In this document: in pieces, positions 1 through 64,000 of the stretch
Layout of the letters: every line of letters starts with the position of its first letter
How positions within the stretch are numbered: position 1 is the stretch's first letter
Source: a virus
Lineage: Duplodnaviria > Caudoviricetes
Direction: 5' to 3' (one strand)
DNA length: 64,000 nucleotides
IMG/VR virus record: IMGVR_UViG_3300037297_000386
Translations under genes and position numbers: made by a program
Notes under the pieces: model-generated
What the model saw: the letters and a program-made list of their open reading frames with translations, nothing else
Told to the model about the DNA's origin: nothing
Databases searched by the model: none

Positions 1-201
1 ACCTTTATATTTTGATATATGTACACCGGTAGGTTTATGATATTCTATTTGGTTAGTCCTTGAATTATAGCAAGCTATTTTAAGATTAGGTTTTACTTTA
101 GCTGAAATTACTTCTCCGTTTTTGTCAGTCTGAAAATCTATTCCATCAATTCCTTTTATAATTCCATTTTCTGTAATAATCTCTGTATCTTGTGAATAAC
201 A
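1..201 (-). mobile_element. Intein, N-terminal part, in the portal gene
   Basis: After KLRE the frame reads CYSQDTEIITENG...KIACYNSRTNQIEYHKPTGVHISKYKG, matching the intein block A (C-x-x-x-D-T-x-I-x-T-x-x-G) and the following Hint-domain pattern. Confidence 0.85.
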
Positions 202-1200
202 CTCGCGTAATTTGTCATATAGCATTAAATCTTTATATATGCTGACAATTGGAGAAGTTCCATGTATTCCATATGAAGAGGTTAACATTTTCAAATGGCT
301 AACATGAAAATTATCCAACGGAATGTTGTTCCCCTTTTTAACATGATATAATATTTCTTCATCTATTTGTTTACGTAGCTGTATATCTGCAGGATTACTG
401 CTATGAACCAATCTTTGTAAAGCAGCGTCTGGTCGCATAGATATTACTGGGTCACCACCTAATACGGATGTTTTAACATGTATATAATCAGGGTTTTGGA
501 TAATTATATTGTTCCATATCCCTTTGTTTTCATCTAATTCAGCATATGGAAACACTTCACCCATTTTCCAAAATTCTAATGAAATAGATTGTAAAATATT
601 CACAAGATCTATCTCATCAGCCATATCTTTGAAAAATTGTTCTACTTTATGATCTTTACATTTTATATTTATTTTGCTTATAGGATATGTAGCATGCAAA
701 TTTATACAATTATGAACTAATGGATGGGTATCATAAAAATTCCTGTTCCACGCATTCATAGTTATACGATCCCGTGGTAATTGAAGGTTTGCAATCTGAA
801 ATAATGGAGAATATATTTCTGGAGCTTGTCTAATGGTACTTCCAGAAGCACCTAATCTATTTCCATCTGATACCGTAAGACCGGCCGTTTTACTAAGCCC
901 ATATGCCTCTCGTATTTCTTGAGATCTTTTGTATGAATTGCTATATACAATAATTGGGGACGGCCCAGATGAATTATTTGTGGTCTCAGTTGCTCTAATT
1001 AATTCTGTCTTTCGGTATTCTGATACGCCATCTGGGATAGATTCGTTATAAACAGAATTATCCCTATTAGATATATGATATTCTGAATTTGATACCCCTT
1101 CTTTTTTTAACTTGACCGAGCGAGCACCGTGGCGAGCAGTTTTAACAGTAGACAATTTATTTACTGGTTCTATCCTCCATTCTCCTCTTCGTATACCCAT
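1..1200 (-). CDS. Portal protein, interrupted by an intein and truncated by the window edge (absent from the ORF track)
   Basis: Hand translation gives a stop-free frame from ATG at 1200 to base 1 (MGIRRGEW...APEIYSPLFQIANLQLPRDRITMNAWNRNFYDTHPLVHNCINLHATYP...EFWKMGEVFPY...QNPDYIHV...LYDKLRE). It lies directly downstream of the terminase large subunit, where portal genes usually sit. Confidence 0.72.
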   Translation of the reverse strand, partial: MGIRRGEWRIEPVNKLSTVKTARHGARSVKLKKEGVSNSEYHISNRDNSVYNESIPDGVSEYRKTELIRATETTNNSSGPSPIIVYSNSYKRSQEIREAYGLSKTAGLTVSDGNRLGASGSTIRQAPEIYSPLFQIANLQLPRDRITMNAWNRNFYDTHPLVHNCINLHATYPISKINIKCKDHKVEQFFKDMADEIDLVNILQSISLEFWKMGEVFPYAELDENKGIWNNIIIQNPDYIHVKTSVLGGDPVISMRPDAALQRLVHSSNPADIQLRKQIDEEILYHVKKGNNIPLDNFHVSHLKMLTSSYGIHGTSPIVSIYKDLMLYDKLRECYSQDTEIITENGIIKGIDGIDFQTDKNGEVISAKVKPNLKIACYNSRTNQIEYHKPTGVHISKYKG

Positions 1201-1211
1201 CGTTTACCTCT

Positions 1212-3080
1212 TTATAACCCAGGCAAATATGCCAATATAGGTCCTGTACTTATTGCGTTAATCTGATGCGGTTTAATCTTAAACCCTTGAGTCAAATAAA
1301 ATTTATAAGCCAAATATGCGTACATCAGACTCATAAGCCCATCATTAGGACCAGAACCCTTCACATATCTAGTAATTACTCTTCCCTGAAATGTTCTAAT
1401 TTCTTTTTCCATTGAACAACAATGTTCTATTAACCACTGTATTCGTTCATAACTAACCCATGGAAACATGACTTTACTTTTTCTCATATTATTAAACAAA
1501 TCTTCCAACATTATGTGTGGATTACAAATAAGTCTAAGATCTTCAGAATCATATTTAACTGGGTTTATCAAACTTCCACTACTAAGGCAACCTATTACAC
1601 GAGATCCATATTCTCTTTGTAATTCTGGAACAATATCATTAGCATGTCCAAGGTCCGCTACAGCTATTTGAATATTAAATCTTCTAAACATCTCATCTAC
1701 TACATCTTTTTTGTGTTGAAAATTATTGCGTTTTAACTTAAAAGCATTTTCTATATGCATAATTCCATCTTTACTAACAGAAATAACTACTACAGATGAA
1801 AAGGATTTACCTCCTCTAGAGTTAAAAGTATCATTTTTCTCACCCCAGTCAATACCCATAAAAGTTGGCGAATAATTATTATTAACAACTTTGTAATTAT
1901 TATTTTTTTGAATTGAAGGAGATCCAAATGATATCTTCTTATTTACATCGCGACAATATTTATAAATTTCCTCTTCTGACATGGGTAAATCAGATCCACT
2001 ATAAAATTCTCCAAGAATTTCATTCTGCCAAATTCTTTCCGAATTCGTTGGATGTATTCCTGGCTTTTCCTTGAGTATAGTCTCTTTATGGAAAAATGGT
2101 ATTAATAATTGATTAAAATGGAAACCGACATATTGTGGCTCACTGCCATCTGGCAATTGCGTCTGGGACGAAACCCATTTTCCTCTTTCCACAGCTTGCA
2201 CCTTATCTTGTTGATGCTGACATTTTGGACACTCAACTATATTTCCAAATAACCATATCTTTTCCCAGTCATCGTTCCCAGGAGTGTATAACATAAAATA
2301 TTCTGAACAATTCTCACAGTGTAGATGATAGTATCTTTTATCAGAGGCATCCCACATTTTATGAAAATTGGATCCACGCTGCAACGGTGTGCCAAAATAT
2401 AATTGTATTCCTTGCCCTTTAGGCCCATATCTGGATGCAGTCAAAGTTCTTTTGCTATTTCCAATATCATCTTGATTCATACGCTGAACTTCATCATAAA
2501 ATATACCGTCTAATGACATACCATGAAGCCTTTGTGCATCATTGGCATTTGAATCGACCCAAAGTTTGTTTTCATTTTTAAATTGTTTTTCCGTAAGCGT
2601 ATCATCTGGAACATCTATCCTACGTCGTCCAGTTTCATTATCAAGAGACAATGATTGTTTTAGCACATAGTTATTGTTCGATGTTCGCATCATAGTACTA
2701 AGTTTATCTTTAGCAAATTTTTGTACTAATGCTAAAGCCGGGAAACAGTGTAAAATTCTAATTGGAGGCCTACCTATAGAGCCGCCAAATAATCCGCTGG
2801 TGCAAAAATATAACTCAAGGGCAGTGGCCATAGTAGTAGCACCAACTTGTCTTCCCTTCACACAAACGACAGGTTTTCCATTTTGACCTAATGCTTTAGT
2901 TGCAATATAACGATAAATGTCAGCTAAAAATTTCCATCCCGTTCCACCACCAAGTTCTAGCGGCTTTCCATCAATAGTAAGATATTCAGATGCAAAAAAA
3001 ACGGGATCTACTTTTAATACTTCTTTCTTTAGATCCTCGAAATATTTTTCTACTGTATGATTTGATTTATTGTTTACCAC
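1212..3080 (-). CDS. terL: Terminase large subunit (GpA-like ATPase, zinc finger, nuclease)
   Basis: Walker A-like KGRQVGATT, Walker B IFYDEVQ, FGTP motif, CENC...CPKC zinc finger, RNase H-like MGIDWG. Confidence 0.9.
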   Translation of the reverse strand: MVNNKSNHTVEKYFEDLKKEVLKVDPVFFASEYLTIDGKPLELGGGTGWKFLADIYRYIATKALGQNGKPVVCVKGRQVGATTMATALELYFCTSGLFGGSIGRPPIRILHCFPALALVQKFAKDKLSTMMRTSNNNYVLKQSLSLDNETGRRRIDVPDDTLTEKQFKNENKLWVDSNANDAQRLHGMSLDGIFYDEVQRMNQDDIGNSKRTLTASRYGPKGQGIQLYFGTPLQRGSNFHKMWDASDKRYYHLHCENCSEYFMLYTPGNDDWEKIWLFGNIVECPKCQHQQDKVQAVERGKWVSSQTQLPDGSEPQYVGFHFNQLLIPFFHKETILKEKPGIHPTNSERIWQNEILGEFYSGSDLPMSEEEIYKYCRDVNKKISFGSPSIQKNNNYKVVNNNYSPTFMGIDWGEKNDTFNSRGGKSFSSVVVISVSKDGIMHIENAFKLKRNNFQHKKDVVDEMFRRFNIQIAVADLGHANDIVPELQREYGSRVIGCLSSGSLINPVKYDSEDLRLICNPHIMLEDLFNNMRKSKVMFPWVSYERIQWLIEHCCSMEKEIRTFQGRVITRYVKGSGPNDGLMSLMYAYLAYKFYLTQGFKIKPHQINAISTGPILAYLPGL

Positions 3081-3859
3081 TATTGTTTGGCTCCATCATA
3101 TTTCATAAAATCAGCAATTTCATCGTCGTATTCTTCATTTGCATCAGTTCCAACACGTCCTACATCAGAAAAATTTGATTCTTGTATAGTGCCATCACTA
3201 AAATAATTCTTCCGATCTTTTAGATATTCTATAAGTTCGTCATCTGTGAAACTCACATCTTTATCTAGCAAATTACGTAAAAAATATATTAGTGAATGAA
3301 TGCTTTTTGTTCCACCACTATGTTTACAATGACTATCAATAGCACTTTGTAATTCTGGATTATTCTTAATTTGTCTTACTATCGATTCAGTTTGTTCATT
3401 AGCATGTCGTATTGACAATGGTTTAAAAGAAGTATAGGTATCTTTAGAAAATAATTCAACCAGTTTAGAATGTACTTTTTGTAGCGAATCTTTAAGTTGT
3501 TCTTCCGGAATATACCTTGTTTGAGCCGGCTGAGAAGTAATCCATTTGTTTAGTTCCTCTTCACTTAATCCTTGTTGTTTTATATGTTCTAATGATTTGT
3601 CTAATTGTTGTTGCGACCACCAAAATGATACCTGATAAAATGTCCGTCCTTTTCTCTCTATAATTTGACCAGTAATTATACCAGCTCCCTTGTCTGGATC
3701 ATTTATTAATTCTACCACATCACCTCTTTTCCATTTAGATTGTGCCCGTTTATTCAAATAATCTTCAAGCGAGTCATAAGAGACAACTTTACGAATAGAA
3801 GCATCGTATTTTTCTGCACGATTGGTTAATTTTGCAATGGATTTGATATATTTAACCAT
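3080..3859 (-). CDS. Hypothetical, probably head-associated protein with an SH3-like segment between two K/R-x-A motifs
   Basis: 259-aa ORF with LNKRAQ, then WKRGDVVEL...GIITG...YQVSF (SH3-like), then PLSIRHAN; acidic C-terminus; adjacent to terL. Confidence 0.45.
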   Translation of the reverse strand: MVKYIKSIAKLTNRAEKYDASIRKVVSYDSLEDYLNKRAQSKWKRGDVVELINDPDKGAGIITGQIIERKGRTFYQVSFWWSQQQLDKSLEHIKQQGLSEEELNKWITSQPAQTRYIPEEQLKDSLQKVHSKLVELFSKDTYTSFKPLSIRHANEQTESIVRQIKNNPELQSAIDSHCKHSGGTKSIHSLIYFLRNLLDKDVSFTDDELIEYLKDRKNYFSDGTIQESNFSDVGRVGTDANEEYDDEIADFMKYDGAKQ

Positions 3860-4010
3860 TTACTTTTGCTCCCTTTTTAAGGTTTTCTTCTGCCCAAAGT
3901 GACCTACATTCTTTACAATCCGACCTATATCCATCCGACTTCTGTTTATCTTTGGTAAATGCTGAATACGGTTTTTCTTTACAACATTTAGTACATTTCT
4001 TAAGTTTCAT
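3852..4010 (-). CDS. 52-aa zinc-finger protein resembling the N-terminal domain of HNH homing endonucleases (below ORF-track cutoff)
   Basis: Hand translation MKLKKCTKCCKEKPYSAFTKDKQKSDGYRSDCKECRSLWAEENLKKGAKVNG; same CxxC...F.K...KDG....CxxC pattern as the N-terminus of the HNH ORF at 46301-46822. Confidence 0.6.
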   Translation of the reverse strand: MKLKKCTKCCKEKPYSAFTKDKQKSDGYRSDCKECRSLWAEENLKKGAKVNG

Positions 4011-4012
4011 AA

Positions 4013-5227
4013 CTATTTGTCCACTTTAACTTCTTTTTGTGGTTTGTCTGGGCGAAGTCGTGAATAACCCATGTGTCTAAACTTGCCACTTTCCATTTTT
4101 TCTTGGTATGAGACTTCTATAACAACTACTTTACCGTTATCAATCTTTTTTCTAACCTCTTGCTCTTCTTCTTTTGGCAATCCAGATAATTTACCAACTT
4201 CTACCAATTTTCCATTATAATATTGATATGCAGGAAATACTAATTTGTCTTCTCCCTTATTATACTTATTTAATATAACCTCATCAGTCTTAGCTTTAGC
4301 CCCAGGTTTAAATTTGGCCCATTCACCATATGGTTCATTAGATCCTTTTGCACCATATTTATATTTCGAATCTTTTGGTTTTAATACAATACCTTCAGCG
4401 TTTACTTTTAATGCATCATTAATTGCTTTATCTTTGTCTGAATATGTATAATTATCTACTATCTTAATTGTATCTGTTCCTTTACCAATTAATTCTTTTA
4501 GTTTATTATATCTTTCAATATAATCCTTCTTGGTAATATCATCACCATTAAACCACAATAAATCATAAACATAAAATAATGCTTTTCCGTTACCACTTTT
4601 AATTTTTTCTTGTGCTTTCTCTGGAGAACTGTTAACTACAGTTTGGATATCCGATATAGATTGTTTACCATTTTTATCTTCCCATACAAGTTCACCAAGA
4701 AAAAAACTCCCATTTTCCATTTTATCTTCTAAATCTTTTACTAGGCTTGGCACATTTGAACTAAAATCTTCTCCGCGCCTCGTGTACAATTTAACAGCAC
4801 CAGCTTTATCCTTGATTGCCTGTGTTTTAAAACCATCTAATTTAATTTGTATTATTATATTACTATCATCATTATTTTTTAGAATATCATCCGGGTTCTC
4901 TAATTTTTTTAATTTCATCGGCGCAATGGGGCCAATTCCACTTGCATGTCGTAATGATAGAGGCCTATAAATAATATTAGCCTGTTTTATTTTATTTCGT
5001 GACTCTGAAGAACTTGACTCTGAAGAACTTATTGTATCCAAACCAACTTGCTCACGATAATTTTGAACAATATTTTCAACACTTTCAGATTTTTTATTAT
5101 TAATAGTATTTAAAATATCTTGGACAGATGATAATTCGTGTTTTGCTAATGATTGTAAAAATTCACAAAACCAATCACCGCCAGATTCTGACAACATTTG
5201 TAAGTCGTTGCGCGATACTTTTACCAT
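4013..5227 (-). CDS. lig: ATP-dependent DNA ligase with a ~95-aa N-terminal extension
   Basis: Motif I QIKLDGFK, III FLGELV, IIIa FYVYDLL, IV EGIVLK, V WAKFK, and a short OB domain (VEVGKLSG...VIEVSYQE...GKFRH). Confidence 0.92.
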   Translation of the reverse strand: MVKVSRNDLQMLSESGGDWFCEFLQSLAKHELSSVQDILNTINNKKSESVENIVQNYREQVGLDTISSSESSSSESRNKIKQANIIYRPLSLRHASGIGPIAPMKLKKLENPDDILKNNDDSNIIIQIKLDGFKTQAIKDKAGAVKLYTRRGEDFSSNVPSLVKDLEDKMENGSFFLGELVWEDKNGKQSISDIQTVVNSSPEKAQEKIKSGNGKALFYVYDLLWFNGDDITKKDYIERYNKLKELIGKGTDTIKIVDNYTYSDKDKAINDALKVNAEGIVLKPKDSKYKYGAKGSNEPYGEWAKFKPGAKAKTDEVILNKYNKGEDKLVFPAYQYYNGKLVEVGKLSGLPKEEEQEVRKKIDNGKVVVIEVSYQEKMESGKFRHMGYSRLRPDKPQKEVKVDK

Positions 5228-5237
5228 GATTATCCTC

Positions 5238-5414
5238 TTATATACTAATTTCTATTTTCCAAGTATTATCATCTGGACATTCATCTATTATATCATTGAT
5301 TTCAATATATAGCCTATCTCTAATTGGATCGTGGTTTATCTTATTAAATTCTTCATAAACCACTATATCATTGATTATTTCGTATAACTCCTCAGGAATA
5401 CTAATATTACTCAT
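5238..5414 (-). CDS. Small acidic hypothetical protein, 58 aa (below ORF-track cutoff)
   Basis: Hand translation MSNISIPEELYEIINDIVVYEEFNKINHDPIRDRLYIEINDIIDECPDDNTWKIEISI; fills the gap between two co-oriented genes. Confidence 0.45.
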   Translation of the reverse strand: MSNISIPEELYEIINDIVVYEEFNKINHDPIRDRLYIEINDIIDECPDDNTWKIEISI

Positions 5415-5426
5415 AATAATCGCATC

Positions 5427-6353
5427 TTAAGACTGGTAATTGGTTAGCCAATCCACACCATCGCCAGACGCCGGATCAGATGGTTCATTAATCAATCCTC
5501 TATCACGATATAATGGATAACCATAATCATGAACTAATTGTTGAATAGCTAACTCCTCACGGGAAGTAAAATTATATTTATTTTTTAATTTTTCATAAGT
5601 TTCTTCTATATTGCGGCCAGCAGATACCTTAGAATTTATCATTGTTCCAACTATTGCACGCTCAAATGCACTAACATACACATTGATTATTGGAGTATTA
5701 GCAGTTTTTTCTAATCCATCATTATGACGTATTTTCTCACTTTCACAACTCATGCACACAAGTGTGTCATTAATTGTATCATGCCACATTGGAGCAGAAG
5801 AATTACATTTATCGCAATGGCCCTCAGATACTAGACGTACATCCATCGAAGCCTTTTTCTTGCCTGTTAACTTCTTAATTTGTCTATCTAATCTATCGAT
5901 CATATCTTCCAAGCTTTTTCTAATCTGGTCAATTTCTTGTTCATCGATGACACCTTTTAAATCAGTCCTCATAGCTTTACTAATTTCACTATCTAATTTT
6001 TTTAAAAAAGCTTTGGCTCGCTCACATCCAGGGACAGTCTCTCCGGAATGTCGAGGAATTTTGGTTAATTTATCTTTAACATAATTTACAAAATCCGCAT
6101 GATGTCCGTCCTCTTTCCATGTTTTCGGTTTATCATCATCTGCTTTGGCTTCCTCAAATTTACACCCAGGAGCACCAGGAACTTCTAGAATCATCCCTTC
6201 TTCATTTGGATTTTCCTCTACTATTAATATCTCAGGCATATCGATATCATCTTCATCTATCACAAGATTTTCGTCATTTTCTAAAAGAAAATCTTGTGAT
6301 TCATTAACCATTATAGTATCATTTGTCATGTCATAGAAATTTGTCATTTCCAA
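5427..6353 (-). CDS. Hypothetical head-region protein (acidic N-terminus, helical core, CxxC...CxxC zinc ribbon)
   Basis: 308-aa ORF with SD GGAGG; CDKC...CMSC flanked by KKKAS and LEKTAN. Confidence 0.5.
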   Translation of the reverse strand: MEMTNFYDMTNDTIMVNESQDFLLENDENLVIDEDDIDMPEILIVEENPNEEGMILEVPGAPGCKFEEAKADDDKPKTWKEDGHHADFVNYVKDKLTKIPRHSGETVPGCERAKAFLKKLDSEISKAMRTDLKGVIDEQEIDQIRKSLEDMIDRLDRQIKKLTGKKKASMDVRLVSEGHCDKCNSSAPMWHDTINDTLVCMSCESEKIRHNDGLEKTANTPIINVYVSAFERAIVGTMINSKVSAGRNIEETYEKLKNKYNFTSREELAIQQLVHDYGYPLYRDRGLINEPSDPASGDGVDWLTNYQS

Positions 6354-6366
6354 TCCTCCTGGTTAC

Positions 6367-7299
6367 CTAAAACTGATTTCTTTCATATAATAATTGTTTG
6401 AATTTATCACGTTTTCTTTTTAAATATATACTTGAATTTTCATACATCCAATTTCCCAATTTTATTGAGTCATGTGTCGAATAAGAAATTTTATAAATAT
6501 TACTTTGTTTAACATATCGAACATTTTTATTCCCTATCAATGTGCTTTCATTTATATATTTATTTATGTTTTCAAGCATATTCTTTGTACCGAGAAAGTA
6601 AGAACACCAAACACTTGTTGTTTTTGTCTTACTTATACACCCATCTCCGTCAAAATAACCTCTAATAAAATGTTTTATATATTTTCGCGGCATCTCTGGA
6701 AATTTAAGTGTTAAAGATTTTCTTGGAGTCACGCCCAATGTCACTAATCTGTTACACATATATTTAGAACAAATTTCAAGCGATACACATGATTTATTCT
6801 TAGATACGTATATTTTATTTTTTGGAGCTACTAAATTTCTTATAGCAATTAAATGTTCTTTATCTTTTGTTGACAATTTAATTCCTAATTTAAATCTGTT
6901 TTTTGATACATTTCCATCGGCAGCAATGAAGCCTAAAATATATGCCATTTCATCCGACCATTTGTCAAAAAAAGAATGATCAATTCCTGGTGGCATTTTA
7001 TATCTATTTAGACGTCTAATTCCATTCTTTACTGCCATTTTTCTTATGGCTGTCCATGGGCGCTTTATTTTGCACATTATTTCTTTTTTTGTTGCAACTG
7101 GAAACAATTTCTTTAACAATTTTATCTCTTTTTCTGTCCACTTATTATATTGATTATGTTTTTTAATACCTAACAAGTTAGCTCGCCTTTTAACAGAATT
7201 ATAACTACGACTTAATTTCTTTGCTATATTTTTACAAGATTCTTTTTTATAATTATTTATGATATAATTATCTTCTTCTTTGGCCCATATTTTACGCAT
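6367..7299 (-). mobile_element. Free-standing double-motif LAGLIDADG homing endonuclease
   Basis: AYILGFIAADGNV and HFIRGYFDGDGCI motifs; N-terminal repeats with W-x-x-x-E spacing. Confidence 0.9.
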
Positions 7300-7307
7300 A
7301 TTAAACC

Positions 7308-7997
7308 TTATCTATTTACCTGGCGTGGGCCAAACCATTTATCAGAAAGATGATATAACAAGCCTGTATCAGACCTTTTGTTTTCATATTTTTGCCTTTG
7401 TTTGGACAAGTACTTTTCAACTTTATCAAATGTTTTAGTATATTCTTCTTTTATCTTTTCTAATTTTATTAATAAGTTTTGTAATAAATCATCTTTTTCT
7501 GGTTTATCACATTTATCGTAATATTTCACACTTAATTTAACAAAATTGTTTATTTCGCGTCCTAATAAACTAAATAATCCAAAGAATAGATTACGACTCT
7601 CATTGTTGTCGGCATAAAAGCCTAAAGGATATCCATATAATCCATCTAATCCTATTCCATGAAAAGTTTGTGGAAATAATGGACTGCCTCTAAAAGCAGG
7701 GACTCTTTTGCCAGCCGCAGTATCGCCAAAATCACAATCTACCTTTCCATATTCATCTAATATTTTATCAGCATATGGACACTTACGACATTCTTTATGA
7801 TAAGCATAAACCAGTCTATTTGCTTTAGCTATTCCATCTGATTCTTTTTCATCCTCAATTGGTGCCATTCTTATAATAGAGTTTCCAGCATTTTCACAAC
7901 CCTCTGGAATCGGTAATCCAAATGGGCAATTACGAACATTTTTACCACGAATTGTTGACTCTTTTACAACAACAGATATGCATTCTGTTCTATTCAT
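7308..7997 (-). CDS. Cys-rich hypothetical protein
   Basis: 229-aa ORF; CPFGLPIPEGC, CRKCPY, CDFG; overlaps its upstream neighbour. Confidence 0.5.
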   Translation of the reverse strand: MNRTECISVVVKESTIRGKNVRNCPFGLPIPEGCENAGNSIIRMAPIEDEKESDGIAKANRLVYAYHKECRKCPYADKILDEYGKVDCDFGDTAAGKRVPAFRGSPLFPQTFHGIGLDGLYGYPLGFYADNNESRNLFFGLFSLLGREINNFVKLSVKYYDKCDKPEKDDLLQNLLIKLEKIKEEYTKTFDKVEKYLSKQRQKYENKRSDTGLLYHLSDKWFGPRQVNR

Positions 7998-8487
7998 TGT
8001 GACTCCAATAATCTAAATTAGAACGCCAAAAAGATGGGGCAGTATCTTCACACTCATCGCCACCTTTATCGCCTTTATTACTTTTTGATTTATCTTTAGC
8101 AATTTTAGTAGAATTATACTCGATCGAACCCCTAATGCCAGCGACAGAATTAGAATCTGGAACATCCTTGTAATCATTTTTACCAAATAATCTAGAAATA
8201 GCAGCCCAACTTTTACCAGTTATTTCTCTAACTAAATTCTCAAAGTTTGATCGATCATTTGCATCATCCGCGGATTGTGCTGTTTGTTGCTGTATTTTGG
8301 ACTTCATTTGCTCTAACGATGTAACTTGGGTTTCTATATTTCTTATTAATTCATTAACCATATTCAGCTGATTTGGAAGATCCCTAAGCATAGGAGACAA
8401 TCTGTTTAATTCATTTTTTAATGTTTGAATATTTTGCATTGTCGTGGTAGAAGCCATATCTTGCGCAAGTTTGGAAATTCTTTTCAT
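7990..8487 (-). CDS. Hypothetical coiled-coil protein
   Basis: 165-aa ORF; N-terminal ISKLAQ then heptad-rich segment. Confidence 0.45.
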   Translation of the reverse strand: MKRISKLAQDMASTTTMQNIQTLKNELNRLSPMLRDLPNQLNMVNELIRNIETQVTSLEQMKSKIQQQTAQSADDANDRSNFENLVREITGKSWAAISRLFGKNDYKDVPDSNSVAGIRGSIEYNSTKIAKDKSKSNKGDKGGDECEDTAPSFWRSNLDYWSHNE

Positions 8488-9255
8488 TTAAAGGGCCCTC
8501 ACTAATCGTCTTTGTTGTATTAGTATATCAGAAAGTGTTTTGGTTAATGGAACTAATGGAAGAAGTTTAAATTTAATTAACATTTCAATACCATTGTCAT
8601 CATCTATCTTGGCAATTTCAGTTATTTTATCTTGCACAAATTTTACTGGAAGATTTTGTATTTTTTTACGATTATTTAACATAGCTGTTTTCAGTTTTTC
8701 TTCTATTTTAAATCCAAATTTCACAGCAAACTTTATAGCTCTCAAAATTCTTCTTGGATCAACACCAATTGTTATATCTGGATTAATAGGGCATTGAATA
8801 ATACCAGACTGTATATCTCCAATACCATCACCAGTTAAATCATATATTGAAGAAAAATCTAAACTTTCAAGGAGAGTGTTTATAGTAAAATCTCTACTAT
8901 ATAATTCTAATTTCATAGAATCTATATCTTTAACCCCTTTTTTTCTGAGATCATCTTCAATACCTGAAATAATAAAATTACTTGAAAAATCGATGTGTAG
9001 CCCCATAATATCTATTGAAGCGTGACCGTCATCATATATCTTATAAGAACTATTAGGAATTTCTTTGTTTAATTTTTCGGCTAATAACAAAGAATCCTTA
9101 GATCCTGTGGTTATATCTATATCTTTTAAATTTGACTTACCACTACGTTTACCTAATATTCGATCTCTTGGGATGCCACCAACAATAAAAGGCTTATCAA
9201 ACTTGGACACGCGGGCAATATGTTGTATTTGTGATAATAGATCATCAATTTTCAT
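8488..9255 (-). CDS. Class II nucleotidyltransferase (CCA-adding enzyme / poly(A) polymerase family), head and neck domains only
   Basis: IVGGIPRD, catalytic DIDIT, RDFTINTL, DPRRILRAIKF. Start placed at MKIDD (9255) to avoid overlap with the upstream gene. Confidence 0.88.
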   Translation of the reverse strand: MKIDDLLSQIQHIARVSKFDKPFIVGGIPRDRILGKRSGKSNLKDIDITTGSKDSLLLAEKLNKEIPNSSYKIYDDGHASIDIMGLHIDFSSNFIISGIEDDLRKKGVKDIDSMKLELYSRDFTINTLLESLDFSSIYDLTGDGIGDIQSGIIQCPINPDITIGVDPRRILRAIKFAVKFGFKIEEKLKTAMLNNRKKIQNLPVKFVQDKITEIAKIDDDNGIEMLIKFKLLPLVPLTKTLSDILIQQRRLVRAL

Positions 9256-9259
9256 TATT

Positions 9260-10729
9260 TTATTCCGTTGGTAGTTCTTTCTTAATTTTCCCAACTGGTT
9301 TGCTCATCAATTCACCAGTGTCTATTTGTTTAGTTACCGGCACAGATGGTTGTTTTGGTATAACAGGGATAGGTGCTTGTTCGAGTGTCTCATCCCTATT
9401 TTTCGTACCTGATCCACTACCACGCAATTTGGCTATTATATTTTCAATCTTGTTGCTTGCATATCCAAATGATTCTATCATTTTGGCTTGGGCATCTGTT
9501 AATTCTGGAAAATAACTTGCCATACCAAGATCGTTTAACAAAATATCGATACTAGCCAATTCACGTATCATATCACGCGATTTAAGCGATTTACTTATAG
9601 ACTCGAGACGATCTATAATAGTTTGTATAGTAGACATCTGGGTACTTTGTGGCGGTAGATCTGGATCTTTTGATTTTGCTTCTGGTAAAGATTTTAACAC
9701 TTCACTATCAATTTGATCTTCTGCGCACTTATATAGATAAGCGGCCCCTTCGATAAATCCACATTTGTTCATTATATTAGCAGAACGAATTACACAATCT
9801 TGTAAAGAAGCATAAACGTCCAATTTATTTACACTCTTTTCCAATTTATAAAGTTCGTCATACACATTATCTAAATCTTGTTTAGGCAAAACATCATTAT
9901 ATTTTTCTACTAATCTTTTAAAGGAGCGTAGTCGTGCTTTCATTTTATTTTTAAACTGTTTAGCCTTATGTAGCTCTTCTTCACGTTTTGTATATTCTTG
10001 TTTTTTCTGTCTTGTGGACATATACATTTTATCGTTTGAGCGATCTTCTCTATTTACCCAAGACTCAGGAATAGAAAAAGCTGGCTCAAATGCTTTCTTG
10101 ATGAATTCGGCGGTTTTCACGTTATATTTCTCCGCAGTTCCATCTTCATAATATCGCATCCAATTTATAAATTTTTGTTTTTCATCTAAATCCCAATTTA
10201 ACGTAAAATTATTTATTGCATCTTTACGATTAAACCTTTTATTATGTATAGAAGTATAAATATTCTTCAACGTGTTAATCCATTTATCAATGTCATAAAT
10301 TTGCCCTCTATCTTCTTTACCAGATATATTAGGATAAGCTTGTTTCGATAACTTATTACATAACCATTTATAAATCAACAATCTATAATCAGTCAAATCA
10401 TCTAAATTATAATCTCCGCCACGTCTATGTTCCATCATAAAATGATGTAAATCTTTCCTTTTATGCGGGTCAAGCTTTATACCAAAAGTGTCATCTAAAA
10501 TATCATCAGAAAATCGTAAAACAAAAAAATAAGCATTATAATCATCTTCATTATCTACACCTAAATCACTGGCATATTGGGCATCTTCAAGTAATTCATC
10601 AACCAATGCCTCATCTACACCATTTTGTGTAACTTCCTGAAGACGCTTTTTCATATAATTATTAATTGTGCCTTTTTTAAATGCTTGTGAAATTTTATTT
10701 ATCATCGAGTTCCTCTTCGAATTCGGCAT
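9260..10729 (-). CDS. Hypothetical head-region protein with several K-x-A motifs
   Basis: 489-aa ORF; LSKQAY, VKTAE, IKKAF, LYKCAE. Confidence 0.5.
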   Translation of the reverse strand: MPNSKRNSMINKISQAFKKGTINNYMKKRLQEVTQNGVDEALVDELLEDAQYASDLGVDNEDDYNAYFFVLRFSDDILDDTFGIKLDPHKRKDLHHFMMEHRRGGDYNLDDLTDYRLLIYKWLCNKLSKQAYPNISGKEDRGQIYDIDKWINTLKNIYTSIHNKRFNRKDAINNFTLNWDLDEKQKFINWMRYYEDGTAEKYNVKTAEFIKKAFEPAFSIPESWVNREDRSNDKMYMSTRQKKQEYTKREEELHKAKQFKNKMKARLRSFKRLVEKYNDVLPKQDLDNVYDELYKLEKSVNKLDVYASLQDCVIRSANIMNKCGFIEGAAYLYKCAEDQIDSEVLKSLPEAKSKDPDLPPQSTQMSTIQTIIDRLESISKSLKSRDMIRELASIDILLNDLGMASYFPELTDAQAKMIESFGYASNKIENIIAKLRGSGSGTKNRDETLEQAPIPVIPKQPSVPVTKQIDTGELMSKPVGKIKKELPTE

Positions 10730-11423
10730 CTTGTAGGTCTTCTAATTTTACTGGCTCTAATAATGCTTGTGGTCTATATGATGTATTAGATATTTTTCTA
10801 TTAAGTCTTTCTAAAAACATCATTGCCTTCTCCGGTTCAAAATAATCAATACATTCGCGTATTACATCCTGTATCATTACTATTTGATCGTTAAACACAG
10901 TAATATTTACATTATGATCAACAGTTTTATCTGCCAATCCTTCTACAAATTTTTTATACTGGCCAAGCAAATTCATTTGTCTGTCCATAAATTGCCTTAA
11001 TTCTTTATCTCCTTTAGATGCTTGTTCTTCACCACTTGCTACAGCGTTAAACCAATATTCCATTCTCGTTTCTATAATTTTGTCTAATTCCAATATTCTT
11101 CTTGCCACATCTAGTTTGGAATCAACTATTTCATTTATCTTACGATTATAAGCATCTGAGGCTTCAAGCTGCTTTTGCCGTTCTTGTTCCTCTTCTATTT
11201 GTTTTTGAGTGCGTCCGGCTTCTTGTATATCTTTAAGAACTTTTCCTTCTAATTGTAAATTATCTTTTCTAAATTTTTGAAGTGTTACCGACGAAAGCCA
11301 TAATTTCTTATTACTAGAATATTTAGATTTTAACCAAGCTTCTATTTTTCTGACAGATTCTCCGTTATTAAGTTTCTCAATTATTATTTCTTTATCTGGA
11401 TGATTTAATATTTTCTTACTCAT
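10695..11423 (-). CDS. Helical protein with N-terminal HTH-like segment (possible terminase small subunit or regulator)
   Basis: HPDKEIIIEKLNNGESVRKIEAWL suggests an HTH; long coiled coil; acidic tail; within the packaging block. Confidence 0.35.
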   Translation of the reverse strand: MSKKILNHPDKEIIIEKLNNGESVRKIEAWLKSKYSSNKKLWLSSVTLQKFRKDNLQLEGKVLKDIQEAGRTQKQIEEEQERQKQLEASDAYNRKINEIVDSKLDVARRILELDKIIETRMEYWFNAVASGEEQASKGDKELRQFMDRQMNLLGQYKKFVEGLADKTVDHNVNITVFNDQIVMIQDVIRECIDYFEPEKAMMFLERLNRKISNTSYRPQALLEPVKLEDLQDAEFEEELDDK

Positions 11424-11538
11424 AATCGAATCTCTTTGCCGCGATGTTCATTATAGTAGCCTTTTACAAGATTATATGTTTGTGAACTATTAGGACATTT
11501 TCCAGTCTTTATTTTGTTGACAATACTTACCACATTTC

Positions 11539-12675
11539 TTAATTGACGACATTTAGAATTTTCTCCCTTGAGTCAAACAGTCTATGTGGTACAGAATAGC
11601 CAGCAGAATCAGGAGTTTGTGCAGCAACCGAAGATCCTGGATGTTCATTCCCATCATAATCTGTCCATCCAGTTTCCCAATTATACACCTGGCCATCTAT
11701 CGGGCATTGATAAGTATTTTCTCCAATCCTACCCATCATCACACCAATATGTTGTGGGCAATGACGAATGCTTAAATGCCCAGCATCTACATGTTGTTGT
11801 GTATTAACATGATGTTTATCTCTCCCTTCGCGATCTATCCTTTCTTGCTCAGTTTTCGGTTCTCGGGTTTGAAGGGAATGGTGATATTTAGAATCATACC
11901 TCTTGCTTTGTTCTGTATCACCTTCACCTTTATAGTCTAAAAAATCTTCAGCCTGCTTTTTAATAAAATTGTCTATAAGATTTGCCTCTTCAATTGCCCC
12001 GACTTTATCTAATCTATCGGCTAAATCAGCGAGTTTTTCAAATGTCTTGCCTGTAGCGCCAAGACTCAACTCCTGGTGTTCTGCTGGAGGAGGAAGAGCA
12101 CCTTCATCATCCTTTACACCATATTGTTCATAATGATTATCCAAAAGCTTTTTCAGATTATTCAGATTATTTTCATGTGGATGCTTAAAATACACATCCA
12201 AGAAAGTTAAAATATGATTTACCCAATCAACTTTGCCAAACTCATCTTCTTCTATATATCTATCTTCGTAATCTGCATGTTTTTGCATTTGATTCTTGAG
12301 TCCAGCAAATATTCCACCTTCTCCAGGGCCATATTCTTCTGACCATTTTATATATTTTGCTAATTCATGTACTAATTCATCATAACGTTCTGCCGTTGGA
12401 TTGCTCAAAAATTCTTTAACCATTTTAGGTATTGTTGATGATTGTTCTCTAGCACCTGGTATACTTTCTACTAATGGTACTTTAGTTTCTTGATATGATT
12501 CTACTGGTTCATATTCTGGTAAGTCCAAAGACACTTCATTTCCATTTTTTACTACATTGTTATTCAATTTAGACAAACCCTCAATTAAACCATCAATTGC
12601 TGCAGCTTTTTCAAATTCACCTTTCTCATCTAAATGATCAGCTAAAGCTATTAGTTCTTTTATATCAAATGTCAT
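11539..12675 (-). CDS. Hypothetical head-region protein with a duplicated helical module and a C-terminal Cys/His motif
   Basis: ELIALADHLDEKGEFEKAAAIDGLI and KLADLADRLDKVGAIEEANLIDNFI; CPQH...CPID near the C-terminus. Confidence 0.5.
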   Translation of the reverse strand: MTFDIKELIALADHLDEKGEFEKAAAIDGLIEGLSKLNNNVVKNGNEVSLDLPEYEPVESYQETKVPLVESIPGAREQSSTIPKMVKEFLSNPTAERYDELVHELAKYIKWSEEYGPGEGGIFAGLKNQMQKHADYEDRYIEEDEFGKVDWVNHILTFLDVYFKHPHENNLNNLKKLLDNHYEQYGVKDDEGALPPPAEHQELSLGATGKTFEKLADLADRLDKVGAIEEANLIDNFIKKQAEDFLDYKGEGDTEQSKRYDSKYHHSLQTREPKTEQERIDREGRDKHHVNTQQHVDAGHLSIRHCPQHIGVMMGRIGENTYQCPIDGQVYNWETGWTDYDGNEHPGSSVAAQTPDSAGYSVPHRLFDSREKILNVVN

Positions 12676-12685
12676 TTTTTTCCCC

Positions 12686-14434
12686 TTATGCCATAAATAT
12701 TTTAGCTGAACTCATAGCTGCTCCACTTTCATTGCTTGGATTCAGCTTTTCTCTTTCTACTGCCGTACGTAGTCTGCAATTACCATCCTCTCCAACTACT
12801 ACCTTGTGCATTGGCACACCAAAATGCCCACAACGAGGATATATAGACCCTTGACCAGCTGGAATCATTTTTGAACATGATTTTTGTTCATTATTTTCCA
12901 AATTAGCTTGCTGCATAAGAATATAATGATAATCTGCGACAGCATTTTTAAAATCCTCTTCAGGAAATTTATCTTCTATCTCTCCTAGCACTGCTTCACA
13001 TGTAACATAATCTTTGTCGCTAGCCGCTTTAAGTATCTCATCTTTCAATTCCGGAAGAGTCATATAAGAAAATGCTGTTGAACAAGATATATTTGAACTG
13101 GAAGGCGCTGGCAAACTTATAGCAAAACGTTGTAGCTTATAAGTTGTAAAATCCTCAACTAATCCATCATAAGCGAAATAAGTTGGTAACAACGGTAAAT
13201 ATTTATCACCAGCTACTGCTTGCATTTCAATTGGGACTTCTATTTCAGCTGGTCCTTTAGGAGTATTAATAGTAGCCAAATAAACAACAGAGTCCCCACT
13301 TTCGCTGCCAAATTTTACTTGAGCATTCTTAAATCCTGCCGATATTAACTCTTTGGCAACCATTTCTTTACCTTTGCGAATCGTATCCATACCAAATATA
13401 CTGGCAGCTTCGAGAATATCGTCTTCAAAATCTCTAGCTAGATGTGCAAGTTCTTGCGGCATCTCAACATTTTGCGTTGTGTCAATATTCGGTCTTCCCT
13501 CTTCATATTCGCGATTAACAAAAAGATTTGGTACATTCATGTCTATATCTTTATCAGCATCTTCAAATAACCCTTCAATATTAGTACGCATTTCATCGTC
13601 TGTGGCCGCCATTTTAGTATATCCAGTTAAAATACCAACCACTGTTAATACATCAGAAGCTTTTGGAACACTGAAGTCATTACTTTCTGATTTAGCATCA
13701 ATAAAATATTCCAGATTATTCTGTGTAAGCTCTTTGAGATGTGTATTAGCGACAAAAGTACTAGGAAATAGAACCCTGTTATCTCTAATTTCGGTAGGGA
13801 TAGCAACTGTCACTCTACCCTTCCTTGTATTAAAATGTGCTGCATATACTATAATATTAGGGTCTCCGCCCATTATTTCCACATCATAATCTTTTTGTCC
13901 AAGTGCCTGAAGTTCCGCTGATACAAACCCTATTCCGTCCTGAGCAATCCTTTGATCAAATGCTTTAATTGAATCAATACTTCCACCAAATACTGATGTT
14001 AAAGCATTTACAAGATTTGGATTAGTCATATCATCTGTCGTTATATGTGAATCCTCGGCATCAATACGATTCATTCTAGTATAATCCTGGTTCCTTGACG
14101 AAAAATCGGCCTTCTTATTCAAAAGAAGATGACCCAAGATGTCTCTAAATTTAGATTCACCGCTCAAACGAACAAAATGATTGTGAATTTCAGATATTTG
14201 AGATTGATTTATAATTTCACCTGGAGGAGCCTTCTCTGCCATTTTTTCAATAGTAGATGCAACCTGCCTAATAACAGGATCCTCTGGATAACGTTCATAT
14301 GCAGCACGAGTAACATTATAAACGTCCTCAAGCATAAACTCTTGCCCATTTGTTGTAGCATCGAGCGCTGCTTTAGCGATTCGGGCTAATTCGCCAATGT
14401 TTAAACTGCCAGTCATGTTTGTGTTCTCCTCCAA
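12686..14434 (-). CDS. Large hypothetical protein with internal duplication
   Basis: 582-aa ORF; two similar segments (FNTRKGRVTVAIPTEI and INTPKGPAEIEVPIEM); central YTKMAA; C-terminal Cys cluster. Confidence 0.5.
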   Translation of the reverse strand: MEENTNMTGSLNIGELARIAKAALDATTNGQEFMLEDVYNVTRAAYERYPEDPVIRQVASTIEKMAEKAPPGEIINQSQISEIHNHFVRLSGESKFRDILGHLLLNKKADFSSRNQDYTRMNRIDAEDSHITTDDMTNPNLVNALTSVFGGSIDSIKAFDQRIAQDGIGFVSAELQALGQKDYDVEIMGGDPNIIVYAAHFNTRKGRVTVAIPTEIRDNRVLFPSTFVANTHLKELTQNNLEYFIDAKSESNDFSVPKASDVLTVVGILTGYTKMAATDDEMRTNIEGLFEDADKDIDMNVPNLFVNREYEEGRPNIDTTQNVEMPQELAHLARDFEDDILEAASIFGMDTIRKGKEMVAKELISAGFKNAQVKFGSESGDSVVYLATINTPKGPAEIEVPIEMQAVAGDKYLPLLPTYFAYDGLVEDFTTYKLQRFAISLPAPSSSNISCSTAFSYMTLPELKDEILKAASDKDYVTCEAVLGEIEDKFPEEDFKNAVADYHYILMQQANLENNEQKSCSKMIPAGQGSIYPRCGHFGVPMHKVVVGEDGNCRLRTAVEREKLNPSNESGAAMSSAKIFMA

Positions 14435-14437
14435 AAA

Positions 14438-15154
14438 TTATGCTTCCAAAAACTCTGCATTAAGTTTGTTTAATATATCTACTATTTGTTCTCTATCAAA
14501 ATCTCCAACTTTTCGAATCGCATAAGCTGCCATTTGAACAGCTTCTGCAATGTCGTCTTCTCGATCAACGGATTCTTGCCCTAATGGTTCTTCTTCAAAT
14601 CCTTTACTCAAATCTTCTTCATAATCTCGTCTTTCTTGCCAGTAAGGATCATTTTGTCGTTCCCATTCTGTTGGTGGCTCAGCAGCCAACGATCGTAATT
14701 CAGGAAATCTCGAAACTAAAGAATTTAATTTATCTTTTGGCTGTGAATTTAAAAATTTAGATGTAAAATTTTTATCTGATGCCAATTTATTAATTAGACT
14801 TTTTTGGAAAATATGTATATCTTTATTTGTGAACCCATATTCGGATGAAGAAAATCGTTGAATAGGATAATTTTTATACACAAGAGTGATATTTCGGCCA
14901 CCGCGATCTGATAATGCTTTCCAATGGCTTTTAACTTCTAGCGCTTGAGACTCAACGTCATCATATTGAGCAACCAGATATTGGTCTCCATCATCACTCT
15001 CTTCCAAAATCCATAATGATTCTACGGGAGAAGAGTTCAATTGAAACACATCAAATGCAATTTTTGTGAATAGATGTTTGTTTGATTCATACGGTATTTT
15101 ACTATTATTAGGTGTCACATCCTTGGCTAATTTAGTCCAATCTAAAGTTTCCAT
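14438..15154 (-). CDS. Hypothetical protein with acidic C-terminal segment
   Basis: Start placed at METLDW behind AGGAG; acidic segment follows LRSLAA. Confidence 0.5.
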   Translation of the reverse strand: METLDWTKLAKDVTPNNSKIPYESNKHLFTKIAFDVFQLNSSPVESLWILEESDDGDQYLVAQYDDVESQALEVKSHWKALSDRGGRNITLVYKNYPIQRFSSSEYGFTNKDIHIFQKSLINKLASDKNFTSKFLNSQPKDKLNSLVSRFPELRSLAAEPPTEWERQNDPYWQERRDYEEDLSKGFEEEPLGQESVDREDDIAEAVQMAAYAIRKVGDFDREQIVDILNKLNAEFLEA

Positions 15155-15349
15155 TACACAGCTCCTACGAAAATTTTCAAATATAGGGACTGGATAAACC
15201 ACTCCCGACACTATTAGAATAGAATATTGATAGAAAGCGTGGATTTATAGTAAGATGGGAGATTTTTATATTAAAATAAAAAAATCGACGGGATTTTTTG
15301 CATCCGGAGCGAAAAAATTCGGATGGGATAAATGATTATTTTAAAACGC

Positions 15350-15381
15350 AAAAAAGCCGGATAACCAAAAGATTATCCGGC
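15350..15381 (-). terminator. Rho-independent terminator after infC
   Basis: Perfect 9-bp stem GCCGGATAA/TTATCCGGC with 8-nt loop, followed by six U on the minus strand. Confidence 0.85.
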
Positions 15382-15405
15382 ACTTAATTAAATCTTTATA
15401 TTTGT

Positions 15406-15882
15406 CTATTTTTTGGTAGGAATCAAGAATGCAGTTAAATTTCGTCCATCGAATTCAGACATTTTATCTACCACTGCTAGATCAGAATTAAGCAATGAAT
15501 TAATTATAAAATTCATTTTTTCTAAACCAATATCTTTTAATACTATTTGCCTTGCTCTAAATTGCATAGTTATCTTGGTTTTTAAACCTTTTCCAAGAAA
15601 TTCTTTAATATGTTTTAATTTTATATCCAAATCGTGTTTGTCTATCGAAGGACCAATTTTAACTTCTTTAACTTTATGGGTTCTTCTATGTGATCTTTGT
15701 TTCTTTTGGCGTTTCCTCTGTTCATATTTTAATTTGCCGGCATCGACCATCCTATATACATTTTTGGCCACCATTATAATGCTTTTATTAAATTCTTTAG
15801 CCTTTTGTTCTGCAATCTCGATAGACATATTACCAACTTTTCTACCATCTTCTCCAATAAGTATGACATTCATATTGTTCAA
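15406..15882 (-). CDS. infC: Translation initiation factor IF-3
   Basis: VILIGEDG..VG.M, DAGKLKYEQRKRQKKQR linker, VKEVKIGPSIDKHDLDIKLKHIKEFLGKG.KTKITMQFRARQ, DGRNLT. Confidence 0.9.
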   Translation of the reverse strand: MNNMNVILIGEDGRKVGNMSIEIAEQKAKEFNKSIIMVAKNVYRMVDAGKLKYEQRKRQKKQRSHRRTHKVKEVKIGPSIDKHDLDIKLKHIKEFLGKGLKTKITMQFRARQIVLKDIGLEKMNFIINSLLNSDLAVVDKMSEFDGRNLTAFLIPTKK

Positions 15883-15908
15883 CTTTCTTTTTTAAAGACC
15901 CAATAAAC

Positions 15909-16367
15909 TTAATATTCACAAGTCAAGCACTCTTCTCGCATTTTTTTTAATATTTCTATTATTTTCTTATTATTAGCGCACAACTTTCTTATCTTCTTTA
16001 AAGCCCCTCCGTATCGCTTTTTTTGATTATTATAGTCTATATTACCCTGAAGTATTTTATGTATAGTAGTCTGATGTTTTCCAAGTTCACTCGATATCTC
16101 GTTTTGAGTCTTACCTTCTAAATACGTCATTTTCATTACTTCTTTTTGTTTATCAGTAAGACAGTTTTCTACCACATACATTACCTCACTAAGTAATTCA
16201 TTTCTAAGTTTTTGAAATTCTTCAGAACATGATTGAGTAGATAAAAAAGCACTCATTCCTTCTTCATTAGAAAAATTATTAAGCAAATTAGGATCAATAC
16301 TTATTTCTACATAGTTATTAGAAATATCTGGGTCCCCCGAACTACTACAGGTAAAATTTTTTGGCAT
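15909..16367 (-). CDS. Sigma-70 region-4-like HTH protein
   Basis: LTDKQKEVMKMTYLEGKTQNEISSELGKHQTTIHKIL; no region 2 recognisable. Confidence 0.7.
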   Translation of the reverse strand: MPKNFTCSSSGDPDISNNYVEISIDPNLLNNFSNEEGMSAFLSTQSCSEEFQKLRNELLSEVMYVVENCLTDKQKEVMKMTYLEGKTQNEISSELGKHQTTIHKILQGNIDYNNQKKRYGGALKKIRKLCANNKKIIEILKKMREECLTCEY

Positions 16368-16381
16368 TCATTCCTCCTAAT

Positions 16382-17149
16382 TTACCATAATGTTTTTATT
16401 TCCACATTATCAAAATTTGTCCTTTCTCCAGTAAATAATTTTATATCGCCGCCCTTACGCAAATATTCATCCAAATCCTTATACCCACGCGGAGTAAACT
16501 CATACGTTAGATTGATATGCTCAGTGCGACCAAATCTATTCATAACTTTACTAGCACTAGTCTTACCAGCTTCGTCATTATCAAAAAGTAAACATATATT
16601 ATTAGTATATCTAGACAAAATAATTAATTGTCTTTCTGAAAATATTGTTCCACAAGTTGCAACAACATTATAAATGCCTTTTTGATGGGCCATTATTTTA
16701 TCAAAATAACCTTCTACAACAAATACTTTATTTGTTTCACGAATTGATTCTATTGAATGATCTAATCCAAACAAATAAGATGTTTTTTTATAAGAACTAT
16801 TTCTATATTTTGGTACTCCTAGACGCTTACGTTTTTTATTACTCAAAAGTGTTCTTGCACCAATAGCAACTGGAACACCACTAGTATTGCATATTGGAAT
16901 TACAATAGGATATATTTTAAATTGGCTATGATCAGCGTTCCATATTATATTTTGTTCCCTAAGTTTTTTTGGATCAAGATTATGATATTTATAGAGTTTA
17001 CGTAAATCTTCCGGAAAAGCACCTAATTTATAAGTACTAATTATTCTGTCAGTTACACCCCTGCGTACCTTCAAGTAGTACATTAAATTTTCACTATTTA
17101 ATAATAACTTATGGCAAACATTAGTTAATTCGACAAAAAACTGGTTCAT
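16382..17149 (-). CDS. dnaG: DNA primase catalytic core (DnaG N-terminal plus Toprim), lacking the zinc-binding domain
   Basis: YYLKVRRG, IVIPI, IGAR, PKYRNS, LFGL, VVEGYFD, VVATCGT, LLFDNDEAG, KDLDEY. Confidence 0.88.
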   Translation of the reverse strand: MNQFFVELTNVCHKLLLNSENLMYYLKVRRGVTDRIISTYKLGAFPEDLRKLYKYHNLDPKKLREQNIIWNADHSQFKIYPIVIPICNTSGVPVAIGARTLLSNKKRKRLGVPKYRNSSYKKTSYLFGLDHSIESIRETNKVFVVEGYFDKIMAHQKGIYNVVATCGTIFSERQLIILSRYTNNICLLFDNDEAGKTSASKVMNRFGRTEHINLTYEFTPRGYKDLDEYLRKGGDIKLFTGERTNFDNVEIKTLW

Positions 17150-17529
17150 TTTTTATTCTTTTTTCTAGACTTTTTCTTTGTTGCGCCATTGTTTAACCCG
17201 GTATCTATCTTTTTTAATTCTCCGGCCTCTTCTATTGCCAACTTGAATGACGCATGTATTTTTATCGGATTGTAGCAAATCTTACATATAGTCTGGTTAT
17301 TTTGGTCCAAAACTATTTCACGATTAGTTCTACAATTTGGGCAGGCAAACGTAAAAGCCCGTCTCTCTGATCTAACAACTTGCCCAAAACTTTTCAAAGT
17401 ACGTTTCATGGGTTCAGATATATTACTAATAGGTTTGCCACATTCTTGGCAAATTACTTCCATAGTCTCGGTATCTAAAAGAGCATTAGATGTTTTAGAA
17501 CACTTTTTATTATTACACATTATTAACAT
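17146..17529 (-). CDS. Double zinc-ribbon protein
   Basis: CNNKKC, CQEC, CPNC, CKIC; basic tail. Confidence 0.55.
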   Translation of the reverse strand: MLIMCNNKKCSKTSNALLDTETMEVICQECGKPISNISEPMKRTLKSFGQVVRSERRAFTFACPNCRTNREIVLDQNNQTICKICYNPIKIHASFKLAIEEAGELKKIDTGLNNGATKKKSRKKNKK

Positions 17530-17574
17530 ATATTTCTCCTTGATTATCTTATCAAAATACTAATTTTTACATTA

Positions 17575-18690
17575 TCACTCATCAATATCTTCATCATTTA
17601 GTAATAATGGCTTAACACAATTTCTTTTAGCTTCCTTAGCACGTTCTAATACATAATGTTGTAATTCTTCATTATTAAGTAACATATTAGCCATGGCTTC
17701 TTTTCCATTGTATTTTATACCATCTAATTCCCATATCTTATTATTTGGACGTTGAATTATTCCATAACGAGCTCCTATATCACGCACCTCTATGTGTTTA
17801 TCCACTACACCTTCGGTATATTTAATTCCAAATTCTGCAGTTCTAAACGGTGGGGCCTTTTTATTTTTCTGTATTTTGGCTCGTATATGATGACCAACTT
17901 GATCACCATCTTCTTCAATTCTAGACTCTTTACCAGTAATAATACCGAAATTAATCATTTGAGCACAGGCATGTTTTAATGCTTGGCCACCAGGAGAATT
18001 AGTAGGATCACCATACATAACCTCTGGTTGGAATCTAAGTTGATTGATTGCAATAAAAAGAACACCAGTAGATGTTAAGAGAGGAGTAAGTTTCCTTAAT
18101 TCTGGCGGCAAAAATCTTGCCATCAATGCTATATTCGCTTTACCAGGTTTGCTTGCTTCTTCCATTGGAGTACTCATGGCTGCCACACTATCTAACACTA
18201 TAACACCTAGACCGGTACCACCTGTTTCTAGCTCTATGTCTAAAATTCCTGGTTTTACTTTTTTGACTTCGCCGGTTCGTTTGTTTGGTTTTCCAGGAAC
18301 ACCTACTAACCTAGAAAATATCTCAGCGCCCTTGTTTTCTCTATAAACCATGAGACGTGATGTATCAACGCCCAAATATTCAGCCCAGTCTTGTTGGTAT
18401 GTAAATTCCGCGTCAATAAACATAGCCCAATTTGTCGAATCTAATTTTTGCCACTCAGCTATTGTAGACAGAGACATTAATGTTTTACCAGATTGTTCAA
18501 ATCCAGCAAATTGAACGATATGTCCTTTTGGTAACCCCCAAATACCTAATGCGTCATCAAGCGCGTAACTTCCAGTAGATATGACATCTGAATAAGTGGT
18601 CATATCACTATTTCCAGAATAAATACCTTCGTTACCATGCTGTTTTTCCATTTCTTTCCAAGTATCTGCCATCGTTTTACGTCTACTCAT
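17575..18690 (-). CDS. recA: RecA/UvsX-like recombinase
   Basis: ISTGSYALDDALGIWGLPKG, GFEQSGKT, FIDAEFT, IVLDSVAAM, INQLR, SPGGQALKH, KNKKAPPFRTAEF. Confidence 0.95.
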   Translation of the reverse strand: MSRRKTMADTWKEMEKQHGNEGIYSGNSDMTTYSDVISTGSYALDDALGIWGLPKGHIVQFAGFEQSGKTLMSLSTIAEWQKLDSTNWAMFIDAEFTYQQDWAEYLGVDTSRLMVYRENKGAEIFSRLVGVPGKPNKRTGEVKKVKPGILDIELETGGTGLGVIVLDSVAAMSTPMEEASKPGKANIALMARFLPPELRKLTPLLTSTGVLFIAINQLRFQPEVMYGDPTNSPGGQALKHACAQMINFGIITGKESRIEEDGDQVGHHIRAKIQKNKKAPPFRTAEFGIKYTEGVVDKHIEVRDIGARYGIIQRPNNKIWELDGIKYNGKEAMANMLLNNEELQHYVLERAKEAKRNCVKPLLLNDEDIDE

Positions 18691-18707
18691 AATTACTCCC
18701 AGACATA

Positions 18708-19724
18708 TTATTCATGCATTACATTCTTTAATTTATTTAATAATTCTTTTTCTTCATTTGATGTCTGCTTTGGTATACATATTTTTACGACAACCAAGTG
18801 ATTTCCTTTATTGGACTTTTGTATTATACCTTTACCAGATATCTTTAATATGTCATTTGGTTGAGTACCTTGTGGTATAGTTAATTTGATTTTGCCATGA
18901 ACCGTATCAACTTGAACCTTAGTACCCAATATAGCATCAATATAGTTAATATATTCTTCAGATATAATATTCAGGCCATTCCTTTTATACCTATCATGAG
19001 GTTTTATAGCAACTGATAAATACAAATTGCCAGGTTCCGTACCATGTGAACTAGGCATACCCTTTCCTAATATACGCATAGTAGTTCCATTATCTATACC
19101 AGCGGGTATATTAATTTTAATATTTTCATTATTTGTGACTGTACCTTTACCGAAGCAAATCGTACATTTTTCTTTTATATTATTTCCAGTTCCATTACAT
19201 TTGTGGCATGTTTGTAAAATATGCATAAAGCCTTGGTTATACCCTATTTTACCAACGCCAGCACAATCATCACATTTATCTACACTATTGCCATCCTTTG
19301 ACCCATTTCCATTACATGCTGAACATTTATGTGGATATTGTATAGATATCTTTTTAGTACATCCTTTTACTGATTCCATAAAATCTATATATATTGTATG
19401 ACGTAAATCATCTCCACGTGTACTTTGTCGTTGATTGAGAAAGTCGTCAAATCCTATGCTAAATACAGAATTTCTTATATGTTCGAATGGATCTATTCCA
19501 TTAAATTTATCATAATCGCTACCATACCTATCGTATTGTTGTCGTTTCTGTGGATCGCTTAAGATTTCATAAGCTGCAGATAGATCCTTAAATTTATTTT
19601 CGGCCTCAGGATCACTTGAATTTCTATCTGGGTGGTATTGCAAAGCAAGTTTTCTATATACTTTTTTGATTTCCTCTTGAGTGGCATCATTTTTAACGCC
19701 GAGCACTTCATAAGGGTTCTTCAT
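18708..19724 (-). CDS. dnaJ: Chaperone DnaJ
   Basis: J domain with HPD, four CxxCxGxG repeats, C-terminal IPAGID and TIPQGTQ. Confidence 0.97.
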
Positions 19725-20242
19725 TTTTTTCTACGCTTTCTCTTCTTGTGCTTAGGTTTTATTTCATTAATATTCAACTTTTCCATTTCGTAACCAGCCA
19801 AACCTAATACAATGGCATCAACTATATCATTGTGCTTCTTAAACTCATACTTTAGTTTAAATTTTTTATTGATAGTATCAAATGCTGCTTCTTTAGTATT
19901 TTTTATACCAACCAGTTTTCTAGCCTGAACAGCCATAATACTAATTGGCATATTGCTAGTTTTTTCATAAATTGACTTAATAGCTACACCACGGAATAAT
20001 GACAGTGTTTTAAATGTTATTATACTTGGACCACGGTAGATATCTTCGATTACTATAGTATCTGGGTTAATATAATTGATAAGATCTTTAATAGAATTTT
20101 CAAATTCTACCAATCTTTCTCCCATATTCGTGTTTGAGTTTATTACAATTAATCCGGATTGCTTCTTGTTAATCTTTCCATTTTTGATAACAGCCCAACC
20201 AATATTTCGTGAAGCTATATCTATTCCTAATATGATAGACAT
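19721..20242 (-). CDS. ruvC: RuvC-like Holliday junction resolvase
   Basis: [31 protein letters not shown]. Confidence 0.85.
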
Positions 20243-20300
20243 GGGTGCCTCCTATGTCTATTTATAATATTAATAGAAGGCACCCAATTATCCGATAATA

Positions 20301-20927
20301 TTAATCGTCAAAATCAAAATCATCTTCATCATCAGTTGAAGACTCTACAGATGTGTTTTCAAAATCATTATCAACATCCTCAGTTGATAACCCACCTGAC
20401 AAACCAAGTTTTTCTCGTATTTCATCTGGCGTTGAAGCTTCTGTCATCTTCGAGATATCAACATTAGAAATAAACTCTTTAACCATTTCAATTTCATCGT
20501 TAGCGAGTTTTTCTTTTGGTTCAGGTGATACTATATAAAGTGGCTGTGAACCCTTCGGCTGTCGTTCAATATCGATATCAAAATTACGCGGATTCCCCCA
20601 CTTAGGCTTCTTTTTCAGACCTAAAATTTGCTTAAAAATTTGTGGCCCAATTTCAAGAATTGCACAATGCCCGCTTTTCCTATTTATTACGGGAACATAC
20701 CAACGAGCACTGGCACGTTCTCCAGCCTGGCACAAAGGACACCCATCAAGTGCGCAATGTACTTTACGATTTGCACCAGTAGCATCTTTTGACCAATGAA
20801 TATAAAATTGATATGGGGAACCGACTAAGCGAACCGGATTGGAACCTTCTTCCAAATTCATAAAGTTACTATTGCCTAAATCAGCATCTCCCCAGTCATC
20901 CAATTTTCCTACTACTCTTGTACTCAT
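20301..20927 (-). CDS. ssb: Single-stranded DNA-binding protein, gp32-like
   Basis: FMNLEEGSNPVRLV, H...CPLC zinc site, RWYVPVINR, strongly acidic tail DDEDDFDFDD. Start placed at MSTRVV behind AAGGAG. Confidence 0.75.
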   Translation of the reverse strand: MSTRVVGKLDDWGDADLGNSNFMNLEEGSNPVRLVGSPYQFYIHWSKDATGANRKVHCALDGCPLCQAGERASARWYVPVINRKSGHCAILEIGPQIFKQILGLKKKPKWGNPRNFDIDIERQPKGSQPLYIVSPEPKEKLANDEIEMVKEFISNVDISKMTEASTPDEIREKLGLSGGLSTEDVDNDFENTSVESSTDDEDDFDFDD

Positions 20928-21008
20928 TTTGATCTCCTTATTGTCCTTGGGCATATTTTAGCTATCGGTTACCATAACCTATCGCATTTGAACCAGCGGA
21001 CATAATCT

Positions 21009-21036
21009 ATTATACATATTTGACAACAAATGTCAA
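21009..21036 (-). promoter_or_regulatory. Sigma-70-type promoter upstream of ssb
   Basis: TTGACA (21036-21031), 16-nt spacer, TATAAT (21014-21009); overlapped by a 9-bp inverted repeat. Confidence 0.7.
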
Positions 21037-21044
21037 ATAAAAAA

Positions 21045-21578
21045 TTACCACGTGGCATCATTATCATACATATCTTCATCTACTGAACCATTCCATCCTG
21101 AAGCACGTTCATGTGGATAGGCACGATCTAAGATTTTTTTACAAAGATAATGCATCCTTATAAAACTATTATATTTACTGTCGATCCATTTAACGAATGC
21201 CAATACTTCATCATATTTATTACATGATTCTATATAATCATCATCTATTTCGGCCATCGCGGCCCGCAATTTATCTGTTTTAATTTTTTTATCATCTTTA
21301 TATTTTACAAAAGCCATGTTATATGCTATATTTTTCTTAGTTTTCGCTTTTGCAATATGAGCTGCAGCAATAGCTAACATTTCTCCGCAAATATCAGCAC
21401 CACGTAAATATTTAGTAGCCAATGTTTCGGCATTATTTATATCAATATTTCCATCTCTTGGTAGCGCATTTGATAATTCACGGATTTCTAATGTATCTAT
21501 ATCCAATAAATTAAACTCACTTCTTATTAAATCACGTACAGTTAATTTACCCATTTTAAACTCCGATAACCTTTTCAA
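21045..21578 (-). CDS. Helical protein, possibly a recombination mediator (UvsY-like)
   Basis: All-helical 177 aa with KTDKLRAAMAEIDDDY; next to ssb. Weak similarity only. Confidence 0.3.
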   Translation of the reverse strand: MKRLSEFKMGKLTVRDLIRSEFNLLDIDTLEIRELSNALPRDGNIDINNAETLATKYLRGADICGEMLAIAAAHIAKAKTKKNIAYNMAFVKYKDDKKIKTDKLRAAMAEIDDDYIESCNKYDEVLAFVKWIDSKYNSFIRMHYLCKKILDRAYPHERASGWNGSVDEDMYDNDATW

Positions 21579-21834
21579 TTTTACTTAATCTATTATCATT
21601 TATTCTTATATGTTGATTAATCATAACATTCTGTATAAAAAATAATATCACCCAAGGTATGTTTTTAGTAGGATGAATAATTGTTATTATTCCATTTTCA
21701 TCTGTATCAAACAAATCTTGGAAAAAGTCATTACCATTTTGTCCATCGTTAGAATACTCTTTAACTAATTTTTGATAATATTCATATTCTAACTCAGTTA
21801 TATCTACTTTTTGATAAGCAATTCCTTTTATCAT
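21556..21834 (-). CDS. Hypothetical protein
   Basis: 92-aa ORF overlapping both neighbours. Confidence 0.5.
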   Translation of the reverse strand: MIKGIAYQKVDITELEYEYYQKLVKEYSNDGQNGNDFFQDLFDTDENGIITIIHPTKNIPWVILFFIQNVMINQHIRINDNRLSKIEKVIGV

Positions 21835-22382
21835 TATTCCGACCTATGAAAAGAATTTTTTCCGCCAGACCTAGATAAAATTATATCTTGTCTGTGTTGT
21901 TGTAACTTTTTATTCATTAGTTCATGGGTATCTCCATCATCTAATAATACACTATCTTCGTCACCAAATCCATATCTATCTTTAACGGCACCAGATAAAG
22001 CTTCATCGCGCATTTTTTTCAATATCTCTTTGGCCTCAGCTAATTGTTTGGTTTTAAATTCATAATCAGTATCCTCACTTTCTTCTTCAACATTAACATC
22101 TTGTCCATAATTTTCTTCATCATTAGGCTGTTCAACAACTTGTGATTCACTATTATTATTAAATAACTGCTTAATTTCAAAATTAGCCATAATTAATGAA
22201 GCAAGTTTATCTATATTCACATCTTTGACTGAGATATAATTATCTAATAATTCTCTTAAACCCAAAAAAGCAGCGAGTTTGGCCTTTTGCATAATACATT
22301 TGCCACAGGCTGGACATTTATTAACACTTATAGCATATATAAATTCTGGCATAATTGTGACATTACAATTTTCACATTTCAT
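21834..22382 (-). CDS. Hypothetical protein with N-terminal zinc ribbon
   Basis: CENC...CPAC at the N-terminus; acidic middle. Confidence 0.5.
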   Translation of the reverse strand: MKCENCNVTIMPEFIYAISVNKCPACGKCIMQKAKLAAFLGLRELLDNYISVKDVNIDKLASLIMANFEIKQLFNNNSESQVVEQPNDEENYGQDVNVEEESEDTDYEFKTKQLAEAKEILKKMRDEALSGAVKDRYGFGDEDSVLLDDGDTHELMNKKLQQHRQDIILSRSGGKNSFHRSE

Positions 22383-22388
22383 TATTTA

Positions 22389-25300
22389 TTACCCCACTTG
22401 TTCTAATGAATTTAATACTAACATATGTGTATCTTTATAAACATTTACTCTACATAATGCTCTTATCGGTCTCCCAGCAATAATTTTATCTTTTACATGT
22501 TTCCATGATTCAGACCATATTTTCATAATAGCACTATTTTTGTTTCTATCCATAACAGTACAATTACCATAAATTTTGCCTTTATTTTTCCCACTTTTTA
22601 TTTTCGGTTGAGTAATATTTTCAACTACAACCTCTACTCTAATCGGTGTTCCATCAGCCAATTTCTTAAGACGTTTTAAAGATACACATTTATTGGTAAA
22701 AAATCCACCATATAAATCATTGATATCTCCTGAAATATATTCTCCCAGTGTTTCGCCTTCCGCAGTCAATATCTCTTTTTTATTCCATTCCTCATTTACA
22801 TGATCAATTGAAAATTCGAGATCTTTCATTAATTCCCAGGTGTTTTTTCCGGTTATAGCTGTCTTTTTGGCATGAGAATTTGCCTTAATTCTTATATTTG
22901 AATAATATGTAAAAGCAGATTTTCTTGTAATATTAAGGCTATCAAAACATCCAGCTTTGGCTAACGCTTGGATAACTTTTTTATTAACTATATTAGAATT
23001 AGTTCTATATAAAAAGTCAGCAAAAGATATAAATGAATGTTCCATTCTGGTTTCTATAATATTTTTAACAGCTTTAATACCGACACCTTTGATAACAGCA
23101 AGCCCCATTATAATAGTTTTATCATCTACAACTGTAAAATAATCACCACTTTTGTTTATATCCGGGGCCATTATTTTGATGCCCATACGAATAGCTTCTT
23201 TCTTATATAATTTAATTTTTTCTTCGCTCGAAGATGATTTTTCTACTTCAGATTTAAGAGCAGCTGCCATAAAAGCAGATGGATAATGATATTTATAATA
23301 AGCTGTATGATATCCATTTAAACTATAAAAAATTCCATGCGGTTTGTTGAAGCCATATCCACCAAACGGCTCAATAATCTCTTCCCATATTTCCAGAGCT
23401 TGTTTGTTTGTTAGATTACTGTGTTTTACTGAACCAGTAATAAAATCATCTTTCAATTTTTTAACCATCTCTGGATGTTTACCTTTATATTTAGTTAATT
23501 TTCTCAATCCATCGGCCTCATTTAAATCCCATCCAGCGACCACATTTGCGAATTTCATTAACTGATCTTCATAAACACACACACCAAGTGTATCTTCAAG
23601 TGCCTCTTTTACACACGGATGTTTATATTTAATCTTTATATTTTTATTTCTAAATTTTATATAATCTTCACGTGATTTTATAGCAGAAGGCCTTCCAAGT
23701 GCATTTACTAAACTAAGATCTTCAATACTTTGTGGTTTAATTCGCTTACATAAATTTCTCATATGTTGCGACCCCATTTGAAACACACATGTTGTATGTC
23801 CATTTGATATCATATCCCATACATTTTTATCATCAAATGGAGCCAATTTTGGTGTATCCAGACATTGCCCACCAAGCATTTTAACATTTAATATAGTATT
23901 ATCAATAATTTTTAAATGTTCTAATCCCAATAAATCCATCTTAATTAGGCCCACTTCTTCACATCTTTCCTTTTCATATTGAAGTGAAATGGTTCCTTTT
24001 TTATCGTATCTGAGTGGCACAAGTTCGGAGAGATTTCTATCGCTCACAACAATTCCAGCTGCATGAGTGGAATATGTTTTTTCTAAACCAACTAATTTTT
24101 TGCCATATTTTTCTAATTCTGGATAAGACGCACAAAACTCTCTAAACTTTTCTGACGTCCTAAGTGCGTCCTCAAATGTTTCAGAATCCTTAGGTATTGA
24201 ATCAGTTATTGCATTAGCTATTTTAAATGCATCACTTTTACTACCTCCTAGTTGTAAAGATCTGGCAACATCTTTAATAACAACCTTGGGAGTCATTGTA
24301 GATAGATTGGATACATGAGCAACACATTCTTTTCCATATCGATTAATTATATATTGTTCGACCCAATTTCTACCGTCCGGGGAAAAATCTGTGTCAATAT
24401 CTGGAAAAGCTTTTTTATATATATTAATAAATCTTTCAAAAAGTAGGCCATATTGTAATGGATCAACCTCATGAATATCTAATAAATAAGCAACCAAAGA
24501 TCCGCCAACAGATCCTCTTCCAGGCCCAACCCTAATTCCTTGTTCTTTTGCTTTGATAATAAAGTCGGACACAATTAATAAATAAGAAGCAAAGTTTCGG
24601 GATTCCAGGACTTTAATCTCCTTAATCATTCTTTCTTTATATTCTTTCTTTTGTTCTTTAGAAAGATGTTTAAATTTATTTTTAAAACTATTAATGCAAC
24701 GGTATCTTAAAAAAGCATGATCATCATATTTAGGTAATCTATTTTGTCGCTTTTTCCATTTTAAAAAATTCTGATAATCTTGTTCAATTGTTATATCAAA
24801 TTTAGGAAATTTTATTGTATCATCTTCTAAATAATTAGAATCATCACACCTATTAGCAATTAATACAGAATTTTTACACACCTCATCTGCTAATTTAGAA
24901 TTAAATTTAGTAGAAAAATATTCATTAATGTCTTCATAGGATTTCAAATAAAATTCTTGTTCTTCATATCTATGCCTATTTAAATCACTGAATGGTTTTT
25001 TAGCATTAATTGCCATCAACATATCATGAATTTCGGCATCTTCTTTATTAATATAATGCACATCACATGTTGCAACAACAGGAATATTTAATTCTTTAGA
25101 AATACCTATTAGTTTATTATTAGTATATTCCTGGTCAACAACAATAATAGCATCACCATTAGAATCACATTCAACTTCATTAGTTTTGCGATTCTTCTTA
25201 TATACTTTTAAATTATGTGGTTGTACTTCTAAATATAAATTAGATTCAAATAATTCTTTTAGTTTATTAGCTGTTTTAAGAGTTTGTATATAACAAGAAT

Positions 25301-25781
25301 TTTGGTCCCACACATTATCTTCATTAAGTGCAAATAAAGATGCCGCGAGTGGCCCAGATCCACAAGCAGTTAAACATATTATACCATCTTTATGCTCTTG
25401 TAAAATTTTCCAATCTACTCTTGGAAAAACTTTGTCCAATACAGGAATATACTGAAAATTAACATATCCTTTGTAATTAATTTGAAGAAGATTTTTATAT
25501 CCTACCTCATTTTTGGCCAATAAAACAAGATGATATCTTTTACATTTAGAATTTTGAATATCATTGACAAAATAAATTTCACACCCAGGAATATATTTAA
25601 TACCATACTTTTTAGAACACTTATGGGCATCAAAAACAGCTGCCATAGTTCCGTGATCGGTTATAGCAATGGATGTTTGCCCCATTTTTTTTGCCATTTT
25701 AAATATATCATCTATTGGGGTCATTGCGTCTTGCATACTACCTATAGAAGTGTGCGTATGTAAATGTACAAAATTATTCAT
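22389..25781 (-). CDS. dnaE: DNA polymerase III alpha subunit
   Basis: PHP motifs HLHTHT, AITDHG, CDVHY; GRGSVGGSLVAYLL; FPDIDTD; HAAGIV; KMDLLGL; YGFNKPH; C-terminal OB fold. No intein. Confidence 0.98.
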   Translation of the reverse strand: MNNFVHLHTHTSIGSMQDAMTPIDDIFKMAKKMGQTSIAITDHGTMAAVFDAHKCSKKYGIKYIPGCEIYFVNDIQNSKCKRYHLVLLAKNEVGYKNLLQINYKGYVNFQYIPVLDKVFPRVDWKILQEHKDGIICLTACGSGPLAASLFALNEDNVWDQNSCYIQTLKTANKLKELFESNLYLEVQPHNLKVYKKNRKTNEVECDSNGDAIIVVDQEYTNNKLIGISKELNIPVVATCDVHYINKEDAEIHDMLMAINAKKPFSDLNRHRYEEQEFYLKSYEDINEYFSTKFNSKLADEVCKNSVLIANRCDDSNYLEDDTIKFPKFDITIEQDYQNFLKWKKRQNRLPKYDDHAFLRYRCINSFKNKFKHLSKEQKKEYKERMIKEIKVLESRNFASYLLIVSDFIIKAKEQGIRVGPGRGSVGGSLVAYLLDIHEVDPLQYGLLFERFINIYKKAFPDIDTDFSPDGRNWVEQYIINRYGKECVAHVSNLSTMTPKVVIKDVARSLQLGGSKSDAFKIANAITDSIPKDSETFEDALRTSEKFREFCASYPELEKYGKKLVGLEKTYSTHAAGIVVSDRNLSELVPLRYDKKGTISLQYEKERCEEVGLIKMDLLGLEHLKIIDNTILNVKMLGGQCLDTPKLAPFDDKNVWDMISNGHTTCVFQMGSQHMRNLCKRIKPQSIEDLSLVNALGRPSAIKSREDYIKFRNKNIKIKYKHPCVKEALEDTLGVCVYEDQLMKFANVVAGWDLNEADGLRKLTKYKGKHPEMVKKLKDDFITGSVKHSNLTNKQALEIWEEIIEPFGGYGFNKPHGIFYSLNGYHTAYYKYHYPSAFMAAALKSEVEKSSSSEEKIKLYKKEAIRMGIKIMAPDINKSGDYFTVVDDKTIIMGLAVIKGVGIKAVKNIIETRMEHSFISFADFLYRTNSNIVNKKVIQALAKAGCFDSLNITRKSAFTYYSNIRIKANSHAKKTAITGKNTWELMKDLEFSIDHVNEEWNKKEILTAEGETLGEYISGDINDLYGGFFTNKCVSLKRLKKLADGTPIRVEVVVENITQPKIKSGKNKGKIYGNCTVMDRNKNSAIMKIWSESWKHVKDKIIAGRPIRALCRVNVYKDTHMLVLNSLEQVG

Positions 25782-26141
25782 TTAATCTTCCATTGATATC
25801 TGGATATTTAATTTATTTGATATCCATTTAACCAAGCAACTTTCGAATTCAATTTTCCTAACAGCTTTGTTCAAATCGGTATTATTAAATTTCTTTGGCA
25901 TTACAAATTTGATCACTTTGGCATTGAGTCTTCCTTCTATATGATACCCGCCATTAGCATCTATGCGTAACAAACTTACAGATTTAAGTGGATACACAGG
26001 TTTACCAAAATTCGTAAAATATTTTGTTATATTTCTATCGATTTGACATGGAAGTGAATAGAAAAGAGAAAGACACTTTGCGCAACCAGATTTTTTTATC
26101 TTAACTATATCAGAAAATTTTAACATGAAAAGACTTTCCAA
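25782..26141 (-). CDS. Hypothetical protein
   Basis: 119-aa ORF, CAKC motif, abuts dnaE. Confidence 0.45.
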   Translation of the reverse strand: MESLFMLKFSDIVKIKKSGCAKCLSLFYSLPCQIDRNITKYFTNFGKPVYPLKSVSLLRIDANGGYHIEGRLNAKVIKFVMPKKFNNTDLNKAVRKIEFESCLVKWISNKLNIQISMED

Positions 26142-26174
26142 ATTGAAAAATATCTAATGCGAAAAAATTATGAT

Positions 26175-26417
26175 TTATTTCATAAATACAGAAAGACCTA
26201 CATCAGTATCACCAGTTTGATGCGACAATAATGCTTTTAATACGTCTCCCATATCATAATTTCCTGCTCCAATATCATCGACATCGGCCTCTAGGACAAG
26301 CTTTACTCTTTCCGAATCTTTTGCTTTTTTAACTTGAAAAGTAACTACTTTAAATCCTGTAACTGACTGTTTATTCGTTTCTGTCAACATTGCTTTCCTC
26401 ACTTTCTTTGTTAGCAT
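26175..26417 (-). CDS. Hypothetical protein
   Basis: 80-aa ORF overlapping the end of tig. Confidence 0.45.
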   Translation of the reverse strand: MLTKKVRKAMLTETNKQSVTGFKVVTFQVKKAKDSERVKLVLEADVDDIGAGNYDMGDVLKALLSHQTGDTDVGLSVFMK

Positions 26418-27669
26418 TGTTTATTATAAAATCTATTGTATTTGATGTTTTTAAAATACCCATAAAATTATCCATTTGTCCTGAATTATACAAATTACTG
26501 ACAAGATCATCTTTGGACATATTATTGTGTCTGGCATGATCTTCTAATAATTTATCTAATTCATCTGGCGTAATCTCAATACTATTTTCTTTTTCATATA
26601 TCGAATCAAGTAATATGGCACATTTGACACTACGTTCAGCAATTTTTTGCAATTCGTCTTTATCCTTATGTGATAAATCTTGTAATTTATTCTTGCCTGA
26701 TATACGTAACATTTCTTTTTTTATCATAGATTTTGGAGCGTCGAATTGATTTATATCTAAAAGCTTAGATACAATTTGTTCTCCTAAAACTGTTCTATTA
26801 TTAATATTATTATCTTTATGCAATTCAGATTTAATATAATTAAATAATTCATCTACTGATTCGTATCCAACCATCATTGCTAAATCATTATCAACTTCAG
26901 CAAGTTTGATTTCTATTATACTATGAACAGTAATTGTAAATTTGGCTTCTTTCCCAGCCAGATGTTTGGCACGATATTCATCTGGAAATGTTACATAAAT
27001 ATCTTTAGATTGGCCGACCATCATATCAACCATTTGATCCTCAAATCCTGGAACAAAATTGCCATTGCCAAAATTTTCAATAGAGTAACCCTGGGCAGCT
27101 CCACCGTCAAAAGGCATATTGTCGACATATCCTATAAAATCTATAACCAATGAATCCCCAAATTGGGCACCGCGATCATTGATTTGCCGTCTTTCAGCAA
27201 ATTGTTTCTGATATTCGTGTAATTTAGTATTAAACATAGCATCTTCATCATATTGTGGAAAATCTAATTTAATTCCATTATATCCGATTGGATCTATTTT
27301 CGGTAAAACTTCGACTAATAAATCTACTGAATATGAATTATCGAATCCAAATTTTCCGGGATATTTATCAGACATATCAGAAAATGTTGGGTTTTCAACA
27401 GGATTTATTTCATAATTTGCAATCGCTTGATTATAATACTCACTTATGAGCATTTGAGCTACATTTGATTTAGCTTTGTTACCGAACAACTGTTTAATTC
27501 GCTGTAAAGGGGCCCGCCCTTTTCTAAATCCAGGTATCTGTATTTGATTTTTTATGCTATTAAAAAATTGATCGAATTTTTTATCTACTAATTCTGAAGG
27601 AACATTGATTGAAATCTTATATTCGGTATTATTTAATTCTTCAATATTAATTATATCTTGCATTTTCAC
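26371..27669 (-). CDS. tig: Trigger factor
   Basis: Ribosome-binding IPGFRKGRAP; FKBP domain IDFIG...FDGG, FVPGFEDQMV, TFPDEYRAKHLAGKEAKF. Confidence 0.95.
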   Translation of the reverse strand: MKMQDIINIEELNNTEYKISINVPSELVDKKFDQFFNSIKNQIQIPGFRKGRAPLQRIKQLFGNKAKSNVAQMLISEYYNQAIANYEINPVENPTFSDMSDKYPGKFGFDNSYSVDLLVEVLPKIDPIGYNGIKLDFPQYDEDAMFNTKLHEYQKQFAERRQINDRGAQFGDSLVIDFIGYVDNMPFDGGAAQGYSIENFGNGNFVPGFEDQMVDMMVGQSKDIYVTFPDEYRAKHLAGKEAKFTITVHSIIEIKLAEVDNDLAMMVGYESVDELFNYIKSELHKDNNINNRTVLGEQIVSKLLDINQFDAPKSMIKKEMLRISGKNKLQDLSHKDKDELQKIAERSVKCAILLDSIYEKENSIEITPDELDKLLEDHARHNNMSKDDLVSNLYNSGQMDNFMGILKTSNTIDFIINNANKESEESNVDRNE

Positions 27670-28418
27670 CTCTTGAGTTTTTTCATAAATTCTTCTCTAT
27701 AACGATCCAGCTGTTTCTCAAATGCTGACCCTCTCATACCATCAGCCAAATCGGATTCAGCCTTATCGATTTCATCTTTTTCGAGAGCATATTTATCTGT
27801 ATTATAAAGTAATCTATTTAATTTTTCTATCCATATTTGTGCTATTACGTCGAAATCTGGAGCCAATTTCGATATTAATCTATCGTCATATAAAGTGTCT
27901 ACAACTACCATATTTTCCGGAATATTAAGTCCCTGATAGTATGATAATACAGAATCTTTAAGCGCCCAACGCGTTAAATCATTCTGTGATGGAAAATTTT
28001 TACTTTCTATTTTATTTTTTTCATCAAAAACTTCTTGTTCTAATATAGATATCAAATTTCCAAATTTTGGCTTTAATTCATTTTCTAAATTAGTATCAAC
28101 ATTTACTATATCATTTTGTTCAGGTAATTGTGTAGATATACTTTTTAAAGCCTTTTTACATTCTAAACAGTCTTTATAAGATGAATATTTAGAAATACCT
28201 TTATGTCTAAAATTATGAATTATAGAAATAATTTCTCTTATTGTTTGTAGATTATTAAAATTATATGTGAGGAATTCCTTTTCTTTTTTAATTCTTTTTA
28301 ATATTTTATCACGATTAATAGACGATATACTATGTAATTGTGACTCATATCGGGCAATACATTTACGAGCGGCAATTTTTTGATTCGATATTAAAAGTTT
28401 TAAATGAAATTTATGCAT
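27666..28418 (-). CDS. Hypothetical protein
   Basis: 250-aa helical ORF overlapping tig start. Confidence 0.45.
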   Translation of the reverse strand: MHKFHLKLLISNQKIAARKCIARYESQLHSISSINRDKILKRIKKEKEFLTYNFNNLQTIREIISIIHNFRHKGISKYSSYKDCLECKKALKSISTQLPEQNDIVNVDTNLENELKPKFGNLISILEQEVFDEKNKIESKNFPSQNDLTRWALKDSVLSYYQGLNIPENMVVVDTLYDDRLISKLAPDFDVIAQIWIEKLNRLLYNTDKYALEKDEIDKAESDLADGMRGSAFEKQLDRYREEFMKKLKR

Positions 28419-28424
28419 TTTAAA

Positions 28425-29285
28425 TTACCTATCAAATAATTCTCTAACCTGCTTGTTTTTTGATAGCTCCTTTAATTTTATATTAGCTCCTGCGCTTGAT
28501 AGACCAACTTCTTCAGCAGCAGCCTTGATAGAATAATCATTAAAATATATCAATTCTATTATCCTAATTAAACGTGGGTCTTTATTTTTTAACCATTTGT
28601 TTATATCACATATAAAAATTATATTATCATCTATGTTTGTAATGTTATTATTCATTGTAAAATCTTTAAATTCCAAAGTATTATCACGGGTCCCCGGCAT
28701 TAATGAAGACTCATTTACTTCAGACATTACCATTGGTGTCTTTTTATTACCGTCACCGATAATAGTATTACATTTTGGACATTTTGTTTCATATCCATTA
28801 CCAAATTTATCAATAAACGAATATCCACATTTACATGATATATTGAATATTCCAATATTTAAATAAGTAGCATTTTTTGATATTCTATTTTTATCTCGTA
28901 TATCATTTATTAATCTTCGATTAACTCTCATTTCAATAAATGTTGATAATTTTGTATTTTTTTCTGGATTGTACTTTGGTATCCCTTCAAGTATATGAAC
29001 TATAATATCATGTTTAGTATCTTCAAATAGATTTCCATTGATATGATATCGACATGCCAATTTTAATATTAACGGTTCTAACTTGTTGATAACTTCTTTA
29101 TAACCCTCCCCACTTTCAGTATTGATATATATCTCTGAATCATATAACAATACTGTGCCAGCAAATCCAATGCGTCCTCCATTCTCTTCATTAAAAAAAT
29201 ATTCAAAATCTTGTTTAAGTTTAACATTTTCTTTGTTATTTGCATTTTTCATTTTGACTCCTACCAGGTTTGTTGGGCCGGACAA
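28425..29285 (-). CDS. Phage sigma-70-family factor with a zinc-ribbon insertion
   Basis: Region 2 LILKLACRY...DIIVHILEGIPKYNPEKNTKLSTFIEMRV; CKC...CPKC; region 4 IIELIYFNDYSIKAAAEEVGLS. Confidence 0.8.
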   Translation of the reverse strand: MSGPTNLVGVKMKNANNKENVKLKQDFEYFFNEENGGRIGFAGTVLLYDSEIYINTESGEGYKEVINKLEPLILKLACRYHINGNLFEDTKHDIIVHILEGIPKYNPEKNTKLSTFIEMRVNRRLINDIRDKNRISKNATYLNIGIFNISCKCGYSFIDKFGNGYETKCPKCNTIIGDGNKKTPMVMSEVNESSLMPGTRDNTLEFKDFTMNNNITNIDDNIIFICDINKWLKNKDPRLIRIIELIYFNDYSIKAAAEEVGLSSAGANIKLKELSKNKQVRELFDR

Positions 29286-30055
29286 ATGTTTTTAAAATCA
29301 CACCAATCACAGAGTCTAGTTGGAATTGGTGTCCATACATTTTCTACCATTATTTTATTCCCATATTCTATGAGAGTTTTTTCTATTTTATTTATATCTT
29401 CTATTGTGAAATCATAACTCTTCGAATTTGAATTATGTCTTAATAAAATATAAGATCCTCTAAATGATTGCATTTCGGGATATTTCTTTTTAAGCCATAA
29501 TCCATAAACGAGCAATTGAAAATCATCTATATATTGTGTGTTTTTCGTTGTTTTATAATCTATAATATGAAATCGCCCATCTCTCATTAAATCAAATCTA
29601 TCTAATAGACCACGTACTAATATTTTATCATTAAGGTAAAAGCTAAATGATGTTTCTATTCCTTGAACATTTGGTATACCTTCTTTCTTAAGCATACCTA
29701 AATATCCTAATTTTAATTCTCCATTTTCATCTAAATATTGAACGCTCAATAAATCTTTAGCTTTTTGAACAATGTTCCCACTTAATTTTGGAAATGCCTT
29801 TCTAGCTTTAATGAAAGATTTACTCATGATTTCAGCATAATCGTTTTTATTTACATATTTTTTCATACAATATTCATGAAAGAACTCCAAAGTCTTATGA
29901 CACAAATGCCCAAGGCCTAAGTGATCCCACTCTTTTCTAGGAACTCTCTCAATATAATTGAAAAAATATTTCTTTGGACATTGTTCATAAGTTTTTACAG
30001 AACTTGCGGAAAGTTTTATCAATTGTAATTTTTTAGTTTGTTTTTTAATTGTCAT
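29261..30055 (-). CDS. PD-(D/E)XK nuclease (RecB/AddB/Cas4-like)
   Basis: LSASSVKTYEQCPKKY, GLLDRFD, IIDYKT, QLLVYG, LCDWCDFKNICP (four Cys). Confidence 0.9.
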   Translation of the reverse strand: MTIKKQTKKLQLIKLSASSVKTYEQCPKKYFFNYIERVPRKEWDHLGLGHLCHKTLEFFHEYCMKKYVNKNDYAEIMSKSFIKARKAFPKLSGNIVQKAKDLLSVQYLDENGELKLGYLGMLKKEGIPNVQGIETSFSFYLNDKILVRGLLDRFDLMRDGRFHIIDYKTTKNTQYIDDFQLLVYGLWLKKKYPEMQSFRGSYILLRHNSNSKSYDFTIEDINKIEKTLIEYGNKIMVENVWTPIPTRLCDWCDFKNICPAQQTW

Positions 30056-30067
30056 ATATTATTCCTA

Positions 30068-30973
30068 TTAAATACTAGATTGTTTGCCACGATAGATCCA
30101 TTCGAATACTAGCGGCTGTCCTACAGATCTTACCCCAACATTATTCGTGCTTGTGATATCACTCGGGAGCTCTTGTATATTTCTTATATGTCTACCTTCA
30201 TTATGATCAAAATAGTAAGATACCATTACATTATTTTTAGAATTATAAAATCTTCTAACAAATCCACCACTGACATAAGTAGAATCATCAGCAGGTTCTC
30301 GAATTCTTTTACCACCAAATTCTTTGTATGGGTCATGTAATCCGCCAAATCCTCTTAATATTAATTGTAAATCATTAGATTTACGATTATCTATTAATAT
30401 CATTCTTGCATCAGGATTAAACATTTCACCAATTTCAGGGGTCGAAAATGGAACAAATCCATTATCAACTAATGACGATGTAGAATCTGGATCAGGAACC
30501 CCAACTTTAATCTCCGTACCTTCAGCAATACCTTCAAATCCGCGATCTTCTCGTATGATATCTAATGTTTCTAAATCTACATCAATAAATCTAGCTGGTG
30601 CACCCTCAGCATCATACCAATCTGGAACATCTTCACCAGTATCTGCTCTGTCTAAAATAAACCCTTCTCCTTTTATATTTCTGGCGACTGTTATTTCGCT
30701 CGTATCAGGAGCAAACACTTGGGTTAAGATGGGCCCAAATATTCCATTATTATCTACCCCAAATGCACTTAATATAACAGAATTAACGCCAGATGGCATT
30801 TCAAAGCTTCCAACATATATTGGAGAACTTGTAGTTGGAACTGTACCATCAATTGTAAAAAATATGGTTGCTGGAATATTAGAAGTAATAGACATAGTTT
30901 CCGGTATACCAGAAATTATCTCGTCATCCGATCCAGTAAATGTAAGAGTTACGACAGCCATCATTGTCCTCAA
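30068..30973 (-). CDS. Protein with a chitobiase/beta-hexosaminidase C-terminal (Fn3-like) domain
   Basis: SITSNIPATIFFTIDGTVPTTSSPIYVGSF...VILSAFGVD matches the I.YT.DG+.P...S..Y pattern. Confidence 0.65.
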   Translation of the reverse strand: MRTMMAVVTLTFTGSDDEIISGIPETMSITSNIPATIFFTIDGTVPTTSSPIYVGSFEMPSGVNSVILSAFGVDNNGIFGPILTQVFAPDTSEITVARNIKGEGFILDRADTGEDVPDWYDAEGAPARFIDVDLETLDIIREDRGFEGIAEGTEIKVGVPDPDSTSSLVDNGFVPFSTPEIGEMFNPDARMILIDNRKSNDLQLILRGFGGLHDPYKEFGGKRIREPADDSTYVSGGFVRRFYNSKNNVMVSYYFDHNEGRHIRNIQELPSDITSTNNVGVRSVGQPLVFEWIYRGKQSSI

Positions 30974-30984
30974 AAAAAATAATA

Positions 30985-31326
30985 TTATTGCACTACTCTT
31001 AAAAATCTTTCACTATTTTTAACATGCCCCTTTCTTATATATTCGCGTTGTATCCGATGCGCTAAAATTCTTAAAATAGATGCTAATCTATAATAAACAG
31101 ATTTGATTGATTTTTCATTATCATTGTTTTCACCAATATTACGAGCACGTTTAATAACAGCTTGATGCATATCCATTAACATTTCATCTGCATCATCTAT
31201 TTCATTTATGGCAATTAAGGATCTAGTAAGCATTCTATTATATGTTTCATCATCTCCATATTTAATAATACTTTGTACAAACATATTTAGCTCTTCTTCT
31301 TTTAATATATAGTGTTTGAATTCCAT
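30985..31326 (-). CDS. Hypothetical protein
   Basis: 113-aa helical ORF. Confidence 0.45.
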   Translation of the reverse strand: MEFKHYILKEEELNMFVQSIIKYGDDETYNRMLTRSLIAINEIDDADEMLMDMHQAVIKRARNIGENNDNEKSIKSVYYRLASILRILAHRIQREYIRKGHVKNSERFLRVVQ

Positions 31327-31928
31327 TGTATCTTTAACCTTTGTATTTGCTTTAATATATCTTCAAAATTAAACGCTCGATATATTTTAAATCTATCTAT
31401 TTCATTATTATATTTTCTATTTACTATAATTGTATGAATTCCATTTTTAGATGCTTCGAGGGCAGTGGACATTTTATCCTCTATTATAATAGGAATTCCA
31501 TAATTTTTGCAAAATAAAATTTTATTATGGGTAAAAAATACATTATCAACACAAATATTATGATTATTTAACCATGTATATGTATCATACTTTATTTGTT
31601 TCTGTATTTCTAACGGAAATTTTTGATCCCATTCGCCTATCCGAGCAGTTACAATAAAAATATTACACGTGTCATTAAGTTTTTTAACAAATTCAGAAGC
31701 CCCATTAAATATTGGTAATTTAACAAATCCACCCTGTTGAATCCATTTTTTACTGGCTTCATCGAGATCAACAAAATCTACTCCATGACCCCAGTCTTTA
31801 AATAAGTAACTGTGCGGTTCCGAATGTATATTCAAATTACAATTATAATTACTATTAAGATAACCAGCGAATCCCTTATAAAAATCGGCTATAACACCAT
31901 CCATATCGAGTAATACTCTTAATTTCAT
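31302..31928 (-). CDS. 5'(3')-deoxyribonucleotidase, HAD family
   Basis: VLLDMDGVIADF, IVTAR, IIIEDK. Confidence 0.85.
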   Translation of the reverse strand: MKLRVLLDMDGVIADFYKGFAGYLNSNYNCNLNIHSEPHSYLFKDWGHGVDFVDLDEASKKWIQQGGFVKLPIFNGASEFVKKLNDTCNIFIVTARIGEWDQKFPLEIQKQIKYDTYTWLNNHNICVDNVFFTHNKILFCKNYGIPIIIEDKMSTALEASKNGIHTIIVNRKYNNEIDRFKIYRAFNFEDILKQIQRLKIQWNSNTIY

Positions 31929-31929
31929 A

Positions 31930-32610
31930 TTAAATACCCTTCTGTCTTACTTCAAAATTGTCAATATATAAATGTATATTATTTTCGTATTCGGGATGGT
32001 TATACAAATCAATCAAATCCTCGGCAAAGAAGAATTTATCTAAATATTTATAAAAATTATATAAACCGTTTTTATTATTGTATATATAACGTAATTGAGA
32101 TTTTTTATGCTTCATAAATTCAATAATCATATTTTTTGGCAACTTAGATCCTACTAAATATCCATTGCGATCGAAGTCTTCCAAACATTCACACTTCACC
32201 CAATATATTCGCTTCAATATCGCATTAATATCCGAAAAAGCTTGAAATTCTTCTGGAGTACGAATATCTGTAATAATTATAGAATTTTTTGAAACTTCTG
32301 CTCTATTTATTACTTTATCTATAAAATATCTGGAGTTATTCTTCTTTTTTTCTGCACTAAAATTCCATAATTTATTTCTTAATTCTTCAATATTTCCGGC
32401 TATTTTGGCGGCTTCAAAATCTTCTTTACTTATCCCAAATTCATCCTTAATTTGATCAGCAAAAGCCATCTGAGTGAAATTCCGATTTTCTGTTAAAAAA
32501 TTTGCTACAGCATCTTTACCAACTCGCAGTCTGCCAATTAGACCATACATTCGTTTAAACGGAAACATATCATTATAACTCCTCTTTATTAATAGATAAT
32601 ATTTGTTCAA
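31930..32610 (-). CDS. Deoxynucleoside monophosphate kinase (T4 gp1-like)
   Basis: P-loop GRLRVGKD, MAFADQIK, IIITDIRTPEE. Confidence 0.75.
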   Translation of the reverse strand: MNKYYLLIKRSYNDMFPFKRMYGLIGRLRVGKDAVANFLTENRNFTQMAFADQIKDEFGISKEDFEAAKIAGNIEELRNKLWNFSAEKKKNNSRYFIDKVINRAEVSKNSIIITDIRTPEEFQAFSDINAILKRIYWVKCECLEDFDRNGYLVGSKLPKNMIIEFMKHKKSQLRYIYNNKNGLYNFYKYLDKFFFAEDLIDLYNHPEYENNIHLYIDNFEVRQKGI

Positions 32611-35600
32611 AAATGCACGTAACTGCCATTTTGAGTCTTATTAACTGTAATGATATCCTCAAAAGATTCCTTTAAGCGCTCATTATGTGTAATAATTAAT
32701 ATTTTCATATCATTACTTAATAATTTTACTATATTAATAAACATTTGTAACCCATTATTATCGAGATTAGAACTTACTTCATCCAATAATAAGAATTTGA
32801 TAGATCCTCCCATACGATTTGATAATATATTACTTAATGCCAGTCTTATAGCTAATGAAATTCTAAATTGTTCGCCACCGCTAAATGTTTCAAAATCATC
32901 AACTCTAGAACCAGATTTTACAATTATATCAAATGTCTCTGACCAGGATCCAGCGTCGGTTTGTTTCTGTGTCCGTATAGAAATAGATGTTGGTTCGTTA
33001 CATATTTTTGTCAATGTTTCGTTCGAATAGTTCTCTAATTCTTCTATTATATTTTCAATAATTACAGATTGGACACCATCTTTTCCAAAATAACCGCGGA
33101 GTTTTGTATAAATAGAATAGGAATTTTTTAATTTATCGATCTCAATTCTTAATGCTTTCTGTCTTTTGCATAATTTTATAAGTTCTTTATACTTTCTCTG
33201 CTGGCCACCGTATTCAATATTTAATTGATCAATTTGCTTTTTAAAATTAGATGCTCTTTCTTCAAGGTCTTTTATATTTATTTCCAAAGATTTCCTGGAT
33301 ATTTCATTGGAATGAATCTTTAATTTATTTATCTGCTCTTCTAATGCTACACAATTTATTGATAGCCGTTCTTTTAAAAGACGTTTATTGGATCCAATAC
33401 TATCGTTTATTTCAGTTTGCCAATTATAGATTTTTATCTCTGATTTTGCTTTGTCGAGTTCTGCTTTATTTCCTATATTTATTAATTTTTCTTTTTTCTT
33501 GAGAGAATGTTCTGCACGATTTAATTTGTTTTTTATTTCATAATATTTTTTTTCTGACTCATGTAATTGTTTTTCATTTCGTTCGATTATTTCAAAAATT
33601 TCTTTTTTAGTTAATGGTTTTTCACAAATACTACATTTATTATTTTCTAATTTTATATCTTTTTTGAGATCCTGTATATGCTGTGATATAATTTGTGCTT
33701 TTGTGTAACCACGCAATATTTTAGATTTTAAACTATCAATAGAAATATTTTTCTTGTCTTTTATTCTACTATCTAATATTTTAATATATTGTTGGCATTC
33801 AGCTATACTATTGGTATTATATTTTATTATATTTTCATTATCAGAAATTTTTTTGTTTATTTCCTGTTTTCTCTTTCTTGCTAAACCAAGATCACGTCTT
33901 AATTTTTTTAAGATATCATTAATATTATTATCACCATATAATGATTTAAATTTATGTGTTTTGCAAACAATATCAGAGTTTAATTTTATATATTCGTCAT
34001 TAAGGTCACTGATTTGTTTCTTAATTTGGGTTATAGATTTTTTACAAATTATTTTCTCTTCTTCTAATTTATTTATATGTACTAATTGTTTTTCTTTTTC
34101 ACCAATTTTTATAGAAAATGTTTTAACATATTCTTTGGCTCTTTTTTGATATTCGTCCCATTTATCCATCCTTAATAAAGATTTCAATATATCTTTCCGT
34201 TTGCTTGGGCTAGATGATGCAAACATAGAAATATCGTCTTGTTTAAAATATACCGAGTTAATGAATATTTCATAATTAAATCCAATAATAATAGCAATTT
34301 TTCTATCAGTCGCAGAATTAGTATCACATGATATACTATCAAATTGCTGTCCATTCCATTGTTCAAATATTACATCCGACTCTCTTATAACTTTATCTCT
34401 AGTGCGTTTGATTTTGTACAGATTAGTACCAACTTCAAATATGAATTCTACTCTGCAAGCTCTTTTATCCCATTTAACAACACCATCTGCTTTTTTATGT
34501 CTTGATTTTCCAAATAAAACCCAGGCTATTGACTCAAAAATAGCTGAATTGTGGGTTATAAATCCATTAAGAGCGTATAATTTTGTATCATTGTCTATCT
34601 GAATATCATACGTATAATCTTCTCCAACTGGTTCTATACTTTTTATTTTACACCAAATTAAATTGGATGTAGCCAATTTATATAATTTTTCGGACCTTAA
34701 TATATTAGCATATTTTAATAATTTATTTCTACTAATATTTTTAGTTTTAATTTGTGTTTTTGTTAAATTAAGGCCAATTTTTTTTACCTTATGTGTGGTT
34801 TCAAACTTCTTATATTCATCATACAAAAAGTTAGACGGAATAATGTCAAAATTTGGATTACTATATGTGTCTAAATAATTATTGTATATTCTTTGTAATT
34901 TTTGTTTCTTATTTCCAATTATATGCCGGGCGACCAATTTATAAAAATTAATAAAATTTTCCTTGTGAACACCTATTGTTAATATCCAGGAATCAAATCT
35001 TTTGATTCTTCTAAATCTTTTGTGTGTTATAATACCTCTTTGTTGAAATAACGCCTGTAAATCATCTATTAATTTTTCGGATCTCAAACCTATAGAAACT
35101 TCTTTATTACCATTTTCTTTAATGTCTGCTACAAACCCGCCACAACTTATAAACATTCCCAAGAAAGCACCAACTAAATTGTTGTCTAATTGAAAAATGC
35201 ACTCAGGCAAACATTTATATACTGATTTCTCAAAAATATCATGTTTGGTTAAAAAGTTTTTTATAATTTTAATAGGATGACGTTTTTTATTAAGCTTATT
35301 GACTTCTTCATCTTTTACTGAAGCCGATGTATTTAATTGATTACAAGCTTGCAATTTTTTGGCCATAGACACAATATCTTTATCCGTATTAATAAATTTT
35401 ATCGAATCTCTCGTTAATCCCACTTTTGCCAAATGTAATGCTAAAATTTGTACTTCTTCTTTAGATAATAAGTTTTTAAAATTAATAGGCATTAAACTTC
35501 TTGGCTGAGCTACAAAATCTCCAACTTTCAATTTATCCGCTCTAACAGTCTTAAGATTATTTGTAAATACCGGATGAGATATAGATACAATTTCGCTAAT

Positions 35601-35969
35601 TCCATTTTGAGTTGTTATTTTTAATAAATTCTTTTTTCCGGATCGCTTAATACAAAGAATTTTGGTTGGAGATAATGTAAGATCTGCATTTAAACCATAA
35701 ACATTAAAATCCTTTATGTTATTATTAAATAAATCTTCTATTGTTCTCCTACATCCAGTTAAAGCGTCGGTCAATATAGTATTTTTATGAAGACATTTTC
35801 CAGACCCATTACTTTGATCGGATTCATTATCATAATTACCTAAAATTAATGCTATATTAAATTTATCAAAATCTATACTAGATGTATTATGAGATAAAAA
35901 ATTTTCCATTTTAAGATGTTTCGGAATCATATTATTTGCCTTCGACCTCCGATATAATATTGTGTGCAA
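32607..35969 (-). CDS. sbcC: SbcC/Rad50 ATPase with an intein in Walker A
   Basis: MENFLSH, NGSGK-intein-SAIFESIAW, CSIC zinc hook, signature FSGGE, Walker B LLLDEV, ITH. Confidence 0.95.
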   Translation of the reverse strand: MHTILYRRSKANNMIPKHLKMENFLSHNTSSIDFDKFNIALILGNYDNESDQSNGSGKCLHKNTILTDALTGCRRTIEDLFNNNIKDFNVYGLNADLTLSPTKILCIKRSGKKNLLKITTQNGISEIVSISHPVFTNNLKTVRADKLKVGDFVAQPRSLMPINFKNLLSKEEVQILALHLAKVGLTRDSIKFINTDKDIVSMAKKLQACNQLNTSASVKDEEVNKLNKKRHPIKIIKNFLTKHDIFEKSVYKCLPECIFQLDNNLVGAFLGMFISCGGFVADIKENGNKEVSIGLRSEKLIDDLQALFQQRGIITHKRFRRIKRFDSWILTIGVHKENFINFYKLVARHIIGNKKQKLQRIYNNYLDTYSNPNFDIIPSNFLYDEYKKFETTHKVKKIGLNLTKTQIKTKNISRNKLLKYANILRSEKLYKLATSNLIWCKIKSIEPVGEDYTYDIQIDNDTKLYALNGFITHNSAIFESIAWVLFGKSRHKKADGVVKWDKRACRVEFIFEVGTNLYKIKRTRDKVIRESDVIFEQWNGQQFDSISCDTNSATDRKIAIIIGFNYEIFINSVYFKQDDISMFASSSPSKRKDILKSLLRMDKWDEYQKRAKEYVKTFSIKIGEKEKQLVHINKLEEEKIICKKSITQIKKQISDLNDEYIKLNSDIVCKTHKFKSLYGDNNINDILKKLRRDLGLARKRKQEINKKISDNENIIKYNTNSIAECQQYIKILDSRIKDKKNISIDSLKSKILRGYTKAQIISQHIQDLKKDIKLENNKCSICEKPLTKKEIFEIIERNEKQLHESEKKYYEIKNKLNRAEHSLKKKEKLINIGNKAELDKAKSEIKIYNWQTEINDSIGSNKRLLKERLSINCVALEEQINKLKIHSNEISRKSLEINIKDLEERASNFKKQIDQLNIEYGGQQRKYKELIKLCKRQKALRIEIDKLKNSYSIYTKLRGYFGKDGVQSVIIENIIEELENYSNETLTKICNEPTSISIRTQKQTDAGSWSETFDIIVKSGSRVDDFETFSGGEQFRISLAIRLALSNILSNRMGGSIKFLLLDEVSSNLDNNGLQMFINIVKLLSNDMKILIITHNERLKESFEDIITVNKTQNGSYVHF
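34548..35795 (-). mobile_element. Intein, 416 aa, with a degenerate LAGLIDADG domain
   Basis: Begins CLHKNTILTD directly after the Walker A Lys, ends YTYDIQI...YALNGFITHN followed by Ser; block B SISHPVF. Confidence 0.93.
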
Positions 35970-37137
35970 ATTTAATTAATTTACGTTTAATTTGTTCGGG
36001 TTCAATTAATGATCGTATAAAGGAAGTCATAGCTTTTTTACCACTAATAGTTTCGGTAATTTTATTATTACGTAATTGTCTAGAATTCGTGGATAAGATT
36101 TCAATTGTAGACAAATGTTGCACTTTTTTAGAAATAATATGTCTTTTTATTTTATCTTGATTAACATAACAATGATCATTACGTCTTATTTTAACAATTA
36201 ATTTTACAATGGACCCTTTCAATTTTCGACGCATATCAAATTTATTTATATCAAGTATTATTCTATCTGTTATTTGATTTTTATAATCTCTTTTAGCGTT
36301 CGAATAATCAAAATTTATTTCATATAAATTTCGAATTTTATTTTTTATAATTTCTGGGTTTTTAATATTATTAGTATCAAATATAATACTAACTTTTGTG
36401 TGATGTTTTTCTCCAAATGAAATTTTTTCCATGGATCCAGAATACATTATTAATGGATTTTTTGATAATATAGCATGTCCATGAACATGCCCCATAATAA
36501 CAGCATCAAAATTCTTGAACATTTTAATTGGCAAAATAAGTTCATTTATACTAAATGAATCTGGATTTTCACCGGTAACAGCTTTGTCTATCATAAAATG
36601 TCCTATAACTATAATATTATCATCATTATTTAGATTTTTACATATTTTGACCAAATTATCATCTATTTTTTTAATGGCTTCGGAATTAGTTTTTGTTCCA
36701 ATCATCCTTCTATCTCTGTATGGCATCAATATGCAATGCGTCTTATGCTTATCTTCATCGATAGTATATATACCAAAATCAGAATACACATGAACATTAG
36801 GTATTTTTAACGATTCAAACATATCTACGGTCGTAGTAGAAATTGTTCTTTGTTGGTCATGATTTCCAACAACAATAACAACACCCATATTATTGTTTGT
36901 AATCTTATTTAAATATTTTGATAAGACATTTAATTGAGCTGATGTGGGATGTCTAGTATCAAAAATATCACCAGTTAAAATTATTAATTCAACATTTCTG
37001 CTAATAAATTCATCTATTATATTATCAAATGTATTAGAAAAGTCTATTAATCGTGAATTAAGCTGCGTTTTTGGATCTAATTTGCCTAAACTATATCCAG
37101 ATCCGATGTGTAAATCGCCTATAATACCTATTTTCAT
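35932..37137 (-). CDS. sbcD: SbcD/Mre11 nuclease
   Basis: IGDLHIG, TGDIFD, VGNHD, GHF, MGHVH, YSGS metallophosphoesterase motifs; next to sbcC. Confidence 0.95.
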   Translation of the reverse strand: MKIGIIGDLHIGSGYSLGKLDPKTQLNSRLIDFSNTFDNIIDEFISRNVELIILTGDIFDTRHPTSAQLNVLSKYLNKITNNNMGVVIVVGNHDQQRTISTTTVDMFESLKIPNVHVYSDFGIYTIDEDKHKTHCILMPYRDRRMIGTKTNSEAIKKIDDNLVKICKNLNNDDNIIVIGHFMIDKAVTGENPDSFSINELILPIKMFKNFDAVIMGHVHGHAILSKNPLIMYSGSMEKISFGEKHHTKVSIIFDTNNIKNPEIIKNKIRNLYEINFDYSNAKRDYKNQITDRIILDINKFDMRRKLKGSIVKLIVKIRRNDHCYVNQDKIKRHIISKKVQHLSTIEILSTNSRQLRNNKITETISGKKAMTSFIRSLIEPEQIKRKLIKFAHNIISEVEGK

Positions 37138-37140
37138 ATT

Positions 37141-37770
37141 TTAAGTTCTCTTCAAAAATTCTACTACTTCATTATAGTAATCCTTAGCTATTTTCCAATC
37201 ATCGTTATCCAATTCATCTAAATATTTATCTAGTTTTATAAATTGCGTGTCGGCCCATTGTTTCCATTCATCATATTCTATTTTACTTTTTATGGAATAC
37301 AAAAATTCTCTTATTTTAACTCCAGTTCTAAATATATGTGTAGAGACTTTATGTTCTGGATTATGCTCTTTTATACTTGGTATATTATTTAAATCACTTA
37401 TTGTATTATCATTATTAATAAGTCCAATAGTTTTAGCCAACCATTTGGCGGATTCATAAAATGGCCTACCATCATGTAAGCTAACCATGTTTATAACATT
37501 TCCCCCATTATTACATCCAAAACAATAAAATCCACCAGTATCTTCCGACACAAAAAAGGAAGCCGTCCTTTCGTTACCGCCGGCGTGCGATGGGAATGGA
37601 CATTTCATTCGATGTGTAAATTCTCCCGTCCGACATGCAGAATATTTAATTCCCCATTTATCTAATATGTCTAAAATATTGATTTTGTCAAGAATTATAT
37701 CGATAAATCCATCTATTTCCAGAAATGGTTCATCAATTTTATCCCAATCACATTCTGACATTTTACGCAT
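37141..37770 (-). CDS. Stand-alone primase CHC2 zinc-binding domain protein
   Basis: CPFPSH...ERTASF...FYCFGC..GGNVI....DG..FYESAKWLA. Confidence 0.88.
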   Translation of the reverse strand: MRKMSECDWDKIDEPFLEIDGFIDIILDKINILDILDKWGIKYSACRTGEFTHRMKCPFPSHAGGNERTASFFVSEDTGGFYCFGCNNGGNVINMVSLHDGRPFYESAKWLAKTIGLINNDNTISDLNNIPSIKEHNPEHKVSTHIFRTGVKIREFLYSIKSKIEYDEWKQWADTQFIKLDKYLDELDNDDWKIAKDYYNEVVEFLKRT

Positions 37771-37772
37771 CC

Positions 37773-38849
37773 TTAATAAATAATTTCTTTCTCACACTTA
37801 TGCTTAGTCTCAAATCCTTTACATATTTCTTGTACTTCCCTTGGTGTAATATAGGATCCTTGGAACCTTAACATACTGTGTCCCACAGAGTCCAATATAG
37901 CATCTCCTCGGCCTAATAATTTTTCCGCACCATTTCGGCCTAAAATAACTCTACTGTCGACAGCAGAAGAAACTCTCATGCTTATTCGTGCTGGAAAATT
38001 AGCTTTAATTAAACCAGTTACGACATCCGCTGACGGTCTTTGAGTAGCTATTATAATATGTATTCCACAAGCACGAGCTTTTTGGGCTAATAAGGAAATA
38101 TATTTTTGGAAATCTTTTTTAGATGTTTGTATAAGATCCGAGAACTCATCTATTATAACAACCAAGTAAGGCATAAATTCCTTCTTCCGAAAAAATCTCA
38201 CGAATCTGTTTTGTTTAATTTCATTAAAAGATTTAATATTGTTGACCGAATACTTTTCCATTCGAGAAAATCTATTTTCCATTTCACTTACTAAATCTTT
38301 AAGAACTATTAATGCATCTTCGAAGTCAGTAATAATTGGATATTTAAGATGTTTTATTTTATTATAATAAGTAAATTCAACTTTTTTGGGATCTATTAAT
38401 GCAAGCCTTATTCCTTTGTCGAATTTCATTAAACCCGAAAGTATTGAATGTAATAAAATAGACTTCCCTGATCCTGTAGCACCAGCTATTAATAAATGTG
38501 GCATTGAAGCTAAATCTACAATTAAATCATTTCCATTATAAGATTTACCCAATACTAATGGAACCTCACAATCAACTGTTTCCAAGTTATCTATAACTTT
38601 ATCAAACAATACAGTTTCAATCCGATTACTCAATACTTCTATTTCGACTAATCCTTTATCTAATAAGGTTTTAATAATAGGTTTGCCGTACACTTTAAGC
38701 CCAAGTGCTATTTCAGTTGAACAATTTTCAATCTTGGATACTTTGGTGCCCGGTCTCAATCTCAGAAAGTATTTTGTCATAGTTCCGTTGGTTTGAGTTT
38801 CCACTACGTCTGCTTTGATTTTCAACTGATCCAATATGTTCTGTATCAT
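37773..38849 (-). CDS. ftsK: FtsK/SpoIIIE motor domain protein (no membrane or gamma domain)
   Basis: MPHLLIAGATGSGKS, LIDPKKVEF, EMENRF, VIIDEFSDL, ARACGIHIIIATQRPS, GAEKLLGRGD. Confidence 0.93.
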   Translation of the reverse strand: MIQNILDQLKIKADVVETQTNGTMTKYFLRLRPGTKVSKIENCSTEIALGLKVYGKPIIKTLLDKGLVEIEVLSNRIETVLFDKVIDNLETVDCEVPLVLGKSYNGNDLIVDLASMPHLLIAGATGSGKSILLHSILSGLMKFDKGIRLALIDPKKVEFTYYNKIKHLKYPIITDFEDALIVLKDLVSEMENRFSRMEKYSVNNIKSFNEIKQNRFVRFFRKKEFMPYLVVIIDEFSDLIQTSKKDFQKYISLLAQKARACGIHIIIATQRPSADVVTGLIKANFPARISMRVSSAVDSRVILGRNGAEKLLGRGDAILDSVGHSMLRFQGSYITPREVQEICKGFETKHKCEKEIIY

Positions 38850-39027
38850 ATATCACTTCCATGTTTAAATTTAAATTACCAGTTACCATTAAACAATATG
38901 CTATTATCAATAAAGGAACGACTACTGGAGCAGCCCAATAAATTATTTTCCACATACCCACACCAATCCGAATTATAAAGGCCAAAACCAATAAACATGC
39001 TAATCCTATGATTATTGCATTTAACAT
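38728..39027 (-). CDS. Small membrane protein with two hydrophobic segments
   Basis: IIIGLACLLVLAFII and AAPVVVPLLIIAYCLMV; 3-prime end overlaps ftsK. Confidence 0.5.
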   Translation of the reverse strand: MLNAIIIGLACLLVLAFIIRIGVGMWKIIYWAAPVVVPLLIIAYCLMVTGNLNLNMEVIYDTEHIGSVENQSRRSGNSNQRNYDKILSEIETGHQSIQD

Positions 39028-39251
39028 TGTATCCTCTGTATTTCTTCATAAATTAATTCCATAATTTCAATCTTAGCATCATAAACTTGGGATAATATTT
39101 TTGACACATCCTCAAATGCTATAGTTTTCCCAATAGATTTTTTCATCATAGATAATAACTTAGCATGCTCATCCTGAGTTCTAATCATAAGATTAGATAA
39201 AAATAACTTAAGTTGTTCTAATTCTTTACTTTTATTTGACACTTTTATCAC
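39021..39251 (-). CDS. Hypothetical helical protein
   Basis: 76-aa ORF overlapping its downstream neighbour. Confidence 0.4.
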   Translation of the reverse strand: MIKVSNKSKELEQLKLFLSNLMIRTQDEHAKLLSMMKKSIGKTIAFEDVSKILSQVYDAKIEIMELIYEEIQRIQC

Positions 39252-39564
39252 CAGTCTTCAATTTTATATTATACATGAATTTATAAATATTATATTTAAG
39301 TTCATTTACTCCGTTTCAAACTAACAATCTTTCTCCTCCATTTCGATTGGTAAATATATGCTTTCTAATAATTTATATATTTCTTCTTCTTACGACGCAT
39401 TCGACAAATTATATTTATTGCCAATTCTATATTCTACCACAACCAGGAGTATAATTATTATTACTGTGCCAATCATATATCTGTGTCAAAACTTTCATAG
39501 CATCTTTTGAATTTTTTGTCTTACCTATAATTTATTTAATAATAATTATTAATTTTAAATGATC

Positions 39565-39587
39565 GTCTTGTTTTTTGTTTACAAGAC
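39565..39587. terminator. Possible terminator hairpin
   Basis: GTCTTGT/ACAAGAC inverted repeat just downstream of the 39616 gene. Confidence 0.4.
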
Positions 39588-39615
39588 TAAAAAATAAATA
39601 ATTTGATGTGTTCTA

Positions 39616-39957
39616 TTATTTATTTTTTAACTTATCCACTTCTCTCTTTAAAAGTAATAATTCATATTCCAATTCATTAACACGATCACGTACTATTAAT
39701 TGTTCTCTAATCGCTATTGATGCCAAAGATAATATCCCTTCACCAATATTAATATTTTCTAACGCAACAGCCGATTTTACCAGTCTATCTACAACCTGTT
39801 TCTCTGTATTTTTAAGAGCCGGAGATTTATTTTTATCCAAAACTTTATTTGACACAAGTTCATGATATGATTTAAAAGCTCCAGCTAACTCTTGTTTTTT
39901 ACGTATAAGATTTTGCTGATCTTGTAATCCCATTTCCGGTATTTGATTTTGATTCAT
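39616..39957 (-). CDS. Hypothetical coiled-coil protein
   Basis: 113-aa ORF with SD GGAG. Confidence 0.5.
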   Translation of the reverse strand: MNQNQIPEMGLQDQQNLIRKKQELAGAFKSYHELVSNKVLDKNKSPALKNTEKQVVDRLVKSAVALENINIGEGILSLASIAIREQLIVRDRVNELEYELLLLKREVDKLKNK

Positions 39958-39981
39958 TGTATTTTCTCCATCTTCAATATT

Positions 39982-40293
39982 TTACTTTAATTTTAACGAT
40001 AACAATAATCCACATCTACTATGTATATTATAAAAATAATTAATACGTTCATACATATCATCAGTTATATATTCGAATTCGTATAATTTATAAATAGCAT
40101 TTTTTATAATATTAATTTTATTACATGGGCCCTCGAATAATTTACATACAGCATCTAAATATTGTATCAAATCAAAATAATGTTCTGTCCCTTTAATCTT
40201 TTCCAAATCTAAAATAATATTTTTAACGCCATTACAAAAAGTGAAACCTGATTGACTGTGTGCTTCACAGGAAATTTCAATCATTGCTTTCAT
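39982..40293 (-). CDS. Hypothetical protein
   Basis: 103-aa ORF. Confidence 0.45.
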   Translation of the reverse strand: MKAMIEISCEAHSQSGFTFCNGVKNIILDLEKIKGTEHYFDLIQYLDAVCKLFEGPCNKINIIKNAIYKLYEFEYITDDMYERINYFYNIHSRCGLLLSLKLK

Positions 40294-40324
40294 ATATCGT
40301 CATCTCATTAAAATATTAAATTTT

Positions 40325-41011
40325 TCATACTTTTGAATAATTAGGCAACTCATCATTTAATACGACCAACTCAACGCCAGCTTTTTTAAACCATTCACGC
40401 GTCAATCTCGCTCCATGATATCTATATTCAGATACAACACGTTTAATACCAGCATTAATAATATCAACACAACAACGGAGACATGGTTCCATCTTACAAT
40501 ATAATGTCCCACCATTAATTGCAATGCCATGTTTCGCAGCATATACAATAGCATTACCTTCGGCATGTGCAGTACGCATACAGTGTTGCCTAATTGGATG
40601 ATAATTTAAGTCTTGACTATCTAAAAGAGATAGTATTGGATTTCCATTAAAATTATTTTTATCTATAATTTCATCAATATAAACAACCTCTCTAATAAGA
40701 TGTCCGGAGTCATCACAGTGGTCTAATTTGCTCGCTGCTCCAACATAACCGGTACTTACAACTTGGCCATCTACCACAATAGCGGCTCCAGATTTCCCAC
40801 GATCGCATGTCGCCATTTTTGCAGCTTGACGGGCAAACCCCATAAAATATTCATCACGACTAGGGCGAACAGTTGGATTTTCATATTCAGCAAAGTCTAT
40901 TAATGGCGTGAAATTTTCTATAATATTATTATAAATATCTTCTGGTACGTAAGTTATAAGAGATGATAACACATGTTTCGCTTTTTTAATTTGTTTATGG
41001 GTTAAGTACAT
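40325..41011 (-). CDS. dCMP deaminase
   Basis: DEYFMGFA, ATCDRGKSGA, STGYVG, HAEGNAI, EPCLRC. Confidence 0.92.
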   Translation of the reverse strand: MYLTHKQIKKAKHVLSSLITYVPEDIYNNIIENFTPLIDFAEYENPTVRPSRDEYFMGFARQAAKMATCDRGKSGAAIVVDGQVVSTGYVGAASKLDHCDDSGHLIREVVYIDEIIDKNNFNGNPILSLLDSQDLNYHPIRQHCMRTAHAEGNAIVYAAKHGIAINGGTLYCKMEPCLRCCVDIINAGIKRVVSEYRYHGARLTREWFKKAGVELVVLNDELPNYSKV

Positions 41012-41028
41012 ATATCCGACTCCATATT

Positions 41029-41568
41029 CTAATAAAATATATCTTGATTATCTATCAAAAAATTATCTATATATTTGTGCTCAATATTAATATTATCAAA
41101 TGTTATATTACATTCGTCGAAAAAATAGTGTAACAATTCATGAGCAAAATTGGATCGCCAATAATATTTTTTTAAATTTATTGGAATAATATATAAATTG
41201 TTAGTTATAGAAAAATATCTTCCGAAAACGATCTTAGATTCACCTGGTTTGTTGTCTGAATAAACATCTTCATTTGGAAAAATATTTTTATTATTTAATA
41301 TATGAGGATTCTCAACAACAATTATATTGACTATATTTAGTCTGCATCTTTTTTTATCTATATTAAAATATGAAAAAAATCTTTTTTCTGTATCCTCAAA
41401 CGTATTAACTACTATTGTTATTTGAAAATTAGTTAAATATTTGGTCGATTTAATATGTGCTGTATCAGTGACAAACACAGTGTTCCAATTTGATTTTGGA
41501 ATATAGGCATCTCTGGCATAACATATATTTGATATAGAGATAATTAAAAGTATTAAATATAATTTCAT
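41029..41568 (-). CDS. Signal-peptide-bearing protein with an HExxH motif (possible zinc metallopeptidase)
   Basis: MKLYLILLIISISNICYA signal-like N-terminus; FAHELLHYF. Confidence 0.5.
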   Translation of the reverse strand: MKLYLILLIISISNICYARDAYIPKSNWNTVFVTDTAHIKSTKYLTNFQITIVVNTFEDTEKRFFSYFNIDKKRCRLNIVNIIVVENPHILNNKNIFPNEDVYSDNKPGESKIVFGRYFSITNNLYIIPINLKKYYWRSNFAHELLHYFFDECNITFDNINIEHKYIDNFLIDNQDIFY

Positions 41569-41574
41569 TATATC

Positions 41575-42171
41575 TTAAATTTCCTTCAATATATTTTTTA
41601 GTATTTTAATATCATTCTTAAACTCTTCTCTTTTATCCTTCGAAGCATATGCCGAGACGTAAGCCGGGTGATACAATGGGAACACATCAACATTGTATTC
41701 TTTTGAATATCTTAATCGTCCATGTTCTTTGGTAATCTTAAAATTTCCTAAAAACACTTGGGCCGCAAATCTTCCAAAAGTAATAACCAAATCTGGTTGT
41801 ACTAATTCTAATTGTTTTATAAGATTTGGTTTACATTTAAGCACTTCCCATGGCTCTGGATCTCTATTTTTTGGTGGCCTACAAATTGTTGTATTGGACG
41901 TGTACACTTCTTCTCTAGTTAAATCAAGCGTTTTAAGTACCTTTTCATATAACTTTCCAGAAGTCCCAGGAGGTGTTAATGGCCTTTGATATATCGTCTC
42001 TTGTAGACCAGGTGATTCAGCAACGAACATAATTTTAGCCGGTACAGCACCTTGTCCGATAACATGTGGGTCATATCCGTCTAATAGTTTCTCACACCCT
42101 AAATCGCATTTAGTACATTTTTTTGTTTGACTTGCCCACTTTTCCCACTTTAATAAAATTTCATTATTCAT
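41575..42171 (-). CDS. udg: Uracil-DNA glycosylase, family 4 (Fe-S)
   Basis: CTKCDLG, AESPG, NTTICRPPKNRDP, EVLKC, FGRFAA, YHPAY. Confidence 0.9.
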   Translation of the reverse strand: MNNEILLKWEKWASQTKKCTKCDLGCEKLLDGYDPHVIGQGAVPAKIMFVAESPGLQETIYQRPLTPPGTSGKLYEKVLKTLDLTREEVYTSNTTICRPPKNRDPEPWEVLKCKPNLIKQLELVQPDLVITFGRFAAQVFLGNFKITKEHGRLRYSKEYNVDVFPLYHPAYVSAYASKDKREEFKNDIKILKNILKEI

Positions 42172-42174
42172 ATA

Positions 42175-43023
42175 TTACTCCAATCCATACCTTTCAAATA
42201 TTGCTATATTATCATTTATACGCTGTACATATAATTTCGTCTCTTCTGGTATATCATTTTCTGTAAGATCTCCCGCTAAGAGTTCTCTGACTTTATGTGG
42301 CCCCCAGTTATATGCCATAAGAGCTTCATTATATGTATTAAATTTTAATTTTTGTTCAGACATATAAAAACATCCAGCTCTGACATTATGATAAATATTA
42401 TATGGATCGGCACGTTTATTCTCAAATTCTTTAAGTACAATATATTCCCATGTTTCTGGAATTAATTGCATCAGACCCATAGCATTAGCATGAGAATGTG
42501 CCTTTATTACAAAATTGCTCTCCTGCTTCATTTGTGCGAGAATTTTGGCGATAGATAAATTATATTGATAACTATAATCTATTATAGATATTGCAATATT
42601 ATTAAGATCTCTGATTGTAAAAAAAGTATCTGTATTTTCTATAATAGCATCACGCACTTTAACAATTAATTCTCTTCGCTTTTTCTCTGGTTTTATAGCA
42701 CTATCAACGACATCAATACGAGAACTCAATTCCATTTCTAATTTATTAATATTTTTAGTTAATTCCATATTTTTAACTTCAATAGTATTAGGAAACCGAA
42801 TATTATCAGTATTTCTATTTATATTGTATGTATTTATATGACTATCTAAATCGTTTTTTATTGAAGTACTAAATCCGTAAACTGAACCAATCATAGTATA
42901 TTGAGAAATATTAATAATTAACATTAATAGTAAAACAATTAATGTTGCTATATTAAATATATGATGTTTTGTATATGTTCTAATCCACTTATATATTTTT
43001 GATACCATAATAAAATAATTCAA
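42175..43023 (-). CDS. Membrane-anchored lytic transglycosylase (SLT domain)
   Basis: N-terminal hydrophobic helix; AQMKQESNF, AMGLMQLIPET, NVRAGCFY, ALMAYNWG, EETKLYV. Confidence 0.9.
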   Translation of the reverse strand: MNYFIMVSKIYKWIRTYTKHHIFNIATLIVLLLMLIINISQYTMIGSVYGFSTSIKNDLDSHINTYNINRNTDNIRFPNTIEVKNMELTKNINKLEMELSSRIDVVDSAIKPEKKRRELIVKVRDAIIENTDTFFTIRDLNNIAISIIDYSYQYNLSIAKILAQMKQESNFVIKAHSHANAMGLMQLIPETWEYIVLKEFENKRADPYNIYHNVRAGCFYMSEQKLKFNTYNEALMAYNWGPHKVRELLAGDLTENDIPEETKLYVQRINDNIAIFERYGLE

Positions 43024-43047
43024 CTTTCTTATATTTATAAATATTAT

Positions 43048-43635
43048 TTATTTTTTAAGCTTAGATTTTTTCTTAGATGGATTTTTTGTTGTTATCTTTC
43101 GAACTACTTTTCTAGTGGGCACCATTTTATCTGCAATACCGTACGCGACAGCTTCCTCGGCTGACATATATGACTCTTTTTTCATGTCTTTTAAAATCTT
43201 ATTTTTTGACGTTCCAGAATCATTTGATAATAATTCAACATATACTTCTTGCATTCTCATTGTTTCTAGGATCGCATTTTCCATTTCACTTACAGGGCCA
43301 AATGTTCCACCTGATACTTCGTGTATCATTACTCTGGTATTCTCTGTGATAAACCTATTATTTTTGTCGCCGGCTGCCAATAATAATACTCCAGCCGACA
43401 TAACTTTGCCAATACCAACTGTAACAATTGGGCAACAACAAACTTTCATTGCATCATACATACACAATGCACTATCCAAACTTCCGCCATATGTATTAAT
43501 ATATACACTTACTGCCCTTCCAGTATCAATACATTCCAGAGCAGTAAGTTGTTCTAAGAATTGAGCTGCTGTTTCATCTTTAATTATACCGGAAACTATA
43601 ATACGTCTTAATTGTTCGTTCATTTGACTAATCAT
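43048..43635 (-). CDS. clpP: Clp protease proteolytic subunit
   Basis: YINTYGGS, YDAM, GKVMSAGVLLLAAG (catalytic Ser), VMIHEVSGG, YMSAEEAVAYGIAD. Confidence 0.93.
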   Translation of the reverse strand: MISQMNEQLRRIIVSGIIKDETAAQFLEQLTALECIDTGRAVSVYINTYGGSLDSALCMYDAMKVCCCPIVTVGIGKVMSAGVLLLAAGDKNNRFITENTRVMIHEVSGGTFGPVSEMENAILETMRMQEVYVELLSNDSGTSKNKILKDMKKESYMSAEEAVAYGIADKMVPTRKVVRKITTKNPSKKKSKLKK

Positions 43636-43668
43636 TTCTAATCAAACTCCTTATATTAAACATGTTTT

Positions 43669-44268
43669 TTACTTATTATTTTCTGTGATTGTTTGTATTA
43701 ATGATTGAACTGTATCTATTAAAGTATTAAAACCACATACCATATCACTTTGAACTTTTCGAACATCTTGTATTGCAAGAATTATTTCATCAGTATTTTC
43801 TACATTATCTTCTGGATCAAGCCTTTCTCCATCCATTAAAAAGTCTGTGGGATTCCAAAAATTAGAATTAGAATCAAACCAAATATCATAATTAACATCA
43901 TTTATGGTATTAATATTAATTTCAGTCATAGATATATTGAATTCTTTCTCTTCAAAAATCCACCCTATTAAGGAGTCAGTCGTTTCAACTACACATATTA
44001 AATTTTTCCCTAAATATTTTACCCATTGAATCATTGTTTGAATATTAAAGTCATCTATATTACTATATTGTGATGTATAATAAAATCCTATAACATCATG
44101 ATATGTATCTTCACGATTACACACAGTTTCATAATTGAAATTAACCTCGGATGACAAATTTTGAGTACAATGATCGATACCAGTGACCAGTATATGGGGT
44201 ATACCATTTTTATACTTAGCCTCTGTACTAATTAATAATTTATATTTTTTAAAAAAAGAGTCCACCAA
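43669..44268 (-). CDS. Hypothetical protein, possibly a degenerate JAB/MPN fold
   Basis: VIGFYYTSQ resembles the JAB GxYHSHP strand but lacks the His ligands. Confidence 0.3.
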   Translation of the reverse strand: MVDSFFKKYKLLISTEAKYKNGIPHILVTGIDHCTQNLSSEVNFNYETVCNREDTYHDVIGFYYTSQYSNIDDFNIQTMIQWVKYLGKNLICVVETTDSLIGWIFEEKEFNISMTEININTINDVNYDIWFDSNSNFWNPTDFLMDGERLDPEDNVENTDEIILAIQDVRKVQSDMVCGFNTLIDTVQSLIQTITENNK

Positions 44269-44275
44269 AACACCT

Positions 44276-44815
44276 CTAATATGTAGTTCTCAATATTTGT
44301 ATAACATCCCATGCATCGTCAACTGCATCATGGGTTACGACTCCATCAATTCCCAAATTTTTCTTTATTTTACTTAAGGATATTGGCCCTTTATTCCAAT
44401 CAATAAACATACTACCAGGATCTATGTGCCGATAATGAAACATCGATTTAAGTTTATCTGGAAAAAATAGCAAATCAAAACTACCGACATTTTTACCTGT
44501 CGCAAATATATCATCATCAAAATCAAAATGCGTACGCAAAAATTGAATGGCCTTTGATACCCATTCATCTGATTCGTAAATTGGATATTTACTATCATCT
44601 TTTCTTGTTAACATATCAAATATCCAATTATTCATTGATAATGCAAACGGGGTTCCGCTATATATGGAACGATTCACTAAACATGCGAAAGTTGGTATTT
44701 CTTGGCGAGGCATTTTGTTTTTAGTATCTTCCACAAGCATGGCCACCATTAAGATATTATCCGGACATTTTGGTTCTACACAAGTTGTTTCAATATCTAT
44801 ACTAACATACTTCAT
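44276..44815 (-). CDS. 3'-5' exonuclease, DEDDh family
   Basis: YVSIDIETT, GKNVGSFDLLF, IDPGS, HDAVDDAWD. Confidence 0.85.
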   Translation of the reverse strand: MKYVSIDIETTCVEPKCPDNILMVAMLVEDTKNKMPRQEIPTFACLVNRSIYSGTPFALSMNNWIFDMLTRKDDSKYPIYESDEWVSKAIQFLRTHFDFDDDIFATGKNVGSFDLLFFPDKLKSMFHYRHIDPGSMFIDWNKGPISLSKIKKNLGIDGVVTHDAVDDAWDVIQILRTTY

Positions 44816-44826
44816 AATTTTCCTTT

Positions 44827-45139
44827 CTACTTAATTTTTTCAATTTGGGACAATTTGATTGTTAATGCATCTGATTTGCGAGCACGTAACTTTTTTAATA
44901 TATTTGCTTTTTTTAATATTTCGTTTTTAACTATTTTTATTAATCGATTAGAAAGTTCTATATCAGCATCTGCATGGGTTAAATATATATTTTGCAAATC
45001 AAACCTCTCACTTCTAACTAAACAGGATGATGAATCTTTTTTTGATTGTTATTTCATCAATAAATCCACTTCGTATGTCATCATTAGAAGTAATCCAATA
45101 AACAGTTTGTCCTATTTTAATATCACTTAATTCTACCAT
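44827..45139 (-). pseudogene. Frameshifted gene (SH3-like N-terminus plus coiled coil), paralogue-like to 47855-48653
   Basis: SD AAGGAG then MVELSDIKIGQTVYW...EITIKK; removing one A from the A7 run (45037-45043) continues as DSSSCLVRSERF...KLSQIEKIK to a stop at 44827. Span is 313 nt (3n+1). Confidence 0.65.
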
Positions 45140-45154
45140 AATAACTCCTTATAT

Positions 45155-46273
45155 CTAACTTCGCATATTATTTACTATATTAATAATTCTATTAGATGCA
45201 TAATTAATATCAGTCTCTGTTGTCCATCTTCCAAGACCAAATCTAATCGCACACTCTGGGTATGGCGTACCAAGAGCTTTAATGACATGTGACGGCTCAA
45301 TTTCACCAGATGTGCAGGCAGATCCACCAGAAATAATTACATCTTCTAATCCTTTTATTAAAATTTCAGCTTTTATACCTTTTATAGTAATATTTAAATT
45401 ATTTGGTAAGCGATTTTTCATAGTTCCATTAATTATTATATCTGGGATGTTCTTCTTAAGATTTTTTAATAATAAATCTCGTAATCTTCTGACTTTTTTA
45501 TTTTCTTCTTCTGATTCATGTTGTAAAATTTCACAGGCTTTTCCAATGCCGACTATAGCCGGAACATTTTGAGTTCCAGAGGTTATTATATTTTGATAGC
45601 CACCATGTATAATAGGCTCTATAAGTAAATTATTTTGTACATATAATACTGCAACTCCTTTGGGGCCATAAATTTTATGTCCGCTCATTGTTAAAGCAAA
45701 TATGTTCATCTCTTTTACATCTATATTTACCTTGCCAATCGCCTGTGTAGCGTCTGTATGAAATAATGCTTCGTATTTCTTACATAAAGAACCTATTTTT
45801 TTAATCGGATGTATAGTACCTATTTCATTATTAGCAAAAATTGTTGAAACCAAAATATTTTTACTTTTTATATTCCTTAATATCTTTTCAAGTTCTTCAA
45901 TATTTATATTACCATCTTTGTTTATTTTTAATACTGGCTCTAAAATAATATTGGAACTTCTTTTCTTAAGACAATTTATAATAGATGAATGCTCGACATT
46001 TGTAGTTATAACATGTTTGTATTCATTCGGCCACAATCCTTGAAGAATAATATTATTTGCTTCCGTGGCTGACGCAGTAAAATTAATATTATCCGACTTA
46101 GCGTTAATTATAAAAGCAACCTGTTCTTTTGCTTTTTCTATTGCGTCTTTGGCCTTTTCGGCAAAAAAATGGGCAGACGCTGGATTGGCAAAATAAGTAC
46201 TAAAAAATGGTAGCATTTCTTCTATTACACGTGGATCGCAAGGAGTGGTAGAATGACAGTCTAAATAAATCAT
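45155..46273 (-). CDS. iscS: Cysteine desulfurase
   Basis: IYLDCHSTTP, NPAS, HTDATQAIGK, PLP lysine SGHKIYGPKG, catalytic SGGSACTSG, SHV. Confidence 0.96.
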   Translation of the reverse strand: MIYLDCHSTTPCDPRVIEEMLPFFSTYFANPASAHFFAEKAKDAIEKAKEQVAFIINAKSDNINFTASATEANNIILQGLWPNEYKHVITTNVEHSSIINCLKKRSSNIILEPVLKINKDGNINIEELEKILRNIKSKNILVSTIFANNEIGTIHPIKKIGSLCKKYEALFHTDATQAIGKVNIDVKEMNIFALTMSGHKIYGPKGVAVLYVQNNLLIEPIIHGGYQNIITSGTQNVPAIVGIGKACEILQHESEEENKKVRRLRDLLLKNLKKNIPDIIINGTMKNRLPNNLNITIKGIKAEILIKGLEDVIISGGSACTSGEIEPSHVIKALGTPYPECAIRFGLGRWTTETDINYASNRIINIVNNMRS

Positions 46274-46300
46274 ATTGTCCCAATTTTTTCTAACATTCTA

Positions 46301-46822
46301 TTATTCATTGAACGTTCTATAAACAAATATATTTTCATAAATATTTTTTATCTTATATATAAAGTCCTCTTTGGACATAGTACCCTTCATCATATTACAA
46401 GTATTACAACATGGGACTATATTATCTTTAACATAAGCTCTATCCGAATTAATTCTATCAATTCCGCAATAATCTCCTATTCCAGAATATAATCCACAAT
46501 AGATACAAACTTTACTAGTTATTTCTTTAAATTCTTCTTGTGTAAGGTTAAACTCTATATTTCTATTTTTAGCACCTCGCTTATATTGTCCAAATCTTTT
46601 ATAACATTTGGTACTTCTGTTCTTATTTCTTATTTTTTCACATAATAAACAACTAGAATGATGCCCATCTTTCCTACTCCTATTTTTACCAAATTTTTGG
46701 ATCGACTTTCTTTTTTTACACACAGAACAAACTTTTGTCATATTAAACCTTATAAATAAAGTTATTTTCCACATTTTTTTAATATTAGGACATTCTATTT
46801 TTGTGCGACACCTTTTGGTCAA
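46301..46822 (-). CDS. HNH-family endonuclease with N-terminal zinc finger
   Basis: CSVC...KDG...CLLC; CIYCG...GIDRINS...YVKDNIVPCCNTCNMMKG. True start is probably the internal MTKVC. Confidence 0.8.
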   Translation of the reverse strand: MTKRCRTKIECPNIKKMWKITLFIRFNMTKVCSVCKKRKSIQKFGKNRSRKDGHHSSCLLCEKIRNKNRSTKCYKRFGQYKRGAKNRNIEFNLTQEEFKEITSKVCIYCGLYSGIGDYCGIDRINSDRAYVKDNIVPCCNTCNMMKGTMSKEDFIYKIKNIYENIFVYRTFNE

Positions 46823-46993
46823 CTATATCCGTAATGTTACTTTATTTCTATTTCATAAATATACCAATTATATTAAAAAAAACAATATTATGTAATTTTA
46901 TAGATAATATCGATACAATTATGATATAAAACTACAAATCCATGGGCAAACCAGGCGAAATATAAAGCACCAACCCATTTGTTCAATTGGATT

Positions 46994-47479
46994 TTAACTT
47001 TCAATCGCCTTTCTCATTTCTTCATAATCAGAAAATCGAGTGCGAATCTCATCTTCTACATCTTCTCGACATACTCCTTTATCGAATAGGAGAAATTTTA
47101 ACAGTTGTTTGTCAGTGATATTTACTAACAAACAACATGGACATTGTGAGGCAGGCATATTATATCGATTATCGCCTTCTATATCATTTTCATATAAATC
47201 ATCTAAGTCATCTTCATCATCTATTTTATTTATTATATTTTTAATACTTTCATAGTCAACAATTTCTAAACAATAAGCTTTTTTTTCGTTAAAAGACATA
47301 TCATTATATTTAACACCCATTTCTTTAATATGCTCATCACAAACCGTATGCCCATTAACACATTCATGCATTCCTGCTTCTGTCAGGCCCATATCCCATC
47401 CAGAACATTCTTCACCACATATATCACATACAAACGAACTGGAACTCGAATTACTTACAAATCCTTTTCTTATTTTCAT
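46994..47479 (-). CDS. MKIRxxFVSNSSSSSF-family protein with Cys/His motifs
   Basis: MKIRKGFVSNSSSSSFVCDICG...ECVNGHTVCDEH...CPCC. Confidence 0.6.
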   Translation of the reverse strand: MKIRKGFVSNSSSSSFVCDICGEECSGWDMGLTEAGMHECVNGHTVCDEHIKEMGVKYNDMSFNEKKAYCLEIVDYESIKNIINKIDDEDDLDDLYENDIEGDNRYNMPASQCPCCLLVNITDKQLLKFLLFDKGVCREDVEDEIRTRFSDYEEMRKAIES

Positions 47480-47871
47480 TAATATCCTCCTTCCGAATAA
47501 ATAATCTCTACATTATTTCCAACTATGCCTTTAAGACCGTTATTACATAACATTGCTCCTATTGCATCGCCTGTACCATCGGAATAACCTATAAGAACTT
47601 TTTTGCCATTTTCTAAGGCTTTTTTAGATTTTTTGTATTGTTCATGTACCCATGAATCATCTTCGTCTTTAAGCCATTCTTCAATTGTATTGTAGCCACA
47701 GATCCATTCTTTAAAATAATAATTATCAAGATCATCTATTGAGTTAATTATATGTGCATAATTTGCTAAATCAATTTCCATGGATAATGTAATCTTTGTA
47801 GTAATATTATCTACTGCAACTATAAAACTACTGCTAGAACTATTACTTACAAAATTATTTCTTATTTTCAT
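47479..47871 (-). CDS. MKIRxxFVSNSSSSSF-family protein
   Basis: MKIRNNFVSNSSSSSFIVA; shares only the N-terminus with its neighbour. Confidence 0.6.
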   Translation of the reverse strand: MKIRNNFVSNSSSSSFIVAVDNITTKITLSMEIDLANYAHIINSIDDLDNYYFKEWICGYNTIEEWLKDEDDSWVHEQYKKSKKALENGKKVLIGYSDGTGDAIGAMLCNNGLKGIVGNNVEIIYSEGGY

Positions 47872-48250
47872 ATTTTTTCTCTTTTAATAATTTTAATTCT
47901 TTCTTTAATTCTCGTAATTTTTCAGTATTTTTCTTTAAAGCATTTTCGGCCATTTTGAAAGCACGGGATGCCTTAGTCTTTCTATCATTACGAGCTTTTA
48001 TGAAAGTTGCATTTTTATTAGAATAAACATCTTTTTGTCCTATTTCTATCATACGATTATCACCTAATTGTATCGTGTAGTTAACAGCTGTAGTTGTTCG
48101 TTGGGTGCCTTTTTGTAATTTTGTATTATATACAATTTGTGAACTTATAATAGTACCACAAGTGAATTTATTATTCGACCAGTAATCAGCACAATACTTA
48201 ACATGAACTTTTTGTCCTATTTTAAATTTTGGAGTTATCTTTTTACTCAT
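47855..48250 (-). CDS. SH3-like plus coiled-coil hypothetical protein
   Basis: PKFKIGQKVHV; basic C-terminal coiled coil. Confidence 0.5.
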   Translation of the reverse strand: MSKKITPKFKIGQKVHVKYCADYWSNNKFTCGTIISSQIVYNTKLQKGTQRTTTAVNYTIQLGDNRMIEIGQKDVYSNKNATFIKARNDRKTKASRAFKMAENALKKNTEKLRELKKELKLLKEKKYENKK

Positions 48251-48251
48251 T

Positions 48252-48653
48252 TTACACTCCTGACAACCTTTCTATTAATTCTTCTTTTCTAATTTCATCT
48301 AATTTATTTTTAGCTTCCTTCATAGATTTTCTATTATTTTGAATAGCTTTATTAATTCTTTTTATATCATTTTTTAATTTGATTATTTTATGCTCAGTAA
48401 ATATTCGATCTTCATCTTTTTCAGATCCCAAAATTTTATCTTCAGTAAAATCAGTCACCATACGATAGATATAACTAGTTCCATGGGTCGCAGTTGCCCA
48501 ATAATGTATTTCAGTCGTTGGTTTTTTATTTTTTGCCAAAGTAGTTCTTATAGTTATTTTATTAATATGTGTATTTTTTATTTTATTATTATGTTTATAA
48601 TATATTTTTTCTCCAATAGAATATTTTAAATCAACATTGTTATTAATTTTCAT
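48252..48653 (-). CDS. SH3-like plus coiled-coil hypothetical protein
   Basis: LKYSIGEKIYY; C-terminal coiled coil. Confidence 0.5.
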   Translation of the reverse strand: MKINNNVDLKYSIGEKIYYKHNNKIKNTHINKITIRTTLAKNKKPTTEIHYWATATHGTSYIYRMVTDFTEDKILGSEKDEDRIFTEHKIIKLKNDIKRINKAIQNNRKSMKEAKNKLDEIRKEELIERLSGV

Positions 48654-49243
48654 TTATCTTCTCCTACAATAAATCTTGAAAATCTTCTAATAACTATATT
48701 TTCACCAACTTTGTTTATTAAATTACTAAATAAATCAGTAATGTTTAAATTATCGTCTTTAATATATTTTTGTTCCATCAAACAAACTTCTTTAAAAAAT
48801 TTATTTAATTTTCCAACCATTATCTTATCAACAATATGTTGAGGTTTATTTAATATTGTAAATTTTATAATTTCTTTCTCTTGTTCAATTATATCCTGTG
48901 GAATTTGTTCTCTAGATATCCATCTTGGGTTGGTTGCTGCAATATGCATAGCAACTTCTTTGGCAAATTTTTGAAATTCATCGCTTTTGGCCACAAAATC
49001 AGTTTCACAGTTAATTTCTACAATAACTCCAATCTTATTACCAGCATGTATATAATACCCTATTGTTCCCTCAGAAGTCGTTCGGCTAGATCTATTAATA
49101 ATATCAGATAATCCTTTTTTTCGTAAATATATAATAGCTTTTTCAATATTATTATTACTATTTATAAGTGCTTCTTTACAATCCATTACCCCAGCCCCTG
49201 TTTTTTCTCTAAGATTACGAATTTCGTGTATACTTACAGACAT
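48650..49243 (-). CDS. tsf: Elongation factor Ts, short form
   Basis: LREKTGAGVMDCKEAL, YLRKKG, EGTIGYYIH, VEINCETDFVAK, AMHIAA, ENIVIRRFSRF; 197 aa. Confidence 0.97.
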   Translation of the reverse strand: MSVSIHEIRNLREKTGAGVMDCKEALINSNNNIEKAIIYLRKKGLSDIINRSSRTTSEGTIGYYIHAGNKIGVIVEINCETDFVAKSDEFQKFAKEVAMHIAATNPRWISREQIPQDIIEQEKEIIKFTILNKPQHIVDKIMVGKLNKFFKEVCLMEQKYIKDDNLNITDLFSNLINKVGENIVIRRFSRFIVGEDK

Positions 49244-49282
49244 AAATACCCCTTTCTATTAATTTTTAAAATATCTATTATT

Positions 49283-49313
49283 AAAAAAGCCAGTAAAAAA
49301 CCGGCTTTTTTTT
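49283..49313. terminator. Bidirectional Rho-independent terminator
   Basis: AAAAAAGCC-loop-GGCTTTTTTTT, with A/T tracts on both sides. Confidence 0.75.
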
Positions 49314-49343
49314 GCTTAACACAGGTTTATTATATTAAATTAT

Positions 49344-49622
49344 CTAACCTGGACCATCTTCAAGATTTTTAGATTGTGCGTTTTTTTTAAAAATATCACC
49401 AACTTTACTTACTGCTTTCTTAGACAAATTATATGTCGTTAAAGCAATCAATATACTGAGGTGACCAGATGCAATATCTTCTGTACCCATACTATCAATC
49501 CACACATACAATGCAGGAATAAATGCCATCCAAAAACTAGTTCTACCTATTGATATGACCCACTCTCTATTATCGTTCTTTTCCATAAAAAGTGCACCAA
49601 TATATTTTATACATTTATTCAT
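49344..49622 (-). CDS. Small two-helix membrane protein (holin-like, tentative)
   Basis: SIGRTSFWMAFIPALYVW and LSILIALTTYNL, charged tail; near the tail fibre. Confidence 0.4.
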   Translation of the reverse strand: MNKCIKYIGALFMEKNDNREWVISIGRTSFWMAFIPALYVWIDSMGTEDIASGHLSILIALTTYNLSKKAVSKVGDIFKKNAQSKNLEDGPG

Positions 49623-49727
49623 TTTAATTTCTCCATTATAAAAATTTTTTTAATATTAATAACATATTCTATATATATTTTGTCATTTGGAAAAATAATA
49701 GCATATGTGCATCCAATTTTATTCATA

Positions 49728-50000
49728 TTACTTTAATGCCAATAGTGAATCTATATATCCTTGACTTTTTCCTTGTAAATGAACTAATTGCTGTACCAAT
49801 GGTTCTCCTTTATCCTGTCGTTCTTTAATTTCTTTATTTAAACCTTCAAGTTGTTTTGAAAGATTACTAATTTTGATATGCACTTCTTGAATTTTGCGCA
49901 ATAAAACTTTTTCAATATCACCAAGAGATGGATCATCTGGATTAGCATTAAATTTTTCTAAAATATTTTCTAAATACATTTGTTGTGCTTCTTTATTCAT
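49728..50000 (-). CDS. Coiled-coil hypothetical protein
   Basis: 90-aa ORF with heptads, directly after the tail fibre. Confidence 0.5.
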   Translation of the reverse strand: MNKEAQQMYLENILEKFNANPDDPSLGDIEKVLLRKIQEVHIKISNLSKQLEGLNKEIKERQDKGEPLVQQLVHLQGKSQGYIDSLLALK

Positions 50001-50025
50001 TATTTTTCTCCATTAAATATTTTTT

Positions 50026-53000
50026 TTATGTAATATTGAGAATTTCTTCAATATTATTTAATCTACTTTTAGTATTTTCAATTTCTCGTTTTATCTCTTT
50101 AAGTGCCTCAACAATATAGGCTTCAAAACCAATCATGTTAAGCCACTTTGTCCCGTATTGGTCTGTTTTAACCCATTCTGGAAAACATGCCTCTACTTCT
50201 TGTGCTATAAAGCCCTGTAAATAACCATCATATTCGGGGGATAATCCATGGTTTTCTGGAGTTATCCATTTATATAATACACCACGTAATTGTGTTACCC
50301 TATCTAAAGGAGAATATCCGTCTGTGTCACTATTATTTACAATAATAGGTAATATTTCCTTTTTAAATCTTTTATCTGAAATACTTTGCCAACTTGTACC
50401 ACCAGAAGTCTTTCCAGCATCACCATTAACTTCCAATGGATATGTACTCGGACTACGTTTGACCCCAAGTCCTGTAGAGTCTATGCGCACCACTTCAGAA
50501 TTTCCAATTCTCCAAATATGTTCAGTTGCCCCAGAGGAGTTTCTATTTAATAAATAGTCATTTGCTATAAATGCGTGTGTTGATTTATTATAAAATTGTA
50601 TCCTAAAATGATCGGCGTCTGAAGATAAAATAGTATTACCTATCGAAGATGTATAATCTTCAATAATAACACGTGATTCGGCGCCACCATTTCCAATAAT
50701 ATGCAATTTTGATTGAGCATTAGATGTCCCAATACCAAGTCTATTATTCTCTCTATCCCAGAATAGATCATTATCACCTGCGATGGAATTAGAACCAGTA
50801 AAAAATGCTAAATATCCATCTGCTCCTTGCTCTGCAGATATACTACTTCCAATACTATATCCATCAAGTGATGACAATATTGTTTGAATTGCATCGGAAT
50901 GCTGCTTATAATGCTCAGATACAGTAATATCAGAAGCTCCAGCTACATTTCCATATCCATCAAGTGATGACAATATTGTTTGAATTGCATCGGAATGTTG
51001 CTTATAATGCTCAGACACAGTAATATCAGAAGCATCTCCACTGCCAGAGTCGTAACCATCTAAAGCAGACAAAATATAATATATAGATTCATTCCAAAAT
51101 AATTTATTTTGTTCAAATGTTTCTTCTGAAACACCTGAACCAGCACCACTATATCCGTCTAATTCTTTTAATATAGTTTGAATAGCATTAGAATGTTGTT
51201 GATAATGTTCAAATAAAACAGAGTCCAACCCAGATATAGTTGTAGAATATCCGTCTAAAGCATTTCTAATATTTTGTCTTTGCTGTGAACCATCTATCCA
51301 ATGCTGATTCTCTATCGTTGTTATTACATATCCATCTAAATCTTTTAATATAGTTTGAATAGCATCCGAATGTTGTTGATAGTGTTCAGATATTGTTATA
51401 TCTGAGGCACCTGTAGTCAAATCATAATCAATACCACTGTCATTCGTATAATAAACCTTGCCATCGGAATTAGCCCATATTGAACCATATCCATCGTGAG
51501 TTCTGTCATAATTATCCTGTTCTTCCAATGAAATTATTCCATTTACAGTTAATTTTTCATGAGCAGAAATATTACCAATACCTATATTCCCAGTGTCAGT
51601 TATAAATATACGTACTTGATGAGATGTTCCATCATCTGTTAATAATGCTAGATGCCCGGATCCGCTATCACCTTTATTAGTCCAATACCCCGTAATAGTT
51701 GCAAACGCATTACTAGTTGTCTCATAAAAACCGATAGATGAGGTTTGTGGAGATTTTAAATGAATTCTTGCTTCGGAACCACCAGTACTAAAAATTGTAA
51801 GTTCGGAGTCTGGGGAATCGGTCCCAATCCCAAACGCAGTTCCATCCCAAACTAAATTACTATCACCCTCTATTGTCCCATCTCCAGTCCAAATGCCCAA
51901 TTGATTATTTACTGGAGTACCAACTTTAATTACATCACCACCACCAGATCCATAACCATCTAAACTGGTTAAAATATGATATATAGATTCATTCCAAAAT
52001 GATTTATTTTGTTCAAATGTTTCTTCTGAAACACCTAAACCAGCACCACTATATCCATCTAACTCTTTTAATATTGTTTGCAATGCTCCAGAGTGTTGTT
52101 GATAATGTTCAGAAATAGTAGAATCATATCCATCCAACTCTTTCAATATTATTTGTATAGCATCAGAATGTTGATTATAATGTTCTTGTATAGTCTGATT
52201 TAAAGATTGCCCACCATATGAATAGCCATCTAAAGATTTGATTATATCTTGAATTGTGCTTGAATATTGAATATAATGTTCTTCAACTGTCTGATTAGAT
52301 GCATATCCATCTAAATCTTTTTGCATATGATATATAGCATTATTCCAAAAATTTTTATTTTCTTGAAATGTTTGTTCATTCAATCCACCATTAGATACAC
52401 CGTAACCATCCAATGATTGTAATATTACTTGTATAGTTTCAGATAAATCTGAATTTATTATAGATCCACCAATAAGTATATTTCCAGCAATAGTTAATAT
52501 TTCAGATGGATTATTTGTTCCTATGCCAATCTTGTTTGTAGAATCATCATAATAAATATTGGTTGTACCACCAAAAGATCCACCATTATTATATTGAACT
52601 TGTCCATCTGATCCGCTAGGACTGGTACTACTAGCTGTTAATGATATCCAAGAACCAGACTTGCGTCCTTCAAAGTCGGATCCAGTCCACCTAATTGTTC
52701 CATCTCCAGTGCCCGCTGCATCACCAATTTTTATTGCACCAGAGGTATCAATAGATTCATTAGGACTGGAATTTCCTATACCTAATCGATTACTACTTTC
52801 ATCCCAATATAAATTCGATTCACCACTTAATACTGAGCTACCAGTCCAAAATGCAATATATCCAGAAACACCGGATCCAGTTACACCACCCCCGGATATT
52901 TTGGCCCACGATGTACCAGAATAACCATATATATAATCTTCATCTTTAACCCATGATGAAGATCCTTCTAATGGACTATAAAAATTCCAGTTGATTCCAT

Positions 53001-53847
53001 CGTACTCTGCTATTTCGTTATCATGTCCAGCCCAATCCCCACTACCAGGAGATGCAACAATATAACGATCTCCACTATTTGGAAAGACTGGTGGAAAACT
53101 TTGATCCTTATCAATTACTGGGTCCCGCCAAACTTGCCCAGGTATCTGAGAATCTACATAATATTTAGTAATTAATTGATTTTCATTAGTAAAAGTAAAA
53201 TTTTCACTATAACTTACTATCCCAGTATAATTACGAGTACCATTTACTAAACTGTATTGAGTATGATCATCTCCAGATGATGTACCGGATAACATGCCGT
53301 GACTTATTTCATCATTACCACCTATTTGATGCTGTCGAGCATGAATAAATGGATCAATTCCATCTGGACGATGTGTCAAGGCATGCGATTTATTATGATG
53401 CTGATTTTCTGTTACTTCAAGTAAATCTGGATGTTTTATTCGTTTTTTGATTTCTAATGGATATAACTGAACCTGCCCGTTTGGATATTCCTCTATTTTT
53501 ATTACTGTTCCTAGTTGTTGTGTAAACCAATCTTCATTTAAAGTTGATGGTTCGTCATTATAAATAACATCTCCATTTTGCCCAACATATACATTTTCAT
53601 TTATATTTGTTGTAGAAGTATCAAACGAATTAATAGGCCCAGTAATTTTTATAACACTAACATCGCCGTGTGATATATCTTCACGAACAATACCGACAGC
53701 TGGCATTTTTGATTCATCATCACAACTAGCGAGCGCAATAAGAGGTACTTGATCATTATTATCAAACCCCGAGATATATACTACTTTCCCAGCTGATAAT
53801 GTTGAACCAGTAAGATTCTTGGCTCTTAGTATGTTGCTTTGTGCCAT
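50026..53847 (-). CDS. Tail fibre / receptor-binding protein with C-terminal intramolecular chaperone (peptidase S74)
   Basis: DUF2793-like GDRYIVA...GDWAGHDNEIAEY; repeated IGIGT.NP fibre motifs; cleavage site SDKRFKKEI, GFIAQEVE, terminal coiled coil. Confidence 0.88.
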   Translation of the reverse strand: MAQSNILRAKNLTGSTLSAGKVVYISGFDNNDQVPLIALASCDDESKMPAVGIVREDISHGDVSVIKITGPINSFDTSTTNINENVYVGQNGDVIYNDEPSTLNEDWFTQQLGTVIKIEEYPNGQVQLYPLEIKKRIKHPDLLEVTENQHHNKSHALTHRPDGIDPFIHARQHQIGGNDEISHGMLSGTSSGDDHTQYSLVNGTRNYTGIVSYSENFTFTNENQLITKYYVDSQIPGQVWRDPVIDKDQSFPPVFPNSGDRYIVASPGSGDWAGHDNEIAEYDGINWNFYSPLEGSSSWVKDEDYIYGYSGTSWAKISGGGVTGSGVSGYIAFWTGSSVLSGESNLYWDESSNRLGIGNSSPNESIDTSGAIKIGDAAGTGDGTIRWTGSDFEGRKSGSWISLTASSTSPSGSDGQVQYNNGGSFGGTTNIYYDDSTNKIGIGTNNPSEILTIAGNILIGGSIINSDLSETIQVILQSLDGYGVSNGGLNEQTFQENKNFWNNAIYHMQKDLDGYASNQTVEEHYIQYSSTIQDIIKSLDGYSYGGQSLNQTIQEHYNQHSDAIQIILKELDGYDSTISEHYQQHSGALQTILKELDGYSGAGLGVSEETFEQNKSFWNESIYHILTSLDGYGSGGGDVIKVGTPVNNQLGIWTGDGTIEGDSNLVWDGTAFGIGTDSPDSELTIFSTGGSEARIHLKSPQTSSIGFYETTSNAFATITGYWTNKGDSGSGHLALLTDDGTSHQVRIFITDTGNIGIGNISAHEKLTVNGIISLEEQDNYDRTHDGYGSIWANSDGKVYYTNDSGIDYDLTTGASDITISEHYQQHSDAIQTILKDLDGYVITTIENQHWIDGSQQRQNIRNALDGYSTTISGLDSVLFEHYQQHSNAIQTILKELDGYSGAGSGVSEETFEQNKLFWNESIYYILSALDGYDSGSGDASDITVSEHYKQHSDAIQTILSSLDGYGNVAGASDITVSEHYKQHSDAIQTILSSLDGYSIGSSISAEQGADGYLAFFTGSNSIAGDNDLFWDRENNRLGIGTSNAQSKLHIIGNGGAESRVIIEDYTSSIGNTILSSDADHFRIQFYNKSTHAFIANDYLLNRNSSGATEHIWRIGNSEVVRIDSTGLGVKRSPSTYPLEVNGDAGKTSGGTSWQSISDKRFKKEILPIIVNNSDTDGYSPLDRVTQLRGVLYKWITPENHGLSPEYDGYLQGFIAQEVEACFPEWVKTDQYGTKWLNMIGFEAYIVEALKEIKREIENTKSRLNNIEEILNIT
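50850..52445 (-). repeat. Twelve LDGY-ending peptide repeats in two clusters of six inside the tail fibre
   Basis: Mainly units EHYxQHSxAIQxILxxLDGY and ETFEQNKxFWNESIYxILxxLDGY; near-identical DNA copies at ~50853-50935 and ~50946-51028, and at ~51080-51210 and ~51977-52110. Confidence 0.9.
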
Positions 53848-53878
53848 TTAATATTATAAATTATATCTTACATTTACC

Positions 53879-54112
53879 TCACATAAATTTGGATCTAGGT
53901 TTAATGACTAAATCATTTGTTGTTTTATTAACATATATCTCATATGAATCAAATGTATTATCATCTAAATCTAAATAATCTTCAACACTATCAATAAGAT
54001 CTTCACAGGTCATATTATTTTTAATATTAACCATATCTTTTATATTAATATCATACACGCATCCTTTATATCTGGTATGTATAATTGATATATTTGATGT
54101 ATCAATGTTCAT
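53879..54112 (-). CDS. Hypothetical protein
   Basis: 77-aa ORF. Confidence 0.4.
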   Translation of the reverse strand: MNIDTSNISIIHTRYKGCVYDINIKDMVNIKNNMTCEDLIDSVEDYLDLDDNTFDSYEIYVNKTTNDLVIKPRSKFM

Positions 54113-54362
54113 TTCTTTTGCCTTTAATCTTTTTGCGACGCACTTTTCTTTTTTTAACAGTTTCTTCTTTCCAAGTTTGTTTATTATTCTCCCATTTTTT
54201 ATCTATACGCAATTTACACTCTTTACATTCAGGCATATCACGATTAGAGGGATCTAATGGGCAATCTTTATATTCAAGACCACGCCACCACATTATTCCA
54301 TAACCCAATGAACAATTAAAAAATTTCTTAATAGACTTATTATGGTGATTCTTTTTAGACAT
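54102..54362 (-). CDS. Small Cys-rich basic protein
   Basis: CSLG...CPLDP...CKEC; Lys/Arg-rich tail. Confidence 0.45.
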   Translation of the reverse strand: MSKKNHHNKSIKKFFNCSLGYGIMWWRGLEYKDCPLDPSNRDMPECKECKLRIDKKWENNKQTWKEETVKKRKVRRKKIKGKRNEH

Positions 54363-55556
54363 TTACATTCCTGTTCCTACTACTGTATATTTATTACTAG
54401 TAAATATTTTCTGTGCAACTTGGTATACATCTTCTACAGTTACTGCATCTATTTCTGATAAAAATTTAGATCCGATTGTATAATCAAAAAATTCTTTATA
54501 TATTGACTGCATAGTTGCCGAATTTGAAGAATCTAATGATTTATAATAAGAACTACGTATTATATTTTTTGCTCTCTTTAGTTCATCATTAGTTGGGCAA
54601 GAGGATTTCATTTTTTCTATTTCTTCATCAATAGTATCTGTAACTTTATCTCTATTTTTAGGTTCAGTAGAAGTATAAATTTGATATACGCTACCGTCCA
54701 TGTGATGGTCATTATATGATCCTATGCCACATACTAAACCAAGATCTTCACGAACTCTAGTAAACAATCTAGACGTATCGCTGGACCCGAAAATAGTCGA
54801 AAATACTTTTATTTTAGCACGATCTTTAAGTGAGGATATCCTTAATGATTCTCCAGCAAAACCAATAGATATTGAATCTTGAATTTGTCCATCTTTATGT
54901 ATTATATCGTATGATGGTTGCTTGTATGTAATATTATTTGTTTGTGCGGGATATAATAATATATCATCCGGAATATTAAAATATTTTTCTACAAGATCCA
55001 TGCGATCTGACGGAGATCCTAATGTTATTAACATATGCTCATTGGTATAAAATTCTTTATTAAATTTTGTTATATGATCACGTGTTATAGAATTAACACT
55101 TTTTTCTGTGCCGACAATTGGAGATACCAAAGAGTTATCTTTAAAAATATTATCAACCATCTTATAGTAAACCAACCAATCTAAATCATCTTCATACATT
55201 TTAATTTCTTGACAAACAACATCTTGTTCTTTTATTAACTCATCCTCTGGAAAAATTGGGTTTAGTATAATATCAGAAAGACACTTAAAAGCAGTTTCAA
55301 TATTCTCTTCAGGAATACTCATATGATATAATACAAGATCAGCACTTGTCCATGCATTCCATGAACCACCATAGTCTGCTGTTTGTTTTAACAGATCCTT
55401 CGCTGTATATTTTTTAGTACCCTTGAATCTCACATGTTCCATATAATGTGCTATACCTTTTGGATATGTACTATTATATTCAACTCTAGATCCGGCACCA
55501 AAAGCTATCATTAAAGTTGATAATTTACTCGGATGCTTTACAAATTTATATTTCAT
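54363..55556 (-). CDS. M16-family zinc peptidase
   Basis: Inverted zinc motif HYMEH in GIAHYMEHVRFKG, NAWTS, EQDVVCQEI, SRLFTRVREDLGL. Confidence 0.93.
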   Translation of the reverse strand: MKYKFVKHPSKLSTLMIAFGAGSRVEYNSTYPKGIAHYMEHVRFKGTKKYTAKDLLKQTADYGGSWNAWTSADLVLYHMSIPEENIETAFKCLSDIILNPIFPEDELIKEQDVVCQEIKMYEDDLDWLVYYKMVDNIFKDNSLVSPIVGTEKSVNSITRDHITKFNKEFYTNEHMLITLGSPSDRMDLVEKYFNIPDDILLYPAQTNNITYKQPSYDIIHKDGQIQDSISIGFAGESLRISSLKDRAKIKVFSTIFGSSDTSRLFTRVREDLGLVCGIGSYNDHHMDGSVYQIYTSTEPKNRDKVTDTIDEEIEKMKSSCPTNDELKRAKNIIRSSYYKSLDSSNSATMQSIYKEFFDYTIGSKFLSEIDAVTVEDVYQVAQKIFTSNKYTVVGTGM

Positions 55557-55603
55557 TCTTACTCCATAAATTTAATCTGCATATATAGTTCCCTAAAATA
55601 CGG

Positions 55604-55942
55604 TCATTTGTGACCAATAAGTTCTTGGGTAGAGGAGACTATAGGCTTCCCCCTTGAAACATTCCAATAGAAACCTTTTCTATTTTTATGCTTCAATCGT
55701 GTTGCCTTCATAATCGAAGGCAAAGGCGTAGCAATATTACAGGCAGCGTTATAATCCGAATCGCATTCATACTTGCATGCTTCGCATTGAAAGTGCTTGC
55801 CTTTTCTATTACTACTACGAACCCAGCCACAGTTACTACACCTTTGTGAAGTGTAAGTAGGACTTGTGTATTCTACGGAACATCCTTGGGATTTACATAA
55901 ATCTTCTAACTTACGGTAGATTTCGGTGTAGGTAGAGTGGCA
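55604..55942 (-). pseudogene. tnpB: 3-prime fragment of an IS200/IS605 TnpB (RuvC-II flank, zinc finger, RuvC-III); no start codon
   Basis: Hand translation ...YTEIYRKLEDLCKSQGCSVEYTSPTYTSQRCSNCGWVRSSNRKGKHFQCEACKYECDSDYNAACNIA...KHKNRKGFYW...ELIGHK; in-frame TAA immediately upstream; GGTCA-CAAA-TGACC hairpin at 55602-55615. Confidence 0.9.
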
Positions 55943-56083
55943 TTATCCATTTGTTTAAAATAATCCATAAAAAACTCCAAAGCTATCAAATATACTAATA
56001 AATATTATAAGAAAAGCCGTATTTAAAATATAATATATTAATAAAAAAAATTAATATTTATTAGATATATTCAATAACCAAAT

Positions 56084-58035
<1,952 letters not shown>

Positions 58036-58040
58036 TAAAA

Positions 58041-58069
58041 GCGCATTATTAATAATAACTATAATGCGC
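58041..58069 (-). terminator. Probable terminator
   Basis: GCGCATTA/TAATGCGC stem followed by TTTTATT on the minus strand. Confidence 0.55.
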
Positions 58070-58090
58070 TTTGATTATATTTTTCATACT

Positions 58091-58189
58091 TTATCGATTT
58101 CTTTTTTTATATCTAGGCGATCTTACTTTTCTTTTCTTTCTGCCCCTTTTTCTTCTTCCAGTATGTTTGGCTTTTTTTCCGACTTTCAT
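58091..58189 (-). CDS. 32-aa Lys/Arg-rich peptide (below ORF-track cutoff)
   Basis: MKVGKKAKHTGRRKRGRKKRKVRSPRYKKRNR; SD AGGAGGT 7 nt upstream; terminator-like hairpin downstream. Confidence 0.75.
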   Translation of the reverse strand: MKVGKKAKHTGRRKRGRKKRKVRSPRYKKRNR

Positions 58190-58229
58190 GATAACCACCT
58201 CCTAAATATGGATTTGGTCTTAAAAGTCT

Positions 58230-58487
58230 TTATTCTTTAAATAATGATATAGTTTTTCTCCTAGTCTCTTCGACAACATGATCCCACTTAATATTATGTG
58301 CTTCTAAAATGGCCATCAAAGTAAACAAAACATCGGCCCCTTCTTTGAGTGGATCGCCTTTACCTCTAACTGCTTCAATTAATTCAGCTACTTCGAGAAA
58401 TAAATAAGCACTACGATGGTCCCAATCAAGACTCCATCCTTTGTGTTTACAAGCTTTTACTATTATTTCGGGAAGATCATTATTCAT
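58230..58487 (-). CDS. MazG-like nucleotide pyrophosphohydrolase
   Basis: LFLEVAELIEAV...LKEGADVL acidic EXXE...EXXD pattern. Confidence 0.7.
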   Translation of the reverse strand: MNNDLPEIIVKACKHKGWSLDWDHRSAYLFLEVAELIEAVRGKGDPLKEGADVLFTLMAILEAHNIKWDHVVEETRRKTISLFKE

Positions 58488-58851
58488 TATATTCTTTTCT
58501 CCAACGTTTCATGCGTTTTTCTTTAAGCTTTTCTATCACTTCGAATGCACGCTGTTTATTTGCTTTATTTATATCGTGCCGGATTCCTTTTTCATTATTA
58601 CATCTTGAACAAGCTAATGCTAAATTTTCTAGGTCATTCGTACCGCCTTTTGACTTTGGAATAATATGTTCTATTGTGACATTATCATCTGGAATGCCTT
58701 GTAAATTTATGCATAATTTTTTATTACAAAAAATACACTTCCCTATCCATATCTCTTTATTATAAGATATTAATTTTTTCTTAAATGTATGATCTGTAGC
58801 TATTATAGCCAAGATGTCATTTCTGGTCTTCGTGCTTTTTTGCATGTTCAA
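58480..58851 (-). CDS. HNH endonuclease
   Basis: CIFC, TIEHIIPKSKGGTNDLENLALACSRCNNEKG. Confidence 0.92.
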   Translation of the reverse strand: MNMQKSTKTRNDILAIIATDHTFKKKLISYNKEIWIGKCIFCNKKLCINLQGIPDDNVTIEHIIPKSKGGTNDLENLALACSRCNNEKGIRHDINKANKQRAFEVIEKLKEKRMKRWRKEYNE

Positions 58852-59008
58852 TATATTCTTTCACCTTTCCTATGAGTTTACTTATATATTGATAATATTT
58901 GTAAGAAGATATCGCACCAATTGGCTTTCCGTTATCGTCAAATATAATTGAAAATCCAGACGGTAGCGTATGAAAATCTAAGTCGGACAAATTCTTTTTA
59001 TTAAGCAT
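58817..59008 (-). CDS. Hypothetical protein
   Basis: 63-aa ORF downstream of a consensus promoter. Confidence 0.4.
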   Translation of the reverse strand: MLNKKNLSDLDFHTLPSGFSIIFDDNGKPIGAISSYKYYQYISKLIGKVKEYIEHAKKHEDQK

Positions 59009-59104
59009 TTTAATTATTCTTATTTATATATAATATGTAGAATTTTTTATTATTTTATAAAAAAATCAAATACTGATGAATATCTTGAGATACTACATCT
59101 TACT

Positions 59105-59134
59105 ATTATATACATTTCCGTCAATTTTTGTCAA
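59105..59134 (-). promoter_or_regulatory. Consensus sigma-70 (early-type) promoter
   Basis: TTGACA (59134-59129), 18-nt spacer, TATAAT (59110-59105); a second TTGACG lies in the spacer. Confidence 0.75.
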
Positions 59135-59211
59135 GTCTTCCAATCACCTTATCTTTAAGGATTCGTGTACATGAAAGATTTATATTATTGTGTGGCCATG
59201 AATATTTTCTT

Positions 59212-59370
59212 TTATAATTTAATATTAGTTTTCAGAGCAAACAATAAATGAAATAATTTAGTATCAATTGCTAATCTAATATCTCTTTTGCCAAATTCAT
59301 TGCTTCGCGAGAGAACTGAAAACAAATGAATATGAAAAAATTTGTTGTTGATTTCAAAATGTGGTTTCAT
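59212..59370 (-). CDS. Hypothetical protein, 52 aa
   Basis: MKPHFEINNKFFHIH...; a decayed paralogue at 62113-62225 supports this start. Confidence 0.5.
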   Translation of the reverse strand: MKPHFEINNKFFHIHLFSVLSRSNEFGKRDIRLAIDTKLFHLLFALKTNIKL

Positions 59371-59536
59371 GTTTGTCTTTCTCTTTTGTGACCCAATATC
59401 CATTTCGGGCAACCCATTTACAATTTCGGCCACTATTCATTACGGCTATTTCATTGTCTTCTATGGTAATTCGGAAACCAAAGATTAATATTGTTTCATA
59501 GATCTCATGGACTAATTTTGAAGTTAGTGGAAGCAT
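59354..59536 (-). CDS. Hypothetical protein
   Basis: 60-aa ORF overlapping its downstream neighbour. Confidence 0.35.
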   Translation of the reverse strand: MLPLTSKLVHEIYETILIFGFRITIEDNEIAVMNSGRNCKWVARNGYWVTKEKDKHETTF

Positions 59537-59588
59537 TGTTATTGTTGCCTTTTTTAATGTAATGCTTTAAAATACTCGAAAAGATTTA

Positions 59589-59729
59589 TTATTTTATGGG
59601 AGCGGGCAAATTACTACTAATCTGAATCATCGTTTTATTTTGAACATACAATTCCGTATGACTCCCATTTTTGTATGCTTTTCTGATCTCTTTTAAATCA
59701 TCTAATAATCTATTTAGTATATCTTCCAT
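59589..59729 (-). CDS. Hypothetical protein, 46 aa (below ORF-track cutoff)
   Basis: SD AGGA; MEDILNRLLDDLKEIRKAYKNGSHTELYVQNKTMIQISSNLPAPIK. Confidence 0.45.
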   Translation of the reverse strand: MEDILNRLLDDLKEIRKAYKNGSHTELYVQNKTMIQISSNLPAPIK

Positions 59730-59741
59730 TAGTTGTCCTAT

Positions 59742-59995
59742 TTACCTATAATGATAGGTAGGAAGACAATGCTTGCATCCATCCCAATGTGTGTTGTTTT
59801 TCCAGACAGTTAGTAAAATGTCAAATAAATTGTCTGGATGAAATATTACTGCATGACCATTATCTAATATGGTCTGTATCTGGCATTCGTCTTTTTCATT
59901 TCGTAAGTCGTGAATCTCACCAGTATTAATGTTGCCCAAGAATCGTTTGGATCAAGAAGTAGGCCATATTTTTTGTATTTGATTGCGTCGGGCAT
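59742..59995 (-). pseudogene. Small His/Cys protein with an apparent single-base frameshift
   Basis: SD AAGGA then MPDAIKYKKYGLLLDP; adding one A at 59946-59948 continues as KRFLGNINTGEIHDLRNEKDECQI...DGCKHCL. Confidence 0.5.
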
Positions 59996-60065
59996 TTAGT
60001 TTTCCTTTTTATTGCTCTCTCTACTTGATAGTTAAAATATTAGTGGATTTTTTTAAAAATTATAT

Positions 60066-60212
60066 TTATTTCTTTTTAGTGGACTTAGATGTCTTGGCAG
60101 GCTTTATCGTCTCTTTAACGGTAGTACTTTTATGTTTATCTGAATATTTTTTTGTAACAAATTTACCAGTCTTGGCACTTCTATATATTATTCCTGTTTT
60201 TGTTTTTGGCAT
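60066..60212 (-). CDS. 48-aa basic protein with an RSAKTGKFVT motif
   Basis: MPKTKTGIIYRSAKTGKFVTKKYSDKHKSTTVKETIK...; SD GGAG upstream of this internal ATG. Confidence 0.6.
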   Translation of the reverse strand: MPKTKTGIIYRSAKTGKFVTKKYSDKHKSTTVKETIKPAKTSKSTKKK

Positions 60213-60381
60213 ATTAATTTCTCCTAAATAATAATTTGTTGTCGCCACTATAGGGCTGTTTTTAAGTAATGATCGACTAAGTTTTTTAAATTGAGAAAAT
60301 TTCTCGACACCCTCGAAAAGTTTAATTGCTTCTGGTTCTTGTGCGAATGAATGTTTGATCATATGAGACTTCCTGTCAATA

Positions 60382-60939
60382 TTACACTTTGGGTTTAAAA
60401 TACTCTTTTAGTTCTTCCAACAATTCTTTGGTAATAGATATACTACCGTTTCCAATCCTTTTATCAGGATCTTCTATTTTACCGTTAGGATAATGAAAAT
60501 TTATTATAGAACAAAGCTTTGGAACTGAAGTAAAGAGATCTTTAATTTCATTATAAGATAATCTGATACTATCTTCCCTAACGAATCGTTTCAGAATTTC
60601 TTTGCCTGATTCATCCAATTTATCTTTTATACTGCGAAAATTATAACAATCCATGGTTTCCTCCATTTTATCTGATGGTATTTTATTAATTATAAATTCG
60701 ACTATTTTTTGAGCCATTTCATTTGTTTTTTGGGACGTTTTATGATTTTTTATATTTTTTGATATAATATTAAATAGTAACTCTTCATTAATCTTGTTTT
60801 TTTCATTTTCTTTATATATTATAAATTTTTCTTCTTGAAACACTCCTATAATATTTTCCCAAAATTCCATTTCAAGATGTTCGTTATAATGTTCAAAATA
60901 AAAATCATCTAAATCCTTTGCCGTAATATATTGATTCAT
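60382..60939 (-). CDS. Hypothetical protein
   Basis: 185-aa ORF with SD AAGGA. Confidence 0.5.
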   Translation of the reverse strand: MNQYITAKDLDDFYFEHYNEHLEMEFWENIIGVFQEEKFIIYKENEKNKINEELLFNIISKNIKNHKTSQKTNEMAQKIVEFIINKIPSDKMEETMDCYNFRSIKDKLDESGKEILKRFVREDSIRLSYNEIKDLFTSVPKLCSIINFHYPNGKIEDPDKRIGNGSISITKELLEELKEYFKPKV

Positions 60940-61249
60940 TTACATCTTTTTCCTTTTAATAAATTATCAGCAACAGATATTGCTACTGCACTATAAATCT
61001 TTTGTGATTTCAAATAAACCTATCAAACCCCCTATTTAAATACAAAAAAATAGATTCATTATCACGACTCGACCGTTTGCCTACTTTCCCCGAGTGTGGG
61101 CCTCTTTGCTATTTCAAACAAAAAGATCAGAAGACCATGGCGCATTTAAGCTTGACATTTCTTATAAGATACTTTTGCTTGGATGCCATTCCAAGACTAT
61201 CCTTGGCAAACAGTGCTATGCCTCAATTTTATTCTTGGCCTCGGCTGCT

Positions 61250-61435
61250 TCAAGGCTGTGAGGCACTATGATTTTCGATGTATTCCAGCAGGGCTTTACG
61301 TATCTGTGCGGAATAACTATTCATTTTGTTCTTCTTTGCCTCTAACCAGTCCAGTATTTTTTTGTCCGTTTCGTCGGTTGGATCAAAATGGACACTGATT
61401 GGCCGATATTTTTGCTTACTCATAATGTGCCTCAC
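61250..61435 (-). CDS. Ribbon-helix-helix (CopG/ParG-like) DNA-binding protein
   Basis: Beta strand RPISVHFD, helix DKKILDWLE, helix YSAQIRKALLEYIE. Confidence 0.6.
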   Translation of the reverse strand: MRHIMSKQKYRPISVHFDPTDETDKKILDWLEAKKNKMNSYSAQIRKALLEYIENHSASQP

Positions 61436-61494
61436 TTTTACTCAAAAGTATTGATAGATTTTTAGTGATTTAACAAATTTGTCTTTGTCCTGAT

Positions 61495-61815
61495 TTATTC
61501 CTTCAAAGTTATTACCAATCCGTTTATATTCCAAACGCATAATAATCGCGGATCATCTCTAGCCAATTTTTTAGCATATTCAAGAAATTGGCTATCGTGT
61601 GGAATGAGAAATTCATTACTAAATTTATCAATATACCATATTATATTTTTATTATTAACTTTTTCTATTTTCCCAAGTTTACCAGCTCTGCTTTTCTTCA
61701 ATAAATTCTTAATACATGTTTTATATTGTTCTCCGAATTCCAATAATTCTTTTGTCAATTTTTCTTGCAGTGCTAAAAGCATCTCTTTTTCAATGGTTTC
61801 TACCGTCAATGGCAT
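61495..61815 (-). CDS. Hypothetical protein
   Basis: 106-aa ORF with SD GGAGG. Confidence 0.45.
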   Translation of the reverse strand: MPLTVETIEKEMLLALQEKLTKELLEFGEQYKTCIKNLLKKSRAGKLGKIEKVNNKNIIWYIDKFSNEFLIPHDSQFLEYAKKLARDDPRLLCVWNINGLVITLKE

Positions 61816-61828
61816 GATTCCTCCATAT

Positions 61829-62116
61829 TCACTTCCTCATAGCTATAATCCTATTCCCATCAACTTTGTCTACAATAACAGTCGTTCCTTTTTTATGGAA
61901 CTCACCAACCGATATAACATCAAATCGGTTTCCTCGATATAAAGCGGTTCCAGCTGGCCTTAAATCGGAATAAACAATCATTTCTTTCCCTATCAATTCT
62001 TTTTCATCTTTTGACTGACTAACACAGCCTTTTAATGAGTTTATTTTAATCATTCGAAAAATCAAATAAACAGAAGTACAAAGACCAATAAATATTCCAA
62101 TTATAATACTAATCAT
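61829..62116 (-). CDS. NfeD-like C-terminal OB-fold membrane protein
   Basis: N-terminal hydrophobic helix; LIGKEMIVYSDLRPAG...RFDVISVGEFHKKGTTVIVDKVDGNRI. Confidence 0.8.
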   Translation of the reverse strand: MISIIIGIFIGLCTSVYLIFRMIKINSLKGCVSQSKDEKELIGKEMIVYSDLRPAGTALYRGNRFDVISVGEFHKKGTTVIVDKVDGNRIIAMRK

Positions 62117-62225
62117 AGATTATCTTTTAAATTTAATATTTCTTTTGTCAAATTCATTACTTTGCACTGGAACTGGAGATAATGGATATGAAAAAATTAT
62201 TATTAATTTCGAAATGTGATTTCAT
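62113..62225 (-). pseudogene. Decayed copy of the 59212-59370 gene
   Basis: MKSHFEINNNF matches MKPHFEINNKF; two single-base deletions relative to the paralogue; shared AATGAATTTG.CAAAAGA.ATATT. Confidence 0.75.
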
Positions 62226-62227
62226 AT

Positions 62228-62674
62228 TTATCTTTTTCTTTTGGGATCAATACTGGCCTTAATCCACTCCTCTTTAGTTAATTTCTGTCCATTCAAGTAC
62301 CAATACTTAGCACCATTAGGATATTCAATAGCAGGACCATCTTCACGATGAAGCTTTCCATCCAAGTACCAATACTTAGTACCATCGGAATATTCAACAG
62401 CGGGACCGTCTTCGCGGTGACGTCTTCCATTAAGGTACCAATACTTAGTACCATCGGAATATTCAATAGCAGGACCGTTTTTACGATGGTATTGGCCATT
62501 CAAATACCAATACTTAGTACCATCTGTATATTTAATGATATAGGTTCCAATTTCAACATCAAGTGGTTCTATTGTAATAGGATTTCCATATTCATCTTGC
62601 CAGTGGATCTCATTTCTTGTTTTAGTGGTAAGACCTGCTAACAGGGCAGTATAAGCATTGTGTAAAATAGTCAT
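62228..62674 (-). CDS. Leader plus WYLNGxxHRxDGPA 23-aa repeat protein (array member A)
   Basis: MTILHNAYTALLAGLTTKTRNEIHWQDEYGNPITIEPLD then three full repeats. Confidence 0.85.
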   Translation of the reverse strand: MTILHNAYTALLAGLTTKTRNEIHWQDEYGNPITIEPLDVEIGTYIIKYTDGTKYWYLNGQYHRKNGPAIEYSDGTKYWYLNGRRHREDGPAVEYSDGTKYWYLDGKLHREDGPAIEYPNGAKYWYLNGQKLTKEEWIKASIDPKRKR

Positions 62675-62749
62675 TTTATCCTTATATTATTTATCTTTAA
62701 AAATTTATTAGCGATAAAAATATTAATAATTTACAAAATTTAAAAATAA

Positions 62750-63187
62750 TTATGTTTTACTAGTGCGTGTCTTAATCCACTCTTCTTTAGTTAATTTCTG
62801 TCCATTTAAATACCAATACTCAGAACCATTAGGATATTTAATAGCAGGACCATCTTTGCGATGAAGCTTTCCATTCAAGTACCAATACTTAGCACCATCA
62901 TAATATTCAACAGCAGGGCCATTTTCACGGTGAAGGTCCCCGTTCAAATACCAATGTTTAGTACCATTGGAATATTCAACAGCAGGGCCATTTTCACGGT
63001 GAAGGTCCCCGTTCAAATACCAATGTTTAGTACCATTGAAATATTTGAAGATATAAGTCCCAAGTTTAATATCAAGTGGTTCTACTGTAATAGGATTTCC
63101 ATATTCATCTTGCCAATGAATCTCATTTCCTGTTTTGGTAGTAAGTCCTGCTAACAGAGCAGTATAAGCATCATGCAATAAACTCAT
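62750..63187 (-). CDS. Leader plus WYLNGxxHRxDGPA repeat protein (array member B)
   Basis: Start MSLLHDAYTALLAGL at 63187, ATGA overlap with member C. Confidence 0.85.
   Translation of the reverse strand: MSLLHDAYTALLAGLTTKTGNEIHWQDEYGNPITVEPLDIKLGTYIFKYFNGTKHWYLNGDLHRENGPAVEYSNGTKHWYLNGDLHRENGPAVEYYDGAKYWYLNGKLHRKDGPAIKYPNGSEYWYLNGQKLTKEEWIKTRTSKT
62902..63038. repeat. Exact 68-bp tandem duplication with 69-bp period inside member B
   Basis: AATATTCAACAGCAGGGCCATTTTCACGGTGAAGGTCCCCGTTCAAATACCAATGTTTAGTACCATTG at 62902 and 62971. Confidence 0.95.
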
Positions 63188-63537
63188 TCTATTCGTTTTC
63201 CATGTTCCCATTCTTCTTCCGAATATTTCCGTCCATTTTTATACCAACAAGTAGTTTTACCATGTTGTTGCCCATCTTGCCATTCTTTTTCCCAATGTTT
63301 TTGTCCGTTCCTATACCATCTGATATATTTACCATGAAGTTGGCCATTTTGATATTCTGATTCCCAATATTTTTGCCCATTCCTATGATAATAACGAATA
63401 ATATATCTCTCTTGTTTAATATCAATTAATTTTATCGTAATGGGAATACCATATTTATCTTGCCAATAAATCTCACTTCCTGTCTTACATGTTAATCCTG
63501 CTAGAAGAGCAGTATAAGCATCGTGTAATAGTGCCAT
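63184..63537 (-). CDS. Leader plus MORN-variant (YwqK-like) repeat protein (array member C)
   Basis: MALLHDAYTALLAGLTCKTGSEIYWQDKYG then YHRNGQKYWESEYQNGQLHGKYIRWYRNGQKHWEKEWQDGQQHGK. Confidence 0.85.
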   Translation of the reverse strand: MALLHDAYTALLAGLTCKTGSEIYWQDKYGIPITIKLIDIKQERYIIRYYHRNGQKYWESEYQNGQLHGKYIRWYRNGQKHWEKEWQDGQQHGKTTCWYKNGRKYSEEEWEHGKRIE

Positions 63538-63971
63538 TACTTCTTCCCTATTAAATTATTAAACTCTTCTTCGGTCAAGTGTTTGCCATTTAGGAACCAT
63601 GCTTTGGTACCATCTGCCCACACAACAGCAGGACCATCTTCACGATGTAGTTTGCCATTTAGGAACCAGTATTTGTCGCCACCTGCATATTCAATAGCAT
63701 GGCCATCTTCACGATGTGGTTCACCATTTATACACCATGCTTTAGTACCATCTACCCGTATAGCAGCAGGACCGTCTTCGCGGTGAAGCTTATCATTCAA
63801 GTACCAAAACTTATCACCACCAACATACCTAACAATATAGGTACTAATTTTAATATCAAGTGGTTCGACAGTGATAAGTTTTCCACTTTTATCTTCCCAA
63901 TTAATCTCATTTCCTGTTTTGGTAGTAAGTCCTGCTAATAGGGCAGCGTAAGCATCATGTAATAGTGTCAT
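63537..63971 (-). CDS. Leader plus WYLNGxxHRxDGPA repeat protein (array member D)
   Basis: MTLLHDAYAALLAGLTTKTGNEINWEDKSG then three repeats; TAATG overlap with member C. Confidence 0.85.
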   Translation of the reverse strand: MTLLHDAYAALLAGLTTKTGNEINWEDKSGKLITVEPLDIKISTYIVRYVGGDKFWYLNDKLHREDGPAAIRVDGTKAWCINGEPHREDGHAIEYAGGDKYWFLNGKLHREDGPAVVWADGTKAWFLNGKHLTEEEFNNLIGKK

Positions 63972-64000
63972 GGTAATTTACCTATGTATTTTAAACCCAT

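Follow-up and report, generated by a model that had tools for sequence, protein, structure and literature searches.

The window analysed here is a 64-kb piece of the genome, roughly 400 kb in size, of an uncultured phage that belongs to a clade of like phages. At its left end lies a block of genes (1-15.2 kb) that the original prediction had called a head-gene block, and in which it had read a recurring motif, hydrophobic-x-Lys/Arg-x-Ala, as the site of a maturation protease. By comparison with PHROGs and Pfam, the block encodes the N-terminal part of a portal protein, the large terminase (TerL), an ATP-dependent DNA ligase, a homing-type endonuclease, a tRNA nucleotidyltransferase (CCA-adding enzyme) and otherwise unknowns; these databases gave no family for ORFs 3080, 7308, 9260, 10695, 11539, 12686 and 14438. 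The label is wrong for most of the genes. The window's own genes are single-module. In the phage collection, relatives of TerL are only distant (25% identity or less), exact 40-mers from the left end of the window had no match in IMG/VR or the metagenome collection, and an exact look-up of P0011 found no contig. The features discussed below are collected in Table 1.

Table 1. Genes, motif copies and tags discussed in the text, with their positions in the window
Feature	Position	Strand	Remarks
Portal gene, N-terminal 400 residues	1..1200	-	phrog_16240, E 5e-33, match begins at residue 120; gene continues past the window's left end
Portal LSKTA, residues 102-106	883..897	-	Where the variable first ~100 residues meet the conserved core
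Portal VNKLS, residues 13-17	1150..1164	-	Second conserved site; Ser replaces Ala in the window
Large terminase (TerL)	1212..3080	-	phrog_675, E 3e-58
3080 ORF LSIRHA, residues 148-153	3401..3418	-	Six-residue site variant at a two-module junction
3080 ORF LNKRA, residues 35-39	3743..3757	-	Unconserved; FLxSFA in relatives
ATP-dependent DNA ligase, 89-residue N-terminal leader	4013..5227	-	Counterpart of a polyprotein module
Ligase ORF LSLRHA, residues 90-95	4943..4960	-	Directly precedes the ligase domain (profile match from residue 98)
5427 ORF LEKTA, residues 214-218	5700..5714	-	Conserved L-[ED]-K-T-A-x-T-P
5427 ORF GKKKA, residues 164-168	5850..5864	-	Conserved G-x-K-[KR]-A-[AS] in alignment
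7990 ORF ISKLA, residues 4-8	8464..8478	-	Extreme N-terminus; ISKRA or LSKRA in aligned relatives
9260 ORF LYKCA, residues 332-336	9722..9736	-	L-x-K-x-A-x-E-P in relatives
9260 ORF LSKQA, residues 127-131	10337..10351	-	Conserved; LSKKAYPN in relatives
11539 ORF second helical-hairpin tag, residues 212-240	11950..12042	-	Tag HMM, i-E 3e-14; ends in IKKQA (238-242)
11539 ORF first helical-hairpin tag, residues 5-32	12580..12663	-	N-terminal; tag HMM, i-E 3e-11
12686 and 14438 ORFs	12686..15211	-	Ten strict matches, mostly unsupported: unconserved or inside conserved helices
M16 (insulinase/pitrilysin-type) zinc peptidase	54363..55556	-	Pfam Peptidase_M16 4e-25, M16_C 4e-26; candidate alternative enzyme

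How far does the motif depart from chance? We counted its strict form, [LIMVFY]-x-[KR]-x-A, against an expectation drawn from the composition of each protein (1000 shuffles). The block holds 26 matches where 10.2 are expected, a number that none of the shuffles reached, and outside it the count is about 1.15 times the expectation (20 observed versus 16.8 at 15.4-39 kb; 15 versus 13.4 at 39-64 kb). The predicted enrichment over the replication genes was therefore borne out, for a motif that had been picked post hoc from the same data on which the enrichment was counted. When 60 arrangements of three residue classes within five positions were compared, this one ranked first in the block (26; mean 12.6, s.d. 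3.6) and only 12th in the rest of the window, and so the excess is not a generic effect of helices or composition. Nearly all of it comes from the 9260, 11539, 12686 and 14438 ORFs, four unknowns (18 matches versus about 4 expected), the remaining ORFs of the block having 8 versus 6.2. Copies of a helical tag were ruled out as its source, since only three of the 26 matches lie in recognisable tags.

All of the strings that had been listed as sites are present in the ORFs named, LSKTAG occupying portal residues 102-107, and IKQAN, KKKAS, VKTAE, LRSLAA, LSIRHAN and LSLRHAS have a spacing that differs from the motif. Across the 25 strict matches that could be aligned, conservation was 0.72 for Lys/Arg (0.68 for residues of the same type elsewhere), 0.85 for the hydrophobic position (0.84) and 0.75 for Ala (0.63; p=0.04); as a class, the positions of the loose motif are conserved to no greater degree than Lys/Arg, Ala and hydrophobic residues elsewhere. 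About nine of the 26 strict matches are unconserved, and about half of the listed strings are either unconserved or within conserved folded regions. At LNKRAQ of the 3080 ORF, for example, Lys/Arg occurs in 0 of 13 relatives. The single match in TerL, VQKFA, is uninformative because it lies inside the conserved ATPase region (flank identity 0.86); LQRFA at 434 and FTKIA at 48, in the 12686 and 14438 ORFs, are conserved yet equally uninformative. The expected positional conservation thus holds for about ten sites of the window but not for the motif class overall, and matches to the loose motif comprise both real sites and chance occurrences.

These ten or so relaxed copies are distributed as two each in the portal, 5427 and 9260 ORFs and one each in the 7990, 11539 and 3080 ORFs and the ligase. 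Conservation exceeds that of the flanks at portal residue 102, at 165 and 214 of the 5427 ORF, at 4 of the 7990 ORF, at 127 and 332 of the 9260 ORF, at 238 of the 11539 ORF, at 148 of the 3080 ORF and at 90 of the ligase. The portal site at the border between the variable N-terminus and the core, as originally proposed, is conserved: in the form h-x-K-[TSN]-A, its Lys/Arg and its Ala are each found in 12 of 13 relatives amid flanks of 0.45 identity, and it is missing in the distant relative L013. Residues 13-17 of the portal correspond to h-N/S-K-x-A in relatives, the N/S-K-x-A portion being found in 12 of 13 in an alignment of portal N-termini. RPLSIRHA of the 3080 ORF is kept in nearly all of the 13 relatives aligned. 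All three motif positions are retained at LEKTA in 13 of 14 relatives (flank identity 0.52) and at LYKCA in 10 of 10 (0.40). In AlphaFold2 models, LEKTA lies in a low-confidence linker (210-225) with a zinc ribbon before it and a C-terminal helical domain after it; GKKKA marks the end of helix 138-164, ahead of a low-confidence segment (167-175); LSKQA is where helix 112-127 ends and the low-confidence stretch 128-141 begins; and LYKCA closes helix 326-337, before low-confidence residues 338-366. All four conserved sites modelled are thus found where a helix ends or within a linker, beside low-confidence segments. A Foldseek search with the two models (9260 and 5427 ORFs; mean pLDDT 60 and 64) against BFVD and the PDB gave nothing below E 0.001. 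In L021 and L012, the homologue of the 9260 ORF starts at the motif in the position of LSKQA, and the helical-hairpin tag of the 11539 ORF ends, in relatives, in I-D-x-h-h-x-K-x-A at a fixed offset. A narrower form, [IL]SK.A, occurs three times in the block versus 0.24 expected, each copy conserved, and three times in the rest of the window versus 0.70, none of these being conserved in a more distant relative. Exact [IL]SKRA is absent from the window, which has relaxed copies only.

The sharp form of the signal appears in the relatives. Just after the portal gene, between it and the head genes, they encode giant polyproteins of 1.3-3.8 kaa. An unbiased count of 5-mers over 38 giant homologues returned ISKRA 89 times and LSKRA 69 times, while 5-mers conserved by homology reached at most 30 each (SKRAK, with 43, was excluded because it overlaps the motif); together, [IL]SKRA occurs 158 times in 78,993 residues, where 0.23 copies are expected. 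Where the first four positions follow the consensus, the fifth is Ala in 158 cases, versus eight each for Asp and Ser, and Ile/Leu, Ser and Ala are near-invariant. The signal parts modules that include topoisomerase IB, a CCA-adding enzyme, a 2H phosphoesterase, DNA and RNA ligases and NUDIX; a LigD phosphoesterase also belongs to the domain set of the giants. In the giants of L006 and L014, no copy falls inside a Pfam or PHROG domain envelope and the enzyme domains begin 29-37 residues past a site. Gene fission and fusion in relatives fall exactly at the motif. It also has an N-terminal placement in 21 of the 38 giants, with leaders such as MYISKRA and MHISKLA, and in small ORFs of L021, often about 3-14 residues from the protein start. 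Seventeen sites comprise 16 distinct 15-mers, with both TCN and AGY for Ser and both CGN and AGR for Arg; because codon choice is free, selection acts on the peptide, and a signal at the DNA level is ruled out. In five distant giants without ISKRA, a search for another recurrent motif found none, and literature searches did not find the motif described. The signal therefore exists, is under selection at the protein level, marks the joints between modules and has been kept at about ten positions of the window; its consensus is Ile/Leu-Ser-Lys-Arg-Ala, with the relaxed forms h-x-Lys-x-Ala and Leu-Ser-[Ile/Leu/Val]-Arg-[His/Gln]-Ala.

The ligase connects the two forms. Residues 89-402 of the window's enzyme are 69% identical to residues 2275-2586 of P0007, where the ligase module has LSKRA on one side, at 2277, and ISKRA on the other, at 2593. 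At the N-terminal border, the same alignment column reads LSKRA in P0007, MSIRQA in P0023, LSVRQA in P0020, LSLRHA in the window and h-x-K-x-A in L008, L009, L011 and L012. In L001, the ligase is a cassette inserted between two copies of RPLS[IL]RHA, the site of the 3080 type being duplicated on both sides. We considered LS[IL]RH, with three copies, as a separate motif and rejected it: two of the copies mark homologous junctions in a gene that has been split and are a variant of the same site, and the third, at residue 301 of the 11539 ORF, belongs to a zinc-ribbon region and reads LSTRYCP in relatives. Might the loose h-x-K/R-x-A of the window nevertheless be a functionless by-product of helical proteins containing Ala and Lys, combined with post hoc choice? 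The indifferent conservation of the class, its unconserved members, the manner in which the motif was chosen and the absence of exact ISKRA would all fit; however, the first rank among permuted controls is confined to the block, and about ten sites stand out as conserved amid variable flanks, aligning column for column with canonical polyprotein sites. We consider this explanation very unlikely.

What might recognise the signal? We infer that it is the cut site of a processing protease, most likely a head-maturation protease of the gp21 type, and we put the probability of this reading, which covers the cutting, its position and the enzyme, at roughly 0.55. Such a protease would cut after Ala, with Ile/Leu at P5, Ser at P4, Lys at P3, Arg at P2 and Ala at P1, and would thereby trim leaders from N-termini and set modules free within the prohead; in the window, it would act on the products of free-standing genes upstream of the terminase and on the N-terminal ~106 residues of the portal. 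By analogy, the short N-terminal leaders that end in the motif resemble those removed by head proteases. A candidate enzyme comes from a distant relative, G002, in which a putative protease-scaffold fusion ORF matches phrog_18299 (E 5e-15 and 3e-17). A 1278-residue ORF of L021 is homologous to it (36% identity over 618 residues) and carries KRRA-YW twice; its protease domain had no sequence match in Pfam or the PDB. Relatives thus appear to encode a gp21-like protease-scaffold fusion, as judged from one PHROG family in a distant relative and from homology; in the phage studied here, the gene would lie outside the window. The major capsid protein of G002 has LAKYA at residues 24-28, and the fragments of the ISKRA-clade relatives gave no match to the capsid family phrog_2522. 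Against this reading, most genes of the block are without a demonstrated link to the head, and if a head protease reaches the ligase and the other enzymes, these must be cargo of the prohead. Of the original proposal, a signal with Ala last, Lys two positions earlier and Ile/Leu four positions earlier survives as a narrower, conserved code at module borders, but the block as a set of head genes and the listed strings as so many sites do not.

A cut site could also be read by another protease, for example the M16 peptidase of the window, in the cytoplasm; the polyproteins would then be a device of gene expression, and the proteins of the block need not be head cargo. The M16 gene adjoins that of GroEL and encodes an intact HxxEH (HYMEH at residue 37). 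For M16 enzymes, among them mitochondrial processing peptidase and nardilysin, basic residues close to the cleaved bond serve in recognition, and Arg at P2 would suit a cut after Ala; sites on enzymes without a role in the head would also be accounted for. No M16 gene was found in the fragments of four relatives, which do not cover the syntenic region. In contrast, the two conserved portal sites and the position of the polyprotein between the portal and head genes point to the prohead, and we regard the M16 enzyme as an improbable reader.

Alternatively, the signal may not be cut at all and may instead be a docking motif, such as a capsid-targeting or a scaffold-, portal- or DNA-binding tag, at the N-terminal border of each module. 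Its frequent location within the first 3-14 residues of proteins, its basic Lys-Arg pair and its fixed offset behind a portable helical-hairpin tag are compatible with docking. Near-invariant Ile/Leu, Ser and Ala, however, suit the subsites of an enzyme better than an electrostatic contact, and placement between enzyme modules, with fission and fusion exactly at the motif, suits the release of parts; docking therefore seems unlikely to us.

Returning to the head-protease reading, we tentatively sketch a wider scenario, which may well prove incorrect. The clade would use a five-residue punctuation code, its gp21-like protease having switched from Glu at P1 to Ala at P1, Arg at P2 and Lys at P3. 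Modules flanked by the code, such as the ligase, would move as cassettes between a virion-delivered polyprotein and free genes, so that an injected kit of nucleic-acid repair enzymes could be assembled and reshuffled, and the portal and several unknowns upstream of the terminase would be processed alike. Should the signal prove to be cut, it would represent a specificity that has not been described for the head proteases of tailed phages, and the mature virion and cargo proteome across a clade of uncultured huge phages could be predicted by a simple rule from sequence alone. True polyproteins, built of exchangeable modules with the motif at their borders, would then also be within the repertoire of dsDNA phages. 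Such a five-residue site, together with its dedicated protease, might moreover be used to package proteins into capsids and release them there in a targeted way.

How does this compare with known systems? The gp21-type proteases of T4, phiKZ (gp175) and SPN3US cut after Glu, at motifs such as L/I-x-E, S/A/G-x-E and A-x-E. In head-maturation proteolysis, one protease acts at a short motif in many proteins, removes a long leader from the portal and cuts itself; in SPN3US, propeptides of 20-254 residues are cleaved from the N-termini of proteins by gp245 at A-x-E, the longest being that of the portal (PMC10052503). As in T4 (gp21), phiKZ (gp175), 201phi2-1 and SPN3US (gp245), we propose one protease that would also cut itself, a motif of 3-5 residues and leaders of about 10-250 residues, the portal included. 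The motif likewise stands at the leader borders of several proteins (both portal sites, the 7990 ORF, 21 of 38 giants, the small ORFs of L021 and LAKYA of the G002 capsid protein), and in relatives the gp21-like protease would be fused to a scaffold region. Unlike in those systems, the putative cleavage would follow Ala instead of Glu, with Lys at P3 and Arg at P2 in a near-invariant five-residue core, and the substrates would include multi-enzyme polyproteins, which are lacking there. The capsid-targeting sequence of T4 internal proteins and Alt is, similarly, a short N-terminal leader that ends in a protease site on head-borne enzymes; in the present clade, ISKRA closes leaders of 3-13 residues, or h-x-K-x-A closes a helical tag of ~28 residues. 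There is no sequence similarity to the T4 signal, ours occurs also internally between modules, and any targeting role for it is putative. Polyvalent proteins are huge multi-enzyme chains whose genes neighbour those of the portal and terminase; the prediction is that they are packaged and then delivered together with the DNA (Iyer et al. 2017, PMC5512222). The giants of the relatives are like them in joining many unrelated enzyme domains in one chain beside virion genes. For polyvalent proteins, by contrast, any processing is proposed to depend on a zincin-like metallopeptidase domain within the chain, and no conserved punctuation motif between their domains has been described; when the giants of L006 and L014 were scanned with Pfam and PHROGs, no zincin-like MPTase, MuF, ArdC or ParB-like domain was listed, and large parts of these chains match no family. 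The domain set of the giants (topoisomerase IB, CCA-adding enzyme, 2H and LigD phosphoesterases and ligases) is instead a kit for the repair of nucleic-acid ends. Finally, if the signal is indeed cut, the giants resemble the polyproteins of RNA viruses, such as those processed by picornavirus 3C or potyvirus NIa, in that the independent modules of one chain are parted by a fixed short motif, which in RNA viruses is read by a viral protease, and are exchangeable as cassettes; they differ in belonging to dsDNA tailed phages with unrelated proteases, in which the same modules also exist as free-standing genes, each with a leader of its own.

Every gene of the 64-kb window lies on the minus strand, at a GC content of about 31%. 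The original prediction had treated the proteins encoded at 1-15.2 kb (hereafter, the block) as head proteins. This label has to be abandoned, in that the profile searches from which all gene identities were taken recognised just two packaging or head genes there, and found no family match for the 3080, 5427, 7308, 7990, 9260, 10695, 11539, 12686 and 14438 ORFs, which are named by coordinate. An initiation-factor-like protein, a sigma factor, a primase, UvsX and SSB are encoded from 15.4 kb on, and a lysin, a tail fibre, an M16 peptidase and GroEL beyond the primase, UvsX and SSB genes. The large terminase (TerL) is 68-81% identical to those of its IMG/VR relatives and 44% identical to those of two remoter relatives, whose contigs measure 221 and 472 kb; from the fragments' CheckV completeness, genomes of the clade are estimated at near 400 kb. 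The IMG/VR contigs L013 and L015, of 221 kb and 472 kb and from different samples, are identical across the 21.8-kb locus examined.

Several features were noted alongside. The homing-type endonuclease ORF, which matches phrog_4645 and carries an N-terminal D5-like/HNH-like region, has homologues in L002, L009 and L012 alone among the 14 relatives' loci and resembles a mobile insertion, placed between the 5427 and 7308 ORFs. Two relatives have portal genes longer than the usual 640-680 residues (L007, 5704-8757, 1017 residues; L004, 12566-14953, at least 796), which suggests insertions or C-terminal fusions. Zinc-ribbon-like segments (Cys-x2-Cys ... Cys-x2-Cys) occur in each of four block ORFs (5427-6353, 7308-7997, 11539-12675 and 12686-14434), and the 5427 ORF scores 22.2 bits against the ribosome hibernation factor family PF02482, below the cut-off of 23.7. 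Four small paralogues (117-153 residues) in a tandem array at 62228-63971 have in common an N-terminal LLHDAYTALLAGLTTKT segment and MORN-like-type repeats (YWYLNGKLHREDGPA).

Coordinates of block genes, of conserved motif sites and of the gene just upstream of TerL
Feature	Location	Strand	Remark
Portal protein, first 400 residues	1-1200	minus	Gene continues past the window's left end
Large terminase	1212-3080	minus	Profile search
ATP-dependent DNA ligase	4013-5227	minus	Catalytic part from residue 98
Homing-type endonuclease	6367-7299	minus	Profile search
tRNA nucleotidyltransferase	8488-9294	minus	Profile search
Conserved site, portal	residues 102-106		Kept in 12/13 relatives
Conserved site, portal	residues 13-17		Ser replaces Ala in window
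Conserved sites, 5427 ORF	residues 164-168, 214-218		Homologue alignment
Conserved site, 7990 ORF	residues 4-8		Homologue alignment
Conserved sites, 9260 ORF	residues 127-131, 332-336		Homologue alignment
Conserved site, 11539 ORF	residues 238-242		Homologue alignment
Conserved six-residue form LSIRHA	3080 ORF		Homologue alignment
Conserved six-residue form LSLRHA	ligase		Homologue alignment
Gene just upstream of TerL, window	3080-5227		
Gene just upstream of TerL, L001	19168-20718		
Gene just upstream of TerL, L014	8816-9403		
Gene just upstream of TerL, L021	4104-5852		

Is the motif proposed as a maturation-protease site, [LIMVFY]-x-[KR]-x-A, truly concentrated in the block? Every string listed in the original prediction was found in the block proteins. 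The motif occurs there 26 times against 10.2 expected from per-protein composition (0 of 1000 shuffles reached 26), compared with 20 observed and 16.8 expected among the proteins at 15.4-39 kb and with 15 and 13.4 in the rest of the window beyond 39 kb. To allow for local composition and for helical periodicity, every arrangement of the three residue classes within five positions (60 in all) was counted; the proposed one ranked highest in the block (26; mean 12.6, sd 3.6) and 12th in the rest of the window. The enrichment in the block is real; the motif, however, was chosen from the same data. Four unknown ORFs carry the excess, with 18 hits against about 4 expected. Three [IL]SK.A sites occur in the block (0.24 expected), all three conserved, and three in the remaining 49 kb (0.70 expected), none of which is kept in a more distant relative.

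Each block protein was aligned with 3-14 homologues from relatives' loci. Compared with same-type residues elsewhere, motif positions had conservation values of 0.72 against 0.68 for Lys/Arg, 0.75 against 0.63 for Ala and 0.85 against 0.84 for the hydrophobic residue; as a class, the motif is no better kept than like residues, the hits being of mixed kind. About nine of them lack conservation (e.g., LNKRA in the 3080 ORF, LNKKA in the 12686 ORF, and both INKLA and LRSLAA in the 14438 ORF), and a few, such as VQKFA in TerL, are conserved within well-conserved folded regions and are uninformative. The class-wide result would fit relaxed window copies that have no function, but we consider this quite unlikely, as about ten sites keep both Lys and Ala amid clearly more variable flanks. 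The original prediction overlooked one of the two portal sites because the window has Ser in place of its Ala.

The motif had been said to lie often at domain borders, and the AlphaFold2 models of the 9260 and 5427 ORFs, built with homologue alignments, agree (mean pLDDT a modest 60 and 64, with domains resolved). In the 9260 model, LSKQA and LYKCA end helices 112-127 and 326-337, followed by low-confidence segments 128-141 and 338-366; in the 5427 model, GKKKA ends helix 138-164 ahead of low-confidence 167-175, and LEKTA falls in a linker (210-225) that joins a zinc ribbon to a C-terminal helical domain. Fold searches with these models identified neither protein. The 11539 ORF also contains two copies of a hairpin of about 28 residues (L-A-D-x-L-D-x-x-G ... 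A-x-x-I-D), an HMM of which found 36 copies in relatives, mostly N-terminal on otherwise unrelated proteins. These tags typically end in I-D-x-h-h-x-K-x-A (h, hydrophobic) and therefore place a relaxed site at a fixed offset behind them. They are not the source of the enrichment, because recognisable tags hold only 3 of the 26 block hits.

A sharper signal, [IL]SKRA, was found in giant polyproteins of the relatives. In L014, a 111-residue ORF comes between the portal gene and an ORF of 2621 residues that lies after it, and L006 encodes a complete giant of 2366 residues. Pfam recognised topoisomerase IB, a CCA-adding enzyme with an HD domain and 2H phosphoesterase in these two giants; [ILF]SKRA recurs between the enzyme domains and never within them, and the domains start 29-37 residues past a copy. 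A large protein collection returned 43 giants (1.3-3.8 kaa) with shuffled domain sets, some also with DNA and RNA ligases, LigD phosphoesterase, SET and PAP2; NUDIX is instead encoded by its own small ORF in L021. In the 38 closer giants, no other exact 5-mer comes near ISKRA (89) and LSKRA (69) in frequency, which together give 158 observed against 0.23 expected; 21 of the 38 have a copy among their first 20 residues, and the chief tolerated variants are [IL]S[IV]RA and [IL]SKLA. Codons at the sites vary freely, so it is the peptide that is under selection. Genes past the L021 giant contain [LIMVFY]-x-[KR]-x-A 23 times, where 12.6 copies would be expected, and small ORFs among them start MYISKRA and MHISKLA, as the window's 7990 ORF starts MKRISKLA. 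The L014 giant (14239-21876; complete in L018, 78-7943) also has repeats of about 55 residues with a D-P-x-x-F-F core (residues 1-700 and 1770-1880) and, by eye and without Pfam confirmation, two M15/VanY-like peptidase segments (~1260-1420 and ~1520-1660).

Gene rearrangements also have their borders at these sites. Residues 89-402 of the window ligase share 69% identity with residues 2275-2586 of one giant (P0007), whose ligase segment lies exactly between LSKRA (2277) and ISKRA (2593); homologous to this LSKRA are LSLRHA in the window, MSIRQA in P0023 and LSVRQA in P0020. A 516-residue protein of L001 reads N-part, RPLSLRHA, ligase, RPLSIRHA, C-part, and a 195-residue protein of L014, which lacks the ligase, reads N-part, RPLSIRHA, C-part; this makes the ligase a cassette that was inserted at the site, with duplication of the site. 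The cassette lies between duplicated RPLS[IL]RHA in L001, L008, L009, L011, L012 and L021. In the window, this otherwise conserved gene just upstream of TerL is split into the ligase and 3080 ORFs, the latter having gained a different N-terminal module (30% identity to residues 1551-1695 of the giant P0035). Homologues of the 9260 ORF in L021 and L012 begin at the motif that is internal in the window (residue 127).

The original observation holds in part, and the proposed protease site keeps partial support once narrowed to this sharper signal, not for the loose motif as a class. We consider site-specific processing after Ala by a head-maturation protease the most likely mechanism (probability roughly 0.55). 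In a distant relative (G002), residues 101-215 of a 1216-residue ORF match a head-maturation-protease family, and the 339-residue major capsid protein has LAKYA at 24-28. L021, of the ISKRA clade, has a homologous protease-scaffold ORF of 1278 residues (24582 onward), with KRRA-YW twice and then repeated Gly-rich segments; neither Pfam nor PDB sequence searches matched its protease domain, placed in about the first 280 residues. An M16 zinc peptidase whose HxxEH is intact (HYMEH) is encoded in the window (54363-55556), and a reading of the site by another protease such as this is conceivable, if improbable; the relatives' fragments stop short of the region syntenic with its gene. The M16 gene adjoins full-length GroEL (phrog_5725, E 5e-162) at 54363-57769, the pair flanked by the tail-fibre gene and by small unknown ORFs. 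It is likewise unlikely that the motif serves for docking and is not cleaved.

We found no description of the motif in the literature searched. Polyvalent proteins (PMC5512222) have the giant multi-enzyme, virion-associated architecture in common with the relatives' giants, but no punctuation motif has been described for them. For the proteases T4 gp21, phiKZ gp175 and SPN3US gp245, cleavage follows the Glu of three-residue motifs in many head proteins and strips off leaders that range from 20 to 254 residues, that of the portal being the longest (PMC10052503). The proposed cleavage would work like these systems; unlike their sites, the present motif has a core of five residues and does not have the defining P1 Glu, and true polyproteins are what this system adds.

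Follow-up and report, generated by a model that had tools for sequence, protein, structure and literature searches.

Polyvalent proteins, which occur in phages and conjugative elements, combine a large number of unrelated enzyme domains in a single polypeptide whose gene lies near those of portal and terminase. Packaging, processing in some cases and an early action in the host have been predicted for them (Iyer, Burroughs, Anand, de Souza and Aravind 2017; PMC5512222). The word ligase appears just three times in that paper, and one of the passages concerns RNA ligases. The internal proteins and Alt of T4 possess a capsid-targeting sequence and are cleaved by gp21, and the cargo of phiKZ and SPN3US is cut by gp175 and gp245 (PMC3012670, PMC5694885, PMC10052503). 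The use of non-homologous end joining by mycobacteriophages for circularisation of the genome is also on record (Pitcher et al. 2006, as cited in PMC12848934).

We analysed a window of 64,000 nucleotides from an uncultured phage of about 312 kb (the ligase protein is recorded on a contig of 311,797 bp). The window is AT-rich (about 31% GC) and all its genes lie on the minus strand. One of them encodes a DNA ligase core joined to the N-terminal domain of a two-domain protein, called the carrier below, and a short conserved peptide, called the delimiter, marks the junctions between the modules. What is new here is the carrier with its cargo slot, the split of its gene and the link of the ligase to polyproteins punctuated by the delimiter.

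The ligase ORF and its neighbourhood

The genes around the ligase ORF are listed in the order in which they are read.

8488-9294, minus strand: CCA-adding enzyme gene, upstream of the ligase ORF
7990-8487 and 7308-7997, minus strand: two ORFs without assigned function
6367-7299, minus strand: LAGLIDADG endonuclease gene
5427-6353, minus strand: 308-aa ORF
5238-5414, minus strand: 58-aa ORF, directly upstream of the ligase ORF
4013-5227, minus strand: ligase ORF of 404 aa, ending with a stop codon at 4013-4015; it joins the carrier N-domain, a linker and the delimiter to an ATP-dependent DNA ligase core
3852-4010, minus strand: zinc-ribbon ORF (52 aa), part of the ~0.6-kb insertion splitting the carrier gene
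3080-3859, minus strand: 259-aa ORF with a new N-terminal part, delimiter and carrier C-domain, ending in a stop codon that overlaps the start of terL
1212-3080, minus strand: terL, large terminase with gpA-type ATPase, immediately downstream of the carrier gene
1-1200, minus strand: 5' part of the portal gene, running off the window

The primase, UvsX, RuvC and DNA polymerase genes were located 11 to 20 kb upstream of the ligase ORF. The nearest recognisable replication gene is that of the primase (16382-17149), 11.2 kb away, which agrees with the initial annotation in placing the ligase at least 11 kb from the replication enzymes. The same annotation put the ligase between terminase and head genes. 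This holds on the downstream side, where the terminase gene was found, but not upstream, where the genes at 5.4-15.2 kb gave no PHROG or Pfam head matches. A search of the window for paralogues of the zinc-ribbon ORF, of the 143-aa part of ORF 3080-3859 and of either carrier domain gave no match. Among cultured phages, the ligase and TerL had only distant matches (22-29% identity).

The ORF at 4013-5227 is present as annotated and its first 96 aa are indeed not ligase-like, since the ligase matches in Pfam, PHROG and PDB begin only at aa 96-103. Pfam DNA_ligase_A_M (PF01068) covers aa 103-307 (E 3.5e-30, full model 1-204) and PHROG 114 covers aa 98-403 (E 2e-29). The PDB ligases align from aa 96-100 onward, with aa 100 facing residue 221 of the Pyrococcus enzyme. 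The N-terminal segment does not qualify as a standard ligase DNA-binding domain, as the Pfam search gave no match to that domain (PF04675) in aa 1-96. The catalytic motifs K129-LDG, LGELV (at 177), FYVYD (218), EGIVLK (278) and WAKFK (303) were all located, and motif VI (RLRPDK) was read from the translation near aa 390. In the model of P0003, a protein 75% identical to the window ligase, the pLDDT of the core is above 90. The Foldseek matches were archaeal, LigD, ASFV and human ligases (E 3e-20 to 1e-16, of the order of 1e-20 for the archaeal and LigD enzymes), and in sequence the window ligase resembles archaeal ligases and LigD equally. Judged from its sequence, the 404-aa ORF holds a complete ATP-dependent DNA ligase module, for which nick sealing is predicted. 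It shares the two-domain core, the six motifs and the lack of a large N-terminal DNA-binding domain with the minimal viral ATP-dependent ligases of the Chlorella virus and T7 type. Whereas these enzymes consist of the adenylation and OB domains only, the window core is embedded between carrier domains which are also found without a ligase.

The carrier family and the split of its gene

The ligase ORF and the 259-aa ORF can be divided into the following modules.

5033-5227, minus strand: carrier N-domain (aa 1-65), small and helical, conserved in the N+C family; helices predicted at low to moderate pLDDT
4967-5032, minus strand: Ser-rich variable linker (aa 66-87) with a conserved K-x-A island (IKQAN); pLDDT below 50 in the P0003 model
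4940-4966, minus strand: N-junction delimiter RPLSLRHAS (aa 88-96), with RHA at 4943-4951
4016-4939, minus strand: ligase core (aa 97-404), nucleotidyltransferase and OB domains with motifs I (K129), III, IIIa, IV, V and the RLRPDK motif VI
3743-3757, minus strand: delimiter-like LNKRA (aa 35-39 of the 259-aa ORF), marking the edge of an additional module which P0072 lacks, as seen when P0071, P0072 and P0073 are compared
3431-3739, minus strand: inserted module (aa 41-143), shared with P0073; no Pfam or PHROG match
3398-3424, minus strand: C-junction delimiter KPLSIRHAN (aa 146-154 of ORF 3080-3859)
3083-3397, minus strand: carrier C-domain, modelled as a four-helix bundle (pLDDT 72-91), with an acidic disordered tail ending ..ADF..GAKQ

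Residues 1-96 of the ligase ORF and residues 143-259 of ORF 3080-3859 align with proteins of L019, L020, L021 and P0074. These proteins (L019:7339-7917, L020:5472-6047, L021:7545-8117 and P0074) have no ligase and consist of the N-domain, one delimiter and the C-domain (N+C proteins). The ligase-less N+C gene occupies the same slot in L019, L020 and L021, and in the first two it was seen to lie before terL. A search with the N+C profile against 1.84 billion representatives yielded 151 clusters, and P0071 was recovered at E 5e-47.

We have grouped all the homologous proteins collected here into six architecture classes. The default form is the contiguous N+C protein (at least 80 members of about 175-235 aa, typically ~190 aa). 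Non-ligase inserts (DUF5661, zinc ribbons, cupin, unknowns) are present in 32 carriers, 27 proteins combine the ligase with both N- and C-domains, and 4 split forms contain the ligase and the N-domain only. The remaining classes are 23 C-only proteins and 6 N-only proteins, among them P0125, in which the N-domain and a delimiter are followed by repeat-rich cargo. The N-domain is thus not bound to the ligase: more than 100 proteins have it without a ligase. Since many relatives possess the N+C protein without the ligase or with other inserts, the ligase is optional cargo in a conserved carrier. What had been described as a head-protein-like leader is the N half of this two-domain carrier, and nothing links it to head proteins. 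The search with the N-terminal part alone, suggested in the initial annotation, had a positive outcome, as this part recurs both without the ligase and with other cargo in related phages.

The carrier gene was found directly upstream of terL in the window and in L002, L004, L005, L006, L019, L020 and G002. The last of these, a 302-kb record, shows synteny with the window from polymerase to portal, and its carrier, located in the same slot, has DUF5661 and cupin as cargo. Pfam and PHROG gave no family for the carrier in any of 86 members. The N-domain and the N+C protein gave no usable match in the ESM Atlas, no PDB sequence match and no Foldseek match, and no relative of the carrier in cultured phages was detected by tblastn (E<=1). 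The carrier (N-domain, disordered linker, C-domain) is a conserved and undescribed two-domain protein whose gene lies directly 5' of terL across a wide clade of huge phages, which are AT-rich and uncultured.

The carrier gene always stands immediately before terL, the stop codon of one overlapping the start codon of the other. Small terminase genes usually hold this position, and no other small-terminase candidate was detected nearby. The carrier might therefore be a small terminase or a terminase accessory protein. The ligase, tethered or docked via the N-domain, would then seal nicks in the concatemer before or during packaging and the motif would stay uncleaved, serving as a binding peptide or linker. 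T4 packaging is known to need sealed DNA. The helical bundle of the C-domain, which weakly matches HTH-like folds (the G20C small terminase among them, by its N-domain, at Z 4.2), the acidic aromatic tail, which seems suited to partner binding, and the existence of distant carriers without the motif are all compatible with this role. It is the main alternative to a processing site, and we give it a low probability. The best fold matches of the carrier do not exceed Z 5 and are all within noise, and the occurrence of the N and C halves as separate genes or proteins would be odd for a small terminase, whose task is to link DNA binding with TerL. Moreover, cupin or DUF5661 cargo has no obvious role in packaging, and the same ligase module is found in a post-portal polyprotein of relatives, away from the carrier. 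Even if it is never cleaved, the carrier is a conserved unknown at the position expected for a small terminase.

In T4-like phages, topoisomerase and reductase genes are split by the insertion of mobile elements. The carrier gene in the window seems to have had a similar fate. About 27 homologues (50-75% identical) are single proteins of ~500 aa composed of the N-domain, ligase core, delimiter and C-domain. In these proteins, the OB domain is followed by R/K-P-L-S-I-R-H-A and then by a C-terminal domain of ~110 aa, which is homologous to the last ~115 aa of ORF 3080-3859; the C-domain of this ORF is homologous to the C-terminus of the N+C proteins as well. The carrier gene was uninterrupted in all five unsplit relatives examined (L001, L002, L004, L005 and L006), and terL follows it directly in the last four of them. 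As the ligase gene is continuous with the C-domain in relatives, it is the carrier gene of the window phage and of its closest relative that has been split. In this closest relative, the partners P0002 and P0072 occur on 21 or 22 contigs each, with an identical longest length.

The insertion of ~0.6 kb lies between the ligase core and the C-junction motif and comprises a stop codon, the zinc-ribbon ORF, a new start and a module of ~100 aa flanked by LNKRA and PLSIRHA. The 52-aa zinc-ribbon ORF, which is absent from the unsplit L001, L002 and L004-L006, matches Lar-like proteins in PHROG, and also the ribbons with which endonuclease VII and HNH enzymes begin. Because the insertion occurred after the OB domain, the N-domain and the ligase remain in one protein, whereas the C-domain with its delimiter ends the next-but-one ORF. 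As in the T4-like split genes, a gene which is continuous in relatives was interrupted by an insertion with a small endonuclease-like ORF, here the zinc-ribbon ORF, and both halves stay open and tightly packed. In contrast to these genes, the split in the window falls exactly at a module junction which already tolerates insertions, and the downstream half has gained new N-terminal modules.

The delimiter peptide

The peptides RPLSLRHAS and KPLSIRHAN at the two junctions are nearly identical, as was noted in the initial annotation. The best ungapped 9-mer between the two proteins scored 39 compared with 26.8 +/- 2.7 in 2000 shuffles, none of which reached 39. The pattern PLS[ILV]R[HQ] was not found elsewhere in the six frames of the 64-kb window. 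Only a 9-mer is concerned, which would speak for a chance likeness. We regard this as practically negligible, given the result of the shuffles, the recurrence of the motif across the clade and the homology of the surrounding domains, which explains the copy in ORF 3080-3859. The two ORFs go back to one ancestral gene, whose C half was split off into ORF 3080-3859, and the motif is therefore shared by descent. The interpretation in the initial annotation is partly supported: the N-terminal segment is a separate non-ligase module with a selected boundary. However, the motif in the neighbour results from the gene split, and the segment is not a head-protein-like tag.

RPLSLRHAS is kept in the four closest relatives (P0002-P0004 and L001) apart from one L/I swap, while its flanks vary. 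The clade-wide form of the delimiter is [LIF]-S-x-R-[HAQ]. In more than 30 divergent carriers, the linker is hypervariable except for the K-x-A island and L-S-x-R-H, with Ser and Arg each ~0.9 conserved. AlphaFold placed both P0003 copies and the single copy of the L020 carrier in linkers of pLDDT<50 which abut confident domains. The motif is also kept at the N-termini of the first modules in L006, L017, L018, L020, L007 and L034 and at the N-termini of split C-domains. A repeat or recombination site at the DNA level was considered and rejected: the Pro, Leu and Ala codons of the two DNA copies in the window show synonymous differences, and the Ser codons come from both the TCN and AGY families and the Arg codons from both CGN and AGR. 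These switches of codon family indicate that selection acts on the peptide.

The window ligase could also be an ordinary replication or repair enzyme which happened to enter a recombination-tolerant linker, the motif being a functionless remnant. Its catalytic motifs appear complete, no second ligase was seen within the 64-kb window, and a phage with its own polymerase, primase, UvsX and RuvC would benefit from such an enzyme. A remnant would hardly show the conservation of Ser and Arg within a hypervariable linker together with the codon-family switches, or still stand at the start of the first module in four orthologous polyproteins. Many relatives, moreover, have no ligase core at the carrier locus. 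These findings make an ordinary ligase quite improbable.

The conservation of the motif in disordered linkers, the gain, loss and splitting of modules at the motif and its retention at N-termini fit a processing site, which would most likely be cut next to the invariant Arg. Cutting would free the ligase from the N-domain, and the enzyme could then form part of a phage-borne LigD-like end-repair set, for which we see about equal chances either way. Proteolytic release as such is plausible, with the balance of evidence roughly even. The place of the ligase module in the cargo slot of the carrier is shown by the comparisons. The best overall explanation, in which the delimiter would in addition serve as a processing site, is one that we place slightly on the probable side.

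Several observations bear on how general such processing may be. In most ligase-bearing genes, the N-junction copy has decayed (e.g. ..ITKSAS-GIGP..), so that the ligase need not as a rule be freed from the N-domain. The canonical N-junction copy in the window sub-clade looks like a delimiter travelling with the ligase module. Most cargo-bearing carriers have a single canonical copy just before the C-domain, so that functionally the motif might be part of this domain. In distant N+C members the motif is entirely absent, which implies that an undivided carrier chain can be functional. A protease site with Ala at P1 was rejected, since variants such as LSKRHK and ISQRHK have other residues where Ala would be expected and invariance is limited to Ser and Arg. 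Accordingly, a mature N-terminus at S96, proposed in the initial annotation, is not specifically predicted: the invariant pair is Ser and Arg, not Ala-Ser.

Delimited polyproteins of relatives and possible routes of deployment

The post-portal proteins of relatives resemble polyvalent proteins in containing several unrelated enzyme domains and in being encoded next to packaging genes. They differ in that one conserved peptide delimiter separates the modules and in that there is a second locus, the single-slot carrier before terL. The window ORF itself, unlike a polyvalent protein, has one enzyme domain only. Neither an MPTase nor an anchoring domain of the Mu-F/SPP1 gp7 type was detected with Pfam in the polyproteins of relatives. 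The 2366-aa post-portal protein of L020 contains seven clear delimiter copies next to the edges of Pfam domains, adjoining the topoisomerase IB, CCA/HD and 2H-phosphoesterase domains. In G002, three ORFs that follow closely on the portal gene contain all six copies of LSKR[AH], which span no more than 16 kb; five of the six have F-K or F-Y just upstream.

Among more distant relatives, the ligase module itself is found in delimiter-punctuated post-portal proteins of about 1,360 and 2,850 aa. A giant protein encoded after the portal gene opens with the ligase core in L007 and in G001 (locus L034), where M..PLSIRLAS or ..LSLRAS stands in front of the core; in G002 the ligase is internal in the polyprotein, with FKLSKRA behind it. 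The records G001, G002 and G003 each have a ligase and a LigD-phosphoesterase match, with the ligase in open frames of 3476, 2861 and 2728 aa, respectively; the presence of both in one protein was confirmed with Pfam for L007 and G002. In these two, the LigD_N phosphoesterase (E 6e-28 in L007 and 3e-27 in G002) is on the same polypeptide as the ligase, and a weak match to LigD_Prim-Pol (E 2e-3 and 9e-4, respectively) falls below the Pfam cut-off. The phosphoesterase of G002 (aa 2601-2704) is bracketed by delimiter copies at 2564 and 2724. The sharing of one polypeptide by ligase, phosphoesterase and a weakly matching Prim-Pol is reminiscent of LigD. In contrast to LigD, delimiters stand between the domains, further modules such as ASCH and DJ-1/PfpI are interspersed, and the window ligase is encoded by another gene. 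Ku (PF02735) was not found in five related records, which are 16-75% complete.

Spelled out in full, the proposal of the initial annotation would be that the N-terminal segment targets the ligase to the capsid, that a prohead protease cuts ..RHA|S in the head, and that the freed ligase is ejected with the DNA and seals or circularises it. The model for this would be the cargo enzymes of T4, phiKZ and SPN3US, which bear a short signal and leave the head after cleavage by a phage protease. The occurrence of the N-domain with other cargo agrees with such a scheme, as does the position of the delimiter-punctuated polyproteins between the portal and the protease-scaffold gene, a typical place of internal or ejected proteins. 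Precedents exist for its single steps, namely polyvalent phage proteins, for which packaging and processing are predicted (PMC5512222), and end joining in the circularisation of an incoming phage genome (Pitcher et al. 2006, as cited in PMC12848934).

The evidence from the motif runs against a prohead protease as its reader. In T4 and phiKZ, the protease recognizes one motif common to capsid, scaffold and cargo, and these cleavage motifs end in Glu (L/I-x-E or S/A/G-x-E). The motif of the present clade, at which cleavage is putative, is instead [LIF]-S-x-R-[HAQ], and it has no copy, even under a loose pattern, in the 1353-aa protease-scaffold ORF of G002, in the N-terminal part of its split capsid gene or in its scaffold-like protein, G002 being a relative and not the genome of the window. 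A genome-wide protease code was rejected: only two genes in the window bear the motif, the portal and TerL contain no copy, and the capsid fragment and scaffold of G002 lack it. In addition, the N-domain nearly always occurs with the C-domain, so that it frames the cargo rather than leads it, and Ala-Ser is not the conserved part of the motif. Cleavage of a capsid-targeting leader in the head is therefore rather unlikely.

Delivery of an end-repair set with the virion, with which the preferred reading of a ligase in the carrier cargo slot could be combined, may be envisaged from the gene position and by analogy with polyvalent proteins and with the cargo of T4 and phiKZ, and we consider it doubtful. 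A broader and equally tentative proposal, to which we would give a low probability, is that [LIF]-S-x-R-[HAQ] constitutes a peptide code read by a dedicated protease. Modules would be plugged into two loci flanking terminase and portal, the single-slot N+C carrier and the multi-slot polyproteins. Their cargo, including the LigD-like ligase, polymerase and phosphoesterase, would be deployed at the start of infection for repair or joining of the incoming genome.

If the delimiter is a processing signal, it would offer a simple and portable route for adding enzymes to a deployable kit, and a phage-borne LigD-like set would bear on the survival of restriction or CRISPR cuts by the incoming genome. 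The ligase module has been caught in three states, within a polyprotein, inserted in the carrier and split, which provides a handle on the shuffling of functions in huge phages. The annotation of metagenomes gains the N+C carrier family, now an orphan, and the delimiter. Among the polyprotein modules themselves, mere hints of a protease were seen in two places: the L020 protein ends with an HExxH module, and a DJ-1/PfpI module is present in G002.

Mobile elements in the packaging region

The LAGLIDADG ORF and the endonuclease-like ORFs of the related phages are located as follows.

Window 6367-7299: LAGLIDADG homing-endonuclease ORF, flanked by the Cys-rich ORF and the 308-aa ORF
L004:10720-11928, G002:231895-232767 and G002:211794-213233: ORFs in which Cys-rich motifs recur and the C-terminus is endonuclease-like

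The related locus L002 has the LAGLIDADG ORF at the equivalent position, and the ORF is missing from L004 and L020. Judged by this distribution, the ORF is a mobile insertion. In some relatives (L004 and the related 302-kb record G002), the Cys-rich/endonuclease-like ORFs are insertions that separate packaging genes, and they probably represent additional mobile endonucleases.

Apparently interrupted portal and capsid genes

Window 1-165, minus strand: portal segment from aa ~346 onward, with an intein-like start
G002 185-200 kb (L049): major capsid gene, apparently split into an N part (192195-192860) and a C part (187659-188009; PHROG 2522)

The tblastn matches between the relatives and the window portal end at aa 349. 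The window protein reads YDKLRE followed by CYSQDTEIITENG, which resembles the start of an intein, and SKFAQADNLV is found at this position in L002 and L020 instead. Oversized portal ORFs were also observed in L007 (1001 aa), with a weak LAGLIDADG match, and in G002 (1402 aa). The presence of several endonuclease-like ORFs between the two parts of the G002 major capsid gene suggests introns or homing elements in this gene.

Other modules and enzymes

Window 11539-12675; L025 ORFs at 8830, 9565, 10401, 10995 and 12584; carriers P0132, P0134, P0136 and P0168; G002:232755-234029: helical tag of ~28 aa (L..LA..LD..G...EA..ID..L)
L020:2897-3673; P0082, P0134 and P0168; G002 carrier: DUF5661 module (GxxVEMEHT)
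Window 8488-9294: stand-alone CCA-adding/poly(A)-polymerase-family gene, upstream of the carrier
Window 15909-16367: small ORF matching sigma-70 region 4 (E 3e-7), adjoining the primase gene
L020:18552-18938 (= L025:10001-10387): 128-aa head-module protein, N-terminus MALSIRHMAG

The helical tag recurs in many of the proteins encoded around the head module and also forms an insert in distant carriers, the two-domain (N+C) proteins encoded next to terL. The DUF5661 module occurs both as carrier cargo and as part of a distinct conserved ORF located upstream of the carrier gene. A second CCA-adding/poly(A)-polymerase-family copy, with an HD domain, lies inside the post-portal polyprotein of a relative (L020:10221-17321, aa 1148-1491). 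The delimiter, [LIF]-S-x-R-[HAQ], stands at the very N-terminus of the 128-aa protein, and LSKRH and LSKRT were found close to the N-termini of G002:213260-213646 and G002:207820-208440, respectively.

Follow-up and report, generated by a model that had tools for sequence, protein, structure and literature searches.

A truncated tnpB gene lies between groL and an M16 peptidase gene in the window, the whole stretch of 64,000 nucleotides that was analysed, which is phage DNA with terminase and tail fibre genes. The question it raises is whether such a leftover is a relic, or whether the part that survives still supplies a guide RNA to a nuclease encoded elsewhere. An earlier note on this DNA leaned to the second answer: it described a non-autonomous IS200/IS605 derivative whose guide RNA might be used in trans and might even regulate the peptidase.

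The tnpB fragment and the probable deletion behind it

The remnant and its two flanking genes, placed as the earlier note had them, are all read from the minus strand:

54363-55556, minus strand: M16 peptidase gene, right flank, 81% identical to that of the element-free relative described below
55585-55941, minus strand: surviving IS607-type element DNA, 357 bp, comprising the 3' third of tnpB and the right end (from DNA identity to the relative L003, with boundaries from other copies)
55604-55941, minus strand: tnpB fragment, residues ~295-405 of a 405-aa protein, with the zinc ribbon and RuvC-III D356 kept
55606-55604, minus strand: tnpB stop, TGA
56084-57769 (about), minus strand: groL, left flank

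The frame with the TSQRCSNCG and FQCEAC motifs quoted in the earlier note runs for 112 codons from stop to stop (55604-55942, minus strand) and matches PF07282 (E=2e-17). It was correctly said to have no start codon of its own, the first in-frame start being an internal ATG at codon 78, and an in-frame stop, TAA at 55945-55943, stands just upstream. Its longer relatives are TnpBs of 405 aa, 85-94% identical across the fragment. Against these the catalytic part is indeed deleted, with D208 (RuvC-I) and E278 (RuvC-II) missing and D356 (RuvC-III) present. The fragment DNA is 87% identical to L003 over 358 nt. Full-length copies part from the window sequence at 55941, where the L003 alignment also places the left boundary, and the element thus extends from 55585 to 55941 instead of 55590 to 55990 as first proposed. 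No second tnpB, tnpA or scaffold was found within the 64-kb window.

Native phage DNA adjoins the remnant upstream of 55941. The remnant cannot be mobilised because its left end is absent, and the term non-autonomous element has to be given up: judged from its junctions, the remnant is a stranded deletion product and not a PATE- or MITE-like mobile derivative. It resembles the PATE-like elements of G. stearothermophilus (PMC10055086) in carrying an omegaRNA without its own nuclease and relying on TnpB encoded elsewhere. PATEs, in contrast, keep both ends and are mobilisable, whereas the remnant keeps the right end only and appears to have arisen by a deletion that also removed flanking phage DNA.

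The left junction might also be an artefact, with a repeat collapsed in assembly and the groL flank thereby set against the interior of tnpB. The element is repeated in many copies in the sample, the locus as a whole is covered by no one Logan contig, and the letters of the window at 55710 and 55832 are absent from every aligned contig. Yet the left junction is spanned by a Logan contig of 3386 nt (depth 18.5, 0 differences) that includes 37 nt of element, and the right junction by a second one of 3625 nt (depth 19.8) that includes 47 nt. The left junction, moreover, lies inside tnpB and not at a repeat edge. Since both junctions are bridged by independent contigs at single-copy depth (~19x), an assembly join is very unlikely.

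In an element-free related phage (L097-L100), to which both flanks are ~85% identical at the DNA level, the gene order is groL, a 68-aa gene (L097:6786-6992), M16 peptidase. The window follows L097 from the groL stop through a TATAAT-like block, a TTGAT, a ribosome site and nine codons of the small gene, and continues as tnpB from 55941. The native DNA and its fusion to the element comprise:

56015-55998, minus strand: TATAAT-like motif, inside the block of the next line
55985-56015, minus strand: native intergenic block, conserved in the element-free relative
55978-55975, minus strand: ribosome site GGAG of the small-gene stub
55942-55968, minus strand: stub of the native 68-aa gene, first nine codons (MDYFKQMDN), fused out of frame to tnpB DNA, with 22 of 27 nt equal to the L097 gene start
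55968-55906, minus strand: 20-aa chimeric open reading frame from the fusion of stub and tnpB

The retention of the nine-codon stub, joined out of frame to tnpB, points to a single deletion. The small gene, destroyed here, is for that reason dispensable in the window's phage. Its 68-aa product belongs to no Pfam or PHROG family and has sequence relatives only within its own cluster, its Atlas matches being unnamed hypothetical clusters. The TATAAT-like block is seen 5 times where 1.7 would be expected, a weak excess, and a sigma-70 scan gave 4 sites against 3.5 expected and is uninformative. No closer phage relatives were found in IMG/VR by the peptidase or the right-end pattern. The comparison with related phages that the earlier note had suggested yielded an empty site, which fixes both boundaries and makes of the locus a clean, datable case of an IS607-TnpB insertion and a deletion that also destroyed a native gene.

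The history of the locus may be reconstructed as follows. A copy of a multi-copy IS607-type element, with a serine-recombinase tnpA and a tnpB nuclease, would have landed 28 nt ahead of the start of the M16 peptidase gene, at a point that the element-free relative suggests was just after the 68-aa gene. A later deletion, of which the junction is seen and the size is estimated at ~1.2-1.8 kb, would have extended between codon 9 of the small gene and codon 294 of tnpB. With it would have gone what remained of the small gene, the target motif and the left end, as well as tnpA and the 5' part of tnpB with its catalytic half. The 357-bp remainder can neither transpose nor give rise to a nuclease. 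Transcription that starts at the native upstream promoter or in groL probably continues into it, and its RNA may be loaded by intact TnpBs of the phage, but no target for that RNA is present in the 64-kb window.

Family, ends and predicted target motif

The assignment to IS200/IS605 does not stand. L003, the closest relative with DNA, carries an IS607 transposase directly upstream of tnpB (NF033518, 167 bits against a cut-off of 110; PF00239), and the junctions are GTAT on the left and ACTAT on the right. Serine-recombinase motifs lie upstream of tnpB in 22 of 77 relatives, and the upstream transposases recognised among the relatives are all serine recombinases, none of the Y1 type. A tnpA is absent from the remnant and from the window, and it is because the closest relative carries an IS607 serine transposase that the remnant, by this kinship, is of IS607-type origin. 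Nearly all members of the clade come from phage and metagenome contigs, with 1 match among 185,579 genomes, and cultured phages gave only distant TnpBs (<30%).

The TTGAT that had suggested an ISDra2-like element is present at 55989-55985, 43 nt upstream of the fragment, but it is not a target motif. The word occurs 315 times in the window (both strands), and at the corresponding position of the element-free relative it is present too (L097 6758-6762), followed there by the native gene start, so that it is native phage DNA; it was rejected as a target motif on these two grounds. ISDra2 TnpB (IS200/IS605, PMC8612924) shares with the present element the TnpB fold and a guide taken from the right flank, whereas here TTGAT belongs to the native flank and the right end reads AACTAT.

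55585-55590, minus strand: right end AACTAT, with AACTA in 34 of 34 aligned relatives, the final T in 33 of 34, and the next column variable

Copies elsewhere, on contigs from two other runs, stop aligning exactly at 55585. The GGTCA-CAAA-TGACC hairpin overlapping the stop is present as reported, at 55615-55602; as a candidate for the element end it was rejected, since AACTA is invariant in the relatives, conservation then collapses, and the other copies end at 55585. The right end so placed is 17 nt beyond the hairpin and 28 nt before the peptidase ATG.

On the left, GTAT was found at one fixed offset in 8 of 10 matches to an internal-motif anchor chosen without regard to GTAT, and also in L004 and L005. 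What is said here on junctions, the sub-clade mentioned below included, draws on the left ends of L004, L005, L009, L020, L025, L030, L031, L039, L079 and L101 and on the loci L041, L051, L058, L059 and L095. Pairs of copies diverge just upstream of the left GTAT. The GTAT of the left junction and the ACTAT of the right share TAT, a short common core of the kind that IS607 elements have in place of terminal inverted repeats. A GTAT at 55995-55992 was considered as the left junction of the remnant and rejected, being native, conserved in L097 and upstream of the small-gene start. In L097 a GTAC lies within 2 nt of the predicted junction, where the alignment is ambiguous, and its match at 3 of 4 positions is weak support.

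In ISXfa1, the one-base difference between GGG and CGG spares the intact element (10.1101/2023.08.09.552727). The left and right junctions of that element, like those described here, share a core and differ in one upstream base, GGG/CGG there and GTAT/CTAT here, and because of this parallel GTAT is the predicted target motif (TAM) of the clade. In the literature that was searched, no paper gives a GTAT target motif for TnpB, and the motifs published for IS607-type elements are GGG, TGGG, AGGAG and GAGGG. Compared with the characterised members, namely ISXfa1 and H. pylori IS607 (10.1101/2023.08.09.552727), CboIStron (10.1101/2023.11.20.567912) and ISFba1 (PMC11061315), the junctions here are AT-rich and lack the GG core dinucleotide, and this copy lacks the left end, tnpA and RuvC-I/II. 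Common to all are a serine-recombinase tnpA (here in the relatives) and a scaffold of ~140 nt over the 3' end of tnpB, with stem-loops and a pseudoknot involving the scaffold 3' end; that of ISXfa1 has 144 nt and is followed by a 17-nt guide (10.1101/2023.08.09.552727). A more distant sub-clade appears to have GTGT and ACTGT junctions, matching an ACAGT pseudoknot loop. The junctions thus predict GTAT and GTGT as target motifs. As a relic the remnant itself matters little, and the GTAT/ACTAT junctions of a phage-associated TnpB clade are the more useful by-product.

The omegaRNA scaffold and its predicted guide

The part of the element that escaped deletion includes these features:

55585-55724, minus strand: omegaRNA/reRNA scaffold, full model length, from a 111-bit match, fold and covariation
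55654-55696, minus strand: long stem (55696-55689 with 55661-55654), capped by a hairpin at 55684-55666
55631-55653, minus strand: covarying hairpin, whose loop ATAGT (55642-55638) pairs with the terminal ACTAT (55589-55585) as a pseudoknot
55602-55615, minus strand: GGTCA-CAAA-TGACC hairpin, the variable last stem-loop of the scaffold
55565-55584, minus strand: predicted guide, the first 20 nt of the right flank and part of the peptidase 5' leader, placed from the right-end position

The proposal that the omegaRNA-encoding end was kept is well borne out. In cmsearch, a model built without the window matched the remnant over its whole length at 111 bits, within the range of intact relatives, and the folding of its final 140 nt is far stronger than that of shuffled sequences (z=-5.0). 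Over 34 relatives, 93% of cells are paired and 16 of 26 pairs show double changes, with 0 of 500 shuffles as high. Partners that were slid are only 40-52% paired, a comparison that favours the unslid version in that the fold of the window itself had supplied part of the structure. Helix 4, the covarying hairpin, is 97.5% paired with double changes in 6 of 6 pairs, and the pseudoknot is 99.4% paired and nearly invariant, with 1 compensatory change; such a pseudoknot is general and required in TnpB omegaRNAs (10.1101/2023.11.20.567912). No pair-breaking changes were found in the main scaffold helices, so that base pairing is retained relative to intact relatives. An Rfam search returned no relevant family. 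The scaffold is, as modelled, complete and folding-competent. In a side match, a second and weaker scaffold (52 bits) lies at L033:3221-3347 (minus strand), on the opposite strand to that tnpB and overlapping its 5' start.

The guide had been taken as the ~40 nt 5' of the peptidase start. Only 28 nt lie there, and the guide would be ~17-20 nt counted from 55584; the 20 nt listed above end at the first G of the peptidase GGAG ribosome site (55565). Within the 64-kb window the full guide matches only the locus itself, where the match is preceded by CTAT.

Age of the remnant and the possible use of its RNA

Identity to intact copies is 84-94% for the remnant, and 89-95% among those copies themselves. 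Three residue changes (F296S, N312Q, T371M) are private to the remnant, and each of 10 intact copies has 0-2 private changes. By these comparisons the remnant is young and no longer constrained as a protein. Another 5'-truncated tnpB, in another genome (L050:6001-6657, and L053; residues ~195-395), has a top-scoring intact scaffold, and a 5'-truncated copy with an intact scaffold is a known kind of leftover, of which the remnant is a further instance. The intact copies P0001-P0004 and P0049-P0055 look like mosaics, in which a small number of variant blocks are shared and hardly any change is private to one copy. This suggests frequent recombination or gene conversion among them.

We think it probable that the remnant is a neutral, slowly decaying relic of an IS607-type insertion and a subsequent deletion. 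Its scaffold would have survived because 217 nt separate it from the end of the deletion and because the copy is young, and given that youth an intact scaffold is no sign of selection. Two observations pull the other way. The lack of pair-breaking changes in the main helices also fits selection, and intact cognate TnpBs are very probably present, so that the RNA could be active in trans. The earlier note had suggested looking for such TnpBs, and at least four (P0001, P0002, P0004, P0053) are probably in the same 312-kb phage genome, all keeping D208, E278 and D356 (D-E-D). The contig on which these four are recorded is 311,797 bp long, and so is the longest contig that carries the M16 peptidase, GroEL and EF-Ts of the window.

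A working trans guide would mean that these intact TnpBs process and load the omegaRNA and cut the empty allele, GTAT followed by the peptidase leader, in co-infecting relatives, so that recombination carries the remnant allele across or competitors suffer damage. Besides the complete scaffold and the four D-E-D proteins, element dosage is in keeping with this. In the probable source run the flanks have a depth of ~19, against 124-155 for individual contigs that cover the element. Element DNA is thus at least ~8x as deep as the flank, and near-identical copies must be many. Trans action on protein-less elements has been proposed (PMC10055086), and purified TnpB processes RNA substrates in vitro (PMC10278001). 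Loading of the remnant RNA in trans by the phage's TnpBs is plausible. Cutting of an empty allele fits the data less well: the one relative with an empty site has a different seed and GTAC in place of GTAT, the source run is without an empty-site joint, and the TAM is itself a prediction. A guide search in viral contigs gave 3 exact 18-mer matches, in unrelated context and without GTAT, that we judge to be chance. The only RNA run has no contig matching the locus with its flank. Its element contigs, with 7 and 12 differences, are other copies, given these differences and the unlike flank of one that runs 64 nt into other sequence past 55585, and DNA carry-over is possible. On balance, a working trans guide at this locus is unlikely.

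The weakest of the readings is that the remnant regulates the M16 peptidase. A guide-bound TnpB-derived protein would repress the gene, or TnpB binding or processing of a read-through transcript near the ribosome site would alter translation. The predicted guide is indeed peptidase leader, ends at the GGAG site (55565) and has the same orientation as the upstream promoter-like block. A guide from the right flank is automatic for every insertion, however, and CTAT, not GTAT, precedes the match, the self-avoidance arrangement seen as CGG against GGG in ISXfa1 (10.1101/2023.08.09.552727). All four TnpBs seen, probably from the same genome, keep D-E-D, and the arrangement is absent from the element-free relative. 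Repressors of the TldR kind have a dead nuclease and act at a site flanked by a TAM (10.1101/2023.11.30.569447). The present locus shares with them a phage context and a guide complementary to the upstream region of a gene, but no nuclease-dead full-length protein is seen among the four TnpBs, the 64-kb window holds no second, TAM-flanked target copy, and the arrangement is not conserved in the relative. The RNA-guided regulation raised in the earlier note is highly unlikely, because no nuclease-dead partner was seen, no GTAT stands beside the target, and the RNA run is without a contig of the locus with its flank.

On a broader scale, right-end-only omegaRNA cassettes, the present one included, might be kept by the phage and loaded in trans by its intact IS607 TnpBs as a dispersed guide library against the empty-site alleles of competing relatives, immobile remnants then spreading by homing without a left end or transposase. 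We regard this as rather improbable. Should orphan right ends prove to direct cutting in trans, they would represent, in the competition between phages, a simple step between the guide of a transposon and a guide library of the CRISPR kind.

As to the genes around the remnant, inspection of the translations showed no groES beside groL, and the window also has genes for EF-Ts (48650-49243) and for trigger-factor-like and DnaJ-like proteins. At 62228-63971 lies a run of paralogous genes with a common LLHDAY.ALLAGL leader followed by short MORN-like repeats; one gene of the run (63184-63537) has another repeat type.

What the first reader, a model, noticed from the sequence alone, without database searches (positions are those of the whole stretch)
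62228..63971. Tandem array of proteins sharing one ~40-aa leader fused to two unrelated repeat families
Seen: four consecutive genes all begin M-x-(L/I)-L-H-(D/N)-A-Y-x-A-L-L-A-G-L-T-x-K-T-x-x-E-I-x-W-x-D-x-x-G-x-x-I-T, conserved at DNA level. Three continue with 23-aa WYLNGxxHRxDGPA repeats. One (63184-63537) continues with 24-aa MORN-variant repeats instead. D, C and B are translationally coupled (TAATG, ATGA). A and B also share near-identical 3-prime ends, and B has an exact 68-bp internal duplication, so the middle is diversifying by recent recombination. The last bases of the window end another gene with an ATGA overlap, so the array may continue. Established: MORN-variant repeats form the Bacillus subtilis YwqK antitoxin. 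Inference: this is a modular adaptor-plus-binder library, with a constant docking or targeting module and swappable protein-binding surfaces, possibly used against host defence proteins or toxins.
Basis: partly seen in the sequence, partly recalled or inferred. Interest (0 to 1): 0.82.

Follow-up and report, generated by a model that had tools for sequence, protein, structure and literature searches.

The report
Phage MORN-repeat gene array, shared N-cap
A giant wetland phage carries a row of small genes for beta-hairpin (MORN-type) repeat proteins that all start with the same 45-residue folded cap; the family is real, phage-only and repeatedly reshuffled, but its two repeat types are related rather than unrelated, and what the proteins bind is still unknown.

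Summary
Four co-directional genes (A 62228-62674, B 62750-63187, C 63184-63537, D 63537-63971, minus strand) share a 48-aa N-terminus. A, B and D continue with 23-aa HREDGPA-type repeats and C with 24-aa MORN_2/YwqK-like repeats. The TAATG and ATGA overlaps and the 68-bp exact duplication in B are all present.

- The two repeat types are not unrelated. Both models are MORN-type elongated beta-sheets, and the two repeat profiles align (hhalign 94.6%, E 7e-8).
- In AlphaFold models (pLDDT about 96) the leader is a helix plus three strands that continue the repeat sheet, so it is an N-terminal cap subdomain, not a detachable peptide.
- The leader does define a narrow family: about 49 clusters among 1.84 billion proteins, and no match to two leader peptide patterns in about 186,000 species genomes. 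It forms coupled arrays of up to 12 genes in other phage or phage-like contigs.
- About 40 clusters pair the leader with MORN_2 repeats and 5 with HREDGPA repeats. The pairing changed at least three times (AU test p 0.024), so modular reshuffling is real.

Function is inferred only: a co-expressed panel of YwqK-like protein binders. This scan has already found similar phage MORN arrays on other DNA.

The parts
63537..63971 (-). Gene D, 144 aa: leader, then 3 HREDGPA-type 23-aa repeats, then a C-cap (W-F-L-N-G-K-H-L-T-E-E-E-F) and a terminal helix
   Evidence: AlphaFold model pLDDT 96.6
63184..63537 (-). Gene C, 117 aa: leader plus about 3 MORN_2/YwqK-like 24-aa units
   Evidence: AlphaFold model pLDDT 95.9; best Swiss-Prot structural match is YwqK, E 5.8e-6
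62750..63187 (-). Gene B, 145 aa from the ATG at 63187 (ATGA overlap with C's stop): leader, 3 HREDGPA repeats, C-cap
62228..62674 (-). Gene A, 148 aa: leader, 3 HREDGPA repeats, C-cap; last gene of the array
   Evidence: identical to P0003
63828..63971 (-). Leader of D (48 aa): helix 3-12, strands 22-26, 32-39, 44-49
63394..63537 (-). Leader of C (48 aa), same secondary structure as in D
63044..63187 (-). Leader of B (48 aa)
62531..62674 (-). Leader of A (48 aa)
62288..62536 (-). 69-bp tandem repeat tract of A (3.6 copies)
62802..63045 (-). 69-bp tandem repeat tract of B (3.5 copies). It holds the 68-nt exact duplicate, about 62971-63038 and 62902-62969 as converted from the gene offsets
63200..63386 (-). 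72-bp tandem repeat tract of C (2.6 copies)
63586..63779 (-). 69-bp tandem repeat tract of D (2.8 copies, 70% matches)
62675..62749 (-). AT-rich 75-bp spacer between B and A, with AAGGA before A's ATG; the only uncoupled junction. No promoter signal above the shuffle background.
63968..64000 (-). 3' end of a further upstream gene (...GLKYIGKLP*) whose TGA overlaps D's ATG. Its tail resembles the tails of MORN_2-type members in L032, so the array continues beyond the window.
   Evidence: scan note e1-5369610, not verified here

Best explanation
These four genes are the downstream end of a longer, mostly translationally coupled array of paralogous small cytoplasmic MORN-fold repeat proteins. The array sits in an uncultured wetland jumbo phage; the longest contig on record for protein D's cluster is 311,797 bp.

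Each protein is one elongated antiparallel beta-sheet. The shared 45-48-aa 'leader' is its N-terminal cap subdomain. It consists of an amphipathic helix (residues 3-12, with small or hydrophobic residues L4, A7, A10, L12 and G14 conserved), a hairpin (22-39) and a strand (44-49) that runs straight into the first repeat.

The cap defines a narrow family found so far only in phage or phage-like contigs. Its usual body is MORN_2/YwqK-like repeats. In a minority of members, including A, B and D here, the body has been exchanged for the related 23-aa HREDGPA repeat that is common in phages and giant viruses.

Body exchanges, changes in repeat number and intragenic conversion arise by recombination between the similar repeat units and between the conserved leader and junction sequences of neighbouring genes. 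Everything above is shown, or follows directly from the models and comparisons.

What follows is inferred, at about 1 in 3. The array supplies a co-expressed panel of binding proteins that, like the immunity protein YwqK, act by clamping partner proteins on the sheet surface. The most plausible partners are host or rival-element effectors or toxins. In this reading the cap provides a folding nucleus and perhaps one constant contact surface.
For: Anatomy and coupling.

Phage identity of the window: terminase, DNA polymerase, SbcC-like protein, GroEL and tail fibre; all long ORFs lie on one strand at about 30% GC; a 311,797-bp contig is on record for D's cluster.

Fold:
- D model: pLDDT 96.6, H3-12 followed by strands from 22 to 132 and H134-142.
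- C model: pLDDT 95.9 with the same leader elements.
- D's best PDB matches are MORN1, radial-spoke MORN proteins, MORN4 and junctophilin.
- C's best Swiss-Prot match is YwqK: E 5.8e-6, 30% identity, C residues 24-116.

The two repeat profiles are related: hhalign 94.6%, E 6.8e-8.

Family size and make-up: the leader HMM finds 52 representatives at E<1e-3, 3 of them spurious; about 40 carry MORN_2-type repeats and 5 carry HREDGPA. A scan of about 186,000 species genomes for two leader peptide patterns found no relative.

Arrays elsewhere:
- L021: at least 3 coupled genes.
- A 36-kb contig with an integrase: at least 8 genes.
- A 289-kb contig: 3 + 2 genes.
- L032: 12 genes in 9.4 kb.
- L033: 2 genes beside RNA-ligase and nucleotide-metabolism genes.

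Recurrent body exchange: 5 changes on the leader tree, at least 3 forced by well-supported branches, and AU p 0.024 against a single clade.

Purifying selection on the leader protein: identity at codon positions 1+2 exceeds identity at position 3.

Recombination at the leader: a 68-nt exact duplicate in B, and a foreign body grafted behind codon 16 of a leader in L032 with DNA homology across the junction.

YwqK binds and neutralises the YwqJ deaminase toxin (bioRxiv 10.64898/2026.09.29.755374).
Against: No partner, expression data or phenotype exists; the function rests on analogy with one characterised MORN_2 protein.

No toxin gene lies beside the array, and there are no PADLOC hits.

Most bacterial MORN_2 proteins are exported and have no link to toxins (PMC4222103).

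That the helix packs on the sheet is therefore inferred from its pLDDT (88-94) and its conservation pattern, not seen directly.

The leader tree rests on only 46 columns.

The rest of the array, beyond the window, could not be read here.
Confidence: 0.55

Rival explanations
1. One reading: the leader is an autonomous docking or targeting adaptor. It would dock onto a common phage or host machine, or act as a capsid-sorting handle like the T4 internal-protein targeting sequence. The repeat bodies would be swappable binding surfaces, together forming an adaptor-plus-binder library.
For: - The leader is kept under purifying selection through at least 3 body exchanges.
- HREDGPA proteins elsewhere manage with a cap of only 8-15 aa, so a 45-aa cap is more than folding seems to need.
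- Conserved polar positions E22, T34, E36, R48 and H5/D6 could form a constant surface.
- The helix part alone is grafted onto an unrelated body in L032.
- The same MORN_2 body occurs with a signal peptide instead of the leader.
- Longer members add Pth or MerC domains after the repeats.
Against: - The models put the leader strands in the same sheet as the repeats, with very high confidence.
- The structural alignments to YwqK and to MORN proteins include the leader strands.
- The complete leader is never found directly on a non-MORN domain in 49 clusters.
- The I/L-S-K-R-A border motif that another scan note reports for this phage is absent from A-D (sequences).
- No look-alike of the isolated leader was found.
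Confidence: 0.2
2. A strict poly-immunity array: each paralog is a YwqK-type immunity protein against one deaminase-type or other polymorphic toxin delivered by competing bacteria. The phage carries the set to keep its infected or lysogenised host alive.
For: - C is structurally closest to YwqK, and source databases label relatives 'antitoxin component YwqK'.
- Tandem arrays of divergent immunity genes are typical of orphan-immunity islands (established knowledge).
- One array lies in a 36-kb contig with an integrase, near an MT-A70 methylase gene.
Against: - No cognate toxin, LXG or deaminase-toxin gene lies next to any array seen.
- The label comes from automatic annotation of the whole MORN_2 family.
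- Most arrays are in jumbo-phage-sized or phage-like contigs with no integrase in the stretches examined.
- HREDGPA-type members have no known immunity relative.
Confidence: 0.12
3. No specific binding role: the array is a recombination-prone repeat gene family that expands and contracts nearly neutrally, as proposed for repeat-domain multigene families of giant viruses. Alternatively, the proteins serve a bulk structural role.
For: - Repeat-protein families scale with genome size in giant viruses (PMC5753266).
- Similar arrays are very common in large phages (scan notes).
- Copy number and content differ widely between related contigs.
Against: - All four reading frames are intact.
- Codon-position pattern shows protein-level constraint on the leader.
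- Translational coupling is conserved across unrelated contigs.
- Fixed scaffold positions contrast with variable surface positions in the repeats.
Confidence: 0.08

Closest known systems
YwqK, immunity protein of the YwqJ LXG deaminase toxin, Bacillus subtilis (Pfam MORN_2, PF07661)
   Same: It is a small cytoplasmic protein made of MORN_2 hairpins. It is the best Swiss-Prot structural match of gene C (E 5.8e-6, 30% identity). It acts by binding a partner protein.
   Different: YwqK is a single gene next to its toxin, whereas no toxin gene lies beside the arrays seen here. The YwqK superposition covers only residues 24-116 of C, so the N-terminal helix is outside it, and no named relative carries the leader. 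Gene C itself is below the Pfam MORN_2 cut-off. Whether any array member neutralises a toxin is untested.
Unnamed 23-aa HREDGPA / MORN-like repeat proteins of phages and giant viruses (for example paralogs in Agrobacterium phage Atu_ph07, Celeribacter phage P12053L, Mimivirus R871; all uncharacterised)
   Same: A, B and D carry the same repeat unit and the same C-cap. They are 52-66% identical to IMG/VR phage proteins, and BFVD matches go down to E 7e-12. These proteins also occur as tandem paralog arrays, each array with its own N-terminus.
   Different: The 45-aa leader is found on only 5 HREDGPA clusters. Here the HREDGPA genes sit in one coupled array with a MORN_2-type gene.
MORN2 gene expansions in Fusobacterium (Manson McGuire et al. 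2014, PMC4222103)
   Same: A lineage-specific, locally duplicated and highly variable family of MORN_2 repeat genes, diversified by recombination between repeats.
   Different: The Fusobacterium genes are bacterial, 87% have signal peptides, and they are proposed to be adhesins. The family here is phage-borne and cytoplasmic, and it carries a specific N-terminal cap.
Eukaryotic MORN proteins with solved structures (MORN1 6t68/6t4d/6t69, MORN4-Myo3a 6jle, junctophilin 7rxe/9uo9, radial-spoke RSP1/10)
   Same: The fold is the same: a single elongated antiparallel sheet of hairpin repeats. These are the top PDB matches of D. They use the sheet to bind partner proteins.
   Different: There is no Pfam MORN hit for A, B or D. 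Z is only 6-7 and sequence identity 14-21%. Organisms and roles are unrelated.
T4-type internal proteins with a shared capsid-targeting leader (own knowledge, not tested here)
   Different: The T4 leader is a short peptide of about 10 aa that is cleaved off and sits on unrelated bodies. Here the leader is 45 aa, is predicted to be folded into the body, and is always followed by MORN-like repeats.

Membership tests
Pfam MORN_2 (PF07661) | Whole-protein HMM score at or above the gathering cut-off of 29.6 bits | tested here: not met
   Gene C scores 16.3 bits and D 14.1 bits; A and B have no hit.
Pfam MORN_2 (PF07661) | Other proteins with the same leader pass the cut-off (family-level membership) | tested here: met
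   P0024 scores 50.0, P0029 43.3 and P0025 34.0 bits. P0055, which has the same body without the leader, scores 161.7 bits.
YwqK-type immunity protein | Fold like YwqK | tested here: met
   Foldseek of the C model against AlphaFold DB Swiss-Prot: P96723, E 5.8e-6, TM 0.61/0.47, 30% identity over residues 24-116.
YwqK-type immunity protein | Encoded next to its cognate toxin gene (LXG or deaminase toxin) | tested here: not met
   The neighbours in the window are an NfeD-like protein and unknowns. No toxin domain appears in the contexts of L024, L032, L033 or L023.
YwqK-type immunity protein | Binds and neutralises a toxin | not testable with these tools
   This needs co-expression and binding assays.
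Eukaryotic-type MORN (PF02493) | Sequence match to the Pfam MORN HMM | tested here: not met
   No hit for A-D at E up to 1. The L021 relatives give only weak hits (16.5 and 14.2 bits against a cut-off of 22.5).
Eukaryotic-type MORN (PF02493) | MORN fold (single elongated sheet of hairpin repeats) | tested here: inconclusive
   The top PDB matches of D are MORN1, RSP1, MORN4 and junctophilin (probability 1.0, E 3e-3, TM 0.44). VIA Z is 6-7, below the level that excludes a merely common arrangement.
HREDGPA 23-aa repeat proteins of phages and giant viruses (no curated family) | 23-aa period with W-Y-x-N-G-x-x-H-R-x-D-G-P-A and a C-cap W-Y-L-N-G-x-x-L-T-x-E-E | tested here: met
   A, B and D have 69-bp periods and the unit table matches. 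They are 52-66% identical to phage proteins in IMG/VR and match BFVD down to E 7e-12.
Pfam DUF6745 (PF20530) | Match over the roughly 206-position domain, above the 27-bit cut-off | tested here: not met
   A scores 27.5 bits, but only 26 residues match profile positions 64-89. B and D are below the cut-off. This is a local resemblance of one repeat or cap motif only.
Cleavable capsid-targeting leader (T4 internal-protein type) | Short N-terminal peptide, separable from the body and removed at a protease site | tested here: inconclusive
   The leader is predicted to be folded into the sheet at pLDDT 88-97. The I/L-S-K-R-A motif reported for this phage by another scan note is absent from A-D. 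Processing itself cannot be tested here.

The most novel reading that the evidence does not exclude
The cap is more than a folding unit. Its conserved helix and polar strand face would be a common handle that plugs every paralog into one phage or host machine, for instance loading into the capsid for co-injection or docking on a host complex. The array would then be a natural 'constant handle plus variable binder' library, deployed against host defence or toxin proteins and refreshed by cassette-like exchange of bodies behind the leader.
Probability: 0.12. Interest if true: 0.8.

Novelty: new variant of a known kind. Interest (0 to 1): 0.42.

Why it matters
Tandem arrays of MORN-like repeat genes are among the commonest unexplained gene families of large phages and giant viruses. 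Even so, a broad comparative review of jumbo phages does not mention them (PMC7824862), and no phage member has a known function.

This locus adds a concrete handle on the problem:
- a defined N-terminal subdomain, seen so far only in phage or phage-like contigs;
- that subdomain links the two main bacterial and viral MORN-like repeat types in one array;
- the bodies have been exchanged repeatedly behind it.

If the proteins prove to be a diversified set of binders against host proteins, they would be a new class of phage counter-defence or host-takeover factor and a natural binder scaffold. If not, the result still gives a clean annotation (MORN-fold repeat proteins with an N-cap) for a family now labelled 'hypothetical' or, misleadingly, 'YwqK antitoxin'.

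Tried and rejected
- Homodimer of D (complex prediction): score 0.00, no verdict. It says nothing either way about leader-mediated pairing.
- Retrieving the window's own contig to read the rest of the array failed. Exact look-ups of D and A found no record. IMG/VR, JGI metagenome and species-genome scans did not return it.
- No whole genome is held for this window.
- Near-identity search of 20 kb of the window against GenBank phages: no match. The array region matched only a Celeribacter phage repeat gene at 71%.
- The 46-sequence leader alignment was too diverse for the search for related loci, so the 4-sequence alignment was used instead.
- NCBIfam, PHROGs and PADLOC gave nothing meaningful for A-D.
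- ESM Atlas look-alikes of the isolated leader: only sub-threshold or generic small alpha/beta matches.
- Promoter and terminator scan: 20 sites against 13.6 +/- 3.8 in shuffles, so not informative.
- Sequencing runs: no RNA holder is listed.
- Logan contigs of the likely source wetland run reproduce the unique parts without differences but break inside the repeats. No indel or copy-number variant was seen, and other organisms' HREDGPA genes pile up on the repeats.
- The contigs carrying the other leader+HREDGPA proteins (P0032, P0033, P0045, P0051) are under 1.2 kb, so I could not test whether mixed arrays recur elsewhere.
- Literature searches for MORN in jumbo phages returned mostly author-name matches.
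- Considered and rejected:
  - Sec signal peptide: no basic n-region and only about 9 hydrophobic residues.
  - DNA mimic: the proteins are not acidic, pI 5.8-9.0.
  - Catalytic H5/D6 site: these positions are only 70-78% conserved across the family.
Full report
**1. What is in the sequence**

The window is a stretch of a large phage.
- All long ORFs are on the minus strand at about 30% GC.
- It encodes a large terminase, a DNA polymerase, an SbcC-like nuclease subunit, a GroEL and a tail fibre.
- The protein cluster of gene D is on record from a contig of 311,797 bp.
- A wetland metagenome run holds 95% of the stretch's sampled words.

At the window's 3' edge lie four co-directional genes:

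| Gene | Coordinates (minus strand) | Length |
|---|---|---|
| D | 63537-63971 | 144 aa |
| C | 63184-63537 | 117 aa |
| B | 62750-63187 | 145 aa |
| A | 62228-62674 | 148 aa |

B's length counts from the family-consistent ATG at 63187.

- The D/C junction is TAATG and the C/B junction is ATGA.
- B and A are separated by a 75-bp AT-rich spacer with an AAGGA site.
- A further gene ends (...GLKYIGKLP*) with its TGA overlapping D's ATG, in the last 33 nt of the window.
- The four proteins share 24 invariant positions in their first 48 residues.
- Tandem Repeats Finder reports 69-bp units in A, B and D and 72-bp units in C.
- B contains a 68-nt exact duplicate at a 69-nt offset.

One nuance: the leader is 70-85% identical at DNA level. 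Third codon positions are less conserved (62-75%) than first and second positions (74-91%). That points to selection on the protein rather than recent copying.

**2. The two repeat types are related**

A, B and D each have three 23-aa units of the form G-x-K-x-W-Y-L-N-G-x-x-H-R-E-D-G-P-A-x-E-Y-x, followed by a cap W-Y-L-N-G-x-x-L-T-x-E-E-W/F. C has units of the form N-G-Q-K-x-W-E-x-E-Y-Q-N-G-Q-x-H-G-K-x-x-x-W-Y-x.

Three results show that these are variants of one kind of repeat.
- Profiles built from 17 HREDGPA bodies and 21 MORN_2-type bodies align with hhalign probability 94.6%, E 6.8e-8. The aligned pattern is G-x-K-x-W...Y-x-N-G-x-x-H.
- The AlphaFold model of D (pLDDT 96.6) is best matched in the PDB by MORN1 of Trypanosoma, Plasmodium and Toxoplasma, radial-spoke MORN proteins, MORN4 and junctophilin.
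- The model of C (pLDDT 95.9) matches single-layer sheets in the PDB (TarM/SdgB, SET7/9, OspA, MORN1). In Swiss-Prot it matches the B. subtilis immunity protein YwqK best (E 5.8e-6, 30% identity).

'Two unrelated repeat families' is therefore wrong. They are two sequence variants of one hairpin-repeat fold.

**3. What the leader is**

Both models give the same leader structure: a helix at residues 3-12 and strands at 22-26, 32-39 and 44-49/50. These are followed without a break by the repeat strands.
- The YwqK superposition begins at residue 24 of C.
- The MORN alignments of D start at about residues 9-15.
- The last leader strand (Y-I-V-R-x-Y) corresponds to the short N-cap strand of leaderless HREDGPA proteins in other phages, for example K-Y-E-V-K-V-Y.

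Across 46 family members the most conserved positions are M1, L4, A7, A10, L12, G14, T16, E22, I23, W25, T34, E36, Y45 and R48. That pattern splits into three groups:
- one face of the helix made of small or hydrophobic residues;
- inward-pointing strand residues;
- a set of conserved polar residues.

I could not obtain model coordinates, so the packing of the helix on the strands is inferred. The most economical reading is a small alpha/beta cap subdomain that is part of the fold. A constant binding surface on it cannot be excluded.

**4. How wide the family is**

A profile of the four leaders was searched against 1.84 billion cluster representatives. It found 52 proteins at E<1e-3.
- Three long proteins are spurious multi-stretch hits.
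- In the other 49 the leader is N-terminal and is followed directly by MORN-like repeats. A few very short or fragmentary entries show too little sequence to type.
- About 40 are MORN_2-type, and several pass Pfam's cut-off.
- Five are HREDGPA-type: gene A itself, P0032, P0033, P0045 and P0051.
- Longer members add a peptidyl-tRNA hydrolase (P0040), a MerC-like membrane domain (P0051), or unassigned extensions after the repeats.

A scan of one genome from each of about 186,000 prokaryote species for two leader peptide patterns found no relative.

Leader genes form coupled arrays in other contigs:

| Contig | Leader genes |
|---|---|
| L021, 2-kb crustacean-metagenome contig | at least 3, with ATGA overlaps |
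| 36-kb IMG/VR contig with an integrase and an MT-A70 methylase | at least 8 |
| 289-kb contig | 3 + 2 at two sites |
| L032, 9.4-kb contig | 12 |
| L033, Logan contigs | 2, beside RNA ligase, a tRNA-ligase CPD domain, Macro, dCMP deaminase and 5'-nucleotidase genes |

Another first-stage note on an overlapping window of this same phage says the array here has 13 members. I could not read that DNA.

**5. Modularity is real, at the level of recombination**

On a maximum-likelihood tree of 69 leaders (46 columns), the seven HREDGPA-bearing leaders need five changes of label. Well-supported branches force at least three changes, and no bootstrap tree has a single origin. An AU test rejects a single clade (p 0.024).

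For example, P0033 pairs with the MORN_2-type P0029, with which it shares a leader insertion. P0045 nests among the MORN_2-type P0034, P0041 and P0052.

Two further cases show exchange of N-terminal or body modules.
- In the 36-kb contig, a gene has the same MORN_2 body as its leader-bearing neighbours (53-61% identical) but carries a signal-peptide-like N-terminus instead of the leader.
- In L032, one array member keeps only the first 15 or so leader codons, with DNA homology from the upstream junction to about nt 48. It then continues into an unrelated 170-aa body with an H-E-x-x-H motif.

So the leader and junction sequences act as homology handles for cassette-like exchange, and the leader has been combined with different bodies more than once.

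**6. Function**

Nothing here measures function. The characterised relative is YwqK, which binds and neutralises the YwqJ single-stranded-DNA cytidine deaminase toxin. Eukaryotic MORN sheets are protein-binding platforms (own knowledge; structures listed).

The features of the arrays fit a co-expressed panel of binding proteins:
- fixed scaffold positions with variable surface positions;
- variable repeat number between paralogs;
- translational coupling;
- a location among accessory and RNA-repair or nucleotide-metabolism genes.

I put that reading, with host or rival-element proteins as targets, at roughly one in three. The structural and evolutionary description I put at about 0.8.

Several points count against a strict immunity role.
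- No toxin gene is adjacent to any array seen.
- PADLOC is silent.
- Most bacterial MORN_2 proteins are exported and unlinked to toxins.
- The proteins are not acidic DNA mimics: pI 5.8-9.0, with an acidic cap and mostly basic bodies.

**7. Comparison and novelty**

HREDGPA-type proteins are widespread and uncharacterised in phages and giant viruses. Examples are Agrobacterium phage Atu_ph07, Celeribacter phage P12053L and Mimivirus R871.
- MORN repeats are strongly enriched in long-read marine viral data (PMC9238414).
- They form multigene families in giant viruses (PMC5753266).
- MORN2 genes are expanded by local duplication in Fusobacterium (PMC4222103).
- This scan has reported several similar phage arrays on other DNA.

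What is new here has three parts: the defined cap subdomain, seen so far only in phage or phage-like contigs; its pairing with both repeat variants inside one coupled array; and the evidence for repeated body exchange. I rate it a new variant of a known kind, of moderate interest. It is a well-defined entry point into a very common but unstudied phage gene family, with no mechanism shown.

Noticed in passing
L032:3360-3917: Inside a 12-gene leader array, one gene keeps only the first 15 or so leader codons. DNA homology runs from the upstream junction to about nt 48. It then encodes an unrelated 170-aa body with a hydrophobic stretch and an H-E-L-T-H (HExxH-like) motif. It has no Pfam or PADLOC hit. 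It looks like a foreign cassette grafted behind the leader's helix.
   Followed up: partly
L022:751-1794 (P0040): One ORF fuses the leader, MORN_2 repeats and a full peptidyl-tRNA hydrolase domain. It sits next to a CTP_transf_like nucleotidyltransferase gene on a 2.2-kb Logan contig. This could tie the family to tRNA-directed conflicts.
   Followed up: partly
L024:6351-7070 (P0055): In the 36-kb contig that has an integrase, a gene carries the same MORN_2 body as the neighbouring leader genes (53-61% identity). It starts with a signal-peptide or lipoprotein-like N-terminus instead of the leader. Pfam MORN_2 scores 161.7 bits.
   Followed up: partly
P0051 (ENA contig of 1.1 kb, no DNA available): This protein joins the leader, HREDGPA repeats and a C-terminal MerC-family membrane domain (74 bits). 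It may be a true fusion or a gene-calling or assembly join; I could not check the DNA.
   Followed up: no
L032 gene junctions (e.g. 1118-1141, 2334-2357, 2906-2929): The conserved C-terminal tails (...G-K-L-I-R-K-I-L*) encode the AAGGA Shine-Dalgarno site and the ATGA overlap for the next leader gene. Tail, ribosome-binding site and leader start thus form one conserved DNA junction of about 70 nt.
   Followed up: partly
window 61829-62116 (-): The small gene directly downstream of the array encodes a 95-aa protein with an N-terminal hydrophobic segment and an NfeD-like C-terminal domain (PF01957, 49 bits).
   Followed up: no
window 56084-57769 (-): A phage-encoded GroEL-type chaperonin (phrog_5725, E 4.5e-162) lies about 4.5 kb from the array.
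   Followed up: no
window 58480-58851 (-): A 123-aa ORF has an H-x-x-P...N-x-x-x-x-C-x-x-C-N pattern typical of HNH endonucleases. This is read from the translation only; no family search was run.
   Followed up: no
L011 minus-strand array (e.g. L011:15283-15879, 18097-18552): In a 389-kb IMG/VR contig, HREDGPA repeat genes carry a different shared N-terminal domain of about 50 aa (motif ...H-A-D-x-[IF]-D-W-D-x-F...). A second array in the same locus uses a short M-V-E-Q-E-P-I-C-K-T cap. Array-specific N-terminal modules therefore seem to be a general habit of this repeat family.
   Followed up: no
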